Source: Candidatus Kapaibacterium sp. (GTDB lineage: Bacteria > Bacteroidota > Ignavibacteria > Kapaibacteriales > UBA2268). From it: a DNA stretch of 64,000 nucleotides. The notes under the pieces were generated by a model that ran no database searches, was not told the origin of the DNA, and saw only the letters and a program-made list of their open reading frames with translations. Below, piece by piece: positions 1-64,000 of the stretch (position 1 is its first letter; each line of letters opens with the position of its first letter). The stretch is from positions 1,440,001-1,504,000 of the forward strand of contig OY761611.1 in NCBI GenBank assembly GCA_963664875.1. The letters run 5' to 3'. A program made the translations under genes and the position numbers.

Positions 1-152
1 TCAGAATTTTGGCGGAAAGTAAAAAACTGATCGCCATTTCTTGGATATTCGTCATTTGAATTTATAATCGCCAAAGTATTTGGCTTCATTTCTTTAGCAA
101 ATTTAGCTCTGTTTTCGATAAAGAGCCTGTTATCAATAGGTAAGTATTTCAT
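1..152 (-). CDS. Xaa-Pro aminopeptidase (aminopeptidase P) N-terminus, partial; runs off the window edge
   Basis: Manual translation from ATG at 152: MKYLPIDNRLFIENRAKFAKEMKPNTLAIINSNDEYPRNGDQFFTFRQNS, resembling the AMP_N start of Bacteroidota PepP; absent from the ORF track. Confidence 0.7.
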   Translation of the reverse strand, partial: MKYLPIDNRLFIENRAKFAKEMKPNTLAIINSNDEYPRNGDQFFTFRQNS

Positions 153-405
153 TTTACACCCGTTTGAATTCGAAAATGATGTTATTTAATTAGATAATCC
201 AAAATATCAAAAATGTATGGCATAGGCAAGACTAAACGGTAAATTCGTAAGAAATATTTTTAGCTGACATAAGAAAACCAAAAATAGCAATATACAATTT
301 ATAAGCACGTCAATATTGCTCGTTGGCAATATTCTTGCTTTTATTCTTTATTTATTCTAATTTGACGAAAAAGATTTATTGATTTTATAATAAGGGAATG
401 CTATA

Positions 406-1350
406 ATGGCTGAACATCATGACTTGATAATAATCGGCTCAGGACCTGCCGGTCTGACTGCAGCAATTTACGGAAGCAGAGCCAATCTTGATACTGTAAT
501 TTTCGAAGGTCAGCAACCCGGTGGGCAGCTGATGATTACTACAGAAGTAGAAAACTATCCGGGATTTGAAAATGGCATTCAAGGTCCTGAAATGATGGAC
601 ATATTCAGAAAACAGGCACAAAGATTTGGTGCCAAATCTCTTTACAAAACAATCACAAAAGTTGATTTTTCCAAAAGACCTTTTACTGTATGGGACGAAA
701 ACGACACTGAATATACCGCTGATGCTGTTATTATATCTACAGGAGCTACTGCCCGTACTTTAAAAATTCCTTCAGAGCAGACTTATTGGGGGCACGGCAT
801 CTCTGCTTGTGCTACTTGCGACGGCTTTTTCTACAGAGGCTTGAAAGTGTTTGTAGTTGGCGGTGGAGACACAGCTATGGAAGAAGCTACTTACCTTACA
901 AATTTTGCAACTTCTGTTACTTTGTTGCACAGAAGAGAAGAATTTAGAGCATCGCAAGTGATGATAGACAGAGCAAAAGCAAATCCGAAAATCAATTTTA
1001 TGCTTAATTCTACTATAGATGAGTTCACCGGAAAAGAAGAAAACGGCATCAAAATGTTAACAGGAATCAGAGTAAAGAACACTCAGACAGGCGAAATAAC
1101 TGAACATGATGCAGACGGTGTATTTATAGCTATTGGGCACGAACCAAATACTAAGTTGTTTGAAGGCATTTTAGACATGGACGACAACAAATATCTTGTA
1201 ACAAAACCTGATTGCACTTATACTAATATCGAAGGTGTATTTGCGTGCGGCGACGTACAGGATCACGTTTACCGTCAGGCAATTACTGCTGCCGGAAGCG
1301 GATGTGCTGCTGCTATTGATGCAGAAAGATGGTTGCAGGCAAACAGATAA
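406..1350 (+). CDS. trxB: Thioredoxin-disulfide reductase
   Basis: IIGSGPAG FAD motif, CATC active site, VGGGDTAMEEA NADPH motif, GVFACGDVQD..YRQAITAAG. Confidence 0.97.
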   Translation: MAEHHDLIIIGSGPAGLTAAIYGSRANLDTVIFEGQQPGGQLMITTEVENYPGFENGIQGPEMMDIFRKQAQRFGAKSLYKTITKVDFSKRPFTVWDENDTEYTADAVIISTGATARTLKIPSEQTYWGHGISACATCDGFFYRGLKVFVVGGGDTAMEEATYLTNFATSVTLLHRREEFRASQVMIDRAKANPKINFMLNSTIDEFTGKEENGIKMLTGIRVKNTQTGEITEHDADGVFIAIGHEPNTKLFEGILDMDDNKYLVTKPDCTYTNIEGVFACGDVQDHVYRQAITAAGSGCAAAIDAERWLQANR

Positions 1351-1363
1351 ATAATCTAATCTT

Positions 1364-1412
1364 AAAAAAACAGTCTCTATTTCATTTCGGTTGAATAGAG
1401 ACTGTTTTTTTT
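1364..1412. terminator. Bidirectional intrinsic terminator between convergent trxB and the TonB receptor
   Basis: aaaaaaacagtctctatt...aatagagactgttttttt inverted repeat with A/T tails on both sides. Confidence 0.9.
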
Positions 1413-1443
1413 AAAATATTACGAAAGAAGTTTTACGAAATAT

Positions 1444-3420
1444 CTATTTTCCGAAATGATACTGCACTTTGAACAGCATTTCCAATCCACCGCTTGGCAT
1501 AGGTGCGTGACCACCTTTATAAGGCTGGTAGAAGCTAAATCCGGAATCAGTAATATCATAAGCCGCAAGACTTACATTCAGACCACTGATAAGTAAATCT
1601 TTGTATAAAAGATTCGCATTTAGTAATAGCTTGCCATCATCTGCTGTTATAATAACATCGTCTGCTTCGAGGTCATAAGCTGTATTTGAATATCTTTTTG
1701 TAATATACATCAAAGAAGGGTTCAAACTTAGCTTGTCTGTCAAATTCAGACTACCGCTAAAAGCAATCTTATTACCCGGCAATCCTAAAAGTAAACCATC
1801 TTCATCGGGTATAGTGTAGTAATCAACTTCGACATCGTTAGCTTTGTAATAAGAATAAGACAAATTAGCATATCCCCAATCGTCTCTGTATCTATATTCG
1901 AATTCAAAGCCCATTGTCCCGGTTTTTCCTTCATTTTTATAAATCTCTTCTTCAGTCTCACTGTCATAGAAATATACAATAGTTTTATCTATGGTAATGT
2001 GATAAACATTAGCTGTGAGTTGCATTTTAGGATTGAGTTGGTATCCGACTTCTAATTCGATTACAGAAGTTTGTTCAGGATCGATTTCGTTATTTGGAGC
2101 CAAATCAATGTTGAAGATTGACGGAGATCTAAAAGCCTGAGAGTAGAGAGCTTTAAGATGAAGGTCGTCTATTTTTTTTGTGATACCTATTCTCGGAGCG
2201 AAAGCAGAACCTGTTTTAGAATGGTTGTCCATTCTCGCACCAACAGTAAGATTCGCAATTTTGTGTTTAAGCAACGCTTGAGCAAAAACAGCAATATTGT
2301 TGTAATCTACCTTACTTTCAGTACCGTCAGCAAATCCACCGGAATTTTCAATATCTTTCGTTTCCGAAGATAATGTATAATATTCCATGCCACCTGTAAG
2401 ATTAAACATCTCGTCAATATCCCACGATGCAAGTAAATTTGCTTTGATTTTATTTAGGTTAAAATCAAAGAAATATTGTTCTTTATCATCAGCATACCAC
2501 GGCTTTTGATTTTTGTACGTAACCGTTGGGGTTAGACTAAAATTATCCCCAATATTATATTCATAGCTTGCTCTGATTGCCATAGTTTTAAAATCTATTG
2601 CTACAGGTTTAGCAAGAATATTATCAAAAAGATCAATTGAAGTGTTATTGTATCCATCGTAGAGGAAAGTCAAAGAAAAATCTTTATATTTAGCATCGAA
2701 ATTGACAAACATATTGTTCAACTCTAAAATGCCTTCATTGGTTTCTGATGTTGCACCGAAAATATCACTGTATTTGTCATTGTTCCTATTTGCAGCACCA
2801 TAGAAAGTAAGCAAAGAAAGACTCAAATCACCAAACTTTTTTCCTGCCATTAGGTTTACATTTGTTCTTCCCATCTGGTCAGCATACATTCCGTATTTTG
2901 CATTAGCAGTTACGCCATCTAAAGTTTCAGCATCCTTAGTTACAATATTTATAACCCCTAACTCAGCATAACCTCCATAAAGAGCACTCCCCGGTCCTCT
3001 TATTATTTCGATTCTTTTGATATGATCCGGAGAAATATGATTACCAAATTGAGTTGTGGTATAAAGATCTTCGTTCAATTCGACTCCGTTAAACAGCAAA
3101 AGTACTTTGCCTTCTGTGCCTGTATTGCCTCTCATACCTATACTTACAACATTTTGAACATCGCTGACAAAATTGATACCGGGCACTAATCTCAACACAT
3201 CGATTAAATCACGAGCACCTGACTTTTGTATTTCTTCGGAAGTAACCACAGTAACTATACCCGGAGACTCTTTCTGAGTCAGAGCTTTTTTCCCGGAAGC
3301 CACTGTGATTTCCATATTCATAAGCTCATCTAATGACAAATCAAGAAGATCATCAGTCTCTTGTGCAAAAGTTTGGCTAACTAAAGCAAAACATAACAAA
3401 AATAGTAATAATTGACGCAT
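1444..3420 (-). CDS. TonB-dependent receptor (plug + barrel)
   Basis: Signal peptide, DLLDLSLDELMNMEI N-terminal motif, IKRIEIIRGPGSALYG plug motif, C-terminal aromatic strand. Confidence 0.92.
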   Translation of the reverse strand: MRQLLLFLLCFALVSQTFAQETDDLLDLSLDELMNMEITVASGKKALTQKESPGIVTVVTSEEIQKSGARDLIDVLRLVPGINFVSDVQNVVSIGMRGNTGTEGKVLLLFNGVELNEDLYTTTQFGNHISPDHIKRIEIIRGPGSALYGGYAELGVINIVTKDAETLDGVTANAKYGMYADQMGRTNVNLMAGKKFGDLSLSLLTFYGAANRNNDKYSDIFGATSETNEGILELNNMFVNFDAKYKDFSLTFLYDGYNNTSIDLFDNILAKPVAIDFKTMAIRASYEYNIGDNFSLTPTVTYKNQKPWYADDKEQYFFDFNLNKIKANLLASWDIDEMFNLTGGMEYYTLSSETKDIENSGGFADGTESKVDYNNIAVFAQALLKHKIANLTVGARMDNHSKTGSAFAPRIGITKKIDDLHLKALYSQAFRSPSIFNIDLAPNNEIDPEQTSVIELEVGYQLNPKMQLTANVYHITIDKTIVYFYDSETEEEIYKNEGKTGTMGFEFEYRYRDDWGYANLSYSYYKANDVEVDYYTIPDEDGLLLGLPGNKIAFSGSLNLTDKLSLNPSLMYITKRYSNTAYDLEADDVIITADDGKLLLNANLLYKDLLISGLNVSLAAYDITDSGFSFYQPYKGGHAPMPSGGLEMLFKVQYHFGK

Positions 3421-3578
3421 ACGAACCCCACAAAAATATTATATATTGATATTGATTAGAAGAATTATCTACAATAATGATACCATATTTTAATGAACGC
3501 CTGCCAACTCTGTATATTTTAATCTATTACAATTTTCGCAGTACTTTAACTATATTTTACTGTTTAAAAGCATTCGTC

Positions 3579-4799
3579 TTAATACAATCTCAACATATCC
3601 TCAAAAGTTTCTCTTCTTCTGATAAGTAAAGGATTACCGTCTTTTATTATTACCTCTGCAGGTCGTGGTCTATTGTTGTAATTAGATGACATTACATAAC
3701 CGTATGCCCCTGCATCTCTAAAAACTAAAAGATCACCTTCTTCTGCTACGGGCAGATATACATGTTTATCAAAAATATCAGAATTTTCGCAAATCTGTCC
3801 ACAGATATTATAAAATTGTTCCGCTTTGCCTTTACCGTAGATAGATGAACGGTGTTTTGCACCATAAAGAGCCGGTCTGATTAGAGTATTAATTCCCGCG
3901 TCAACACCCACAAATGTCTTATAGCTTTTTTTGATACCTGTTACCTTGGCTATCAAGTATCCTGCATTCGCTACTAAATACCTGCCCGGCTCTAACTTCA
4001 ATTCCGGCAAGCCGAGATTGTATTTATCCGATTTTTCATGTATTACTTCAGATATAAGCTTAGCTGTAAAATCAATATTCAAATCTTCTTCATCATCTGC
4101 ATAAGGCACACCAAAACCGCCACCAATATCAATAAACTCCGGCTTTGCTCCAATCTGAGTAAAAAGATTCCCGGTAATTTTCATGAGCTTATCTACAACC
4201 TCATAAAAATAATACGGTTCCAAATTATTTGACCCTGCCATCATGTGAATTCCAAATCTATCTATACCGGCATCAATAGCTTTCCTGTATGCTTCCAAAG
4301 CTTTTTCGTAAGGTACTCCAAATTTCGCATCTGCCCCACCTGTGGTTATACCTTCGAACCCCCCTCTACCAATACCGGGATTGATTCTAAACGATATTCT
4401 TTTAGGTTTGAATACTTGAAGCATTCTGTCTAAAGATGAAATGTCATCTAAATTGATTGTGATATCTTCATATTTAGCTATCTCACACCAATCACTATGG
4501 CTTTCATAATTCCCTGTATATAATATTTTGGAGTTTTCTATACCGGCCCTATCTGCCAGCATTAACTCAATCGGCGAGGCTGTATCAGCACCACAACCAA
4601 GTGAATTAAATACTTTGAGAATATTTAGATTTGAATTAGCTTTGACAGAAAAATGTACTGTATTATTTGGATAGTACTTATCGAATGAACTCTTCAAATT
4701 GAAGTAGTTTTGTTCAATTTGATTCTGATCATAGACATAAAGAGGAGTTCCAAATTCCTCGGCAAGCTGTTTTATATCATAGTTGTTGATTTGATTCAC
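3579..4799 (-). CDS. lysA: Diaminopimelate decarboxylase
   Basis: FGTPLYVYD, SVKANSN PLP lysine, DIGGGFG, EPGRYLVA, ICENSD, MSSNYNNRPRPAEV. Confidence 0.95.
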   Translation of the reverse strand: MNQINNYDIKQLAEEFGTPLYVYDQNQIEQNYFNLKSSFDKYYPNNTVHFSVKANSNLNILKVFNSLGCGADTASPIELMLADRAGIENSKILYTGNYESHSDWCEIAKYEDITINLDDISSLDRMLQVFKPKRISFRINPGIGRGGFEGITTGGADAKFGVPYEKALEAYRKAIDAGIDRFGIHMMAGSNNLEPYYFYEVVDKLMKITGNLFTQIGAKPEFIDIGGGFGVPYADDEEDLNIDFTAKLISEVIHEKSDKYNLGLPELKLEPGRYLVANAGYLIAKVTGIKKSYKTFVGVDAGINTLIRPALYGAKHRSSIYGKGKAEQFYNICGQICENSDIFDKHVYLPVAEEGDLLVFRDAGAYGYVMSSNYNNRPRPAEVIIKDGNPLLIRRRETFEDMLRLY

Positions 4800-4803
4800 T
4801 GAG

Positions 4804-6189
4804 CTAATTCCTCCTTTTCTCGAATATTTCAGGATGCCTAATTTCAGAGAAGAATCGGTTATGAAGTTTTTTTACAGCTTCTATCAGATGCTCTTCGCTG
4901 ACTACTATACTCAGATTGACCTCAGACGCACCCAGACTAATCATTTGCACATTTATATCTTCGAGCGATCCGAAAAATTTTGCAGCAATGCCGGCAGTTC
5001 TTCTTAGTCCTTCCCCAACTACCGAAATTATTGCTTTGTTTTCGGCAACATCAACATCGGCAAAACCTGATAAATCGTGTATGATTCCTTCTAATTTTGT
5101 TTTATCATCAATGGTAAGTGAAATGCTAACCTCTGATGTGGTAATTAAATCAACACTTGTGCTGTGTTGCCTGAATATATCAAAGACTTTACTCAAAAAG
5201 CCTACAGCACCTAACATTCTTTTAGAATCTATATTTATTATTGTTATTCCTTTCCGAAAAGCTATGGCTTTGATAAAGTCAGAGCCAGAACCTTTTGATA
5301 ATATTAACGTGCCACCGCTTTCAGGGAAAAACGTATTTTTAACATAAACCGGAATATTTTTCTTCACAGCAGGAGCAATAGTTTTAGGATGAAGAACTTT
5401 AGCACCAAAGTATGCAAGCTCGGCAGCTTCCCTGTAAGTCAACCTTTTGACTAAGCAGGCATTTTCTACAATTCTTGGGTCAGAAGTCATTATGCCATCT
5501 ACATCAGTCCATATTTCGAGACTATCAGCATTGATACTTGAAGCGATAATTGCAGCTGAGTAATCAGATCCACCTCTTCCAAGCGTTGTTACTATACCTT
5601 TCAAATCCGAACCAACAAATCCACCTGTAATAATCAAATCTGTCTCATCGAGCAAAGGTAAGAGAATGGTCTCACATTCCGTTTCAGTATGTCTAAAATC
5701 AACTTCAGCTTCTGTAAAATTGCTGTTTGTCTTTATCAGCAGATTTGGTTCAATTCGCTTAGAGTATAAGTCTATAGAATTAAAATACTCATTTACTAAG
5801 TACGAGGAGAGTAGTTCGCCAATGGACAAGATGGCATCTTTAGTTTTCGGGCTAATATCTCCGAGTATTTCAGTAGCTTCTATATATTTTTTCAAATTTC
5901 CACAAACTTCATCTATATATTTAGAGGATTGTATTTCGATATCCAAATCCTCAGCTACACTTTTGTGTTTATTACTAATATATGCGATATTTTCATAGGC
6001 ATTTACGTATTGCTTGGTTTCCAATGCATCAATAATTGCAACCAAAGTATTTGTAATAGTAGCCATGGCGGACACAACCACTATCTTTTTCCCGGATTTC
6101 CCCATAATGATAGATAATAGCTTTCTAAAAGCAATTGCATCTTTTACGGAGGTGCCTCCAAATTTCAAAACATTAAGACTAAGATTCAT
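4804..6189 (-). CDS. lysC: Aspartate kinase (two ACT domains)
   Basis: VLKFGGTSV, TTLGRGGSDYSA, WTDVDGIMTSDPR, FGAKVLHP, C-terminal ACT repeats; 4 bp from lysA. Confidence 0.95.
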   Translation of the reverse strand: MNLSLNVLKFGGTSVKDAIAFRKLLSIIMGKSGKKIVVVSAMATITNTLVAIIDALETKQYVNAYENIAYISNKHKSVAEDLDIEIQSSKYIDEVCGNLKKYIEATEILGDISPKTKDAILSIGELLSSYLVNEYFNSIDLYSKRIEPNLLIKTNSNFTEAEVDFRHTETECETILLPLLDETDLIITGGFVGSDLKGIVTTLGRGGSDYSAAIIASSINADSLEIWTDVDGIMTSDPRIVENACLVKRLTYREAAELAYFGAKVLHPKTIAPAVKKNIPVYVKNTFFPESGGTLILSKGSGSDFIKAIAFRKGITIINIDSKRMLGAVGFLSKVFDIFRQHSTSVDLITTSEVSISLTIDDKTKLEGIIHDLSGFADVDVAENKAIISVVGEGLRRTAGIAAKFFGSLEDINVQMISLGASEVNLSIVVSEEHLIEAVKKLHNRFFSEIRHPEIFEKRRN

Positions 6190-6266
6190 AATCTTTACAA
6201 AATATTATAACAAATACGTTTAAACAAATGTATATCTTAGACTCGACTAATAAAAGAGATATTTTG
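6126..6266. repeat. Direct repeat copy 1 (141 bp): lysC upstream region + first 21 codons
   Basis: Aligns ungapped to 11452-11592 (offset 5326), 10 mismatches counted by eye. Confidence 0.95.
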
Positions 6267-6657
6267 ATATTTCGTATTCTTCAATGCCAAAGAAAAAGCG
6301 TCCATTTATTTTAGTTTGTTAAAGCATATTCTATCGTACTGAAGATAGAATAAAATAACACAACTGATTCAAACGTTAATCAAAGTATGTTAAATTGATT
6401 TGACATATTTTGTGTGACTATAAGGAAATAATAGTTTTTACAATTAATAATATATACATTAGGGAATACATAAAGTGTGTCTAACTAATTCTATAATACT
6501 CTAACAATATCTACCTAATAACTCTATACATTAGTATTGAGTTAAATTTCGTGTACAGATTGGGAAATTTTGAATAAACTTTTGGAGTTACAGGTTCTGA
6601 CTGTTCAGAGATATTTATTTGACTTCTCAGAAATCAATCCACATTCAAACTTTATAC

Positions 6658-7221
6658 ATGAAACTTTTTATAAAAAACATGGTCTGCATTCGTTGTAGGA
6701 TGATTGTAAGTTCTGAATTAGAAAAACTTGGAATCAGATACAAAAATTTGATATTAGGTGAACTTGAATTGATAAGTCACATCTCACAGAGTCACTTGGA
6801 TGCTTTTGATATTGGTTTAAGAAAATATGGTCTAGAATTAATAATTGACAAAAGGGCGCAAATAATTGAAAAAATAAAGAATATCATAATTGAGCAAATT
6901 CATTATTCAGAAGAAGACTTAAAAATCCATTTCCCGGAACTTCTTAGTCAGGAACTTAATTATAATTACAATTATCTTTCAAATCTGTTCTCAGAAATGC
7001 ATGGCACGACTATAGAAAATTTTATTATCAAGCAAAAAATAGAAAAAGTGAAAGAATTGCTTGTTTATAATGAAATGACTCTATCAGAAATTGCATGGAA
7101 ATTGAATTACAGCAGTGTACAACATCTATCAAATCAGTTCAAAAAAATAACAGGGCTTACACCTACTTTCTTCAAAAACATGAAAAATAAGAGACGTATA
7201 GATCTGAACAATATACATTGA
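6658..7221 (+). CDS. AraC-family regulator with N-terminal MVCxxC (HMA-like) segment
   Basis: Start trimmed to ATG 6658 (MKLFIKNMVCIRC); C-terminal LSEIAWKLNYSSVQHLSNQFKKITGLTPT HTH. Confidence 0.9.
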   Translation: MKLFIKNMVCIRCRMIVSSELEKLGIRYKNLILGELELISHISQSHLDAFDIGLRKYGLELIIDKRAQIIEKIKNIIIEQIHYSEEDLKIHFPELLSQELNYNYNYLSNLFSEMHGTTIENFIIKQKIEKVKELLVYNEMTLSEIAWKLNYSSVQHLSNQFKKITGLTPTFFKNMKNKRRIDLNNIH

Positions 7222-7562
7222 AAACAGTGGTGTATATAATTTTGTTTATCTTCATTCATATTTTTAATAGTTTTTATATTTATTCATTATATTACAAATA
7301 TTTTCTTCCTATCGCCTTTCCAAAGCAAATCAACTAAACAATGAACAATTCCATTTATAGAATAAAATGCATAACTCTTCATATGACCGCCGAAGTAATG
7401 TATCCGCAATCGCTTCATTTGAAAAATAGAGTATAAATATCAAAAACAGAATAGAAATCCTTTAGTCAGTTTAATTTTATAACAAATCACGATCATCTTT
7501 ATTATTCATCTGTTTTACATGGAACATTTGAAGATATTTTATTTTAATGTAGAACATCTGTG

Positions 7563-7593
7563 AATTGTGTACATAATATAAACAATAGTGTAA
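7563..7593 (+). promoter_or_regulatory. Possible AraC-type operator: two half-sites 21 bp apart
   Basis: aattgtgtac (7563) and aatagtgtaa (7584); lies between the AraC gene and the cupin gene. Confidence 0.3.
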
Positions 7594-7954
7594 CACATCA
7601 CATGTTTGATATGATTACATTAACAATACAAGAAAACGATATCCATTTAAAGATTGTATTTTTTAATTTTAAGGAGATTTGCTATGATATTGAAAGAACA
7701 TGCATCAAACAAGGGAAAGTACACTTCTATTGCTTACTTTATTCTGAACAAAGAACACTGCTAAGCAAAATAGCAAAGAAACTGGGAGAAGTTTATAGGA
7801 TTGACTTACGAGGTTCTATCTCCGAACTACGACAATAAGAATGGAGTAATAGAAATAATTCATTACAATATCGTGCATTCCAAGTCAATATAATGGAAGG
7901 ACTTTACAAGTAAATTAAGGAACTGTTGCACATAGTAAAGCTAGGAGATATATC

Positions 7955-8293
7955 ATGAAAGAATCTGAGATTGAAAAATCCAAAGCATTTATTACAGTAG
8001 AAATTATCGAATATGAACCTCATTCGGTAATTAGCAAAACAATAATCAACAAGACAACAGGAAAAGTCAATGTGATGTCATTTGATATTGGAGAAGCATT
8101 AATTGAAAGAATTATTCCCTTTGATGCTTATGCACAAATAATCGACGGGAACGCGGAGATTATAATAGATGGAATATCTATATTGTTAGAAACAGGGCAT
8201 TCCATAGTCATACCTGCACATACGTCAAATATAGTAAAAGCTAATGAAAGATTTAAAATGATTCTTACTATAATTAAAAGTGGATATGTTTAG
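7955..8293 (+). CDS. Cupin-domain protein
   Basis: 112 aa; SFDIGE...PFDAYAQIIDGNAEIIIDG...SIVIPAH pattern; aggag RBS. Confidence 0.85.
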   Translation: MKESEIEKSKAFITVEIIEYEPHSVISKTIINKTTGKVNVMSFDIGEALIERIIPFDAYAQIIDGNAEIIIDGISILLETGHSIVIPAHTSNIVKANERFKMILTIIKSGYV

Positions 8294-8421
8294 TACACAA
8301 ATACCTTAAATCCTGATTTATTTAACACCCCATGAAAGATGGTGCAATACTATTTACTGCAATATGAACATATGAATATAAACTTTTCGCGAAAATCAAA
8401 TCAATAGCTAAAGGAATTACG

Positions 8422-9312
8422 ATGGAAAACATAATTTATATTATTCCGGTTTTAGCAATTATCATCATACTTTTATCCGGAATTAGAATTGTCAGACCTA
8501 CAGAAAGAGGACTGACAGAAAGGCTTGGTAAATATATCAAGTTTGCAAACCCTGGTTTCCACTGGATTATGCCTGGTATAGAAAAACTATACCGAGTGAA
8601 CATTACCGAATCAATGATTGATGCCGAACCACAGGAAATAATAACAAATGATAACCTCAATGCAAGAGTAGATGCACAAGTTTATTTCAGAGTTAAGAGT
8701 GACGAAGAAAGTGTCAAAAACTCAATTTATAATGTTAACAACTACGTTTATCAGATAGTGAACCTTGCAAGAACTACATTAAGAAATATAATTGGCACGA
8801 TGACCTTGAAATCAGCTAATAGTGAGCGAGGTAAGATAAATGCAGGTCTTCATAAAACTCTTTTAGAAGAAACCATCACTTGGGGTATAGAAATTGTCCG
8901 TACCGAATTAAAAGAAATTGACCCACCGTCAGATGTACAAGAAACGATGAATAAAGTAGTGAAAGCTGAGAATGAAAAAGTAGCTGCTGTAGATTTCGCT
9001 TCTGCAAGAGAAACAGTTGCAGACGGTGAAAAAAGAGCCAAGATAAAAGAAGCAGAAGGTTATCGTCAGTCAAAAATTCTTCATGCAGAGGGTGACGCTG
9101 CATCAATTAAACTTGTAAATGAAGCGGCTGACAAATACTTTACTGGTAACGCTCAGCTACTTAGAAAACTTGAAGCACTAGAAAATTCTTTGCAAAACAA
9201 TGCAACGATAATTGTACCTCAAGGATCAGAACTTGTAAATGTTATTGGTGAAATGGCTGGAGTTGTACCGATAAGAGTTAACAAATCACCTATATTTGGC
9301 AAGATAGATTAG
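8422..9312 (+). CDS. SPFH/band 7 (stomatin-like) membrane protein
   Basis: N-terminal TM, ERLGKY..PGFHW, QEIITNDN, RTTLRNIIG, WGIEIVRTE, coiled-coil tail. Confidence 0.92.
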   Translation: MENIIYIIPVLAIIIILLSGIRIVRPTERGLTERLGKYIKFANPGFHWIMPGIEKLYRVNITESMIDAEPQEIITNDNLNARVDAQVYFRVKSDEESVKNSIYNVNNYVYQIVNLARTTLRNIIGTMTLKSANSERGKINAGLHKTLLEETITWGIEIVRTELKEIDPPSDVQETMNKVVKAENEKVAAVDFASARETVADGEKRAKIKEAEGYRQSKILHAEGDAASIKLVNEAADKYFTGNAQLLRKLEALENSLQNNATIIVPQGSELVNVIGEMAGVVPIRVNKSPIFGKID

Positions 9313-9357
9313 ATTGAAAAACCATATAGAAACTAACTCTCATGATCAGGAACTTTT

Positions 9358-10434
9358 ATGAAATATGAAAAGTTAAAAAGACTCGCTACTGAGCGAAGCT
9401 ATCCATGTGTTACTATTTCAATGAATACACATAGAACACATCCCGATAATTCTAAAGATATTGTCGGGCTAAAAAACCATTTGTCAGAAGCAAAAAACCG
9501 AGTTATTCAAGAATTTGGAAAGCGGAATGTGATTGATTTACTTGAGAAAATAGAAAGCATAAGCAGTGAAATAGACCATAACTATAACCTAAATAGTTTG
9601 CATATATTTCTTTCGAAAAAAAGCAAAGAAATTGTCAGGTCACCTTTGAATATTCAGAATCATTCAGTCCATATATCGAATAGCTTTGCAATCAAACCAT
9701 TGATAAAAGCAATCAATCAAACTCAAGAATACTATATTCTTTTATTATCTCAATCAAGGGTTAAATTGCTTTACGCTATCAACGATGCTGCTTTGCTAGA
9801 AATATCAGATGATGATTTTCCACTTTCAGAAAACCTTCATTATATTTCAGATAAAAATAAATTAAGTGACGGGAAGCAAGTTGATAATATGGTACGTGAG
9901 TTTTTCAATAAGGTTGACAAAGCTATGGTGAAAATAACTAATAGGACAGGATGTATTTGTATTGTGATTGGCACCGAAGACAATTGCAGCCGGCTCTTGC
10001 AGGTTGCAGACAAACCATCGATATACTCCGGCTTTTCAGATATAAATTATAATGACTCTAGCGACCAGAGTTTAGCAGCACAAGCATGGCTTCTTGTAAA
10101 GGAATTGCACCATCAGTCAATTTGTAAGGCAGTCATTGAAATGAAGGATGCAATAGGCAAAGGAATCGCTATCACAAATTTATCTAATATATACAAGGCT
10201 GTAAAAGAAGGTAGAGGAGACCTGTTAATTACTCATAATAACTACTCTCAGGCTGTAAAAATGACAAACGGATTTTCATTTGAACCAACAAAGGACAATA
10301 CACAACCAGGAGTAATAGATGATATTATAAGTGAAATTGCCTGGGAAGTAATAGCTAGAGATGGGCGTGCCATATTTGTAGATCAAGATGATATTCTGAC
10401 ATTGAGTAATATATCATTGAAATTGCGATACTAA
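9358..10434 (+). CDS. Bacterial archaeo-eukaryotic release factor-like protein (baeRF3-type)
   Basis: PCVTISMNTHRTHPD N-terminus, FAIKPL..YYILLLSQ, AVKEGRGDLL, VIDDIISEIAWEVI..G C-terminus. Confidence 0.75.
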   Translation: MKYEKLKRLATERSYPCVTISMNTHRTHPDNSKDIVGLKNHLSEAKNRVIQEFGKRNVIDLLEKIESISSEIDHNYNLNSLHIFLSKKSKEIVRSPLNIQNHSVHISNSFAIKPLIKAINQTQEYYILLLSQSRVKLLYAINDAALLEISDDDFPLSENLHYISDKNKLSDGKQVDNMVREFFNKVDKAMVKITNRTGCICIVIGTEDNCSRLLQVADKPSIYSGFSDINYNDSSDQSLAAQAWLLVKELHHQSICKAVIEMKDAIGKGIAITNLSNIYKAVKEGRGDLLITHNNYSQAVKMTNGFSFEPTKDNTQPGVIDDIISEIAWEVIARDGRAIFVDQDDILTLSNISLKLRY

Positions 10435-10681
10435 TCCTTTTAGTTAAGAACTTGTATAGCAAATCTTCGTCGTATCTGAATTCATAAAGAATATCTATAA
10501 AACCTATCTCTGTAAAACTTGACATACAGGCAATATTACATTGAAAATATTATACTCTCTAAATTACAAGTAATAAATGCAACTTTGAGGTAAGACGTTA
10601 TCAAGGAAAAGCATATATTTTGTCAAAACAAGAGGGTTGCAATCGCACATAATCAAATAAAAGTTTAATTCTATAAACAAG

Positions 10682-11338
10682 GTGAAAATCGTGAAATATT
10701 CAAAACAATCACTTATGATTCTCTGTATGGGCTTTATAATTGCGACCATATTAACTGTAGGTTGCTCATCTACCGGGATGGAAAGATCTGAAAAGACATC
10801 TACAACTATGGAAGATATGGATAACGATCTAAAAATTGTTATCGCACAATTAAACATTACAGGCTCTTCCCTCGGAGCTCTAATGAGACCAAATCAACAA
10901 GAGATAAAAAAAACATTTGTTGCATTCTCAGAGAATGTTTCACAAATGGAAAATAAAGAAAAAGACTTCATTAAGCATGCTGAAGCAATGAAAAACCGAG
11001 GAAAAGAATACTTTACTGAATGGGAAAAAGAAGGTAATGAATATAAAAATCCGCAAATACAAGCGCTCAGCGAACAGAGGCGAGACGAACTAGGGACAAT
11101 TTATAATGAAATCGCTGCGAGTAGTATAGGAGTAAAAGAAGCATATAGAATTTACTTATCAGATATAAAAGAATTGCAAATTTATCTTTCAAATGACCTT
11201 ACCTCAAAAGGAATAGAAATGATTGTACCTGTTTCAAAAAAAGTAGTCAGCGATGGGGAGAATCTAAAATATTCCTTGATAGTACTTCAAAGAGCAATTG
11301 ACAAAGCCAGAGAAGAAATGTCTCAAAGTGGCAGATAA
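10682..11338 (+). CDS. Helical lipoprotein, DUF2959-like
   Basis: Lipobox LTVGC; EYFTEWEKE and YLSNDLT motifs; start may be the GTG at 10691. Confidence 0.7.
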   Translation: MKIVKYSKQSLMILCMGFIIATILTVGCSSTGMERSEKTSTTMEDMDNDLKIVIAQLNITGSSLGALMRPNQQEIKKTFVAFSENVSQMENKEKDFIKHAEAMKNRGKEYFTEWEKEGNEYKNPQIQALSEQRRDELGTIYNEIAASSIGVKEAYRIYLSDIKELQIYLSNDLTSKGIEMIVPVSKKVVSDGENLKYSLIVLQRAIDKAREEMSQSGR

Positions 11339-11434
11339 TATGTAGTGTACAATAACCTCTTTCTCTAATATTGGTAGTGTAAATTAAACTCTGTCTGTTT
11401 TATTTCTATAGAAGAAAACTCTGGGATGTGATTG

Positions 11435-11515
11435 TTAGAGATTCAACTTATTAAAAGCATCTGCATCTTTTACTGAAGCATCTCCAAATTTCAAAACTTT
11501 TAGACTAAGATTCAT
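11435..11515 (-). pseudogene. Truncated lysC 5' fragment (MNLSLKVLKFGDASVKDADAFNKLNL*)
   Basis: Copy of lysC codons 1-21 with KFGG changed to KFGD, then 5 unrelated codons and TAA. Confidence 0.85.
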
Positions 11516-11592
11516 AATCTTTACAAAATATTATAACAAATACGTTTAAACAAATGTATATCTTAGACTTGACTAATAAAAGAGATATTTTG
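11452..11592. repeat. Direct repeat copy 2 of the lysC upstream region/5' end
   Basis: Matches 6126-6266. Confidence 0.95.
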
Positions 11593-11634
11593 TAATTTTG
11601 TGAATGATTATAGACACGATCTTTGCTATTTCCC

Positions 11635-11673
11635 AAAAAAAAGCTGCCAAGCATAAAGCCCGGCAGCCTTTTT
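11635..11673 (-). terminator. Intrinsic terminator after the nitronate monooxygenase-family gene
   Basis: aaaaaaaagctgcc...ggcagccttttt hairpin with tails on both sides. Confidence 0.75.
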
Positions 11674-11698
11674 ATAATGCAATTATTTATAAAAGCTA

Positions 11699-12820
11699 TC
11701 AAGCTTTTGCAAGTTTATTGACTAATGAAAATTTTGCAGCTAATTCAGCAAGATTATATTCTTCAATCAGTTCGTCGAATATCTCTTTCACTGATTGCAA
11801 TTTTGTGGCTTTGTAGGCATTCGCTCCTGCAAAAGCAAACCCGTCGTTCATAATGCCTTTAGCTGATTTAAATAAAGTTTCAGCGATGCAATACTGAATA
11901 TTCCTAAAATCACAATTTTTGAGACATTGCCAGGAACATTTGAAAGGTTTTATTTCTCCGTCTAATAGGCGAGCAACATATTCATTTTTAATTACTCTCC
12001 CCGGCAAACCAACCGGGCTATTAATTATCATAATATCTTCTTTTTTACAGTTGATGTATGCCTCTTTGAAGCCCAATGCAGCGTCACACTCGTGACTTGT
12101 GACAAACTTTGTGCCCATCTTAACTGCACTTGCTCCGTGCTGAATGATTTCGTAAATATCGCTTCCTGAATAAATCCCACCTGCTGCTATCACAGGAATA
12201 TCTCTACCGAATCGTTCGATATAAGGTTGCACCTCTTTTACACAATCTTCGATGATAGATGACAGTGTAATATCGGGATTATCCAAATCTTTCCTTTTGA
12301 AGCCGAGATGCCCTCCTGCAAGTGGACCTTCGACCACAAATGCGTCCGGAATATAATTATACTTTTCAGACCAATATTTCAGAATAACTCTTATAGCTTT
12401 AGCAGAAGATACTTTCGGAACAAACTTCGTCTTTATATTTTGAAAACCCTTAGATAGGATTTTCTCTGACATATTCAATGGTAGCCCGGCACCCATAAAT
12501 ATTACATCTATACCTTCGGCTATTGCCGTATTAATCAATTCTTCAGAATCGTTTGCAGCCAACATTATATTCACACCAAGCACGCCATCAGTCATTTTTC
12601 TAGCATTTCTGATTTCACGTTTTAGGGCAATTTGATTGGACTCTTTTATATTTTTAGCATAATTCGGTTCGGTCATCCCTATACTTACTGCTGATATTAC
12701 TCCAATCCCCCCTTGATTGGCGACAGCAGAAGCAAGACGAGAAAGGGAAATAGCAACACCCATTCCGCCTTGAATTATAGGTAATTTGATACGCAAATCG
12801 CCAATTTTAAACTCTTTCAT
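11699..12820 (-). CDS. Nitronate monooxygenase / FabK-like flavoprotein
   Basis: PIIQGGMGV, VVEGPLAGGHLG, PVIAAGGI, GTKFVTSHECDA, SPVGLPGR, Cys-rich C-terminal motif; start trimmed to MKEFKIG. Confidence 0.9.
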   Translation of the reverse strand: MKEFKIGDLRIKLPIIQGGMGVAISLSRLASAVANQGGIGVISAVSIGMTEPNYAKNIKESNQIALKREIRNARKMTDGVLGVNIMLAANDSEELINTAIAEGIDVIFMGAGLPLNMSEKILSKGFQNIKTKFVPKVSSAKAIRVILKYWSEKYNYIPDAFVVEGPLAGGHLGFKRKDLDNPDITLSSIIEDCVKEVQPYIERFGRDIPVIAAGGIYSGSDIYEIIQHGASAVKMGTKFVTSHECDAALGFKEAYINCKKEDIMIINSPVGLPGRVIKNEYVARLLDGEIKPFKCSWQCLKNCDFRNIQYCIAETLFKSAKGIMNDGFAFAGANAYKATKLQSVKEIFDELIEEYNLAELAAKFSLVNKLAKA

Positions 12821-13074
12821 ATCTTCTTTCCACTTAAACAATAGATTAGCAAACTTAACCAATTATTTCTACGTAACGGCAATCAATTTCGAATAAAAAT
12901 TTACTTTTTGAGAATTGAACGCCTTTTCGATGATTATTAGGCATTATTCCACACTATTGAACTAATATTTGCACTAACGACGAAGCCACTTTTTTCTTTG
13001 TTCAAATAAATTATTGCTATGGACTTTTCTATGCTTATATTAGATATGTAAATTAAAATAATCAGGCGGTATAT

Positions 13075-16000
13075 ATGAAATCTTTCTATACATCTTTAAT
13101 TGCACTTTTCTTATTCCTTAGCAGCAATGCTATTTTTGCTCAGAACAGTCCTGACTTTTTCAAAACTATACCGGTCATTGATGAAAATACTCCGGAATGG
13201 GCAAAGCTAATGTATTCTGATAATCCTAATGTACCAAAAGTTGAGAATTTGTATAAAGAATACTACAAAACGCATAAGTTTGTAAAAAATGTGCATACTC
13301 AAAATCACAAACATTGGCTCCGCATAGTAGAACCTCTTTTAGATAGTGATGGCTATATAAAACAAAAAAGCAGAAAAGAAGAAAACTTAGACCAGCAGAG
13401 ACTAAAGGACAGATTTCGTGAAAATACATTAAGTAGTGTCGGTAAAGCCTCCGGTTGGAGGGCAATGGGGCCATTTGAAACATTTAAAAAAAATACAACT
13501 TTGCCTATTTCCTGGCATAAAAATATTTATGCTATTGACCAATCCCTGTCTAATCCCAATATTCTTATCTGCGGCACTGAAGCCGGAGGGGTTTACAAAT
13601 CTATAGATAAGGCTGCCAACTGGGTTCTTATTTCAAAAGGCGAAGTATTTGCCGGTGGTAATTCCGCTGTAAAAATTCACCCTACCAATCCTTATAATTT
13701 CCTTGTTGCTTCCAACAGAAGAATATACCAATCCTTAGATGGTGGAGCAACATGGCAGGAACGTCATTATACCAATGGCGAAGGAAATGAATTCCAATAC
13801 TCCCCTGCTGATTCGAAAACAATCTTCCATACTTCAACTTCGGGTTTATTCAAAACCACAGATGGAGGAGGCACTTGGGAAAAGATTTTTTCAGAAAAGT
13901 GCTGGGATATTGACTTCCACCCTACAAACAACAATACTGCATATCTACTAAAAGCAAACGAACAGGCAAAAAGAAATGAATTTTTCAGAAGTACAGACGG
14001 TGGCAGTACCTGGGCTATACAGGATAATGGATTTTATGAACCTTCAGATTGGAATAATGCATCTAATTCCGGTGGCAAAATCGCTGTAACTCCTGCCTCT
14101 CCGGATCTTGTTTATGTTTGTCTGATAGGTAATTCCAAAGCAGATGACGATGGCTGGATTGGTGTTTACCGTAGCACTGACAAAGGTGAAAATTGGGTAA
14201 ATCCCGCAGGTCAAAACGGTGGCCCGTATGGAGCGATAAACTCACAAACTTCTGTTTGGAATGTCGCTGCTTATGACGGTGGTTATCATCAGGGCTTTTT
14301 CAATTTTGACTTAGAAGCCAGCAGTATAGACCCTAATAAAATATGGGTTGCTACAATTCGCCTTTCCGAATCGACAGACGGAGGGAAAACATTTACTTCT
14401 ATTGGTGCGGCAAACTCACAGCGCCTGTCGGATATTCATGCAGACGTGCAGGATATTGAAGTAAACGGCAATGATATTTGGGTCGCGTCCGATGGTGGTG
14501 TAAATTATTCAAACGATGAACTAAACTCCCACGTAGCTCTCAATAAAGGCATATTAGCCGCAGATTTTTGGGGTTTTAATACAGGTTGGAACGAAGACAC
14601 TTTTACCGGAGGCAAATACCACGACGGCACAAGTGGCTGGTACGAAGGTTACGGAACCGGAAATGCTTATAATATCGGTGGAGTCGAAGAAGCATCAGGC
14701 TATGTACACCCTATAGAAAGTAGAAAAATGCTTTTTAGAACACACTACAATAGTTCGAATACCACTGTGCTCACTATACCCGAAAAATTTGGTGAAACAA
14801 TAAAAAACAATCCTACTTTTCCTATCAGACCAAATGAATCATATAATACTGCTGAACGTAGTGGCGTTTATTTCGATCCGAGATATTCCAATCATATTTA
14901 TGTAGGTCTCGAAAATAAAGTTTATAAATCAACTGACGGCGGTGTCAATTTTGAAATATTATATTCTTTTCCGGGTGATGACGGTTTAGTGTATGAAATG
15001 GAAATCGCACGCAGCAATCCGGATGTAATATATGCTATTTATAATCCTAAAGGTACATATTGGGATCCTTGTGAAGTATGGAAAACTACAGACGCAGGCA
15101 AAAGCTGGAAGAAAACAGAAACAAACCCTGCGGGCAATAACAAACGTCTGCGTATCACTATCAATCCTGAAGATGAAAATGACATCTGGACCTGCACTCC
15201 GAGAGGAGAAGACGACGGCAGAGTAAGCTCTTCAAGTGATGGTGGCAAAACTTGGATTAATAGAACAACAAGCGTTTTGGACAAAGAAAATTTAAGAGAT
15301 ATCCTTTATCAGGGCGGAACTGATGACATAGTTTATTTAGTATCTCTAAATGGCGTTTACTATTGGGATAAAACTTCTGCAAACTGGATAGATTATTCTC
15401 AAGACTTACCTCTGATTGCAAACTCTCTGCAGATAAACCCGTTTTACAGAGATTCAGAATTACGACTTGCTTCAAGCGGCAGAGGCGTATGGGCTAGAAA
15501 AATGGTTGATACATTATTCAATCCGATAGCTCAGCCTATTACATATAATGATCTAATCGACTGTGCAAGAGATACTGTAAAATTTGACTGTTATTCTATA
15601 CTCAATCATGATGGCGCTAAATGGCAGTGGTCATTTTCTCCTGAACCTTTATATGTAAGCTCAAGCTCTGCAAGAAACCCAAAAGTTGTTTTTGGTGCCG
15701 AAGGACCTTATGACGTTAGCCTAACTGTTAAAGACAAACAAGGCAGATCAAGTACAAAAACTATTGAAAACATGATTACTGTTCGCAACCTCTGCGAACC
15801 TGATGATTTGGCAGGAAATGCTCTTAAGCTTTCAAAAGACGGCGATTACTTCGTATCTCCTGAACTAAACTTATCGAATATAACTCATTTCACAGCCACT
15901 GCCTGGATAAAACCAAACGGAGAGCAGGAGGGCTTTGCGGGCATAGTATCTAATGGCGAATGGTGCGCTCATTGCGACACACCAATCGGACTTATATTTG

Positions 16001-17511
16001 ATTATTATGGTGAAAAGCTATATTACAGATGGCCAAACGGTTCAGGTTGGGCAGGTAATAGCGGCATGACAGTCCCTTTAGACAAATGGTCTTTTGTTGC
16101 AATAACTGTTACTCCTGATTCAGTAACTCTATATCTGAATAATCAGCAGTGGGTTTCCAAAGTTTCTCTCAATCCGGTTGATTTGCCTCTTTTATACATT
16201 GGTGCGGGGCATTATTCAAGCTATTTCAAAGGGAACATAGACGAAGTTACAATCTGGAATCGTGCTCTCTCTCAATCTGAAATCAGAAACCTGAAACATC
16301 TTACTAAAAAAGATATAGTTGCAGACGACCCCGGCTTAGTAGCTTATTACCAATTTAATACTTTCTCCGGAGATGCCACTTATGACAATGCTCGCGGCAA
16401 TCATGGCTGGCTTTCAGGTGGTGCATCATTAGAGAATTCGACTGCTCCTGTCGGTCCCGGGACAAGCGAACTAATCACAATAGACAAAGCCGGTACTTTT
16501 ACATCAGAAACAACCGGAGTTGAGATTGAATTTGCTGATTCTAATCCGCAGGGAGATATAGTTATATCAAGATTGAATGTATTGCCGGATAGTCTTCCTA
16601 ACACAAATCCTTCTATCAGAAATTATTGGATAATCAATAACTACGGTAGCGGAGATTTTGATGCTATAAAAAATATCAAATTTGCATCCTCTGCCGGTTA
16701 TCCAATTGGCACACCTGCAGATGCAAAGCTTTTTGTTAGAGACGAATATGAACATTTGAACAGCTGGGATGATTTATGTGGTGCGAGTAACTACGACGAT
16801 AATACTTACCACTATAGAGACTTTTGTGGCTTAACTAATACTCATCAATTCTTTATCCAGTCACGAAATCAGTCGGACATACATAAATGGTTTGCGGTGC
16901 AGAATATTGATACTACAATTTGCTCTTATGAAAGTATTTTTCTTGCCGGCGAGTGGCGAGACACACCGGGAGTCTATATCGACACCGTAAATATTTCTCC
17001 GGCTCTCGATAGCGTATATATTACTTCGCTCACAATCGCCGAGGTGGATACGACTGTAACACTCGAAGAAGCTACATTAACTGCACACGCTACAAAAGCA
17101 GAATACCAATGGATAGACTGCTCAACTATGCAGCCTATTCCGAGCGCAACTGCAAATACTTTCACCGCAGAAGCTGACGGAAACTATGCGGTTGAAGTTA
17201 TTCAATATGGCTGTGCAGATACTTCTTCCTGCTATGCGGTAAACGTATCGGGAGTGTTAGAGAGCAATTTTAATTATAAAATCAGTCTCTTCCCTAATCC
17301 GACTGATGGAAAAATCAGCATTGATTTAAGCATTCCATATCAAAATATCGAATGTAAAATTTACAATGCGACAGGACAACTAATAGACACCGAAGCATTC
17401 AGTAACATAAGCCAAATTAATTACACACTCGAAGGAGCTACGGGCTACTATCTCATAGAAATTAGCAGCTCGGATGGTAAGAAAGCTGTTTTGAAGGTGC
17501 TGAAGAAGTAA
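13075..17511 (+). CDS. Secreted BNR/VPS10-like beta-propeller + PKD + LamG protein with T9SS type A sorting domain
   Basis: Many S/T-x-D-G-G-x-T-W Asp-boxes, PKD-like GPYDVSLTV, LamG FKGNIDEVTIWNRALS, C-terminal LFPNPT...YYLIEI...KVLKK. Confidence 0.88.
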   Translation: MKSFYTSLIALFLFLSSNAIFAQNSPDFFKTIPVIDENTPEWAKLMYSDNPNVPKVENLYKEYYKTHKFVKNVHTQNHKHWLRIVEPLLDSDGYIKQKSRKEENLDQQRLKDRFRENTLSSVGKASGWRAMGPFETFKKNTTLPISWHKNIYAIDQSLSNPNILICGTEAGGVYKSIDKAANWVLISKGEVFAGGNSAVKIHPTNPYNFLVASNRRIYQSLDGGATWQERHYTNGEGNEFQYSPADSKTIFHTSTSGLFKTTDGGGTWEKIFSEKCWDIDFHPTNNNTAYLLKANEQAKRNEFFRSTDGGSTWAIQDNGFYEPSDWNNASNSGGKIAVTPASPDLVYVCLIGNSKADDDGWIGVYRSTDKGENWVNPAGQNGGPYGAINSQTSVWNVAAYDGGYHQGFFNFDLEASSIDPNKIWVATIRLSESTDGGKTFTSIGAANSQRLSDIHADVQDIEVNGNDIWVASDGGVNYSNDELNSHVALNKGILAADFWGFNTGWNEDTFTGGKYHDGTSGWYEGYGTGNAYNIGGVEEASGYVHPIESRKMLFRTHYNSSNTTVLTIPEKFGETIKNNPTFPIRPNESYNTAERSGVYFDPRYSNHIYVGLENKVYKSTDGGVNFEILYSFPGDDGLVYEMEIARSNPDVIYAIYNPKGTYWDPCEVWKTTDAGKSWKKTETNPAGNNKRLRITINPEDENDIWTCTPRGEDDGRVSSSSDGGKTWINRTTSVLDKENLRDILYQGGTDDIVYLVSLNGVYYWDKTSANWIDYSQDLPLIANSLQINPFYRDSELRLASSGRGVWARKMVDTLFNPIAQPITYNDLIDCARDTVKFDCYSILNHDGAKWQWSFSPEPLYVSSSSARNPKVVFGAEGPYDVSLTVKDKQGRSSTKTIENMITVRNLCEPDDLAGNALKLSKDGDYFVSPELNLSNITHFTATAWIKPNGEQEGFAGIVSNGEWCAHCDTPIGLIFDYYGEKLYYRWPNGSGWAGNSGMTVPLDKWSFVAITVTPDSVTLYLNNQQWVSKVSLNPVDLPLLYIGAGHYSSYFKGNIDEVTIWNRALSQSEIRNLKHLTKKDIVADDPGLVAYYQFNTFSGDATYDNARGNHGWLSGGASLENSTAPVGPGTSELITIDKAGTFTSETTGVEIEFADSNPQGDIVISRLNVLPDSLPNTNPSIRNYWIINNYGSGDFDAIKNIKFASSAGYPIGTPADAKLFVRDEYEHLNSWDDLCGASNYDDNTYHYRDFCGLTNTHQFFIQSRNQSDIHKWFAVQNIDTTICSYESIFLAGEWRDTPGVYIDTVNISPALDSVYITSLTIAEVDTTVTLEEATLTAHATKAEYQWIDCSTMQPIPSATANTFTAEADGNYAVEVIQYGCADTSSCYAVNVSGVLESNFNYKISLFPNPTDGKISIDLSIPYQNIECKIYNATGQLIDTEAFSNISQINYTLEGATGYYLIEISSSDGKKAVLKVLKK

Positions 17512-17568
17512 AAATATATATTTTATAGCAAAGCTGCTTAGGAATTGTTTCCTGAGCAGCTTTGTTTT
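17443..17568. repeat. Direct repeat copy 1: last 23 codons of the T9SS protein + terminator
   Basis: Matches 19516-19644. Confidence 0.9.
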
Positions 17569-17570
17569 TT
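17528..17570 (+). terminator. Intrinsic terminator
   Basis: gcaaagctgcttagga-attgtt-tcctgagcagctttgt followed by a T run. Confidence 0.85.
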
Positions 17571-17585
17571 AAGAATTTGGTTTCC

Positions 17586-17608
17586 CACCCATACACCACT
17601 TGCAGAAC
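17586..17608 (-). repeat. Fragment of the phosphatase 3' end (VLQVVYG)
   Basis: 19-bp identity with 21012-21030 plus two synonymous codons (gtt ctg vs gtc ttg). Confidence 0.7.
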
Positions 17609-17615
17609 GTAAACT

Positions 17616-17843
17616 CTATTTTACAACAGAAATTCCGCTTAATGTCGGAATAACAGACAGTATGTGTTTGTCTCCTTTTCTGTCAACTTCAATTTTTATA
17701 ATTGGTGTTTCGCTATCTGAAGTCTCAATAGTTTCGATTTTGGGTTTAAAGCATCTATCTATTTTATATAACTTTTGTTTAGTTGATTCCATATAAAGGT
17801 AATTTAGAAATTCTTGGTGGAAGATCAGTTTAAGAAACTGCAT
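17616..17843 (-). pseudogene. Probable gene remnant / small hypothetical protein
   Basis: 75-aa ORF; the C-terminal half looks protein-like; no recognisable family. Confidence 0.3.
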
Positions 17844-17871
17844 CTGTTTATAAATGCTGTATCGTTATGCT

Positions 17872-19266
17872 CTACTCAATGCCTATCCCATGTTTCTCTA
17901 ACAGCTCTCGGATACTTTCAGACCAGGTGCCACTATCCCAAATGCTTTTTCTTTGTTGCATTATTTCTTTTAAGCTAATGTTTGTTTCTGAGTATTTAAA
18001 AGACAATAGAGTATTAGCAATATGAAAAATATCATATTTAGTAGTATTTACTCGCAATCTGCTCAGTAAATTATCAGTTGTCTTCGAAAGATGATTCGAC
18101 TCTATGCAGTCAAGAAATGGTTTAAGTTCAAGAAAATCAGCCGATAATACATTTTTATTACAAATTGTAATTAGCTTTTCAGCATCATGAATTGCGATAG
18201 TTTGAAGCATCAAAGGAAGGATTAATTCATCTGTTCCATAATTATAGTCAATTTCAATTAGATTGAATTTATCATCAGAAAGTAGCCCCTTCACAAATGA
18301 CTCAGATGCCTTTTCTGGATTCTGAGCAATAAATTTTTGAGTTATTGTGTAATCAATTGTCTTTTTTTCTTCCCAAATTTTTAAGATCATATCTTTGTAT
18401 AAAGGGCAGTAATTTTTGATTAGAGCTTTGTCTAAGTTTGTTATTTGTTCTAATGTGCAACTATGGTAAATTTCAGATAAGACATTTAAAGCGGCAGTAT
18501 CCTGGAAGCTAGACAGAGCTATAAAATAATCTAGAGATTTTTCTTCTGATTTGAAGCTTAATAAAAAATTCCAAAAACCTTCATCAGGAAAATATGATAT
18601 CGCTTCAAAAGATTCTTTTCCTTGTGATATAAAAAATGGAATATCTTCTTTATTTCTATACTTAGCTAAAGCTATCAGAGGATTAGTATTCCATTCTACT
18701 TCGGCAAGTTTTTTTATTCTGTCATAAGTTTTTGGATTTGCTTTGTTATTCTCCAATGCATATATCATGACAAATACATCTTTATCAGAATAAAGTAAGA
18801 GACTGTCCATTTTAGCAATTTGAGATTGAAAAAATATGCTGTCTTGATCTGTAATTTCAAATAAGTGCCCCTGAGATTGAATTCTAAAGTATAGTGTGCT
18901 TGCAATATGAAAATCACCACCTATACATACCCGTTGGTAATGTACCATCTCATCAGTTGCTAAAAATTCAGCAAAAATATCACTTAAAAATGGATATTTC
19001 CTATCTGCAAGAGCCCAGCCTGCGTATGCTTTAACCACGGAATTTGTATTTTTAAGTAATGTCTTTAGTTCTTCAATAGAAGCAGAATCTCTTAGTTTCT
19101 CATAATGTTTATATTGTTCAGAAGGTGACCCCATGTCTACAGTTTCATATTGCAATTCGTTACATTTTGCAATTGTATCTATTTGGTTTTGTATCTCAGG
19201 TCTAATTCTCTTCGCAAAAGCAGTCGAAGTATAGAGCATCAATAGGATTATCAAAATTGGCTTCAT
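17872..19266 (-). CDS. Exported alpha-helical (HEAT-like) hypothetical protein, paralog A
   Basis: Signal peptide; ELKTLLKNTNSVVKAYAGWAL HEAT-like motif; alignable end to end with 23577-24977. Confidence 0.75.
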   Translation of the reverse strand: MKPILIILLMLYTSTAFAKRIRPEIQNQIDTIAKCNELQYETVDMGSPSEQYKHYEKLRDSASIEELKTLLKNTNSVVKAYAGWALADRKYPFLSDIFAEFLATDEMVHYQRVCIGGDFHIASTLYFRIQSQGHLFEITDQDSIFFQSQIAKMDSLLLYSDKDVFVMIYALENNKANPKTYDRIKKLAEVEWNTNPLIALAKYRNKEDIPFFISQGKESFEAISYFPDEGFWNFLLSFKSEEKSLDYFIALSSFQDTAALNVLSEIYHSCTLEQITNLDKALIKNYCPLYKDMILKIWEEKKTIDYTITQKFIAQNPEKASESFVKGLLSDDKFNLIEIDYNYGTDELILPLMLQTIAIHDAEKLITICNKNVLSADFLELKPFLDCIESNHLSKTTDNLLSRLRVNTTKYDIFHIANTLLSFKYSETNISLKEIMQQRKSIWDSGTWSESIRELLEKHGIGIE

Positions 19267-19404
19267 ATATCAGTTATATATTTTCTAAATCACTTTTAAA
19301 TATAAAACAATATAACAAACTTGTAATAAATATGAAGACAAAATTCTATAAAGTTTGTTCAAATAATCCTATATTCCATAAACACTTTAAAAGAGGACGT
19401 TATC

Positions 19405-19584
19405 ATGGCTATGTATATAGACGGCTTCGCTTTCCCTATTCCTAAAGCTCATTTAGATGAATACAAAGAGGTGGTGGATAAAGTTGCCGAAATCTGGAAA
19501 GAATATGGCGCAACTGGCTACTATCTCATTGAAATTAGCAGTTCAAACGGCAAGAATGCTGTTTTGAAGGTGCTGAAGAAGTAA
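19405..19584 (+). pseudogene. Chimeric 59-aa ORF: DUF1428 (YbaA-like) N-terminus fused in frame to the T9SS tail
   Basis: MAMYIDGFAFPIPKAHLDEYKEVVDKVAEIWKEYGATGYYLIEISSSNGKNAVLKVLKK; agagga RBS; just below the ORF-track cutoff. Confidence 0.75.
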
Positions 19585-19644
19585 ATACATATATTTTTAA
19601 TAAGCAAAGCTGCTTAGTAATGGTTTCCTGAGTAGCTTTGTTTT
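19516..19644. repeat. Direct repeat copy 2: T9SS tail + terminator
   Basis: Matches 17443-17568; hairpin gcaaagctgcttag...ctgagtagctttg retained. Confidence 0.9.
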
Positions 19645-19659
19645 ATAAATCCTTAATCA

Positions 19660-20292
19660 TTACACCGCACCTTCACCTTTTATTACAGCAGGTATTGTTT
19701 TTAGTATAATCTCAAAATCAAGCGAAATTGAAAACCTTCGGATATACTCTATATCATATTTCATCATGTATTCTGCTTTTGTATTGTTTTTCCTGTCCTT
19801 GATTTGCCACAGACCTGTCAAACCGGGCTTAACTGATGAACGAATTTTACTAAATTGAGGCAATTTACTCAACATATCTGGAACTAAAGGGCGAGGACCT
19901 ACAAAACTCATGTCTCCTCTTAGAATATTGAAAAGCTGAGGCAACTCATCTAAACTTGATTTCCGTAAAAATGAACCCACTGGAGTAACACGTCTATCTT
20001 TAGAAGATTTATTCAGTTTGCTATCTGAATGATTGTATTCTAAAGTGCATTTGTCTATATACATAGATCTGAATTTATACATATAAAATCGCTTTTCACT
20101 TTTACCAATACGTTCTTGTAAAAACAGAGCAGATCCTTTTGAGGTCAACCTTATTGCAATAATGATTGCAATTATTAATGGTGATAAGATGAGTATCAAG
20201 AAGAGCGAGATGATAAAATCCAACACTCGTTTTAAAACAAATTGGGATTTCTTTGAGGATTGTATGTCTGTATTAATATCCAGTACCAGCAT
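19660..20292 (-). CDS. Bacterial sugar (phosphoglycosyl) transferase, WcaJ/PglC-like
   Basis: KRVLDF, YKFRSM, FLRKSSLDELPQLFNILRGDMSFVGPRP, KPGLTGLWQ. Confidence 0.93.
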   Translation of the reverse strand: MLVLDINTDIQSSKKSQFVLKRVLDFIISLFLILILSPLIIAIIIAIRLTSKGSALFLQERIGKSEKRFYMYKFRSMYIDKCTLEYNHSDSKLNKSSKDRRVTPVGSFLRKSSLDELPQLFNILRGDMSFVGPRPLVPDMLSKLPQFSKIRSSVKPGLTGLWQIKDRKNNTKAEYMMKYDIEYIRRFSISLDFEIILKTIPAVIKGEGAV

Positions 20293-20359
20293 ATACTCTT
20301 TCTCTCAATAATTCTGGATTATTGCTCAAATATATAAACACATCATAATAAAAAACGTC

Positions 20360-21352
20360 TCATATATTTCTAAATAACTTTTTTAATATTTCATTCAACT
20401 CTTCCGCTCGGTTTAAAATCATAAAGTGCCCACCTTTCAGAATTGTCACATTGCATTCTACAAAACACAATGGTAAAATTCTATCACTAGTGCCGTGTAT
20501 TTGAAAGAGATTTTGCGGATGAGTTCTGTTCTTCCACACAACTACTTTATCAATAGCCCATTTTAGAAATATTGGGTCGGTATCAATCAGGATTTGTTTA
20601 AGTAAGTATTTATCAAAGCTTGAACTGACTCCGAAAAACCAATTATTTATATAGTTCGCACTCTTCAAGAAACTTGTTGGTAAAAGTCTGTGAAGCCTCA
20701 AACGCCCAACTATACGGAAATAAAACGGAATTTCTCTTTTTGTCTTAGCGGAAGAAATTAGGATTACTTTTTCAGTTTCAATTTGTTTCGCTACTTCGAC
20801 AGCGACAATCCCACCAAAGGACAAGCCAATTAGTATAGGCTTTGGTGTTTGTATCTGAGCAAGAAGTCTTTGTGCATATTGTTGTAAAGTTTCATTCTTC
20901 AGTGGCTCGATCCATTTCACATGTATAACAGAATAGCCTGATAAATCAAGTTTTTGAAAAACTCTTTCATCAGCCCCAAGCCCACTAAATATATACACTT
21001 GCTTCATTACACACCCATACACCACTTGCAAGACGCCGTTAATCCCCTCAGTCAGCAATTCGATAAGCTCTTCATCCATGTATTCGTAGTCGTCGGGAAT
21101 ATGTAGAATTTCTACTTGTGGTAGCTCCAAGTGCAGGAACTGACTTGATAGTTTGGAGCGCTGATTGGATTCCATAACAAAAATCAGGTCAGCCCAATTT
21201 ACATCTTTCTCGGAAACTTTCCTCTCACTTTGCGGACTAAGCCCGGCAGAACGAATATAAAACCGACTATCATTCCTGAAAATCGATTCGGCAGTTCTGC
21301 TACGCTTTTTGTTGCGTCCGCAGATTACTAATATGTTTGGTTTTTGGTGCAT
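20360..21352 (-). CDS. Low-molecular-weight protein tyrosine phosphatase-like domain fused in frame to an alpha/beta hydrolase (hydrolase alone: 20360-21007)
   Basis: CGRNKKRS (CX5R) and IPDDY; then MKQVYIFSGLGAD, GLSFGG nucleophile elbow, HGTSD, GGH. Confidence 0.85.
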   Translation of the reverse strand: MHQKPNILVICGRNKKRSRTAESIFRNDSRFYIRSAGLSPQSERKVSEKDVNWADLIFVMESNQRSKLSSQFLHLELPQVEILHIPDDYEYMDEELIELLTEGINGVLQVVYGCVMKQVYIFSGLGADERVFQKLDLSGYSVIHVKWIEPLKNETLQQYAQRLLAQIQTPKPILIGLSFGGIVAVEVAKQIETEKVILISSAKTKREIPFYFRIVGRLRLHRLLPTSFLKSANYINNWFFGVSSSFDKYLLKQILIDTDPIFLKWAIDKVVVWKNRTHPQNLFQIHGTSDRILPLCFVECNVTILKGGHFMILNRAEELNEILKKLFRNI

Positions 21353-21364
21353 GGTGGCTATATT

Positions 21365-22594
21365 TTATTCCTCAATCCATCCAACAATACTTGAAAGCCA
21401 ATTAATCTCTATCTCAGTCCATTTTTGTGTTATGTTGTTCCACACCAAAACTCCTTTAGGATAGCCAAGATTGGAGCCCACATCACCATAAGCTACACTA
21501 AAGAATCCATCGGTTGTTTTAGAACCATAGTCGCACCAAACTCTTCCAATTTCTTTGTTTTGGTATTTAATAATTCTACCGTATTCGGGATTCATCTCGA
21601 CTTCAATTGAAAAATTAAAGCCGGAATTTTTAAACTTAAAGTACCTATCTTTTTTATCTTCTACTTTAATATCATAAGTTCCTTTGCTACAAACGAAGAT
21701 GATACTTCCATCAGAATCTGAATAAAAATAGGCATTAGAACAAGCTAAAGGAATCGAATCAATTTCCATGATAATTTCAGAGCTTCTTGATTTAATATTG
21801 AATTTGTGAATTATGGCAGTAGCAGTACCTTCATCTTCGAATAGTTCTAATCTATCTACTATTTTTGCTAATACAGTATCTCTACTTTTAGATTCTTTAA
21901 ACATTAAAGCCGGTTCTTCAATATTGGAATCTATAGACTCAAAAGATACATAAAGAAAATTTTCATTATCAAACCAGCAAAGAGGAACCTTCGGGAAAAC
22001 AGAAGAATATATCGACATTGGAGTACCAATTCCACAATCACTAATAATGATTGTATCTTGATTATAAGTCGAATCATAAAGTAGTAGCTCAGATGAAAAA
22101 GGGGTTCGTTCAAATTCCAATCCCCATTTATGATTTGGAGAGAGAATTCCTCTCAATTTTAAGCCCGCATAATCTTTGACTTTTTCATAATATTTCTTAT
22201 TTAGGTCATAAATATAGTATTCTGTATATTCCGGGGAGAAAAATTTATAGAAAATGAGACTATCTCCTCTGGTTTCATACAGACGACTCCGTTCTCTTTT
22301 CAGCATCAACTTGGTTTGAATATCAATAATGTGTCCTACCGGTGTGATAACATATCTATCTTTATAAAGCAAACTATTTTTAAGTTCATAATTAGTGATT
22401 CTGGAAGTTACATCAAGAATGGTATCTTTAGAAGTCAGTCTTCCATCAGCAAAGTGATATAGGACAAGGTTAACGTAATCTCCAGTACCTCTATCCTTTG
22501 TATCATATTCAGCCACAATTAAAGAGTTATGCCTATGCACGCTTGCAAAACACGTGCTAATTAAGACTAATCCTATTATTATGTATTTAAGCAT
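21365..22594 (-). CDS. Exported hypothetical protein (beta-rich)
   Basis: 409-aa ORF with signal peptide; aggag upstream. Confidence 0.7.
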   Translation of the reverse strand: MLKYIIIGLVLISTCFASVHRHNSLIVAEYDTKDRGTGDYVNLVLYHFADGRLTSKDTILDVTSRITNYELKNSLLYKDRYVITPVGHIIDIQTKLMLKRERSRLYETRGDSLIFYKFFSPEYTEYYIYDLNKKYYEKVKDYAGLKLRGILSPNHKWGLEFERTPFSSELLLYDSTYNQDTIIISDCGIGTPMSIYSSVFPKVPLCWFDNENFLYVSFESIDSNIEEPALMFKESKSRDTVLAKIVDRLELFEDEGTATAIIHKFNIKSRSSEIIMEIDSIPLACSNAYFYSDSDGSIIFVCSKGTYDIKVEDKKDRYFKFKNSGFNFSIEVEMNPEYGRIIKYQNKEIGRVWCDYGSKTTDGFFSVAYGDVGSNLGYPKGVLVWNNITQKWTEIEINWLSSIVGWIEE

Positions 22595-22625
22595 AGGTAT
22601 TTTGCTCCTAATTCCTATAGATTAA

Positions 22626-22658
22626 GCAGATTACAAGTATGTTTGGTTTTTGGATCAT
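22626..22658 (-). pseudogene. Phosphatase 5' fragment (MIQKPNILVIC)
   Basis: Matches 21320-21352 with 4 nt differences. Confidence 0.8.
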
Positions 22659-22743
22659 GGTTTTTAAATATTCTACAACACTTATAGCTTGTAGAAATTT
22701 TACACAGGATTTTAAATCAACGAAGGAACTTTGATTAATTTGA

Positions 22744-23364
22744 CTAATTTAGAGAGACAAAGCCAAAACCAAAGTCATCGTCTTTGTTTATCATCTCATT
22801 TTTTACTTTTTCGTACTCTTCTTTTGTGATATATCCTCCTTGGAATAATGCTGACAATCTTTCAAGTCCGTCTAATTTGGACATATTGTATTTCTTGTTA
22901 ATTTCAACACTCTCGAATTCTTCTTTCTTAGTATAAATCAGTTTTATAAAATCATTTACTGCATCTTCAGAAGGAATTTTTTTATAGAAAAAAAGCCAAT
23001 TAGGGTATTTAGCTAGTACATATATATTTTTGATTGAAATATAAAATTTAAAGGCAGTGAAGGACAAAAACGAGAGCACTAAAATAAAATTTCCAAGAAA
23101 TTTCTCGTCTGATGTATTAAAAGCAATCAGCAGAGTCCACAGAAAACACAAAACACACCCGAAAAGCCACCATTTTGAATATGTAATTTCTTTCTCCGGA
23201 TCATTCAAAATGGATTTAAACTGCAAAGCATACTCTTTCTCAGTAAAGAGCGTTTTGTATTCCACATGAACACCTTCGTGGTAGATGGTGCTTGTGATTT
23301 TGTGAAATAACCTCTTTTGCAGTATCTGATAATTTTCTTTCATATATTCTGACATTGTAAACAA
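22744..23364 (-). CDS. Two-TM membrane protein with C-terminal SHOCT-like domain
   Basis: Two hydrophobic helices; LDGLERLSALFQGGYITKEEYEKVKNEM; true start may be a downstream Met. Confidence 0.7.
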   Translation of the reverse strand: MFTMSEYMKENYQILQKRLFHKITSTIYHEGVHVEYKTLFTEKEYALQFKSILNDPEKEITYSKWWLFGCVLCFLWTLLIAFNTSDEKFLGNFILVLSFLSFTAFKFYISIKNIYVLAKYPNWLFFYKKIPSEDAVNDFIKLIYTKKEEFESVEINKKYNMSKLDGLERLSALFQGGYITKEEYEKVKNEMINKDDDFGFGFVSLN

Positions 23365-23451
23365 AACACACTATAATATAAAAATATATTAGTGATAATT
23401 AAATATTTTTTTGCATCAAACAATAATTCTAAACTACATTTAAGTTCTATA

Positions 23452-23553
23452 TCAATTATAAAACCGACTATCATTCCTGAAAATCGATTCGGCTGTTCTG
23501 CTTCGTTTTTTGTTACGTCCGCAGATTACTAATATGTTTGGTTAGTTGTTCAT
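23452..23553 (-). pseudogene. Phosphatase 5' fragment (MNN*PNILVICGRNKKRSRTAESIFRNDSRFYN*)
   Basis: 23457-23543 matches 21256-21342 (87 bp) with 4 differences, all synonymous. Confidence 0.9.
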
Positions 23554-23576
23554 AAAGCTAATCGCAGGATTCATCT

Positions 23577-24977
23577 TTATACCCCTTCAATTTCTATAGA
23601 ATATTCTTTGAAAAGATGTCGAAAACTTTCCGACCAATTTCCCCAATCCCAAAACTGTTGATTGTTTTTCAATATTTCTTGTAATTCTAAATTTGTCTCT
23701 TTGTTCTTGAAAGATAATAGAGTTTTAGAAAGATGAAATATTTCAATAGCCTGATTGTCTCCTCTTAATCTATAAAGCATATTTGGTATGCTTTGCGAGA
23801 ATTGTTTAGCGATAATAACTTCAATAAATGGTACTAAATGGACTGACTTTGCAGTTAAAACATTCTTACAGCATATCGAAAGAAGCAAGTCATCATTATG
23901 TTTACTTATTGTCTGAAGCATAAATAAAATCAACTCATCAATTCTATGATATTGATTAAACTGTAGAAGATTAATATCTTTATCTATCAATAGTCCTTTT
24001 GCAAAAGACTTGGAAGCTTTTTCAGGACATTCGACACTTAGTTTATTAGCAACTGAAAAGTCGATTGTTTTATGCTCTTCCCATATCTTTAATATAAGAT
24101 CCTGGTATAAAGAGCAATAATTTTGAATTAGAGCTTTGTCCAAATAGTTTATTTGAAGAGTGTCACATGTCAGATATATTTCAGTCATTACTTCCAAAGC
24201 AGATACATTTTTAAAACTAGAAACTGCTAAGAAATAATCATACGACCTCTCTGTCGATTTATAGCTTAAAATAAAATTCCAAAAAGCACTATCAGGGAAC
24301 ACTGATATAGCTGAAAAAGAATTTGTGCCATGATCCATCAAGAACTGAATATCATCTCTATCTTTATATTCAGCAAGAGCAACAAGTCCAGGAATATTAT
24401 TGGGTTCAGCGGCCAATTCTCTGATTCTATAATATGTTTTAGCATTACCTTTGTTATTTATTAAGGCTTCATATTTAAGACTAGTTTCTATATTAGAATA
24501 CAGAATAACACTATCCATCCTTTCAAGTTGGATTTGAAAATATAAACTGTCATTTTCCGAAGAATTCGAATTTATCTTTTGATTCAAAAGTCTATAATAC
24601 AATCCTGTTGAAATCTCACTTTCTGAAACACGACAACCATACCCAGTTATAACACTATATCTTTGCTTCAAGAAGGTAGAAAAAATATTACTCAAATCAG
24701 GATACCGATTATCCAATAAAGCCCAGCTGGCATAGGCCTTCACTGCAGAATTCTTATATTCTATAAGAGCGAGCAGCTCTTCAATAGATGCTTTATCTCT
24801 TAGTTCTTCAAATAATTTATAAATTTCAGTAGTTCTGCCGCTTGTTCCAACTTGCTGTGAATGCAAGACATTAAACTGTTCCAATTTTTGAACAATCGCT
24901 TTTATTTCAGGTCGGATTTCTTGACCTGATAATGTGTAGCTACAAAACAGCATAATTGTAATCAAAAGATTCTTCAT
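23577..24977 (-). CDS. Exported alpha-helical (HEAT-like) hypothetical protein, paralog B
   Basis: Signal peptide; shares IRPEI, ASIEEL, VKAYA.WAL, LDKALI.NYC.LY.D.ILKIWEE.KTID, WSES with paralog A. Confidence 0.75.
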   Translation of the reverse strand: MKNLLITIMLFCSYTLSGQEIRPEIKAIVQKLEQFNVLHSQQVGTSGRTTEIYKLFEELRDKASIEELLALIEYKNSAVKAYASWALLDNRYPDLSNIFSTFLKQRYSVITGYGCRVSESEISTGLYYRLLNQKINSNSSENDSLYFQIQLERMDSVILYSNIETSLKYEALINNKGNAKTYYRIRELAAEPNNIPGLVALAEYKDRDDIQFLMDHGTNSFSAISVFPDSAFWNFILSYKSTERSYDYFLAVSSFKNVSALEVMTEIYLTCDTLQINYLDKALIQNYCSLYQDLILKIWEEHKTIDFSVANKLSVECPEKASKSFAKGLLIDKDINLLQFNQYHRIDELILFMLQTISKHNDDLLLSICCKNVLTAKSVHLVPFIEVIIAKQFSQSIPNMLYRLRGDNQAIEIFHLSKTLLSFKNKETNLELQEILKNNQQFWDWGNWSESFRHLFKEYSIEIEGV

Positions 24978-25243
24978 CTTCTATTCTTATTCTCTAAATA
25001 GCAATCTATCAATATAATAAAATCTCTCATTATTAAACTTATATATTCACTAAGAAACAGGAGCTAATTATCTTCGGTTGGGTGGTCTTCCAATCAGAGG
25101 CAATACGCGATAATGCCAACCCAAAAGTTCCTCCAAACATAAAAATCGCAGAATCAATTGCCCCCCTCTCTAACCAAGCAATTCGCCTAATATTTGATGC
25201 CGGCAGAATGATATACGACGGCTTGAAATCAATAGTGGAGTTG

Positions 25244-25279
25244 AAAAAGACAAGGCAACTTATGACTAAGCTGCCTTGT
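25244..25279 (-). terminator. Intrinsic terminator of the VIT-VWA gene
   Basis: acaaggcagctta-gtca-taagttgccttgt then ctttttc on the minus strand. Confidence 0.8.
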
Positions 25280-25329
25280 AATTGAATACATTGGAGTTGT
25301 ATAATTCAATTATAGATATTCTCTACAGT

Positions 25330-27489
25330 TTATTTTATTACTATAAACTTCTGAACATCAACAATCGAATCTTCTGAGATTAGATAAACAAGATACTCTC
25401 CGCTACTCAACTGCGAAATATTAGTAGAAATATCATTATTTATATCAGACTCGTTCAAATCCATTCTTAGTATTTCTGAACCATCCAAACTAACAATCCT
25501 CAACTGCAATTCTGCGGGATTAATATTTTCAGTAGATAAAATTCGAAGTCTTAAAATACCGCTTGTGACTGGATTTGATCCAACTATACTTATAATTCCG
25601 GCGTCGTTATTATCTGCTTCCATATCATCAAAGTATTCTGTATTATCACCTTTATCACCATTGCCGTTGCTTCCACTATTCATAGCAACTGAAGAGCTGT
25701 CAATAGCAACAAATGAAGTAAATTCAGTTACAAGGCCATATTTCAAACCTAACTCAATAATTTCCTCTTCAATAGATTTTTCATCGTCCTCATTGCTTGC
25801 TAAGCCATAATCAGAAAGTAGTTTAATTCTGGTTCTTGCCCATAAATACTTTATAGCAATGTTTTGATCAGCATTATTGAGGTAATCAGAAAATTTATAA
25901 GTTTCTGATATTTTCTCTTCAGCTAAATCACCACTTAATTCAATCGTGCCATTAGTCGCATCATCATATTTACCGTAAACAATCACAGGTCTGTCAGCGA
26001 ATACATCCGGGATATAAGGTGGCTCTATATCATAAGCATTTATATCTGAAAACATAGCTTTTAAATTAGTCATCGCCGGTCTTTCAATATAAACTTTAAA
26101 ATCATCAGCCATGGTTTGAGCATCAGAAAAATCAGTAGCTACAAATGATTCACCAATTCCGACATAAGCCATGCCATCTATAATTTCTCTATTTACCATT
26201 TCACCTATTCCAAATGCAAAGAAGTTCGCCTCTCCAAGATTGTTTCTTATCAGTTCGTAGGCTTGTTTTTCTACAGTAACATAACCATCTGTCAGAATAA
26301 CAAATATTCTTGAATAATCTTCTTCAATTTCCATAGCCAAAGCTTGTTGCAAAGCAGGTAGCAATTGTGTACCGCCACTTGCTTGTATATTATCAATCAT
26401 TTGTCCCGCCTTATTAATATTATCAGGTGTTACAGGCAGTGATGAAGGAGATAAAAAGCTAGAGCCAGCGGCGAAAAACAGAATATTAAATTTGTCTTTT
26501 GAATTTAAGTCATCTAATAAATTTAGAATAAGGTTTTTTGATATCTCAATAGGCGTACCAGACATAGAGCCAGATACATCCATAATAAAGACATATTCTC
26601 TCTTTGGAGTTTCATAATTAACCTCCGGCCTTGGTGGCTGAACTATAGACAGAAAGAATTTTTCATCATCATTTTCGCTTTCATAAAGCAATAGTCCGGT
26701 TTGAATTGTCGAACCACTTAGCTCGTAATCCACAATAAAATCAGCTCCCGGATGGGTTTGAATATAACCGGTAGCAATATTATCCGTAATATCAAAATTG
26801 ATTTCATGAGATTTGCAGTCAACACTCAGCGGCATACCGGCATATATTCTCATGTCAATATTTAACTCAGTATTTTTGACTGCAAGCGAATCCTCGATAG
26901 ATTGCTGCACCCAACTTTCACCATCTGTAGTGAAACGTGGCCCAACAATATTTGGAAATACAAACTGGTAAATCCCCTTTTCAGGAACAATTAACTCAGT
27001 ATATTTCATAAGTACACGTAATGATTCTCCAGCTCCAATATTTGCTACACTCATCTGAAAAACGTTTGGTCGATGTTGCTCTAATAAAGTTGCTGTATAT
27101 CCTTTGCTATTAGCAGAGTCGTATTCTGCTTGTGCTTCTTTTTTTTCCTTAATTACTGCATCTATCACTCGATCTCCAATAATCATCTGCATACCATAAA
27201 TTGCAGCATTATGTGACATCGGGAATACATAAGTAGCATCAAGTTCATTTTCGCCTGAATTTTCATAAACTTGCTCAATTTCAACATTCGCAATTACGCC
27301 ACTAATTGTTACATATACATTAGTCGAAATTAGAGGGAAAGCAACATCCGTCGAATCATCTGTAAATACGGCAAAGTATGGTGCTTCAGTTTTAGAAGCG
27401 TCTTCCGCAAATACTCCAATCGAAGAGTAAAGCATGATTGTTACAATAACAATCACAACTTTCATTAGAGAGGATTTGTCCAATTCCAT
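25330..27489 (-). CDS. VIT + von Willebrand factor A domain protein with T9SS-like C-terminal domain
   Basis: ATYVFP..AAIYGM VIT motif, DVSGSMSG MIDAS, ILTDG, LVTEFTSFVAID, C-terminal NPV...LSSGEYLV...KFIVIK. Confidence 0.9.
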   Translation of the reverse strand: MELDKSSLMKVVIVIVTIMLYSSIGVFAEDASKTEAPYFAVFTDDSTDVAFPLISTNVYVTISGVIANVEIEQVYENSGENELDATYVFPMSHNAAIYGMQMIIGDRVIDAVIKEKKEAQAEYDSANSKGYTATLLEQHRPNVFQMSVANIGAGESLRVLMKYTELIVPEKGIYQFVFPNIVGPRFTTDGESWVQQSIEDSLAVKNTELNIDMRIYAGMPLSVDCKSHEINFDITDNIATGYIQTHPGADFIVDYELSGSTIQTGLLLYESENDDEKFFLSIVQPPRPEVNYETPKREYVFIMDVSGSMSGTPIEISKNLILNLLDDLNSKDKFNILFFAAGSSFLSPSSLPVTPDNINKAGQMIDNIQASGGTQLLPALQQALAMEIEEDYSRIFVILTDGYVTVEKQAYELIRNNLGEANFFAFGIGEMVNREIIDGMAYVGIGESFVATDFSDAQTMADDFKVYIERPAMTNLKAMFSDINAYDIEPPYIPDVFADRPVIVYGKYDDATNGTIELSGDLAEEKISETYKFSDYLNNADQNIAIKYLWARTRIKLLSDYGLASNEDDEKSIEEEIIELGLKYGLVTEFTSFVAIDSSSVAMNSGSNGNGDKGDNTEYFDDMEADNNDAGIISIVGSNPVTSGILRLRILSTENINPAELQLRIVSLDGSEILRMDLNESDINNDISTNISQLSSGEYLVYLISEDSIVDVQKFIVIK

Positions 27490-27976
27490 TTTTCAGTCCT
27501 TATTGTGTAGGAATAACTTTATACAAGAGAATTATTATTGTTCTTAATATAATATATAATTACCAATTATAAAAATTATTAATATGTTTGATAATTTTTA
27601 TTCTACTTTATCAATTATTGTAGAAGATCCAAATGTAATATTATTTCAATAGCTTAGCCGATTTTAAAAAGATATTGTTTTATGAACCTATATATTTACC
27701 AACATTGTTTATCGCCTAAAAGTTGGATGATTCCCTTTGAATTATTACACAATGGAGCAATTTATGTTCAATATTCTTAGAGCCCTTTTTATACTTTCAA
27801 CATTTTAAAATCTTCTTATTTCTTACCTTTGTCAGGATTATCGGATATATTTTATATATCATATTATGTTTGGTATTTCCATTTTTTTGAAGTGTGTTGA
27901 CATTCCCTTTATATTTCTTAAGTGCAGTATTATAATGACTGAGAACTTAAGTTTTGTTCTCCTCTCCAGATTTCCT

Positions 27977-28003
27977 TGTAACTTTACTTAAAAGGCTACG
28001 TAC
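27977..28003 (+). promoter_or_regulatory. Candidate ECF-sigma promoter (TGTAAC-N16-CGTAC)
   Basis: AAC and CGT boxes at typical ECF spacing, about 40 nt upstream of ATG 28045. Confidence 0.45.
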
Positions 28004-28044
28004 TCTATCTAAAACATTAACACTGTTAATATAGGTAGTACGGA

Positions 28045-28461
28045 ATGAATAAAGAAACTTTCCTTCGGGAATTTATGGACGAAGTTTGGAATAATAAGAA
28101 CTTCGATAAAATTGCGCAATATGTACATAATGAATATACAATCCATCTCGACTCAGGCGATCCATGGGAAGGAAAAACTCTGTCACATGCTGAATTCAAA
28201 AAGCGTATGGAATTGGCTTCTTTCACGCCTTTTCCTGATATGAATTTTGAAATTACTTCAGCTATTGAGGAAGAAAACCATGTTGCAGTCACCTGGATTC
28301 TAACCGGAACAAACCTTGGTCCACTTGGAGAATTCCCTCCTACAAAGAAATCCATTAATACTAAAGGCATCACCATTTATCATTTTAAAGACAATTTGAT
28401 AAGTGGCCACACTCAGGTATTTGACAGAAGAACAGTTATGCAACAATTAGGATTTTTGTAA
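28045..28461 (+). CDS. SnoaL-like ester cyclase (NTF2 fold)
   Basis: FMDEVWN, FPDMNFEI, WILTGTNLG..GEFPPT.K, VMQQLG. Confidence 0.9.
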   Translation: MNKETFLREFMDEVWNNKNFDKIAQYVHNEYTIHLDSGDPWEGKTLSHAEFKKRMELASFTPFPDMNFEITSAIEEENHVAVTWILTGTNLGPLGEFPPTKKSINTKGITIYHFKDNLISGHTQVFDRRTVMQQLGFL

Positions 28462-28796
28462 TGAAGACTAAAAAAGAACTCAAAGACGAGTACAAAAAGA
28501 AAGAATTCCCAATGGGCGTTTTTCAGATAAAATGCACTGAAAACGGCAAGGCATTTATAGACAACAGCACAGATATGGCTTCGAAATGGAATCGCCACAG
28601 AATGGAACTCAAATTCGGAAGCCACAGGAACAAAGACCTCCAAAAAGACTGGAATCAATATGGCGAAGACAAATTCGAATTTCAAGTGCTGGCTGAGCTA
28701 AAGAAAAGCAAAGACGAATATGTGAATTACAACAAAGAATTGCAGTCACTCCAAGAGATGGTTCTGGAAGAGATGGCGAGTGAGGGGAGGTATTGA
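28461..28796 (+). CDS. GIY-YIG (LuxR-associated type) family protein
   Basis: KELKDEYK...MGVFQIKC.ENGK, WNRHRMEL.FG.H.NK.LQKDWNQYG; TAATG coupling to the upstream gene. Confidence 0.8.
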   Translation: MKTKKELKDEYKKKEFPMGVFQIKCTENGKAFIDNSTDMASKWNRHRMELKFGSHRNKDLQKDWNQYGEDKFEFQVLAELKKSKDEYVNYNKELQSLQEMVLEEMASEGRY

Positions 28797-29010
28797 GGGT
28801 TTATTTTTTTTTTGGGGGGGGTGGGGAAGCTTATTATGCTTTCATTGTAATAAACTAAGTAAATAGAAACAACTTTTATAAATTTATTTTTTATTTGGCT
28901 ATTATATGTAAATTATTTTATCTAAGTTATGTATTTTTATAACTGTTGCATTTATTGATGTAATGTGATAAGAATTTTGCACCAACTGCTTAACTAGTGG
29001 AATTAGTATC

Positions 29011-30084
29011 ATGATAGATAATTTGAGATTTGATAGAACAGAATCCCTCTCTAATCACAATTACAATCAATATCGAGGATTTCAACCGCTAGAAAAGTTT
29101 CATCATGAAGGTTATATTAAGTGCAAACTTGTTCATACTTTGGGAAAATCTATTATTGTACCAGACCTAATTTATTTGATTACAGAAAAGTGTCATTTCG
29201 AATGGATTCAATTTTACTCATTTCTGCCATGTTCTCTATTTAAAATCACGGATGAGGAAATTGTAGGTCATTTATATGTTGATATTTCTTTTGGATATAC
29301 TCTAAAAATTACCATAGGGAACCATGATCACCAACACAACCTAAAAGACAACTCCAATTTATTTAAATGTAGAATAGAAGGTCCTCAGAATATTAAGGAT
29401 TTTACTTCGGGTAGAGGAGAAATAATAGATGGAATTCCGTATATAGAACTGTTTCATCATACTCTACCTAAATACAAACGTCTTATTGAGGACAGCTCAT
29501 TTTTTAAGTGTTCAAAATGGAATTACCAAGGTACTAAAGAACTATCTAAGTTTTCTTATTGCTATTTCACCTCACTTCCAGAAATAAAATATCCTAATGA
29601 TCTAAAAATGATTGCGATGGCGTCAGATGGAAAAATACAGTTAATTGTTGATGGGACAGATGAAATTGTAGAGATCGATGTGTATAGGGAAGACACTACA
29701 AATCGAACTTCAACAATTCAATTATTAATTGATACAACAATTATAGAAAACAATCATATATGGGAACATTTAGATGACAGAGGCATAGTTTATTATGAAA
29801 AAAGTAATGCTTTTATCTATAGAATCGGTTTCGAAGTTGGAAAAAATATCTTATTTTCAAACCAAAGAATAGATTGGCAAAATGGAATAAAATTACTAAA
29901 ATATATTATTATTGGAGATGCCACTAATAAAGATGGAATTACTGCTCCTTTTAATGAAGAGGAAACCGAATATATTTTTAAATTTGAACCATTTAAGAGT
30001 AATAATACTAATATTTTGAAATTTTGGTTCGTACATAGAAACTCAGACCTGTTTAGCAATAAAGAAATTGAAAAATTGGAATAA
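29011..30084 (+). CDS. Hypothetical protein, possible ADP-ribosyltransferase-like fold
   Basis: 357-aa low-GC ORF; LFHHT ... YFTS pattern. Confidence 0.6.
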   Translation: MIDNLRFDRTESLSNHNYNQYRGFQPLEKFHHEGYIKCKLVHTLGKSIIVPDLIYLITEKCHFEWIQFYSFLPCSLFKITDEEIVGHLYVDISFGYTLKITIGNHDHQHNLKDNSNLFKCRIEGPQNIKDFTSGRGEIIDGIPYIELFHHTLPKYKRLIEDSSFFKCSKWNYQGTKELSKFSYCYFTSLPEIKYPNDLKMIAMASDGKIQLIVDGTDEIVEIDVYREDTTNRTSTIQLLIDTTIIENNHIWEHLDDRGIVYYEKSNAFIYRIGFEVGKNILFSNQRIDWQNGIKLLKYIIIGDATNKDGITAPFNEEETEYIFKFEPFKSNNTNILKFWFVHRNSDLFSNKEIEKLE

Positions 30085-30112
30085 ATAAAGCTCCAACAAT
30101 CATATGTAATTA

Positions 30113-30472
30113 CTACTCACTCCTACTCTTCATAGTTTTCTGAATACTACCGATTATTTTGAGTATTTCCTCAATATCTGATAAAAGACTTTCACCTTCT
30201 TTGTCAGATAGGTATTCACTGCCACGAAGTAAGCGAATCCAATATTTTGTCTCACGAGCCTCTTTATATGCAATAGAAAGTTTAGAAAGAAAATCAGATT
30301 TTGACTGACCTCCAATAGCCTCTTCCACATTCGCCCCAATCGAAGTAGCAGCCCTCATAAACTGCTTAGAAAGAATATATTCCTTCCTTTCATTAGTCAA
30401 CACCTTATAAACACGAACCGACCTTAAGGCAAAATCAAAGCTCTTAGTCAAAATCAAATTATCTTCTTTCAT
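30113..30472 (-). CDS. Four helix bundle protein (TIGR02436 / 23S rRNA IVP family)
   Basis: KSFDFA, LSKQFMRAATSIGANVEEA, SKSDFLSKLSIAYKEARETKYW. Confidence 0.93.
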   Translation of the reverse strand: MKEDNLILTKSFDFALRSVRVYKVLTNERKEYILSKQFMRAATSIGANVEEAIGGQSKSDFLSKLSIAYKEARETKYWIRLLRGSEYLSDKEGESLLSDIEEILKIIGSIQKTMKSRSE

Positions 30473-30583
30473 GGCACACCTTTATCAAATCTATAGATCT
30501 ACTATAAAATCAACGACAAAAAGAAAAGTTTATTCTATTTAATAAAAAAAGCTGCAAGATAAACACCTCACAGCTTCAAAAAT

Positions 30584-30638
30584 ATTCGTAATTCCAACCA
30601 TCAATTCGTAATTCCTAATTCGAAATTCGTAATTGACT
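30584..30638. repeat. Degenerate heptamer tandem array (ATTCGTA-like, 7 units)
   Basis: attcgta attccaa (ccatca) attcgta attccta attcgaa attcgta attgact, abutting the guaA stop. Confidence 0.85.
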
Positions 30639-32180
30639 CTACTCCCACTCAATAGTTCCCGGAGGTTTTGACGTAATGTCATAGGTCAATCTATTGATAC
30701 CGCGTACTTCGTTTATGATGCGGTTCGAGATTTTTTCTAATACGTCATGTGGGAAATGGTAGAATTCTGCTGTCATACCGTCAACGCTGGTTACCGCACG
30801 GATGGCACATGCAAATTCGTATGTTCTTTCGTCGCCCATCACGCCAACGCTCTGAACAGGAAGAAGAACTGCGAATGCCTGCCAGATTTCATCGTATAAG
30901 CCGGCTTTTTCGATTTCGTCTAAGTAGATTTCATCTGCCTTGCGGAGTATGTCGCATTTCTCTTTTGTTACTTCACCCAACACGCGGATACCTAAGCCCG
31001 GCCCCGGGAAAGGATGGCGTTTGATGAACCACTCAGGAATGCCAAGCTCACGGCCAACCGCTCTTACTTCATCTTTGAAGAGTTCGCGGAACGGCTCTAA
31101 AAGCTTAAACTTCATATCTTCTGGCAAGCCGCCAACGTTGTGGTGCGATTTGATAGTAGCAGAAGGGCCTTTCACAGAAACGGATTCGATCACGTCCGGA
31201 TATAAAGTACCTTGTGCCAACCACTTAGCATTCGCTTTTTTCTCAGCAGCTGCATCAAATAAATCTATAAATGCTTTACCAATAATCTTTCTTTTCTTTT
31301 CAGGATCGCTAACGCCTGCAAGTCCGCCTAGGAACTCTTCTTCGCCGTTCACCACTTCAATGCTCATATCAAAGTGTTCGTTGAACATCTTCTCGATATT
31401 TTCACTTTCGTTCATGCGCATCAGACCTGAGTCCACGTGGATGCAATGAAGCTTGTCGCCGATAGCTTGATGAATAAGAACTGCCGTAACAGTTGAATCC
31501 ACACCACCGCTAAGACCGCAGATAACTTCGTCATCGCCCACAGTTTCGCGGATATTTTTGATTGCCTCTTCTACAAAAGACTTAGCAGACCATGTATCTT
31601 TGCAACCGCAGATGTCGCGCACAAAGTTTTTAAGCATGATTTTGCCGTCAAGAGAGTGATGCACTTCCGGGTGGAACTGAATACCCCAGATTTTTCTTTC
31701 CGGATTACGCATAGCGCAGATCGGAGCGTTATGAGTGTGGGCAATCACCTCAAAGCCTTCAGGGGCTTTAGTCAGAGAGTCGCCGTGGCTCATCCAAACC
31801 TGAGAGTCTTTAGAAATACCTTTGAACAGGTCAGAATCATCATCGATTGTAACCATAGCCTTGCCATATTCGCGTTTAGCAGCGGCATCCACTTCACCTT
31901 GGTTTTGATATGCAATAAGCTGCAAACCATAACAAATACCAAGAACGGGCAATCCCAAACTAAACACGTCGAAGCTAGGACGTGGAGCGTCCGCGGCATA
32001 GACACTTGAAGGTCCGCCGGAAAGAATAATACCTTTTGGCTGCATCTCAAGCAATTCATCCTTAGCAATATTAAAAGGATAAATCTCCGCATAAACGCCT
32101 GTTTCGCGCACTTTGCGTGCAATAAGCTGAGTATATTGCGAGCCAAAGTCCAGAATAATAATCTTTTCTTTTACTGTCAT
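30639..32180 (-). CDS. guaA: GMP synthase (glutamine-hydrolysing)
   Basis: [52 protein letters not shown]; start trimmed to MTVKEK. Confidence 0.98.
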
Positions 32181-32340
32181 ATCTATACCAAAATGAAAAG
32201 GAATATAAGTAATATAGCAAAAATACTGATAAAAGTGCGGGGAGGCAAGGGATTTGTTTTTTTTGAGCTTTGGTAACAAAATAAGCCAAAAAGGATAAAA
32301 GTATTTCGTATTTTATCAACAGTACTAAGGAGTAAATTAT

Positions 32341-33924
32341 ATGAAAGACTTAAATATTGATAAGTATATTAATAATCTGATTAAATTATCCAAAGAAGAA
32401 AATTATTTGAATGCAGTTTTAAGTATTATTGTGGAAGATGTTAAAAAACCAGTCTATGATGCTGTAAATGAAAATGAAACTATTTATTTGTTAGGACTTT
32501 GGATAAAATCTTTATCAATACAACAACAATCTACTTTAAATATTAATCAGATAATTGATAATATAAAGACAAATTTAGATAAAATACACATAGCCTATTT
32601 TAGCAAATTTGATCCAAAAAATAAAATTCTTGATGATACAAGTCTTCTACAAGAATCTTTCTTTTATTTCGGCTCGGATGCTATGGATATTCAGTTTCTA
32701 AATATCATCGTCTTAAAGTATAAAAACTACGACACATTTCTCCTTGATAACTTTGGTTTTAATACTGATGATATTAAAGAACTCTATATAGCAATACTTA
32801 CTATTATAGATTTAAGAGCCAGAAAATTTGATTTGAAGCCTAGACAGAAAGATTTAACAAAAATATATGAAATTAACCCAAATAATTTCTTCTTCAAAAA
32901 CAATCCAAGATTAATAGCTTTACTTGATTTATTATCTTTCGAGAAGATTGAGCCTAAAAATACGGACTTGAGATTTTTTGAAGATTATAATATTCTTTTT
33001 GACAAACCTATAGTGAAGAATCGTGGAATATATTTTGTTCCGTTTCCATTTTTGATCTCTAAAGTTATGAACGATAAAATTTTCGAGATACTCTGGAATT
33101 ATAATCGACAGTCATTTGAAAGAAACAAAGGAAGAGAATCAGAACAAGCTATTGAAGAAATGTTTGTCAAATACTTAAAAGATACTAAAGTAATATCAAA
33201 TATAGTAATCGAGGAATCTAAAAACAATCAATATTCTGAAATAGACATTGCTATTATTTTTAAAACCCAAGCACTTATTTGTCAAATAAAATCTAAAAAG
33301 ATGACAGCAAAGAGTCGTATTGGAGACATTGACAAATTCAAATCTGACTTTAAAAGAGCAGTATCTGATGCAGTAGAGCAAAATAAAAAATGTAAAATTG
33401 CAATTCTAAATCCAAAGTCTTACAGATTCAAACTGAATGATTCTGACGATGTCAACTTCAATAATATAGACAAAATCTATACAATGAGCATCACGACAGA
33501 AGGATATGGCCCCATTGCACTGCATACAGATTTTCAAACTGAACACGATCTACCTCATGTTTTGACTATATATGATCTAGACACAATTTTGAAGATGATT
33601 AAACATTCAAGCCAATTTTTTCAATATCTAGAATTTAGAAATAAACATAAAAATGCTAGAGCAGGCAGTGAACTTGATTATTTTGATTTATTTTTGAGAG
33701 AAGAAAATATTCCTAATGTTGATAGATTTAGATATCAAAGTGAGTTAAAATATGTTGAACATTTCCATTTAGCAGAAAGGCAACAATTTATTAACCATAA
33801 GATTAATTTATTTCTTCAAAATGCAAACAAAAATTCTCCTTGTATTTGTGGTAGTGGTTTAAAATACAAAAGATGTTGCTGTAAAGTTCTGGTACAAATT
33901 GAAAATACAGATAATACATTTTAA
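32341..33924 (+). CDS. SEC-C motif protein with putative PD-(D/E)XK/NERD-like nuclease domain
   Basis: KGRESE...SEIDIAIIF...ICQIKSK core; C-terminal NSPCICGSGLKYKRCC; very low GC. Confidence 0.7.
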   Translation: MKDLNIDKYINNLIKLSKEENYLNAVLSIIVEDVKKPVYDAVNENETIYLLGLWIKSLSIQQQSTLNINQIIDNIKTNLDKIHIAYFSKFDPKNKILDDTSLLQESFFYFGSDAMDIQFLNIIVLKYKNYDTFLLDNFGFNTDDIKELYIAILTIIDLRARKFDLKPRQKDLTKIYEINPNNFFFKNNPRLIALLDLLSFEKIEPKNTDLRFFEDYNILFDKPIVKNRGIYFVPFPFLISKVMNDKIFEILWNYNRQSFERNKGRESEQAIEEMFVKYLKDTKVISNIVIEESKNNQYSEIDIAIIFKTQALICQIKSKKMTAKSRIGDIDKFKSDFKRAVSDAVEQNKKCKIAILNPKSYRFKLNDSDDVNFNNIDKIYTMSITTEGYGPIALHTDFQTEHDLPHVLTIYDLDTILKMIKHSSQFFQYLEFRNKHKNARAGSELDYFDLFLREENIPNVDRFRYQSELKYVEHFHLAERQQFINHKINLFLQNANKNSPCICGSGLKYKRCCCKVLVQIENTDNTF

Positions 33925-34047
33925 ATAAATATCTTGCTACTTACAATTTCAATTTGTAAATGAACAAAACAAATTGTATTTTAAGTATTCAATACAACAG
34001 ATATAGTTTAATTTGTATATTTATAACTACATATAGGATACTTAAAT

Positions 34048-34578
34048 ATGAAATGGTACTTATTTCTATTTGTTTTAGTTTTTGTTGTTTCTTGTTCTAA
34101 TACAGAAGAAAAACAGCCTACACCAGAACCTCAACAAGAAGTAGTTAAAGAAGTTGAGAAGACATTTCCAACATGGGAAGCAGCTATATCTTCTTCGTTC
34201 TCTTCAAGCATAGTGAAAAGTTCTAATTTCGAGAATGGACTTCTGACTATAGAGCTTGGAGAATCTTCAGCGGTTGACGGTTATTACGATAGCGGTGATA
34301 AAGTAAATAAGTTCTTATCTATAGAACCTGTTCGTTTGTTTTACAAAATTCAAGATATGAACTCAATCAGCATGAATATTGATATTAAAGCAGGAAAATA
34401 CAACTTGAACATCACTAAAGCTGAACTAGAAAAATATTATGGCATCAGTATTGACGAAATGAGAGAATTTGGCGACAACGGTAATCTTATTACTGGCGAT
34501 AACTGGAGAAATCAATTTTCAAATATCTATGATGATAAAGATAATAGAGCAAAGTTTGTTAAACAATTTGTTAAATAG
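34048..34578 (+). CDS. Hypothetical lipoprotein
   Basis: Signal II with VVSC lipobox, Pro/Glu linker. Confidence 0.8.
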   Translation: MKWYLFLFVLVFVVSCSNTEEKQPTPEPQQEVVKEVEKTFPTWEAAISSSFSSSIVKSSNFENGLLTIELGESSAVDGYYDSGDKVNKFLSIEPVRLFYKIQDMNSISMNIDIKAGKYNLNITKAELEKYYGISIDEMREFGDNGNLITGDNWRNQFSNIYDDKDNRAKFVKQFVK

Positions 34579-34728
34579 TATTTCTCGACTATAGTGCGAT
34601 ACAAATCTAAAGTATGTAATTCAAACAACCCCGAATCACATACTTTTTTATTTGTATTCAAAATCGACACTCTACTTATCTCCTTATATAACAAACACTT
34701 CCTATTTGTCTCGAATTCGGAAACCACT

Positions 34729-34758
34729 AAAAAAAGGTGCTCCTAATCAGAACACCTT
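34729..34758 (-). terminator. Intrinsic terminator closing an unannotated minus-strand unit
   Basis: aaggtgttct-gatt-aggagcacctt followed by a T run. Confidence 0.7.
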
Positions 34759-34961
34759 CTCTTAAATTTTCTCCCCCTGCAGCAGCCTGTGCATCATCAG
34801 ATTTTTCTCTTTCCATTTGGAGATTTTTGGTTTTTCTGATGTGGCTACTTTGTCCTTTCCGGTCATGCGGTTGCCGTATCTAAATTCAGGGTGATTCATC
34901 ATTGAGAAGAAGATTGCTAACTCCCCCTACCCTAACATTCCATATAAAAACCCAAACTCAC

Positions 34962-34989
34962 AAAAAAAAGGGGACTTAAATAAGCCCCC
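34962..34989 (-). terminator. rplU-rpmA terminator
   Basis: ggggctta-tt-taagtcccc + T8 on the minus strand. Confidence 0.85.
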
Positions 34990-35027
34990 AAATGCAAGTG
35001 GTCGTTATATAATAATATAACAATGTG

Positions 35028-35282
35028 TTAGTTAGGAATTACAGAAACACTTGTTCTGTCATTTTTTCCTTTTTCAAATTTTACTGTACCATCAACCAAA
35101 GAAAAGATAGTGTAATCTTTTCCGAGGCCAACATTACGACCCGGATGCCATTTAGTGCCACACTGGCGTACTAAAATATTACCGGCTTTGACTTCTTCAC
35201 CACCAAAACGTTTAATACCACGCATTTGCGCATTGGAATCTCTACCGTTTTTGGTCGAACCGCCACCCTTCTTATGAGCCAT
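35028..35282 (-). CDS. rpmA: 50S ribosomal protein L27
   Basis: [16 protein letters not shown]. Confidence 0.99.
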
Positions 35283-35300
35283 TGTAAAACCTCTTAAGCT

Positions 35301-35609
35301 TTATAAACTAATATTTGTGATTTCAATTCTGGTATAATGCGGTTTAAAACCGTTCAATTTACGATAGCCTTTGCGGCGTTTTTTATGAAATACCAAAACT
35401 TTTGTGCCGCGACCGTGTGCTACGATCTTAGCCTGAACACTACCTTGAAGGTATGGTGTACCGATTTTAGCATCTGCGTTGTCGTAAGAAGCTAAAACTT
35501 TATCAAATTCTACAGTTTCACCAGGATTACCATCCAATTTTGGTACGTTCAAGAAGCCATTAGGCTTAACTTCAAATTGCTGTCCAGCGATTTCAACAAC
35601 TGCAAACAT
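35301..35609 (-). CDS. rplU: 50S ribosomal protein L21
   Basis: MFAVVEIAGQQF..., KKRRKGYRK; upstream of rpmA. Confidence 0.98.
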   Translation of the reverse strand: MFAVVEIAGQQFEVKPNGFLNVPKLDGNPGETVEFDKVLASYDNADAKIGTPYLQGSVQAKIVAHGRGTKVLVFHKKRRKGYRKLNGFKPHYTRIEITNISL

Positions 35610-35713
35610 TTTCTGTACCTCTATATAACTTATTCTCTATTATGTTCAATAGGAATAAGCAATTTACATAAAATATGATATAAATACAAATAAAATATAT
35701 CACTTCTTTATAT

Positions 35714-36982
35714 CTATGCTGTCTTGGAATTTGTGCTTTGCTCCAACTTTGGTCTGCTGCCAAGCAGCACTGTATCAGCGTCGATTGTGCATTTGCTCAC
35801 TCCCTGCATGTCAGGCAACTCAAACATAATAGGGAGCATTATTTCTTCGACAACAGCCTTCAGAGCTCTTGCACCGGTTTTGCGTAGCTTAGCTTTTTTT
35901 ACTATTTCCGCTACTGCATCTTCGGTAAATTCCAATTCTACATTTTCGTAAGCAAATAATTTTTTATACTGTTTCAGTATTGCATTTTTCGGATCTTTAA
36001 GTATCGAAACCAATGCCTCATCCGAAAGGTCTTGAAGCGGTGCGAGCACCGGCAATCTACCTGCAAGCTCGGGTATAAAACCGAATTTGATAATGTCGTG
36101 CGGCTCTACGTATCTAAGCAAATCGTAGCTTTCTTCGAGCACTTCGTCGCTTTCGTGAGTAAATCCGATAGATGCAACGCGCTTTCTTTGGGCTATGATT
36201 TTTTCCAACCCTTCGAAGGCACCTCCACAGATAAACAAAATATTTCGTGTATCGATGTAAATCAAAGGCTGTTCGGGGTGTTTTCTTCCACCTTTTGGCG
36301 GCACACCAGCCCGAGTGCCTTCGAGCATTTTTAGTAATGCCTGCTGTACACCTTCGCCCGAAACATCTCGAGTAATGCTCGTAGATTCACTTTTTCTGCC
36401 GAGCTTATCCATTTCGTCGATATAAATAATACCTCTTTGTGCAAGTTCGACATCGTAGTCAGCATTTTGAAGTAAAGAAAGCAAAACGTTTTCTACATCA
36501 TCGCCCACATATCCCGCTTCCGTGATAGTGGTAGCATCAGCGATAGCAAAAGGAACTTTCAGCACTCTGGCAAGAGTTCTTGCAAGCAAAGTCTTACCTG
36601 TGCCGGTAGGACCTAAAAGAAGTATATTACTTTTTTCGATTTCCACATCTTGAAATTCGCCTTTGATTTCTACTCCGCTTACCCTTTTATAATGGTTATA
36701 AACGGCAACAGAAAGCACCTGTTTGGCGTAATCCTGACCGATAACATAATTATCGAGCAACTTCTTCATCTCAGAAGGCTTTGGCAATGCAGACATTTCG
36801 GAGAGCCCAAGCTCTTCGCGTTTATTATGTTTAATAATTTCTACGGAACGCTGAATACATTCATCACAAATGAATACACCTTCGCCACCTTGGATTAGGC
36901 TGCCTGCCTGATAGGATTTTTTTCCGCAAAACGAACACTTCGGCACATCGTAAAATGCACCTTTATCTTTGCTTTTAGCCAT
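35714..36982 (-). CDS. clpX: ATP-dependent Clp protease ATP-binding subunit
   Basis: CSFCGK..ICDEC zinc finger, [25 protein letters not shown] loop. Confidence 0.98.
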
Positions 36983-37006
36983 TACAGTATCTGAATTTAT
37001 ATAACT

Positions 37007-37624
37007 TTATTTTTCTTCTTTATCTTCTTTAGTGTCAGGTACTCTTTCAAGCACTTTGTCTATCAAACCATATTCTACTGCTTCTTCTGCAGTCATATAG
37101 TTATCTCTGTCTGCATCTTTTTTGATAGTTTTTACATCTTTGCCTGAGTGCTTAGATATGATTCTATACAAATTATCGCGAGTGCGTAGCATTTCTTTTG
37201 TATATATTTCTATATCCGAAGCCTGACCTTGAGTGCCACCCATTGGCTGATGCATCATGATGCGGGCATTAGGAAGTGCAAATCTTTTACCTTCTGCACC
37301 TGCACATAGCAATACCTGAGCCATAGAAGCACCCATACCCATACAAATAGTAGATATATCAGGTTTTACAAACTGCATAGTATCATAAATCGCAAGACCG
37401 GCGGAAACGCTACCGCCAGGAGAGTTTATATATAAGCTAATATCTTTCTTAGGATCTTCGCTGGCAAGGAACAGCAACTGAGCTATAACCAAAGAAGCTA
37501 CATAATCATCAATCGGAGTACCGATAAAGATGATTCTTTCTTTGAGAAGTCTTGAGTATATGTCGTATGATCTTTCGCCACGGCTTGTTTGCTCAACAAC
37601 TATAGGAACGAGCTGATTGTACAT
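37007..37624 (-). CDS. clpP: ATP-dependent Clp protease proteolytic subunit
   Basis: [33 protein letters not shown]. Confidence 0.98.
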
Positions 37625-37811
37625 GATATTATTCCTGTTTTGTCCAAAATAAATTACTTTTCAGATAAAAAGTAACGAAGAAGTCTTGTAAGTAGTTTGA
37701 TTGCAAGTTAAATAATATGCACGAGCTATATGCAGTCATAAGCAACTTTTATTATTTCCGCCTTGCTAAAAGCACTTACGCAAACTTTACATATTACAAG
37801 GTCTCAAAGAT

Positions 37812-37854
37812 AAAAACAAGGCTGTAAACTTCCCAATAGAATTTTACAGCCTTG
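37812..37854 (-). terminator. Terminator/hairpin after tig
   Basis: caaggctgtaaa...tttacagccttg + T5 on the minus strand. Confidence 0.75.
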
Positions 37855-37879
37855 ATATATTTTTATCGGAAGATTTTGC

Positions 37880-39250
37880 TTATTCTTCGTCTTTATTTTC
37901 TACTTCTTCGCCTTCTTCATTTACGTCGTCTAAGTAAGACATTTGATTTAGCATATCTTCTGTTTGCATCCTTTTTTCGTATTCTTCGAAAGGCACATCA
38001 TTTGTTTCAGCAAAATCCATCAAGAAGTCCATTACTTTTTTAACAAGTAAAGAGTTGTGAATATTTGCATTATTTAGTACCATTTCTTTTACAGTAGCTT
38101 TATCGCGTTTCAATCTTTCAGCTTCTGACTCTACAATATCTTCGATATCATGATCTTCGAGCTTAATCATTTCTTTTTCGATAATTCTGCCACGAATAAT
38201 TTCCCAGCGAACATTTCTTTCAGCAGCAGGTTGCAAATTGCCTCTCATGTTTTCTAAGGTAATCATGTTAGCTATCTCAGGTTGCTGAGCGTAGCGTTTT
38301 TTCATATCTTCTACCATAGATTTCATTACTTCTTCTACTACTGATTCAGGCACAGCGAACTCATCGTGCATATCAATCAATTGATCGATAATTTGGTTTT
38401 CCATTTCAGCACGTGAGCGTTTGTCCCACTGATCTTGTATATTGAATCCGATTTCTGATTTGAAATCATCAAATTTATCAAATTTTCCACGAGTATAGTC
38501 TTTAACCCATTCATCAGTCATTTCTACAGGAACTAATTTTTGGATATGAGACACTCTTGCTCTGAAATATTTTGCAGGGGCATTAGGATCATCTTCGCTT
38601 GGAGTAAAGACAAAAGTGTGATCTATTTTTGCACCTTCCAAATTTCTTTTGATAACAGGCAGCAAATTCGGATTAGCCATAAAGATATTTGCAGGCTGCT
38701 CAGTAGCACCTTCTACAGGTTCGTTATTATCTTTATCAACTTCGAGCATGCTCAAAGTAACACTAAATTTATCATCTGTTACTTCATCAGCTTCTTCGAA
38801 TTTGCCATGATTCAATGCAATATTTTCCAATTCTTTTTGAATTTCATCTTCTTCTACTGCATGAACAGGTTCGTCTATAGTAAGAGATTTGTAGTCTTTC
38901 AATTCGATTTCAGGAAGAGTCTCAAATTTAACAGTAAACTTAATAGCACCGTTTTCTTCCATTTCGATATTAGTCAAACCGGGTTGACCAACAACAACTA
39001 CTTCATCATCTTGAGTAAGCTTGGAAAACACTTCACCAATAATATCCTGATGTGCATCTGCTTCGATTTGAGGACCAAAATATTTTTTAATTACGCCAAG
39101 AGGAACACGTCCTTTTCTAAAACCTTTAATGTCTATTGTGGGACGAGCTTTATTATAAGCTTTTTCGTAATGTGGCTTTAACTCATCCGCTGTAAGAGTT
39201 ACAACAAGCTCACGCTCGCAACCTTCCAGTTGATTAAATACTTTTTCCAA
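37880..39250 (-). CDS. tig: Trigger factor
   Basis: GFRKGRVP signature; tRNA-Leu/tig/clpP/clpX synteny; start reassigned to TTG 39250 because the longer ORF overlaps the tRNA. Confidence 0.93.
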   Translation of the reverse strand: MEKVFNQLEGCERELVVTLTADELKPHYEKAYNKARPTIDIKGFRKGRVPLGVIKKYFGPQIEADAHQDIIGEVFSKLTQDDEVVVVGQPGLTNIEMEENGAIKFTVKFETLPEIELKDYKSLTIDEPVHAVEEDEIQKELENIALNHGKFEEADEVTDDKFSVTLSMLEVDKDNNEPVEGATEQPANIFMANPNLLPVIKRNLEGAKIDHTFVFTPSEDDPNAPAKYFRARVSHIQKLVPVEMTDEWVKDYTRGKFDKFDDFKSEIGFNIQDQWDKRSRAEMENQIIDQLIDMHDEFAVPESVVEEVMKSMVEDMKKRYAQQPEIANMITLENMRGNLQPAAERNVRWEIIRGRIIEKEMIKLEDHDIEDIVESEAERLKRDKATVKEMVLNNANIHNSLLVKKVMDFLMDFAETNDVPFEEYEKRMQTEDMLNQMSYLDDVNEEGEEVENKDEE

Positions 39251-39279
39251 AGCTTTACCTATTATTAAAATTTTGAGAA

Positions 39280-39364
39280 TGGTACGGACGGAGAGACTCG
39301 AACTCTCAAGGGTCGCCCCACTAGATCCTAAGTCTAGCGCGTCTGCCAATTTCGCCACGTCCGC
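39280..39364 (-). tRNA. tRNA-Leu (anticodon TAG), CCA encoded
   Basis: GCGGACGTGGCGAAATTGGCAGACGCGCTAGACTTAGGATCTAGTGGGGCGACCCTTGAGAGTTCGAGTCTCTCCGTCCGTACCA; long variable arm. Confidence 0.97.
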
Positions 39365-39457
39365 TTGTCAAGGAGTTCAAAAATACGAAGTTTTTTTTTA
39401 GATGCAAAACATTTTTTCTTATTTTATAAAAATTTTGAAAATATTTTTGAGATTTAT

Positions 39458-40765
39458 ATGCGTGTTGCAGTCGTAGGTGGCGGTATTTCAGGGATTTCCG
39501 CTGCTTTTAATGCCACTTTGAGGGGGCATCAGATTTTTCTTTTTGAAGCAAGTAATTCTCTTGGCGGCAAAGCAAAATCTATATTTGATTCTGTTTCAGG
39601 AGAATATATTGACAATGGACAACATGCACTGATGGGAGCCTACAGCAGCTTTTTAGTGATATGCAGAGCTCTTGGAACATCAAAATATATTTATGAGCCC
39701 CAAAAGCTATCTATTGCTTTTGCCTCGCCATATTCGTCACTAGATACTTTAGAGCAAAAGCTTTTTCCGGGCAAATATGGTACTCTGATTGGTCTGTTGT
39801 TTTTCAAAAAGTTAGATTATACCTCCAAAAAAGCAATTATCAAACTTTTTGCCAAGCTAATGTTTTCCTCCCCGGAAGTAAATATAAGCTGCTATGACTA
39901 TTTAAAATCCGAAAAACAAACCGATAATGCTGTCAAAGTCTTTTGGGAGCCTCTTGTATTGGCAGTTTTAAACTCACAAATCACGGATGCACCTGCTTCC
40001 CTACTTATAAATGTGATAAAAAAAGCTTTTTTAGGAAGTAGTTTCGAATCAAAATTACTACTCCCAAACACACATATTAGCAAACTATTTGAACCCTTAC
40101 CCCAATTTTTAGAAAATAATGGCGGTTGTCTCAAACTATCAGAATCAGTAAAATCTATTTCTAAGGACTCTAATTTCTTTCAAATATCTACAAATAAATC
40201 TAACTATGAATTTGATAAAGTAATAATCTCATTGCCGTTTCGCAGATTGCAGAATATATTATTAATAAAATCAACTTTATTAGACTCTATTGTTAATATT
40301 TCAAGCAAGATTGAGTATTCTCCTATCATTTCGATTTATTTGTGGTACGACAATTATGTCGAATTACCAGAGATGACAGCATTAATTGATACCAAGACTC
40401 AATGGCTCTTCAATAGAAATAAGTTTTTGCATGAGATGACTTCAAACTATCCCCTAAGCCTCACATGTACTATTTCTGCAGCAACAGAAATTGAACATTT
40501 GACAAATTCTGAAATTGCTTTGTTAGCTGACAAGGAATTGAAAGAATGCTTTTCTACGTTGAGAAACACGAATTTGCAATATTCAAAAGTAATAAGAGAG
40601 AGAAATGCAACTCCTCTATTCAACACAGAAAATTGCTCATTACGCCTCGAAAACAAAACAGATATAGATGGCCTTCTAATTTCAGGAGATTGGACAGACA
40701 CAGGGCTGCCTGCTACAATCGAAAGTGCAGCTCTGAGTGGCAAACTAGCAGCAGATTTGCTTTAG
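39458..40765 (+). CDS. HpnE-like FAD-dependent oxidoreductase (hydroxysqualene dehydroxylase family)
   Basis: MRVAVVGGGISG, IDNGQHALMGAY, FWEPLVLAVLN, GDWTDTGLPATIESAALSG; start trimmed to ATG 39458. Confidence 0.8.
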   Translation: MRVAVVGGGISGISAAFNATLRGHQIFLFEASNSLGGKAKSIFDSVSGEYIDNGQHALMGAYSSFLVICRALGTSKYIYEPQKLSIAFASPYSSLDTLEQKLFPGKYGTLIGLLFFKKLDYTSKKAIIKLFAKLMFSSPEVNISCYDYLKSEKQTDNAVKVFWEPLVLAVLNSQITDAPASLLINVIKKAFLGSSFESKLLLPNTHISKLFEPLPQFLENNGGCLKLSESVKSISKDSNFFQISTNKSNYEFDKVIISLPFRRLQNILLIKSTLLDSIVNISSKIEYSPIISIYLWYDNYVELPEMTALIDTKTQWLFNRNKFLHEMTSNYPLSLTCTISAATEIEHLTNSEIALLADKELKECFSTLRNTNLQYSKVIRERNATPLFNTENCSLRLENKTDIDGLLISGDWTDTGLPATIESAALSGKLAADLL

Positions 40766-40767
40766 TC

Positions 40768-41826
40768 TCATCTACCAAGTTTTAATATCTCAACTGCGTT
40801 TTGGAAAACATACTCAGGAGTCAATTTATTCATGCAGTCAAAATGCTTTAGTGGACAGCTTTTACCACCATGAATAGCACAAGGTCTGCATTTTAAATCT
40901 GATATTGCAAGGCAGCGATCATTTTTACCTATAGGTGCAAAACCGAATTCCGGTACAGTTGGGCCATACAAAGTAATAGTAGGACAAGCAACAAGTCCAG
41001 CGAAATGAGTAGGGGCGCTATCGTTAGTTATTAAAAGTTTAGCTTTTGAAAGTAAATATATTGATTGTGGAATTGATGTCTTCCCACACAAATTCAAGGC
41101 ACCTGATTGTTTTGCTAATAAGTAGGCATCTTCTTCTTCAGCTTTTGAGCCAATCACAACTATTTGTTCGCCTTTTTCTTTCAACATTGAAGATAATTTA
41201 GCGAAATGTTCTATTTTCCATTTCTTAGTCGCCCAGACAGACCCCGGAGCTAAGACAACAAAACTTTGTTTTGAGTCGATATTATTTTCTTTAAGCAGAG
41301 AATCTACCAAATCAACATCTTTCTTAGCAAAATTAACATCAACACTATTATAGTCTATTTTGACACTATCAAAGGCGGCTAACAAAGAAATATTTCTTTC
41401 TATTTCATGTTCCTTTAGCTCGTAGTATATCTTGTTTGAATAGAGAAATGAAAATGCGTTCTTATCAAAACCAACCGAGTATTTTGCTCCTGTGAGTTTT
41501 GCCAGTAAGGTAGTTCTAAAAGAACGATGTGGTGCAATTACAAGATCAACATTTGCAGATTTTAGGTTTTGAGCAAGCAGTATGATACCCTTCATACCTT
41601 TGTGTTTAATGCGTTTGTCATATACAACAATGTTGTCAATTGCTGAAGCTAACGAAGCAGTTTCTGAAGAAACAGGTGTACAAACAACTGATATTTTTGC
41701 TTTTGGTGCATTGTTTCTTATTATTTGCAATAAGGGAAGAACAAGTACAAAATCTCCTAAAAAAGCTGTCTGTATTACTGCAATTGATTTAAAATTTTGA
41801 AGTGCTATTTTTTGCAAATTACTCAT
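40768..41826 (-). CDS. Glycosyltransferase family 9 (LPS heptosyltransferase II-like)
   Basis: QTAFLGD, APGSVWATKKW, ITNDSAPTH, YGPT, CRPC...C...HFDCM. Confidence 0.92.
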   Translation of the reverse strand: MSNLQKIALQNFKSIAVIQTAFLGDFVLVLPLLQIIRNNAPKAKISVVCTPVSSETASLASAIDNIVVYDKRIKHKGMKGIILLAQNLKSANVDLVIAPHRSFRTTLLAKLTGAKYSVGFDKNAFSFLYSNKIYYELKEHEIERNISLLAAFDSVKIDYNSVDVNFAKKDVDLVDSLLKENNIDSKQSFVVLAPGSVWATKKWKIEHFAKLSSMLKEKGEQIVVIGSKAEEEDAYLLAKQSGALNLCGKTSIPQSIYLLSKAKLLITNDSAPTHFAGLVACPTITLYGPTVPEFGFAPIGKNDRCLAISDLKCRPCAIHGGKSCPLKHFDCMNKLTPEYVFQNAVEILKLGR

Positions 41827-42709
41827 TCGGCGTATGTTTCCATCTTTTATGTTGCCAAGCCCATAATCCGGGTACCAATCTTATCTGATTTTCTAATTCT
41901 TTTACATGCCTTTCGGTCAAGATGCTAACTGCATCTTCCCTATCTTTAATATCATCAAAAGGAATTTCTCGTAACCGAACTGTGTAAGTGCCGTCTTTTT
42001 GCCTAACTGCAAAACCCATAACAATCGGAGCATTAAGTCTTAGAGCCATAGCAGCAGGAGATTCGTAAGTCGCAGCAGGTCTGCCAAAGAAATCTACAAA
42101 TAAATCTTTGTCTTTTGTAGCACTTTGGTCTGCCAGTAAAGCTATCATGTTGCCTTTTCTTAATTCTGACACAATTGTCCTGGCAGCATTATACATCGAA
42201 ACTACTTTGTTATTATGACTTGTTCGGTACGAATTCAAAATCTCATCGGCAGTTTTATTTCTTTGAGGTTTGACAATTATCGTAACAGGAACTCCGGTGA
42301 AATATCCTGCTGTATATGCCAAAAGCTCCCAATTGCCATAGTGTCCCGATAACAGTATGACACCATTTCCGGATTTTTGCTTTTCAGCAATCAAATCTAT
42401 ATTCTCATAGACAATTTTTCTTTTTAGCTCATCTGCACTCATGCTTGGTATCGCCATCAGTTCAAACATGGTAATCCCAAGATTGCGGTACGAGTCATAA
42501 GCTATACTTTCAAGCTCTCTTTTAGTCTTGTCAGGGAAAGCATGTTTGATGTTGTCATAAGTTATGTTATATCTTTTTTTACTTAGCAATCTCAAACACA
42601 AGCCTATAAGGCTGCCAATTTTTATACGAACTGAATCAGAAACGTGCTTAGATATAGTACTGAGAGCTAAAAGTACAATATTTACAATATATTCCGTAAT
42701 TTTTTGCAT
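41819..42709 (-). CDS. Lipid A biosynthesis acyltransferase (LpxL/HtrB family)
   Basis: GHYGNWE, LLADQ, FFGRPA, WAWQHKRWK. Confidence 0.93.
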   Translation of the reverse strand: MQKITEYIVNIVLLALSTISKHVSDSVRIKIGSLIGLCLRLLSKKRYNITYDNIKHAFPDKTKRELESIAYDSYRNLGITMFELMAIPSMSADELKRKIVYENIDLIAEKQKSGNGVILLSGHYGNWELLAYTAGYFTGVPVTIIVKPQRNKTADEILNSYRTSHNNKVVSMYNAARTIVSELRKGNMIALLADQSATKDKDLFVDFFGRPAATYESPAAMALRLNAPIVMGFAVRQKDGTYTVRLREIPFDDIKDREDAVSILTERHVKELENQIRLVPGLWAWQHKRWKHTPNE

Positions 42710-44118
42710 TATTTAGATTTTTTTTCACTTTCTAATTCATAAGGGGATTTTGTTTTATCATCAGTCGGTACATACTGATCAAACCAATCAGGATTGTAAG
42801 GCTCTCCTGTTACAGTTGAGTGGACGAGTTGATAATCGTTATACCCCATTCTTTCGACAAAGTAAAAATACGCTCCACCTTCATAGCGAGTATAATGCCA
42901 CTCTTCCCATGCTCTGTTTTCCATAGAAACTCTGTTAATGTCCTTATCATCAGGGAATCCGTATTTTATAAGCACTCTTCCCCTATCAGTATTCCATCCG
43001 TCATCTTCATTTTTTGTGGAAAAGTGTCTGTTTGCATATTTGATTCTTCTGTTAAAATCAACAAGAGTCTCGTTCAATCTTGTAGTTGTGTCGATGTCTC
43101 TCATTTGCCAAAATCTATAGAGAGCTCTCTGTTTACCTTTTACATTTGTCAATCTGTCGAAAAGCTGTTTCTCAGTATCGTGAGCCACAATCTTTGCCAT
43201 TTTTACAGCTTCATCTACCTGCATATCCGTCATAGTAGCAAACTCACTTAATTCAAACAGCTCATCTTCAGTAAACACTATCGTAGCATCTAAAGGCATT
43301 TCATAATTATAGATATAAAACTTCTTCTCTTTAGTTTGATGCAAATATTGATCTTTATAAATCTCAACAACTACATAATAAACACCACTTGGAAAACCTG
43401 AAAGCGAAGTCCCAAAATATGTAAAGTAGATATTTTGTTTGTTCTCAACAGTTATATTTTGTAATTCTTTTCTGATAGGCATCTTTGCAGCATCTAATAT
43501 TTTATATTTTATCGAATATTTACTGTCATCGTCCTGATCATAAAGCACTTTGTAGCTATGACAGATATAAATGTCCATCTGATTTGTAGCATAAACAGCT
43601 TCAGGGTTAGGTACAACATAAAACCCATACTTATTAAATATAGATTCTTTTTCGCTTTTTTCGAGAACCCTTGCCAACTGCAAATCGCCTAATTCGATAT
43701 TAGAATCACTATTTATTAAAGTAAATGTTTTTTCTTCTGTCTTGACATTTTTTGAACTGAAGTCTTCATATTCTAAGCGGAGAGTATATGAACCTGCCGG
43801 CAAATCATATCTTTTTTGTCCAATCAAATCTCTCAATGTATTATCAGTTACACTTCTAATATCTCTAACCATGATACTATCTTGCAACATAAATCCATCT
43901 CTTCCGGAAAGCAGTATATTTATACGAAATTCAGCCATATAATTATCACCTTCATAGTGCTGATAAATAAGCTGATCATTACTCATACCATAATATAGTT
44001 CCCACAAAAAACTGCCGTCTGTATTAAAAAAATACGCATGATCGAATTCAATCTTTTGTGCAAATACACTGATATTAGCAAACATCAATATAAAAAGTAA
44101 ATACTTTAGCTTTCTCAT
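42709..44118 (-). CDS. GWxTD domain-containing exported protein
   Basis: FWQMRD...YANRHF...GWNTDRGRVLIKYGFPD...WEEWHY; signal peptide. Confidence 0.9.
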   Translation of the reverse strand: MRKLKYLLFILMFANISVFAQKIEFDHAYFFNTDGSFLWELYYGMSNDQLIYQHYEGDNYMAEFRINILLSGRDGFMLQDSIMVRDIRSVTDNTLRDLIGQKRYDLPAGSYTLRLEYEDFSSKNVKTEEKTFTLINSDSNIELGDLQLARVLEKSEKESIFNKYGFYVVPNPEAVYATNQMDIYICHSYKVLYDQDDDSKYSIKYKILDAAKMPIRKELQNITVENKQNIYFTYFGTSLSGFPSGVYYVVVEIYKDQYLHQTKEKKFYIYNYEMPLDATIVFTEDELFELSEFATMTDMQVDEAVKMAKIVAHDTEKQLFDRLTNVKGKQRALYRFWQMRDIDTTTRLNETLVDFNRRIKYANRHFSTKNEDDGWNTDRGRVLIKYGFPDDKDINRVSMENRAWEEWHYTRYEGGAYFYFVERMGYNDYQLVHSTVTGEPYNPDWFDQYVPTDDKTKSPYELESEKKSK

Positions 44119-44143
44119 AACTACTGCCTTATTTTCATTTTTT

Positions 44144-44182
44144 AAAAAAGCCGTTAGAGATATTATTTACTCTAACGGCTTT
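44144..44182 (-). terminator. Intrinsic terminator after the PorV-family gene
   Basis: aaagccgttagag...ctctaacggcttt with T6 on the minus strand. Confidence 0.85.
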
Positions 44183-44208
44183 ATATTATAATATCATTCT
44201 ATATTATA

Positions 44209-45255
44209 CTAGTTGCCTAATTGCAATGTTACACCAAATCTATGGATTAGCTGATCAATTTCCATAGCAGGAGTCATAGAGTAACCGAAGTCACCTGTCA
44301 TACTGCCAGTGAAATATTTCAAACCAACACCAAAAGCAACGCCATTGTTGTCATGACCGAAGTTATAACCTGCTCTCAAAGCAAGGAATTCTTTCCAAAC
44401 ATATTCACCACCAAAAGCGAACTGTTCAGAAATATCTGAGTGAGTGATAAAGTCAGCAGCCGCTGTTACAGCATGGTCGCCATCTTTAAATACTTCAGAT
44501 GAAATACCTGCACGGAAAATTACAGGAGCTGAATAAGTAGAGCTCAAGTAAGACGCATCAAGTTCTGATTGATACAATTCTTTACCGTAAAGAGGAGCTT
44601 GTGTTCTTAAATCTTGTCCTGTGTATTCCATATCCCCACCGAAGTTGTGGATAGAGAAACCGATTTTTATACCTTGGATACCAGTATCGTACAAAGTTCC
44701 AACGTCAAAAGCAAAACCACCACTAGACAAGTTAGCAATTCTGTTGCTCAAATATTTAGCTGTAACACCAAAGCTAAACTGATCAGTGATTTTACCAGAG
44801 AAGGTCAACTGTGCAGCCATGTCCTGTACTGTATAATGTATATCAGTACCGTCTTGATCTGCTGTTGTTGTATATTCTATATCTCCACTAGATAGAGAGA
44901 TAATAGAACCTGCCAATGAGAATTGGTCACCCATTTTCATAGATGCAGCTGCAAAGCTAATACCATAGTCTGCAAACCAAGTAGTATGCTCAACCTGAGC
45001 AGTCATACCATCTAAATTTACTAAGGCAGCAGGATTCCAAAAAAGACATGACAAATCATTTACTGCTGCTCCATTAGCACCAGCCATACCTGTCGCTCTT
45101 GTGCCTATAGGAATCTTCAAAAACTGTGATCCGGCGGCACCTACTTTACTGATTTTACCTGCTGAAGACGCTTGCCCGGGTAATTCGGCGAAAGCTTCCT
45201 GTTGAGTAAAAACAGATAGAGCGACTAAACAAATTATTGTGAGTATTTTCTTCAT
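44209..45255 (-). CDS. PorV/PorQ-family (UPF0164) outer-membrane beta-barrel
   Basis: FLKIPIGTRATGMAGA, LFWNPAAL, FAFDVG, GGEY...LALRAGY. Confidence 0.88.
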   Translation of the reverse strand: MKKILTIICLVALSVFTQQEAFAELPGQASSAGKISKVGAAGSQFLKIPIGTRATGMAGANGAAVNDLSCLFWNPAALVNLDGMTAQVEHTTWFADYGISFAAASMKMGDQFSLAGSIISLSSGDIEYTTTADQDGTDIHYTVQDMAAQLTFSGKITDQFSFGVTAKYLSNRIANLSSGGFAFDVGTLYDTGIQGIKIGFSIHNFGGDMEYTGQDLRTQAPLYGKELYQSELDASYLSSTYSAPVIFRAGISSEVFKDGDHAVTAAADFITHSDISEQFAFGGEYVWKEFLALRAGYNFGHDNNGVAFGVGLKYFTGSMTGDFGYSMTPAMEIDQLIHRFGVTLQLGN

Positions 45256-45291
45256 TTTTTAATATCCTTGATTTTAATTTCTTTACTTAAC

Positions 45292-45319
45292 GCCGCTGCC
45301 TGCCGAAACAGGCAGCGAC
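45292..45319 (-). other. GC-rich intercistronic hairpin without U-tract (possible mRNA-stabilising/processing element)
   Basis: gccgctgcctg-ccgaaa-caggcagcgac between the cargo and PorV genes. Confidence 0.6.
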
Positions 45320-45332
45320 TTTGAAAAAAATA

Positions 45333-48300
45333 TTAGTCAGTAATAATTCTGTAGCTACCAACAATAACAGAGAAGTTTTTGATAGTCTGAGCACCGTTTG
45401 GAGTAGAAATTACAGCCACTAATGCCTGAGAAGCAACTCTTTGGTTATTGTCAGATAGTAAGTCCCAAATATCTACAGAAACTTTATTAGGATCAGTAGA
45501 AGTTATCTCATTATGTTCAATGCGCTTAATAAGTTCACCGGTAACAGTATAGATATCTATAGTACAAGTTTCCGGAAGTCTTGTGAAATAAAGTTCAGCA
45601 CCGTAAGGAGATTTTTGACCTTGGTGAGAAATGAAGTACGGGTTAGGTACTACCTGAATGTCTTCAAGATCTTCATCTTCAAACTGATTTGGATTTTTAG
45701 GTTCACCACCAACTTTGATTCTTACTTTTGCACCAGGTGCAGGAAGACCTAATGCACCACCTGTAGTTGAAAGAATCAATTTGTCGCCAGGAGCAAAGTT
45801 AGTTTCACCATATTTGAATTCTTCGTAAGGTAACTGATCTTCTTCCCACTGAACAGAAGCAGGAGTGTTAGACGCCTGATTAGCACAGTCAAAGATGAAA
45901 GGTACGCCACTTACATAAAGTACGTTTACAAAGTCAATTGTGTAATCAGCATTTTGAGCTCTTAGTAGATAACCACCTTGGAAACCTGTCCATGCTTCAT
46001 ATTCGCCATCTTCGTTTAAGAACGAAGCTTGGCCATTAACTTCTAACATTCTTCTTGCAAACAATTTAGGTTTGTTGATACTAGATACTCTCTTGTTTCT
46101 AACATTAACCCATGCACTTGCAAAGATATTATATTTATTGTACATAGAATCAGGGTGAACACCCATTGCTACAGTATTTACAGGATATGGATATGCTTTA
46201 GTATATAATACATTCATCAATGTATTTGCATAGTCAGGCTGCCATCCCGGAGATTTACCAATACTTTCTTTTTGACCATAGAAAGAATATCCATCTGCTT
46301 TGAAAGGCAATGCCGGAATATTGATATGTTCCATTGGAGTTTCATAAGAAATCTCAGTAGTCGTACCGTCAGCATTTCTTCTGTCAAATTTAGTTTTATT
46401 TGTTAGCTTAGTTGTAAGATAATCTACAGTAAATTCAAGAGGTACTTTTTCACTACCTTCTTCGATCCATACTTTGATTGTTGTAGTTTTCTTTTCTAAG
46501 AATTCTAATTCATAAGTTGCAGGACCGTTATTGTAGCTCGCATAAATTGGGTTACCAATATTGTTTACCATAGTTGCGTTCATATAACGATTATCTGAAA
46601 TTGCTAAATCTGCACGGACATAGGCATCTTCTTGTCCGATTTTTTGTGTAGTAGCAACATTCACACCGGCATAAGAGAACGGTTTAGCATCTACTTTTCT
46701 GTCAGGATCGTGCAGTGGCAATCTTGCTTCATCTGTGTAACGAGGCATGATTACATCTACTTTTTTGTCACCAACAACGATGATAGTATCCATTCTGTAA
46801 TCGCCACCAAATTGTTTGATGTGATAGTCAAATTTGAATCCTAAAGCTCCGTATGCAGGTTTAACCATACCACTATAAGATTTACCAAAGTAGTAAAGAC
46901 CGGTATAAGGAATGAATCCAGGGTCAATCATTTCGCCTGTCGTCCATGTACCAAATCTCTCAACTGTTTCTCTTGAGTCATGTAAACCAAAAGTGATTGT
47001 ATCAAGACTTGCTGAAATAGAATCGACAATTGGTTTGTCATTTAATACGTATGATAATCCGTTTTCAGTGAAAGCTTCCTGGTAAGCAAAATTTCCTGGA
47101 TCTTTTTCAAATTCTGTTAAACCTTCATAGATTACCTGTCCGGTAGTAACATCAGTCAATACCATTTGACGGTAATATTTACCAAAGTATGTATCATTCA
47201 AGTTACCTGTGAAAGTAACAGAAGTAGAATACCAGAATGGTTTAAATTCTAATTCTAACTCATGACCTGCGAAGAATTGTGATACTCTTTGGTCATCTAA
47301 TGAGAAGAATTTGAAATTATTCAAACTACCTATCTTGTTTGGAGTAAGAACTTCTACATCAAATTTGATATCATCAGTAATCGGAGCCGCTTTAGGTCTT
47401 ACATTTACTTCATTTGGCAAAGCCAAAGACGCATCGTTAGTTTTTGATTCTGTTGGCTGTCTATAGTCACCTTCGTCAAATGACAATATTTTGTAGTAGT
47501 AATCTACGTTGTTATATAGCTGCTCAGTCTGAGTTGGATCTTCTGAATAGTAGAAATAACCATCACCATTGTCACCAAGGTCAATGAAAGTACGGTTATT
47601 TGTAACTTTAGCCATATAGTTAGGTATTAGACCTTCTCTGATATCTGTTTTTTGATAGAAATCTAAATAATAATATATAGTATCTAAAACAGTACTATCT
47701 TGATCGCTGTTAGCTTTCTTAATGATTTTACCTGTTACAGAATCTCTAACTGGTACCCATGCTTCTTCTGATTCTTCAAAGAGAGGGAATTTAACTTTTG
47801 CTTTACCTTCTTGGATATATCTGTAAACCAAATCATTGATGTAGCTTAAGTGTTCTGCATTAGACATAATGTCTTGAGCAGTATTGTGTATTGTAGCATA
47901 GTCGATAACATATTTAGTACTACCTGCTTCTTTAAAGGCTTTTGCAGAGCTATAGTAATAAATAGTATCTACACGATATTTTACTTTTACAACTTTGTCA
48001 TTGGAATCTTTAGTTTCATGGAACTCCCATCTCAACGTATCTTCTTCTGCATTGTTAAAGTTGTCATTTACATACGTAGTAAAGTTGTAATAATCTTCAG
48101 CTGAAATCACAGTCTGCTTTTTGATATAGAACAGTGGATTATAATCCAATAGTGCACTCTGCAATTCTACAGTACCTACTAAAATAGAGTCTAATAAGAA
48201 GTCTTTTTTAGTTGGGTCATATCTATATGCTTTGTCGAGATATTCAGTTCTTTTTTCTAAAAGTCTTCTGCGATATGCTTCAACAGAATCTTCTGTAAGA

Positions 48301-50399
48301 GGTTTAGCAGCTTCGAATCTAATTTGATCAAAGTTTTTGCCTAATCTTGAAGCGTTTGCTACACTATAGAAGTATTTACCCCAAGGGCCTCTTGCATCTA
48401 ATGTATCAATATCAACAATTACAGGAAGGTTCAAATGATTGAACTTAAGAAGTTCTCCACCATCTGTGTAAACCTGAGAGTTGAAGAAGTTTGGTTGTTC
48501 CATAATACAACCATTACATATACGCATAACTTTGATGTTAAATGAATCTAAGGCATCAACGTCGCTATATAATCCATTTTTAGTAACAGGGCCTAAAATG
48601 CGCAATGAGTCGATATAAGGCATCACATCAGATTTAGAAGGATCACCTACCTGATAGCTTGATTTCTCAAATGCAGGCGGAATTTGCCATTGTGCAATTT
48701 GTCTCCAACCAAGAGGGCCTGAATTTTCAGTTTGTGTAGTGTTGAATGTATCAAGATCAGTTCTTCTTGCACGGTACAATCTGTAACCCATGAAGTCCAA
48801 ACCGCTTTCTTCATCATCTTCAGAAAGTTCTGAGAAATCGTCCCAATTAAGTACAACACCATTATTCACACCTTTTGCATACAATGTAGCTCTGCGAGGT
48901 GGTTGTGGTGCTCTAAAGTTGTTGTCATATACTATCTGAGCAAACATATCTCTTTGTACAAGATTAGCCATATCTTCAGTAGTACCGTCAGGATAAGGTA
49001 AGTCTTTTACAGATGGAGCAATAATAATACCAACTACAACTCTTGCAGTATCATAAGGTAACATATTGAAAGGTCCTGTCGCCATCATAAAGCGTTTATC
49101 ACCGGAACCTTTATCACCATCACGGTTGTAAGTAGAAAGGAAGTCATATCTTTCAGCGTCTTCTGTTTTATCTTCTGAGATGTTCCAGTTGTTGAAAGAT
49201 TGAAGACCTAACTGTTCTTCGTTAGTATATTTTCTTTTATCTCTACGTAAGAAACCGGCTAATGGGTTAATTGTGCTATCCGGCAAGAATTGACTTTGAA
49301 CTGCCGGTGATTCCAAGAAGTCATAACCTAAATAACCAAAGCCACGACCAGCCTCACCACGATCACCTTGTGACCATTGAACAGCCATATTCAATGTTGT
49401 ATCTTCGCCAGTAAAGCTTCCGTAGAATCTTACTCTATCATTTACCGCACCTGCACTTGTGTTTGGTTCACGTGCAATATCCACGTCCATAACAGGAGCA
49501 AGCCAGCATTCTCTCAAAGTATCAGGATTAAAAGAAATCAAATCATATTTTATAAAAACGAAATCTTTGTAATCGCCAAAACCCCAAGAGTAAATCATCT
49601 GTTCAAACTGCATATAAAAAGGATAGCCTTTAGCTTTAGCACCTGAAGCACCACCTTCAAAGTATCTCAAGTCAGTATCTTTGTAAGTACAAAATACGTC
49701 TTCACCAGAGATAAATGCAGGGCCTTTTTTAAATACTTTATCGCTTCTTAAAGATTCTTCTTCGATATAATAACCAAAGTATCTTTTAGTTTTCAATGTA
49801 TCAGTAGGGTCTGTACTGGAATCCCAGATAGGCCAGTTTGTGCCGTCTGTTTGATCTAGTGGAGTACCATTACCCAAAAAGTCTGTTGAGAAATATGTTC
49901 TATATTTTTGAACAGCACTTGCATCATTATCTACCAAAGGAGTTGGAAGACCATTTTCATCGTGGATACGTCCCGGAACCATCCAAGATCTACCATCACG
50001 AGGGTTATAAGTAAGCTCACAAAGCTTGTTTAATACAGGTTTTCCTTCTTCGTCAAATTTCTTTTCTCCTGTAGCAGGATCTGTCATGTGAATTTTAGCA
50101 CCAATCCATGCACCACCTGCATAGATGTATTGGTTTAGGGAGTTGCGTGGCCAATGCGAACCGCCTGTACGGTTTGCAACGTTATAGCCGAAAATACCGT
50201 AGTTTGTAGTGTAAAACTCGATATTACTTACAGTGTTTTTCTGTAAGTCAAATGCCCCTGTTGCTTTTCTCAAAAGCATTTCAGGACTATCTTCATCAGT
50301 TTTATATTGCTCATGAATGTCGGCGTGCATTGTAGTCTGTACTACAAGCAAAAGCAGAGCTATCATGCCTAATAAAACCTTTTTGAATGATATTGTCAT
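45333..50399 (-). CDS. 1688-aa exported protein with split FN3-like domain and T9SS-like C-terminal domain
   Basis: Signal peptide; VVLNWD..E..DFMGYRLYR ... YYYKILSFD; tail IQVVPNPY...FTRLP..CTIDIYTVTGELI...WDL. Confidence 0.8.
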   Translation of the reverse strand: MTISFKKVLLGMIALLLLVVQTTMHADIHEQYKTDEDSPEMLLRKATGAFDLQKNTVSNIEFYTTNYGIFGYNVANRTGGSHWPRNSLNQYIYAGGAWIGAKIHMTDPATGEKKFDEEGKPVLNKLCELTYNPRDGRSWMVPGRIHDENGLPTPLVDNDASAVQKYRTYFSTDFLGNGTPLDQTDGTNWPIWDSSTDPTDTLKTKRYFGYYIEEESLRSDKVFKKGPAFISGEDVFCTYKDTDLRYFEGGASGAKAKGYPFYMQFEQMIYSWGFGDYKDFVFIKYDLISFNPDTLRECWLAPVMDVDIAREPNTSAGAVNDRVRFYGSFTGEDTTLNMAVQWSQGDRGEAGRGFGYLGYDFLESPAVQSQFLPDSTINPLAGFLRRDKRKYTNEEQLGLQSFNNWNISEDKTEDAERYDFLSTYNRDGDKGSGDKRFMMATGPFNMLPYDTARVVVGIIIAPSVKDLPYPDGTTEDMANLVQRDMFAQIVYDNNFRAPQPPRRATLYAKGVNNGVVLNWDDFSELSEDDEESGLDFMGYRLYRARRTDLDTFNTTQTENSGPLGWRQIAQWQIPPAFEKSSYQVGDPSKSDVMPYIDSLRILGPVTKNGLYSDVDALDSFNIKVMRICNGCIMEQPNFFNSQVYTDGGELLKFNHLNLPVIVDIDTLDARGPWGKYFYSVANASRLGKNFDQIRFEAAKPLTEDSVEAYRRRLLEKRTEYLDKAYRYDPTKKDFLLDSILVGTVELQSALLDYNPLFYIKKQTVISAEDYYNFTTYVNDNFNNAEEDTLRWEFHETKDSNDKVVKVKYRVDTIYYYSSAKAFKEAGSTKYVIDYATIHNTAQDIMSNAEHLSYINDLVYRYIQEGKAKVKFPLFEESEEAWVPVRDSVTGKIIKKANSDQDSTVLDTIYYYLDFYQKTDIREGLIPNYMAKVTNNRTFIDLGDNGDGYFYYSEDPTQTEQLYNNVDYYYKILSFDEGDYRQPTESKTNDASLALPNEVNVRPKAAPITDDIKFDVEVLTPNKIGSLNNFKFFSLDDQRVSQFFAGHELELEFKPFWYSTSVTFTGNLNDTYFGKYYRQMVLTDVTTGQVIYEGLTEFEKDPGNFAYQEAFTENGLSYVLNDKPIVDSISASLDTITFGLHDSRETVERFGTWTTGEMIDPGFIPYTGLYYFGKSYSGMVKPAYGALGFKFDYHIKQFGGDYRMDTIIVVGDKKVDVIMPRYTDEARLPLHDPDRKVDAKPFSYAGVNVATTQKIGQEDAYVRADLAISDNRYMNATMVNNIGNPIYASYNNGPATYELEFLEKKTTTIKVWIEEGSEKVPLEFTVDYLTTKLTNKTKFDRRNADGTTTEISYETPMEHINIPALPFKADGYSFYGQKESIGKSPGWQPDYANTLMNVLYTKAYPYPVNTVAMGVHPDSMYNKYNIFASAWVNVRNKRVSSINKPKLFARRMLEVNGQASFLNEDGEYEAWTGFQGGYLLRAQNADYTIDFVNVLYVSGVPFIFDCANQASNTPASVQWEEDQLPYEEFKYGETNFAPGDKLILSTTGGALGLPAPGAKVRIKVGGEPKNPNQFEDEDLEDIQVVPNPYFISHQGQKSPYGAELYFTRLPETCTIDIYTVTGELIKRIEHNEITSTDPNKVSVDIWDLLSDNNQRVASQALVAVISTPNGAQTIKNFSVIVGSYRIITD

Positions 50400-50448
50400 T
50401 TTATCCTCTATATTTAATTACTAACATTCTAAGTGTAGTTTGCTACAA

Positions 50449-53400
50449 TTAAAACTTAACTTTGAAACCAAAATATACTGTTCTAGGTGTTTTGTAGTTA
50501 CCTTTGAACGAACGAATTTTTTCAACATAATTGATATATGATTCATATTTTTCAATCTGGTTGATCTGACCATTTCCGTCGATGTCAGCTTGTTCGTTGT
50601 ACATTCTGTTTCCGTAGAAATCGTATTGAGAGTTATTAAATGTTTCAGCGTTTGTAAAGTCTGCTTCTTTGTACCAAATTACAGCACTATAGTCACCAAC
50701 ACTTACTCGCGACAAACGACCATCGTCATCCGGATCTTGAGTTACGTTATAGAAACTATATGCTTCAGTAATATCTAAAATGTTATCAACGTCAAGGAAG
50801 AATTCTATTTCAGTATCTCCTGCACCTTCCCAGATCTCGTTCATTTTGATAGTTTTCATTAAACGCATATCGAGGTTCCAATATGACGGACCTACTTCAC
50901 TGTTTCTTGAAGAAAGCATGTTACCTGTCATATCTACCAATGTGTAAGGAGAACCAGAGTTAAATCTACCTGTCAAGTTAATATTCATATTTTGCAATGG
51001 CTGAATACCTGCAATAGAAGGACCTTCATCATCTCCCCAGAAAATGTTTGCTGAAGCACTTACTCTGTGTCTGATGTCGCGGCTTGTAGGATAAGCTGCT
51101 AATGGGAACATCGGATTGTCTGTAAATGGATCGAGTAGCAATGAAGAGTTAGATGTTGCACTTGATGAAGTACCGGTGGACCAACCAAGTGTATAGTTGA
51201 TTTCAAAGTTAAAATGGTCAACAGCGCGTTTTCTTAAATTAAGTTCAACACCTCTGGAGTTACCATATTCAGTAATTGTATATTGATAATATGGAATCGG
51301 AACTGCAGGAATATAAACAGTACCAACTTCATTGTAAATATCATTATAATAAGCAGAAAGTTCTACGATAAGATCTTCTGTCATGTTCGCTTCATAAGCA
51401 ACCTGATATTCATTCTTTCTCTGAGCATCCAAATCAGGGTTACCCAAGATTGCACTTGTTCTTAGAGCAGTCTTGTTAAAGCCGTCATAGTATAACTGGA
51501 ATGCAGGATAAGAATAATAGATACCATAGTTAATTTTGAATACTGATTGATCAGTAATTTTGTAGTTCACACCTACTTTAGGTGAAATGTTTACTTTAGA
51601 ACTAACATCTGCCAAACCTGCTTCGTCACCGATAGATACAAAGTTGTATGTATCATTTGGCAATCTGTATTGAGAACTTGCATCAAAGTAATCAACACGC
51701 ATACCTGCCTGAACAGTTACGTCTTTATAGTTGATTCTATCTTCAGCAAAGAAGTCAAAAGATTTTGGTTTGAATGGCTTGCTTGTTTTGTCATAAACAT
51801 ACTGGTCAGTAGTAGCATAAATATTGCCACCCCATTTATCAGTATATAAGTCATAAGAAGGGTCACCATCATAAGGTGTACCATTATAATGTCTGTGTAA
51901 TTCATGTAGTTTGAAGTTAAAACCTGCAGTAAGCTCTTGTCTTACATCATCAAGATCTAAAATCCAGCTGAATTTACCATCCATCTGAATATAGCTACCA
52001 TCTCTAAAACTAAAGCCACCACCGGCAGAACCGTCAGACACAAATGTGTTTTGTAAACCAAATGCATTACGAGTACCTGTTGAGTAAGGACGACCTTCAT
52101 AGTAACCAGTCAATGGATTACGAACTGGAACTTCACCTTTCAAATAACCGTCTTTTGTATAGCCGGTAACAGTATTCATCTGTGTATATTGATCCACAAC
52201 AAAGTCAGTTCCTGAAATGAAAATATCATTTTGAGGTACTAATTTATCTTCCGGTTCCAAAATATCAAATCCACTCATAAAGCTTGGATCGTCAAAGTTA
52301 TTTCTTCTTCCTTGATAGTCACTGTTTGCAGAACGCGCTACTCTAAGCTCATAAAACATTGAGCTCGAAATAAAGTGGTTCATTTTTACATAAATATTAG
52401 AAAGAACCTGATTAGCTACGTTTATTTTAGCAAAGCCCTGATTGACACCGTTAAATACGCTGTCTGCAGACATACCTTCGCCTTCAAGATAATAAGAAGT
52501 ATAATCAGCATTTTCAAAGTTAGTCATACCCCAAGTACCACCTACTACCATTTTAACAGCAGTAGAGATATCATAAGTAAATTTACCAGTAATGTTTTTC
52601 ATCCAAGTTTGGTTGTTAGGCACTTGGCTCATGTTATTTCCTAACGGATCTAAGATTTCATAGCTTGCGCCGCGATAGTCTTCATGGAAGTAATAGCCGG
52701 ACATGAAGAAAGTTACATCATTAAATCCGGGTATCGGACCACCAATACCAAATTCGTATTTGCCTTCGTTAGATCCTTGAAGTTTATAACCTTCGCCTTC
52801 ATTTCTAAATTCGAAGTTATTACCTGTTCTTACTAAGTTCAAAGCACTTGACTGACGACCAAATAAGAAAGGCAAGTCAGTTCTGTATCTTACATAACCT
52901 TCATATCTGTCATTTCTACCGGCTTTCATTGCACTGTTTACAGCACCAAAACCGGAATACTCTGCACCCATACCACCTTTCATTACCTGAGCTGACTCGG
53001 TAGCTGCAGCAGATGCTGTAGGGTAGTATTTAGAACCACCGATACCCATACCACCTGTAAATTTATTACTCAAATCCATACCATCAAGTAGAATCTGAGT
53101 ATCTGCCTGGCGGGCACCACGGATACTATAACCTGACCCGGAGTTAGTAACACCGGCTTTCATAGAAATAATATCAACAAGGCTTTCACTTGCTACTTTG
53201 TTCATCGTTTCACTTGTTACAACGTCCTGAGAGCCGGCAACATCAACTTTCACCTGATCTCTTGCAGCAGTAACAACGATAGTTTCGGTAGTTTTTACTT
53301 TATCAACCATCTCGATATCTAAAGTAGTAGATTGACCGGAAAGTACCCTCACGCCTTTGATCATTTTGTCAGCTTTAGCTACGTGAGAAGCTTTTACATC

Positions 53401-53613
53401 GTAAGAGTTGGCAGGGATACCATTGATAATATACTTGCCGTTTGGTTTGGTCTTAGCCCCTTTTTTAGTCCCGAGCAACATTATTGTTACACCGGGTAGC
53501 GGCTTACCGCTTTCATCTACTACAGTCCCTGAGATGGAACCATGCACCTGAGCATACGATATCACAGGTACCAGCAGAGAAACCAGCATGATTAAAACGA
53601 AAAATCTTCGCAT
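50449..53613 (-). CDS. TonB-dependent receptor with N-terminal carboxypeptidase-regulatory-like domain
   Basis: GSISGTVVDESGKPLPGV, IRGAR..DTQILLDG plug, GNPDLD, PRTVYFGFKVKF; start trimmed to MRRFF after an aaggag RBS. Confidence 0.9.
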   Translation of the reverse strand: MRRFFVLIMLVSLLVPVISYAQVHGSISGTVVDESGKPLPGVTIMLLGTKKGAKTKPNGKYIINGIPANSYDVKASHVAKADKMIKGVRVLSGQSTTLDIEMVDKVKTTETIVVTAARDQVKVDVAGSQDVVTSETMNKVASESLVDIISMKAGVTNSGSGYSIRGARQADTQILLDGMDLSNKFTGGMGIGGSKYYPTASAAATESAQVMKGGMGAEYSGFGAVNSAMKAGRNDRYEGYVRYRTDLPFLFGRQSSALNLVRTGNNFEFRNEGEGYKLQGSNEGKYEFGIGGPIPGFNDVTFFMSGYYFHEDYRGASYEILDPLGNNMSQVPNNQTWMKNITGKFTYDISTAVKMVVGGTWGMTNFENADYTSYYLEGEGMSADSVFNGVNQGFAKINVANQVLSNIYVKMNHFISSSMFYELRVARSANSDYQGRRNNFDDPSFMSGFDILEPEDKLVPQNDIFISGTDFVVDQYTQMNTVTGYTKDGYLKGEVPVRNPLTGYYEGRPYSTGTRNAFGLQNTFVSDGSAGGGFSFRDGSYIQMDGKFSWILDLDDVRQELTAGFNFKLHELHRHYNGTPYDGDPSYDLYTDKWGGNIYATTDQYVYDKTSKPFKPKSFDFFAEDRINYKDVTVQAGMRVDYFDASSQYRLPNDTYNFVSIGDEAGLADVSSKVNISPKVGVNYKITDQSVFKINYGIYYSYPAFQLYYDGFNKTALRTSAILGNPDLDAQRKNEYQVAYEANMTEDLIVELSAYYNDIYNEVGTVYIPAVPIPYYQYTITEYGNSRGVELNLRKRAVDHFNFEINYTLGWSTGTSSSATSNSSLLLDPFTDNPMFPLAAYPTSRDIRHRVSASANIFWGDDEGPSIAGIQPLQNMNINLTGRFNSGSPYTLVDMTGNMLSSRNSEVGPSYWNLDMRLMKTIKMNEIWEGAGDTEIEFFLDVDNILDITEAYSFYNVTQDPDDDGRLSRVSVGDYSAVIWYKEADFTNAETFNNSQYDFYGNRMYNEQADIDGNGQINQIEKYESYINYVEKIRSFKGNYKTPRTVYFGFKVKF

Positions 53614-53780
53614 TAGTTTAACTCCTTTATACAACCTAGCACAAAATATTAATCTTAATTTGCAACATTTATTTTCAAAAGCCGTATAATATTATAACAG
53701 CTTACTATAAATCTATCCGGCATTGCTTCTTAGCACAAAACACACCACTCCCTACACAACATGTGGCGGTTTACAATTGC

Positions 53781-53812
53781 CAAATATAACACAAATTTTT
53801 TTTTCTACACAA
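53781..53812 (-). promoter_or_regulatory. Bacteroidota-type housekeeping promoter (TTTG-N20-TAnnTTTG) for the TBDR operon
   Basis: Minus strand tttg-tgtagaaaaaaaatttgtgt-tatatttg. Confidence 0.55.
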
Positions 53813-53838
53813 AAACTTTGCAGATTTGTTGAAAAAAT

Positions 53839-55182
53839 CTATCTCAAATAATATTCTAACCCATAAACTACAAATCCTGCTCTGCTCCAATTCGATCCAC
53901 CAAAACTTTCACCGAAGTTAAGATTCATGAATCTAAGTTCGGTACCAAGCGTCAAATAAAAGTTATTATACAGCTCTACCTTGCCTCTCACTCTTCCGTA
54001 AAACAACGAACCACTATTAGAAGCACCAAATCCGAAGCGGGCTGAAAGATTCAACCAACTATCCTGCTCAGTGGCTGAGATAATATTATGTTCAGCAAAC
54101 GCTGACACCCAAAACAGAGAGTTATCAATATTAACGGTTCTGTGATATTCTATAAAATCAGTTGGTTTGTTACCTACTTCTATCATAGTGTTAGAAGCCG
54201 GGCGAGGCACTCTTACTATTATATCCATATTAGATAAAAACTTCAGATTACCAATTTCAATACCCATATCAAAGTTATCTACTATATTATAAGCTACTGA
54301 TAGAGAATAATTTGATATGCCTGAATTAGATGTTTTATTAAATCCACTGCTGCTAAAGTCCGATGAGCCAAAAAACGTAATATTAACATTATTAGGCATC
54401 TGATACTGGAAATCGTCATAATAACTATAAGAACCGCTGTTATCCTGCGGGATGATACTTGGCATCTGAGGAGCATCGTATCTTTTTTCTTTAAGTAAGG
54501 TATTAGACTGAGCATTGAAGTATGGATTGTTTGTAGCGTAGTCATTATAATCGTCTTCTGATTCTATCTCGCTGGCAGCAAGAATAGACTCAACCATCAA
54601 ATTTTCGTCAAAAGTCTGAGCGACCAAAGGCTTATCACTATTTATTGCTTGCATTGCAACAAATCCGTCACTATTGCTCATTTCAATTGAAGATTTGTTT
54701 ATCTGTTTTACTTCTTCTTTAGGAACTACAAGCACGAGCACATTGTTTTCCGCTGCAACGCTGAATTCCATATTCTTATCTACCGAACGGAATTCATCTC
54801 TATAAGATTCTGCAACATTATCAAAGCGTGTTCCTAAATTATGATCGCTAATCTTTCCAATAGCAAACATGAAAAGAATCACAGCAGCTGCACTAATATA
54901 TCGATAGTTAAATTTAGACTTTTTAGGCAATTCAAGCTTTAAAACATTTGCTTTACTTTCATTGATAATTTGCATCATAATCCTATCTTCGGTTTCACTC
55001 AGAAGATCTACCGGGACTTTGATGGATTGAGCATCTTTCTTCATTGCATGATTTAGCTCCACAGCTACGTCGAATTCTTCCTTAGCTGCTTTATCGTCTG
55101 CCAAATAGTGCCTAAGAAGGATGTCTTCTTCTTGGTTCAATTCGCCATCAAGATATTTCGATATGAGATTATCGAGACTCAT
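53839..55182 (-). CDS. Putative anti-sigma factor with TM helix, long linker and C-terminal beta-barrel-like region
   Basis: LISKYLDGELNQEE N-terminus, TM YISAAAVILFMFAI, amphipathic strands ending VVYGLEYYLR; overlaps the ECF sigma stop. Confidence 0.75.
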   Translation of the reverse strand: MSLDNLISKYLDGELNQEEDILLRHYLADDKAAKEEFDVAVELNHAMKKDAQSIKVPVDLLSETEDRIMMQIINESKANVLKLELPKKSKFNYRYISAAAVILFMFAIGKISDHNLGTRFDNVAESYRDEFRSVDKNMEFSVAAENNVLVLVVPKEEVKQINKSSIEMSNSDGFVAMQAINSDKPLVAQTFDENLMVESILAASEIESEDDYNDYATNNPYFNAQSNTLLKEKRYDAPQMPSIIPQDNSGSYSYYDDFQYQMPNNVNITFFGSSDFSSSGFNKTSNSGISNYSLSVAYNIVDNFDMGIEIGNLKFLSNMDIIVRVPRPASNTMIEVGNKPTDFIEYHRTVNIDNSLFWVSAFAEHNIISATEQDSWLNLSARFGFGASNSGSLFYGRVRGKVELYNNFYLTLGTELRFMNLNFGESFGGSNWSRAGFVVYGLEYYLR

Positions 55183-55732
55183 TGATTTCCTTGACTATTG
55201 GTGTTAGAATTTTTCTTAGTTGTACTCTTGCCCTATGCACTCTTACCTTGGCTAATGATAAATCAATCCCAAGTATTTCAGCTATCTCCTGATATGAATA
55301 TCCTTCATATTCTCTGAGTAGCAGTGCTTCTTTCAAAATAACAGGCAAGGCTGCTATGGCATCCTGCAGTGAACGTTGAAGTCCATAATCATTTTTCATC
55401 TCTACTGATTGACCATGAACATAGTCATCGTAAGATTCCAAATCTTTTTTGCTTCTTATCATATTGAGGCATGTGTGCCTCGCAATGGTAAAAACCCAGG
55501 ATGTAAAATTTTCGCCGTAAAACTTTTTGCTGTTTTCATATACTTTGACAAATGTTTCCTGAAAAGCATCTTTTGCCTGTGCCTCATCGCCAAGCATTCG
55601 CAAACAGAATCTATATATCCTGTCTCCATACTTTTTGTAAAGTATGCCGAATGCCTGAGCACTACCGTTCTTGAAACTTTCTAAGGTTTCAGGAAGGTCT
55701 TTGTCATCGATATTTGCTTTTCTAAAAAACAT
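55169..55732 (-). CDS. ECF RNA polymerase sigma-70 factor
   Basis: AKDAFQETF, FTSWVFTIARH, YSYQEIAEILG...KVRVHRAR. Confidence 0.95.
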   Translation of the reverse strand: MFFRKANIDDKDLPETLESFKNGSAQAFGILYKKYGDRIYRFCLRMLGDEAQAKDAFQETFVKVYENSKKFYGENFTSWVFTIARHTCLNMIRSKKDLESYDDYVHGQSVEMKNDYGLQRSLQDAIAALPVILKEALLLREYEGYSYQEIAEILGIDLSLAKVRVHRARVQLRKILTPIVKEINESR

Positions 55733-55764
55733 AATTTGTCAACTATATTATCCGGCTTTATTGG

Positions 55765-55793
55765 TAAACACAGCAAAGCAGATTTTGGTTACA
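55765..55793 (-). promoter_or_regulatory. Candidate autoregulatory ECF promoter (TGTAACC-N17-GTTTA)
   Basis: AAC-containing -35 box about 55 nt upstream of the sigma start. Confidence 0.45.
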
Positions 55794-55820
55794 ACTTTTT
55801 TTCATTAGACAGAAAAAATA

Positions 55821-57959
55821 TTATTTTATAGGAGTTCTAAGCTCAATTATTACAGTTCGGGAATAATTTCTTCCTTCCGGGCTATCATTATTATAAAGCA
55901 AAAGTCTGCTACCGACACTGTTTTTTTCAACTTTGTTTTCTATCTTAAGTGCATTAAGTACATTTTCGATTCTTTCACCTGCAAGTTTTTCGTTATACTC
56001 AGGGTCTCCGGTTCTGTCGGCATAACCCGTAATGAATATTTCTGTATTTGGTTTAATCTGTTCTTTGACAGCTTTAAGTACATCTATATGTTCCGCTTTT
56101 AGATTTGCTTTATCATAATCAAACAGAATTAGGGCAAATCTATCAATTATTCTATCGTCACGAAGTATCTCACGCTTTTTGCGAATGGTCTTTTGCGATA
56201 TACCGATAGTCCTGCTTTCAGTGTGAGCTTGGTTTCCGGTATATACTATCAAATCAATATCTACATTTTTGTCATATCGAGGAATTGGTAGTCTTTCGAT
56301 ATCCCAGATTCTTTTTTCAAGCTTATCTTTGAAATCGTAGCGTCTGAGTACTTCACCGTTATGTTTTACAAAAATAGTCGCACTATCAATTGCCATACCG
56401 GAAAACTTAGGACTTATTTCAAGCACAGGCGGAGTAGCAGTTCTCTTTATATCCTTTATTATAAACGGCGCAGTGACGCCTTTGTCATTGGAGCTGATTT
56501 CTACTCTTCTGTTTTCAGATTTACCGTCAGGATTGTCATTATTTGCAGCATTCATGGGGAGTGCTCTGTTTTTGACTTTTACTTTTCCTTCCGGTATGTC
56601 CCATATTTGAGTTAGATATTCTTTGATAAGGTTAGCTCGGCTGCCGGATAGTGAAGTGTTATTTGCTTCTTCAGCTGTGGCATTATTGCATCCTGTTATT
56701 ACTAAATCTGCTCCCGAATCCAAAGCACGACGTGCAATGATATTAAGCATATCCTTATATATATCCATTGTATTTGGATTAAGTTTATCAGGGTCAAATG
56801 ACTTTGTCTCTTCTTTGCTTAGCAGATTCAAACTTCCAGGATTAATCTTTGTGCTTCCCTGCTCAAAAAACACATAAGGTAAAAGTGGAAACATTTCCTG
56901 GTACTCTGTTTCTTCTATCACAACAGTAGGATTAGTCATAATATTGCCGTTCTCGTCAATACCATATACCAGAAGTTCGATTTCTGTATCAATCGGCTTT
57001 GGTTTTTCTAATCTATATTTTTCGTATTTCACCGTCTGTTCGACGATAACATTATACTCTTCAATCTCTGTCGTCTCTTCGTAATTGTCAATTAGCTCTA
57101 TTTTATCTTTAGTGATACCTGCAATATATTCAACTATCGTGTCCCTCTGAATTCTGTATTGCTTGTCGCGAGGTTTATCTTTTTCTTTGAGATATGGGAA
57201 TTTCAAAGCAGCACCAAATGAAACAGTAGAAACCAACCAATCTACAGAACTTATCTCCGAGAATGGCAAGTGGTATCTGATTTCAGGTTGCAATACTCCT
57301 GTTGTAAATACAGGGATTCTATAGCCAACACTAAAAGTAGCAAAAAGCTGCATAGCTTTTCCATCAGGCATAGCAAAATCTGTATATTCTGAGCGAATTC
57401 TTTTGCCGTTTTCCAAGAACACTACATTATCGGGCTGCAGCAATTCTTCTTTTTGGTTTAAATTAGTTGAAACAATATACCCTAATTTCAAACCGGCGGT
57501 AGTATAAAAATCGTCAAAAAATTTGAAGCCTGCATGTGCTTCCAAATCAAGCATATTTATAGCAGATTCTATTTGATATTTCGATTTAGCCTGACTGACG
57601 CTTATAGTGTTGTAAGGAGGATTCAAATCTCTAAACTCGGTATTGCCGGTTATATCTTCTTCAGATAAAGTGCCGTCTAAAGTGGAGAAGCCTAATCTTG
57701 CCCCCAAATAAACAGCATTGTTGAGAGGAAGCTCCAGCATCCCGCCAAAGTTAAACCCGTAACCAGTACCGCCTTCAAAGTTAGTACAACAGATAGGTTT
57801 GCCCGGAAGAGACTGGAAATCTGTAAAATGTATATTGTAATTTAGACCTGCATAAGCACCATAATATAATACTGTGTCTTTGTTTCTGCTATTTTGAGCA
57901 AACGAGCTTGCCTGCAGGCATAGAAGAAATGCAATAAAATAAAAAGCTATTGGTTTCAT
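55821..57959 (-). CDS. Outer-membrane beta-barrel protein with two OmpA-like domains
   Basis: N-terminal beta-strands; LSGSRA...GKSENRRVEI and ITGYADRTG...GRNYSRTV; start trimmed to MKPIAF. Confidence 0.85.
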   Translation of the reverse strand: MKPIAFYFIAFLLCLQASSFAQNSRNKDTVLYYGAYAGLNYNIHFTDFQSLPGKPICCTNFEGGTGYGFNFGGMLELPLNNAVYLGARLGFSTLDGTLSEEDITGNTEFRDLNPPYNTISVSQAKSKYQIESAINMLDLEAHAGFKFFDDFYTTAGLKLGYIVSTNLNQKEELLQPDNVVFLENGKRIRSEYTDFAMPDGKAMQLFATFSVGYRIPVFTTGVLQPEIRYHLPFSEISSVDWLVSTVSFGAALKFPYLKEKDKPRDKQYRIQRDTIVEYIAGITKDKIELIDNYEETTEIEEYNVIVEQTVKYEKYRLEKPKPIDTEIELLVYGIDENGNIMTNPTVVIEETEYQEMFPLLPYVFFEQGSTKINPGSLNLLSKEETKSFDPDKLNPNTMDIYKDMLNIIARRALDSGADLVITGCNNATAEEANNTSLSGSRANLIKEYLTQIWDIPEGKVKVKNRALPMNAANNDNPDGKSENRRVEISSNDKGVTAPFIIKDIKRTATPPVLEISPKFSGMAIDSATIFVKHNGEVLRRYDFKDKLEKRIWDIERLPIPRYDKNVDIDLIVYTGNQAHTESRTIGISQKTIRKKREILRDDRIIDRFALILFDYDKANLKAEHIDVLKAVKEQIKPNTEIFITGYADRTGDPEYNEKLAGERIENVLNALKIENKVEKNSVGSRLLLYNNDSPEGRNYSRTVIIELRTPIK

Positions 57960-58009
57960 CTTGTTTCTTATATATATTAACGAATACATTTATTCAAAAA
58001 GTAACATAG

Positions 58010-60079
<2,070 letters not shown>

Positions 60080-60109
60080 GCTGATTTCAGTTTCTTTGGA
60101 ATTAAATCA

Positions 60110-60147
60110 AATGGGTAGTCTTTGATTGAAACAAGAGACTACCCATT
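60110..60147. terminator. Hairpin between convergent ligA and cheB-like genes
   Basis: aatgggtagtct...agactacccatt. Confidence 0.75.
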
Positions 60148-60180
60148 AACTTAAAATAGAATGCAAATCTACTATGAAAA

Positions 60181-61203
60181 CTAAGATTTCTGCAATTTGT
60201 CGTGCAGCATTTTGATTCTGTGTGTAATTGCTTTACCTATTTTATCCAAAGGTACAATTTCGTGCTTTCTTGTAGCTTTGATTGCAGCTTCCGGCATAGA
60301 CGGAGCAACTGCTGACTCAGGATCCTGAATTATCAAAGTACCTCCGGCAGCTTCGATATTAGCACAACCATTAGCACCATCTTTACCAAGACCTGTAAGC
60401 ACAACTCCTATACCATATTTACCAAATGCCTGAGCACCTGAGCGGAAAAGAGGATCTGCAGACGGTTTGCTGAAATTTTCTTCCGGGGCATCATCAAAAG
60501 CTAACTTTTGAGACTTAGGCAAAATATTGAGATGTTTACCACCCGGAGCGATATAAATATTTTTTGGTAAAGAAATATGACCATTCATAGCAACATTGAC
60601 TTTGTAAGGTGTATTTTCCTGCAAATGCTTTGCAAAACCGCTAATCATCCAATCCGGCGCATGTTGAACCAGATAAAATGCAGCAGGCAAATCCGCAGGA
60701 ATATTTCTAAATACTTCTATAAGTGATTTTGGTCCACCGGTAGAAGAAGCAATGGTAACACCAATAAAATCAGGCTTAATGTCTTCTGACACATCTACTG
60801 TAATTGCAGAGGAGCTTGGCTCAACTTGTTTGATTTTTCCTAAGCCCTGCTTGATCGCACGCTCTAAATCATTAAAATCAACAGGTTTCGGGAAATAGTC
60901 ATCTGCCCCTGCATTGAGAGCAAATTCCTTTGTCCCTTGCGAGTCTATGGCAGTAAACATAATAATATAAGGGATAGGTCTGATAGTTTCTCTAACTCTT
61001 CTGATTAGCTCGATACCATCCATAAGGGGCATCATCCAATCTGTCAAAAGAATATCAAATTGTACCTGTTCCATCAATTTCAAAGCTGAGATGCCGTTTT
61101 GTGCTGTAATTACCTGATACCCTTTGCGTGTAAGCAACTGCTTATACGTAGCAGAGGTCATCAGTTCGTCTTCCGCTAAAAGTACTTTTATTTGTCCTGC
61201 CAT
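60181..61203 (-). CDS. Receiver domain + CheB-type methylesterase
   Basis: REC (AEDE, TDWMMP, KP); Ser-His-Asp triad in SSTGGP, VQHAP, LTGLGKDG. Confidence 0.9.
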   Translation of the reverse strand: MAGQIKVLLAEDELMTSATYKQLLTRKGYQVITAQNGISALKLMEQVQFDILLTDWMMPLMDGIELIRRVRETIRPIPYIIMFTAIDSQGTKEFALNAGADDYFPKPVDFNDLERAIKQGLGKIKQVEPSSSAITVDVSEDIKPDFIGVTIASSTGGPKSLIEVFRNIPADLPAAFYLVQHAPDWMISGFAKHLQENTPYKVNVAMNGHISLPKNIYIAPGGKHLNILPKSQKLAFDDAPEENFSKPSADPLFRSGAQAFGKYGIGVVLTGLGKDGANGCANIEAAGGTLIIQDPESAVAPSMPEAAIKATRKHEIVPLDKIGKAITHRIKMLHDKLQKS

Positions 61204-61723
61204 AAGTATATTAGTGTATTGTTTAAAATAAAATTATTTTCACTACTCGACTTACTTACTAATCGTATGAAACCTCAAATTATTTCATGACTATGCAAGA
61301 AAGTAAAACGAACCATAATTTACTAAAAAAAATTACAACTACAAACTCTTTATATCTTTGTAAACATCAAAGCTAAAGCTATTTGTCGTAAAATAATAAT
61401 TTGCAATAAATATATAATTTATCAAAATATTGCCTTTACAATTTTTCCTGTTAATTTTAGTTTTGTAAATTTTAGAGCTTATAAATAGAATATTTATTCA
61501 TAATGCTCTTTTGAGAAAGATAAGTAACTATACCGATTTATCAATATCCTTCCTCTTCTTAGAAATAAACTAAAGCTTTCAATTGAGGAATCTCTGTGAA
61601 GTCATTCAAATAAAAGTACTGTATTTTTGAATAGTTACTTAATTCCTAATACACAAAAAAAATACCCCCATGCAGATTAAGTATATGCAATGGAGGCACA
61701 AATATTTCAAGCAGAGCTATAAA

Positions 61724-62404
61724 TTAGTCAAAAAGCACAGATTCTCCAAAATCGAGTATCCTTGCTTCTTTTCCAAGATTTTCGACCTTGTTTTTAAATG
61801 TGTTGGGGTCAGCAGCTATAACAGGGAAAGTATTATAGTGCATTGGTATTGCGAGTTTAGGATTGACAAACTCAACAGACTTTACAGCATCATCTATACC
61901 CATAGTGAAATTGTCACCTATAGGAGCCATATATACATCAATAGCATTGAGTTCCCCAATAAGTTTCATATCAAGGAATATTCCTGTATCGCCGGCATGA
62001 TATACAGTTTTTCCTCCAATAGTAATCACTACACCTGCAGGCTCACCCATGTACATGCCGTCAGGAGTAGAGCTACCGTGATGAGCTATAGTAAATTTTA
62101 ATCTCCCAAAAGGAAAATTCCAACCACCGCCAATGTGCATATTATGTGCTTTCACTCCATGAGAAGCCACATAATTGGCTAATTCGTTTACAGCTATTAG
62201 CATGCTGTCGTTGTCTTTCGCAAGCTGAATAGCATCACCCAGATGGTCTCCATGTGCATGGGTCAAAACAATAAAATCAGGCTTCAAACTATCCATAGCA
62301 ACAGGTGCGTTAGGGTTACCGGTAATAAACGGATCAATCACAACAGTATATTCACCATCAGAAAGCATAAAAGACGAATGGCTTAGGTAAGTCAATTTGA
62401 GCAT
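61724..62404 (-). CDS. Metal-dependent hydrolase, metallo-beta-lactamase fold (UPF0173)
   Basis: IDPFITGNP, THAHGDH, YHAGDT, PMHYNTF. Confidence 0.93.
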   Translation of the reverse strand: MLKLTYLSHSSFMLSDGEYTVVIDPFITGNPNAPVAMDSLKPDFIVLTHAHGDHLGDAIQLAKDNDSMLIAVNELANYVASHGVKAHNMHIGGGWNFPFGRLKFTIAHHGSSTPDGMYMGEPAGVVITIGGKTVYHAGDTGIFLDMKLIGELNAIDVYMAPIGDNFTMGIDDAVKSVEFVNPKLAIPMHYNTFPVIAADPNTFKNKVENLGKEARILDFGESVLFD

Positions 62405-62563
62405 TTGGAATCTCCTTATCTATCGAAAAAATATTTTTTGTTTCGAGACAAACAATTAATATAAAAATGCTTTAAAATTTGTATTAATATATTATATTCT
62501 TATTTGAAACACAAACGTTTTATATAGTACTTCATTTTTGGAATTACAAGAAAGGCTCGGTTA

Positions 62564-63886
62564 ATGTTTGACCCTTATATTGCACTGATAGGCGGAAGCG
62601 TAATGATATTATTGTCTTACGTTTTTGATTTGGCTTCGAGGAAGTTCAAAATACCCTCAGTTTTGTTTCTGATAGCGACGGGCATGGGTTTGAAATTTCT
62701 TGCTACTTCTTTTGGTATCAACCTCGACAGGCAGTTTTTTAGTGTGCTTGAGCTGCTTGGCATAGTCGGGCTTATTATGATTGTTTTAGAAGCAGCAGTT
62801 GATCTCAAGCTTACACGAGAGAAGCTCTACACAATCAAAAGATCTGCCTTGATGGCAACTCTTATTTTAGTCATATCATCACTCGCGATAGCATTAGTAA
62901 TTATGTATTTCAGGCAGGAGCCATTTTTCAACTCTTTGGTCTATGCCATACCACTTTCTGTTGTCAGTAGTGCTGTGCTGATACCAAGCGTACACAGCCT
63001 CACTCAGAAGAAGAAGGAATTTATGATTTACGAGGCAACGTTCTCGGACGTGATTGGTATTATGTTTTTCAATTTTGTTGTAATCCAACACGGCAGCATT
63101 TTTTCTTTCCAGGGCATGATTACAATCTTATTGACAGTAATAGTTTCTGTTCTCGTGTCGTATTTTTTAGTTTATTTATTTGGTAAGATTACTACTCAAA
63201 TTAAGATATTTATGATGCTAGCAGTGCTTGCTGCACTTTATGGAATCGGAAAGCAATTCCACTTGTCGTCTCTTCTTATCATTTTCATTTTTGGACTCAT
63301 ACTCAATAATACTAAACAATTTTTTGTTTGGAAGTTAGAGGAGTATGTCGATTTCAAAAAAATAGAAGCTATTCGTGATGAATTCCATACTATCACTGCA
63401 GAAACTGCCTTTTTAGTCAGAACTTTTTTCTTTATTGCGTTTGGTATGTCATTAGATTTAGTCCAAATGACCAATCCAAAGGTAATGCTAATTGGTAGTA
63501 TTATAGTTGTGATTCTGTATTTGATTCGCTACATCAATTTCAAGACATTTTTAAAAACAGACGTTATACCTGAAATATTTTTAGCTCCACGCGGACTAAT
63601 CACAATCCTACTTTTCTATAATATTCCGGCAGTTTATCAAATTCAGGACTTTTCTATAGGCATATTATCATTCGTGATTGTAACAACAAGCCTTGTGATG
63701 ATGGGAGCACTAATTGCAACTCCGAAGCATCAAATAGACTCTTTTACGATAGTAGATATAGGCGTAACACCTACTAATGACCTTTTAGTCAAAGAGCCGG
63801 AAGGACCTTACTGCGAACTTGAGACTAATGAGTTTTCTGAGGAAAATAACAGCTCAAAAAAAATAGACACTGAAAAAAAAGACTGA
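62564..63886 (+). CDS. Cation:proton antiporter (CPA/NhaP-like)
   Basis: About 12 TM helices, YEATFSDVIG, FLVRTFFF, APRGLITILL. Confidence 0.85.
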   Translation: MFDPYIALIGGSVMILLSYVFDLASRKFKIPSVLFLIATGMGLKFLATSFGINLDRQFFSVLELLGIVGLIMIVLEAAVDLKLTREKLYTIKRSALMATLILVISSLAIALVIMYFRQEPFFNSLVYAIPLSVVSSAVLIPSVHSLTQKKKEFMIYEATFSDVIGIMFFNFVVIQHGSIFSFQGMITILLTVIVSVLVSYFLVYLFGKITTQIKIFMMLAVLAALYGIGKQFHLSSLLIIFIFGLILNNTKQFFVWKLEEYVDFKKIEAIRDEFHTITAETAFLVRTFFFIAFGMSLDLVQMTNPKVMLIGSIIVVILYLIRYINFKTFLKTDVIPEIFLAPRGLITILLFYNIPAVYQIQDFSIGILSFVIVTTSLVMMGALIATPKHQIDSFTIVDIGVTPTNDLLVKEPEGPYCELETNEFSEENNSSKKIDTEKKD

Positions 63887-63964
63887 TAGTTCTTTTCTCA
63901 TAACAAATTGATTTAGAATTGCTTACACCACAAGCATATATTTATAAAATAGTTTTGAAATGAA

Positions 63965-64000
63965 TAGGGCGATGACATCACTAAAATTATCATCGCCCTA
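63965..64000. terminator. Hairpin, probable terminator (tail beyond the window edge)
   Basis: tagggcgatga...tcatcgcccta. Confidence 0.65.

Follow-up and report, generated by a model that had tools for sequence, protein, structure and literature searches.

The 64,000-nucleotide stretch of the Candidatus Kapaibacterium sp. chromosome analysed here, referred to as the window, contains an interval in which intact genes alternate with broken copies of gene ends (Table 1). The LMW-PTP-like phosphatase is the main anchor of this array; its reading frame continues into an alpha/beta hydrolase, and the related genome L002 has the two as separate genes. Self-blastn of the whole window, combined with base-by-base comparison, bears out the four gene-end copies listed in the initial annotation, each oriented as its intact parent, with the T9SS copy starting at 19507 rather than at 19516. 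Three further broken gene pieces, overlooked in that annotation, lie among the four copies: a DUF1428 5' piece, a DUF1428 3' piece, and a DUF3781/LprI-like chimera. The repeats vary in length and often span a start or stop codon, leaving the target gene whole, and they enclose 1.9 kb between the 142-bp repeats, 5.2 kb between the 150-bp repeats, and single genes between phosphatase 5' repeats of 36-97 bp. The core-gene part of the window (34601-64000) holds no direct repeats at E<=0.01.

Table 1. Genes, gene-end copies, and inserts of the array and of the lysC duplication; the fourth column gives each repeat pair with its length and identity.
Feature	Position	Strand	Repeat pair	Basis
lysC, intact copy: upstream region with 5' end	6126..6275	-	6126-6275 and 11452-11601, 150 bp, 91%	
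Low-GC (0.315) 5.2-kb insert: AraC, cupin, SPFH, baeRF3, DUF2959	6276..11451	.		Pfam
lysC upstream region and 5' fragment	11452..11601	-	as above	
T9SS-sorted BNR/Vps10-LamG-PKD protein, intact, 1478 aa; tail is an anchor	13075..17511	+		Pfam
T9SS tail (last 25 codons) and terminator-like hairpin, copy alpha	17434..17572	+	17434-17572 and 19507-19648, 142 bp, 87%	Inverted repeat 17529-17564
Phosphatase 3' fragment with 19 exact bp and some flank, lying downstream of parent	17586..17609	-	21012-21030 and 17586-17604, 19 bp, exact	Simulations
75-aa chimeric ORF, DUF3781 5' end (~7 codons) and LprI-like gene 3' end	17616..17843	-		
464-aa hypothetical protein, hydrophobic N-terminus; cargo of T9SS-tail insertion	17872..19266	-		
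DUF1428 5' fragment, in-frame fusion with T9SS tail copy	19405..19506	+		Pfam PF07237, profile 1-38 of 102
T9SS tail and terminator, copy beta	19507..19648	+	as copy alpha	
Bacterial sugar transferase	19660..20292	-		Pfam PF02397
LMW-PTP-like phosphatase (21014-21352), intact, read through into alpha/beta hydrolase	20360..21352	-		
409-aa hypothetical protein, hydrophobic N-terminus	21365..22594	-		
Phosphatase 5' fragment C, first 11 codons	22626..22661	-	21320-21355 and 22626-22661, 36 bp, 89%	
SHOCT-domain membrane protein, 206 aa, with an L002 homologue	22744..23364	-		
Phosphatase 5' fragment B, ~33 codons; matching ATG at 23553	23457..23553	-	21256-21342 and 23457-23543, 87 bp, 95%	
466-aa hypothetical protein; unnamed family, mostly Bacteroidota	23577..24977	-		
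Decayed DUF1428 3' fragment and terminator hairpin (25250-25279)	25069..25279	+		Aligns with L014 DUF1428 3' end

The 19-bp copy of the phosphatase 3' end, which reads in frame as the phosphatase C-terminus, has a blast E of 0.08; it is nevertheless taken as above chance because the longest exact repeat stopped at or below 18 bp in 600/600 Markov simulations of 7.9 kb, with 19 bp reached in 0/600. Copy beta of the T9SS tail carries 8 silent and 2 non-silent differences, retains a 28-bp identical run at the stop codon, and meets the DUF1428 5' fragment at an illegitimate joint (19506/19507). The chimeric ORF is a microhomology deletion scar and not an anchor: its two parts join at a microhomology of about 13 bp, and the parent genes adjoin in L002 (16296-16565 and 16919-17779). 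The lysC fragment contains a 68-bp identical run (p=0.003) followed by a diverged, decayed coding end, and it is altered at two near-invariant residues (G in 102/102 and T in 101/102 homologues), which excludes a fresh functional allele and indicates that the fragment has long been in decay. The genes bordering the copies had been described as unrelated, which fails for the 464-aa and 466-aa genes; their products are homologous (46% amino acid identity), although in a quick-version tree they do not come out as sisters. Each of these two genes lies head-to-head with a DUF1428 piece, the arrangement expected if they were alleles of a single interval.

Pfam scans of window ORFs (29+20) and 56 intergenic frames identified no recombinase, transposase, or integron integrase, in agreement with the earlier statement that no local integrase is present. 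The window has a single tRNA, at 39280, beyond which an Rfam scan of the window returned nothing. Restriction-modification genes were absent from the repeat-flanked cargo according to Pfam and from 8 window proteins according to PADLOC. A tblastn search of plasmids with the phosphatase yielded 10 records, all at or below 63% identity, while a promoter scan was uninformative, with 41 sites against 38 expected.

Variability among related genomes

Genes of the locus are common to three related genomes (L001, L002, and L014), which represent different species, their phosphatases being 78-86% identical in DNA. The two long relative contigs, L001 and L002, exhibit another gene order and gene-end copies of their own, which upholds the proposed variability of the locus. 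L001 keeps the guaA-side and T9SS flanks, L002 carries the T9SS gene on the opposite side, and orthologues of the T9SS protein adjoin the same gene pool in both. Homologues of the 409-aa gene are found beside the phosphatase in L001 and elsewhere in the array in L002. GNAT and DUF1428 genes act as additional anchors in the relatives, a mini-DUF1428 occurs twice in L002, identically deleted, and a defence-type TIR gene has been captured in a relative. A Mutator-family transposase is located at the far end of the L001 locus, outside the repeat-flanked inserts. Exact empty sites of the window were not found in L001, L002, or L014, from a collection with one genome per species, nor was a circle or a conspecific strain encountered. 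Protein-level end fragments number 6 in 105 kb of this lineage versus 1 in the 1,338 kb covered by 78 other loci, which are unmatched for variability and whose one fragment is a doubtful ORF in Neisseria repeats. The permissive, variable interval of this Kapaibacterium-like chromosome, from a little-studied bacterial group, is a genuine accretion hotspot.

Polarity, silent sites, and joints

At 9/9 joints, including that of the 19-bp piece, 5' pieces are found upstream of the intact gene and 3' pieces on its downstream side (p=0.002). Automatically detected gene-end repeats display the expected polarity in 8/8 cases in the window, L001, and L002 (p=0.004). Across all 81 sequences, the automatic count gave 17 conforming and 11 violating rows; all 11 violations fall outside these three sequences, are excluded from the 8/8, and on visual inspection were put down to intergenic repeats that overlap spurious ORFs (attC-like units in L005, Neisseria repeats) or a paralogue cluster (L037). 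Differences between copy and parent are silent at 69/113 sites over 9 pairs, compared with an expected proportion of about 0.22, and 17/24 differences on the fragment branch are silent; the differences being mostly silent, the copies are alleles from other lineages and more than mere decayed duplicates. Fragment B differs from its parent at four sites within codons 5-32; each change is silent and agrees with the allele of L002. Mismatch clustering was significant in 2/8 pairs tested; among window pairs, it was not significant for phosphatase fragment B (p=0.17) or the T9SS tail (p=0.07), phosphatase fragment C and the 3' piece being too short for the test.

The inner joints are sharp and occur at differing codons. 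Phosphatase 5' breaks fall near codons 11, 26, 33, and 83 and 3' breaks near codons 64, 86, and 107, while the T9SS tail pieces retain the last 25 versus at least 73 codons. A fixed att core or fixed break point is absent, given that breaks lie tens of codons apart and that inspection by eye of 11 inner joints revealed no common motif.

The one diagnostic event belongs to L001. The body of its T9SS fragment is of the window-allele type at 34 sites versus 6, the 74-bp identical core agrees with the resident L001 gene at 15 sites versus 0 (Fisher p=5e-9, body versus core), and the phosphatase piece across the joint is window-type at 7 sites versus 0, the donor type being defined by a single reference allele. 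Later gene conversion could also produce such an identical core. Foreign-type sequence flanks the joint on either side, which makes it donor-to-donor. From sequence comparison, the event is consistent with integration of a donor circle through a single crossover within a short gene end.

Growth of the array

On balance, the hotspot appears to have grown as foreign genes were inserted repeatedly by recombination at ordinary gene ends, each event leaving a broken spare end. Entry of the first copy of a foreign gene is still debated. For the array itself, we lean towards a stacking of alleles from related lineages through circle-like single-crossover integration at gene ends; the window's own events are compatible with circle integration, short of proof. 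Initially, as one L001 event indicates, a piece of a relative's chromosome, extending from inside a conserved gene end to a random point, would be closed by an illegitimate joint, either as a circle or as the equivalent tandem-duplication junction. After transfer, the piece would recombine by a single crossover within 30-120 bp of the gene end common to donor and host, which would render this patch identical in both copies, keep the target intact, and leave the broken end beyond the cargo. Repetition at the phosphatase 5' and 3' ends, the T9SS tail, and the lysC 5' end, and at GNAT and DUF1428 anchors in relatives, all visible as anatomy, would generate nested arrays in which old fragments may be reused as anchors. 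Subsequently, microhomology deletions, seen once, would wear the array down to chimeric gene ends. The recombination machinery is assumed to be host homologous recombination, with no dedicated recombinase.

A bolder version, which we regard as rather unlikely, would credit this lineage with unusually efficient integrase-free capture, whereby chromosomal circles recombine across species at 30-75 bp patches and fragments become new landing sites. Since each fragment would be a new landing site, the array would seed its own growth, as the mini-DUF1428 pair of L002 suggests, and, if true, it would represent a functional equivalent of an integron made from ordinary gene ends.

Among the alternatives, homology-facilitated illegitimate recombination (HFIR) would have linear donor DNA recombine via a long anchor (lysC, the T9SS gene, or the phosphatase plus downstream genes), while the free end of the donor is joined to the recipient by an illegitimate event slightly inside the anchor, stranding the recipient gene end. 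The same polarity and silent-site divergence are predicted by this model, which has been put forward for the T6SS immunity arrays of Vibrio and for strings of Rhs orphans (PMC5361080), and the phosphatase 5' events are indistinguishable from it. It is nonetheless unlikely to explain the array, as the L001 joint, foreign-type on both sides where the intact gene's tail is not, is the opposite of its prediction. Nor would it lead one to expect the lysC pattern, in which the non-coding upstream region is nearly identical while the adjoining coding part has diverged, and HFIR is described as removing, not duplicating, recipient DNA (PMC3240628).

Similarly improbable is a scheme without a transferred circle, in which microhomologies give rise to a local tandem duplication, one copy is then exchanged for a relative's allele by double crossover in the manner of minimal mobile elements, and deletions follow. 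Merodiploids made by transformation are documented (PMC3784515), exchange through conserved flanks is reported to be common (PMC3787668; PMC2617782), deletion scars exist in the array, and the joints of the T9SS tail with the DUF1428 5' piece and with the phosphatase 3' piece have the form of tandem-duplication junctions. This scheme, however, predicts that the sequence flanking the joint is resident-type on either side, unlike that observed in L001, and the 464-aa and 466-aa proteins are not close sisters (best relatives 52% and 80% identical, respectively). A duplication arising in the donor would merge this scheme with circle-like integration.

An integron cassette remnant (CALIN), or site-specific elements targeting gene ends with an integrase encoded elsewhere, appears very improbable, even though the cargo resembles cassettes, a relative of the phosphatase in the Paludibacter locus L005 adjoins an attC-like repeat array, and guaA, a common island target, lies 5 kb from the array. 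A covariance model derived from the Paludibacter locus L005 detected 9 sites in L005 but 0 in the window, L001, L002, and L014; as it also detected 0 in 15 other loci, the model is narrow. In addition, no integrase was found in the window, at least five different target genes are used, break points vary, and the cargo occupies both strands. A separate attC pattern scan was discarded, having missed the positive control L005. Finally, the source may be a metagenome assembly, but a chimera of strain variants can be practically dismissed, as the window's own proteins are on a 3.83-Mb contig, like architecture with other break points recurs on independent 3.28-Mb and 1.35-Mb contigs, and the copies are 77-97% identical, some of them decayed.

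Circle-like integration thus remains the favoured reading. The initial interpretation is supported in part, by the variability among relatives, the scar polarity, the foreign alleles, the failure to find a local integrase, and one event in a relative that bears the signature of a short-end crossover. Gene ends do show the crossover signature of homology anchors in one L001 event, while other pieces, exemplified by the DUF3781/LprI-like chimera, are deletion scars.

Relation to known gene-acquisition systems

The anatomy of the locus matches insertion with long target duplication, which was reportedly first described by Nobusato in 2000. The proposal of an undescribed mechanism is not supported, as long variable target duplications (Furuta, Abe, and Kobayashi 2010, PMC2853133) and, as laboratory precedent, single-crossover integration of trimmed circles (PMC3240628) have already been published; the locus is a dense natural instance of an already known, still unexplained integrase-free gene gain. 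The shared features described in PMC2853133, where the mechanism is offered as a hypothesis, include inserts below 20 kb, long, variable, and imperfect direct repeats above 30 bp that often contain a start or stop codon, an intact target, no other mobile element, and possible gene fusions at the joint. The cases described there are single events with restriction-modification cargo, which was the search criterion, whereas here the cargo is mostly exported or membrane hypotheticals, the events are nested and recur at several adjacent gene ends in related species, and one joint is donor-to-donor with an identical core.

In the E. coli system, trimmed and recircularised DNA partly duplicates a gene end by one circle crossover: partial duplication occurred in 56/60 clones of the HFIR assay, which the authors interpret as the product of single crossovers with trimmed circles, with duplications of 109-950 bp in 14 sequenced clones (PMC3240628). 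That assay employed a laboratory plasmid with identical homology, whereas this locus involves natural chromosomal DNA with alleles that are 65-95% identical, used repeatedly. The locus retains many scars across several related genomes, and its three countable signatures, namely the polarity of the pieces, their divergence at silent sites, and a donor-to-donor joint that carries an identical core, jointly tell circle integration from long-anchor HFIR by sequence alone and could be applied genome-wide. The process also makes in-frame gene fusions, such as a secretion-signal tail on a new N-terminus.

The T6SS immunity arrays of Vibrio and the strings of Rhs orphans (PMC5361080) likewise grow sequentially without an integrase beside a conserved gene and leave stranded ends, and their authors liken HFIR-built arrays to integrons. 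Those arrays, as described, involve a long anchor, a displaced effector domain, and one toxin system; here, ordinary genes serve as anchors, the target stays whole, and the sole diagnostic joint is donor-to-donor. Many bacterial gene-acquisition hotspots are reported without integrase or tRNA (PMC2617782), and both these and minimal mobile elements (PMC3787668) resemble the present locus in variable content spread by homologous recombination. Both are described as swapping content by double crossover without gene-end duplication, whereas content is added here and the scars are kept. The label "integron-like", applied initially, holds as an analogy and no further: like integrons and CALIN, the array consists of ordered, small, unrelated genes, the newest presumably beside the anchor, with an order shuffled between genomes, but it differs from them in that no integrase or attC-like site was found here, both strands are used, and the break points are unfixed.

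Gene-end copies in the window

Self-comparison of the whole window recovered all four same-orientation gene-end copies listed in the initial annotation, together with the lysC duplication, and every pair is a direct repeat. The 19-bp exact copy of the phosphatase 3' end exceeds chance, as 0 of 600 Markov simulations reached 19 bp. Direct repeats at E<=0.01 are absent from the core-gene part, 34601-64000. The accompanying claim that no recombinase, IS or tRNA att site is visible agrees with the searches: Pfam scans of 49 ORFs together with 56 intergenic frames detected neither recombinase nor transposase, and the sole tRNA lies 14 kb from the array. The observation is confirmed, and three more fragments extend it. 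The 75-aa ORF is a deletion scar, since its two parent genes adjoin each other in the related locus L002. With hypothetical genes named by length in amino acids, the order in the window is 466, phosphatase 5' piece, 206, phosphatase 5' piece, 409, phosphatase.

Features of the array and of related loci (pairs with identities are from self-comparison and alignment)
Locus	Feature	Position	Remarks
Window	lysC pair	6126-6275 / 11452-11601	91% identity
Window	Low-GC insert between lysC repeats	6276-11451	AraC, cupin, SPFH, baeRF3, DUF2959 genes
Window	T9SS tail + terminator pair	17434-17572 / 19507-19648	87% identity
Window	Phosphatase 3' end pair	21012-21030 / 17586-17604	19 bp exact
Window	Phosphatase 5' end pair (B)	21256-21342 / 23457-23543	95% identity
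Window	Phosphatase 5' end pair (C)	21320-21355 / 22626-22661	89% identity
Window	DUF1428 5' piece	19405-19506	In-frame fusion to T9SS tail copy
Window	DUF1428 3' piece	~25069-25250	Decayed
Window	75-aa ORF		DUF3781 gene start + LprI-like gene end, joined at ~13-bp microhomology
Window	Unnamed ~465-aa family genes	17872-19266, 23577-24977	Mostly Bacteroidota (49 matches); window copies without Pfam match, weak HEAT-repeat lead
Window	Phosphatase reading in frame into alpha/beta hydrolase	20360-21352 (-)	Hydrolase retains own ATG near 21007; two overlapping genes in L002
Window	Very low-GC genes flanking guaA (GC 0.29, 0.27 pair)	29011-30084, 32341-33924	357-aa protein without assignment; 527-aa NERD/SEC-C protein
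Window	23S rRNA-IVP family four-helix gene	30113-30472	
L001	Mutator-family transposase	648-1913	Just beyond guaA-side boundary
L001	HNH gene	2970-3662	
L001	Internal GIY-YIG-like fragment, 57 bp	4732-4789	Upstream of parent; neither gene end reached
L001	409-aa homologue	8798-9927	Broken by stop or frameshift
L001	TIR-domain gene (PADLOC PDC-S35 match) + pentapeptide-repeat gene	11695-15350	Between intact GNAT and its 3' copy
L002	Two DUF1428 copies	11036-11203, 12562-12729	87.5% identical, same internal deletion; flank 336-aa gene + phosphatase 3' piece; apparently a pseudogene reused as anchor
L005 (Paludibacter MAG)	Nine attC-like repeats, ~140 bp	1-9116	Between cassette-like genes upstream of phosphatase; looks like an integron cassette array
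L016	Persicobacter phosphatase with ~150-bp insert	10001-10474	Insert recurs at 18760-18909; likely a small mobile repeat

The same gene pool in relatives

Relatives were taken from one genome scan with the phosphatase as query, of which the best 80 of 191 loci were kept; the closest three among these by phosphatase identity are L001 (88%), L014 (84%), and L002 (80%). The window proteins lie on a 3.83-Mb contig, L001 on one of 3.28 Mb, L002 on one of 1.35 Mb (Candidatus Kapaibacterium sp.), and L014 on a short contig. Named homologues of lysC belong for the most part to Candidatus Kapabacteria or Kapaibacterium (52-56% identity), an approximate placement of the host. The T9SS gene, encoding a T9SS-sorted 1478-aa protein, and the 409-aa gene are common to the window, L001, and L002; L002 further shares the 206-aa gene and the hydrolase, L001 shares SnoaL and a GIY-like gene, and L014 shares a VIT-vWA gene and DUF1428. 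The order in L002 is 409, 137, 206, 312, 5' piece, 294, phosphatase, hydrolase, mini-DUF1428, 336, 3' piece, mini-DUF1428. L001 carries 409 ahead of the phosphatase without a 5' piece; downstream come a 417-bp copy of the GNAT 3' end (97%) and a T9SS tail copy whose partner at the joint is a decayed 3' piece of the phosphatase. In L014, a decayed phosphatase, truncated at codon 83, lies ahead of the VIT gene.

Since the relatives share genes in differing order and with pieces of their own, the locus is variable and its architecture is no artefact of a single assembly. Aligned across these relatives, which are different species, it differs in gene order and content, but no exact empty site for any window insert exists in L001, L002, or L014. 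Between species, homology stops close to where genes start, no more than 30-45 bp from the fragments, a weak test because this is expected anyway at such divergence.

Proposed integration at short gene ends and its rivals

The reading given somewhat better than even chances is that the variable array grew by single-crossover integration of donor circles at short gene ends. The T9SS event in L001 tells the models apart. Over its first 141 nt, the tail fragment shares 85% identity with the window allele and 65% with the resident gene of L001 (informative sites, 34 window-type versus 6 L001-type); the 74 nt that follow match this resident gene exactly (15 sites versus 0; Fisher p=5e-9), and the phosphatase piece across the joint, the illegitimate junction at the fragment's inner end, is window-type (7 sites versus 0). 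Because of these counts, both sides of the joint are foreign, a donor-to-donor joint, and donor and resident swap across a short identical core, the pattern expected from one crossover between a donor circle and the resident tail. Homology-facilitated illegitimate recombination (HFIR) through a long anchor predicts the opposite and is unlikely. The terminator behind the intact T9SS gene of L001 resembles that of the window (77%) and the one behind the fragment far less so, a weak indication, as this may be the ancestral state.

In single-crossover integration, the L001 circle would have contained tail, terminator, cargo, and a piece of the next gene, and one crossover with the resident tail, presumably by host recombination on transferred DNA, would leave an identical core with donor and resident flanks exchanged. 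In the window, 17573-19506 would be a relative's version of the T9SS gene-to-DUF1428 interval, stacked ahead of the resident version, because each of 464 and 466 faces a DUF1428 piece head-to-head; the two share 46% identity and do not group as close sisters in a quick tree. The 206 and 409 genes would then have been added one after another at the phosphatase start. Other identical runs are 68 bp beside the diverged end of the lysC pair (p=0.003), 28 bp at the stop codon of the T9SS pair (p=0.07), and 37 bp in phosphatase pair B (p=0.17); six of the eight pairs put to the mismatch-clustering test do not discriminate, and identical cores could also arise from later gene conversion. The suggestion of the initial annotation that gene ends serve as short homology anchors is the best reading, with one diagnostic event, located in a relative. 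What the sequences show directly is the anatomy, the polarity described below, the allelic origin of the fragments, a single donor-to-donor joint, and a single deletion at a microhomology; the circles, the sequence of insertions, the part played by host recombination, and the transfer route are inferences.

In all eight automatically found gene-end repeats of the window, L001, and L002, a 5' piece lies upstream, or a 3' piece downstream, of its whole parent gene (p=0.004), and with the 19-bp piece 9 of 9 joints conform (p=0.002). Whole-gene duplicates in decay would violate this polarity in about half of cases, an insertion duplicating the target end in none. At other loci this automatic count listed 9 rows that conform and 11 that do not, the latter being intergenic repeats or paralogue clusters as judged by eye. 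Over 9 pairs, 69 of 113 copy-to-parent differences are silent, against a fraction of ~0.22 expected; among changes assigned by outgroups to the fragment branch, 17 of 24 are silent (9 of 13 once the largest pair is left out). It follows that the fragments, after splitting from the resident gene, belonged to working alleles, except that the lysC fragment, having lost two near-invariant residues, has decayed. Duplication with allelic replacement is also unlikely, if anything slightly more so than HFIR.

Remains of a cassette array or site-specific element are improbable, since the inner joints, sharp and with no common motif by eye, fall at a different codon in each event, and an attC-like-repeat model built from L005, which finds 9 sites there, has 0 matches in the 16 remaining sources, among them the window, L001, L002, and L014, a narrow test. 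The outer boundaries lie at start codons or terminators. An assembly artefact is scarcely credible, given that related architecture recurs in the relatives' loci.

End fragments at >=70% protein identity number 6 in 105 kb (window, L001, and L002); the 78 loci elsewhere, 1,338 kb in total, yielded a single one, which lies on a doubtful ORF, the loci being unmatched for variable regions. A lineage-specific self-seeding capture pathway, the most far-reaching of the readings, is a tentative and unlikely proposition.

Comparison with known systems

In the literature covered, which takes in few subscription journals, neither nested gene-end accretion with cargo other than restriction-modification (RM) genes in this lineage nor a donor-to-donor joint test was found. 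The initial annotation had proposed an undescribed mechanism, but the class is already described (PMC2853133, PMC3240628). Related cases include T6SS immunity arrays without integrase, explained by HFIR (PMC5361080), minimal mobile elements and integrase-less hotspots (PMC3787668, PMC2617782), merodiploids made by transformation (PMC3784515), small variable segments (PMC2884548), and repeat-mediated deletion (PMC3119063). In its working, the window array resembles insertion with long target duplication, a class defined by inserts <20 kb that lie between repeats >30 bp and carry no further mobile element; the repeats frequently extend over a start or stop site, most cases come from naturally competent species, and one gene fusion is reported (PMC2853133). 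It falls outside that definition because its cargo lacks RM genes. The single-crossover circle reaction proposed here has been reported in E. coli (PMC3240628).
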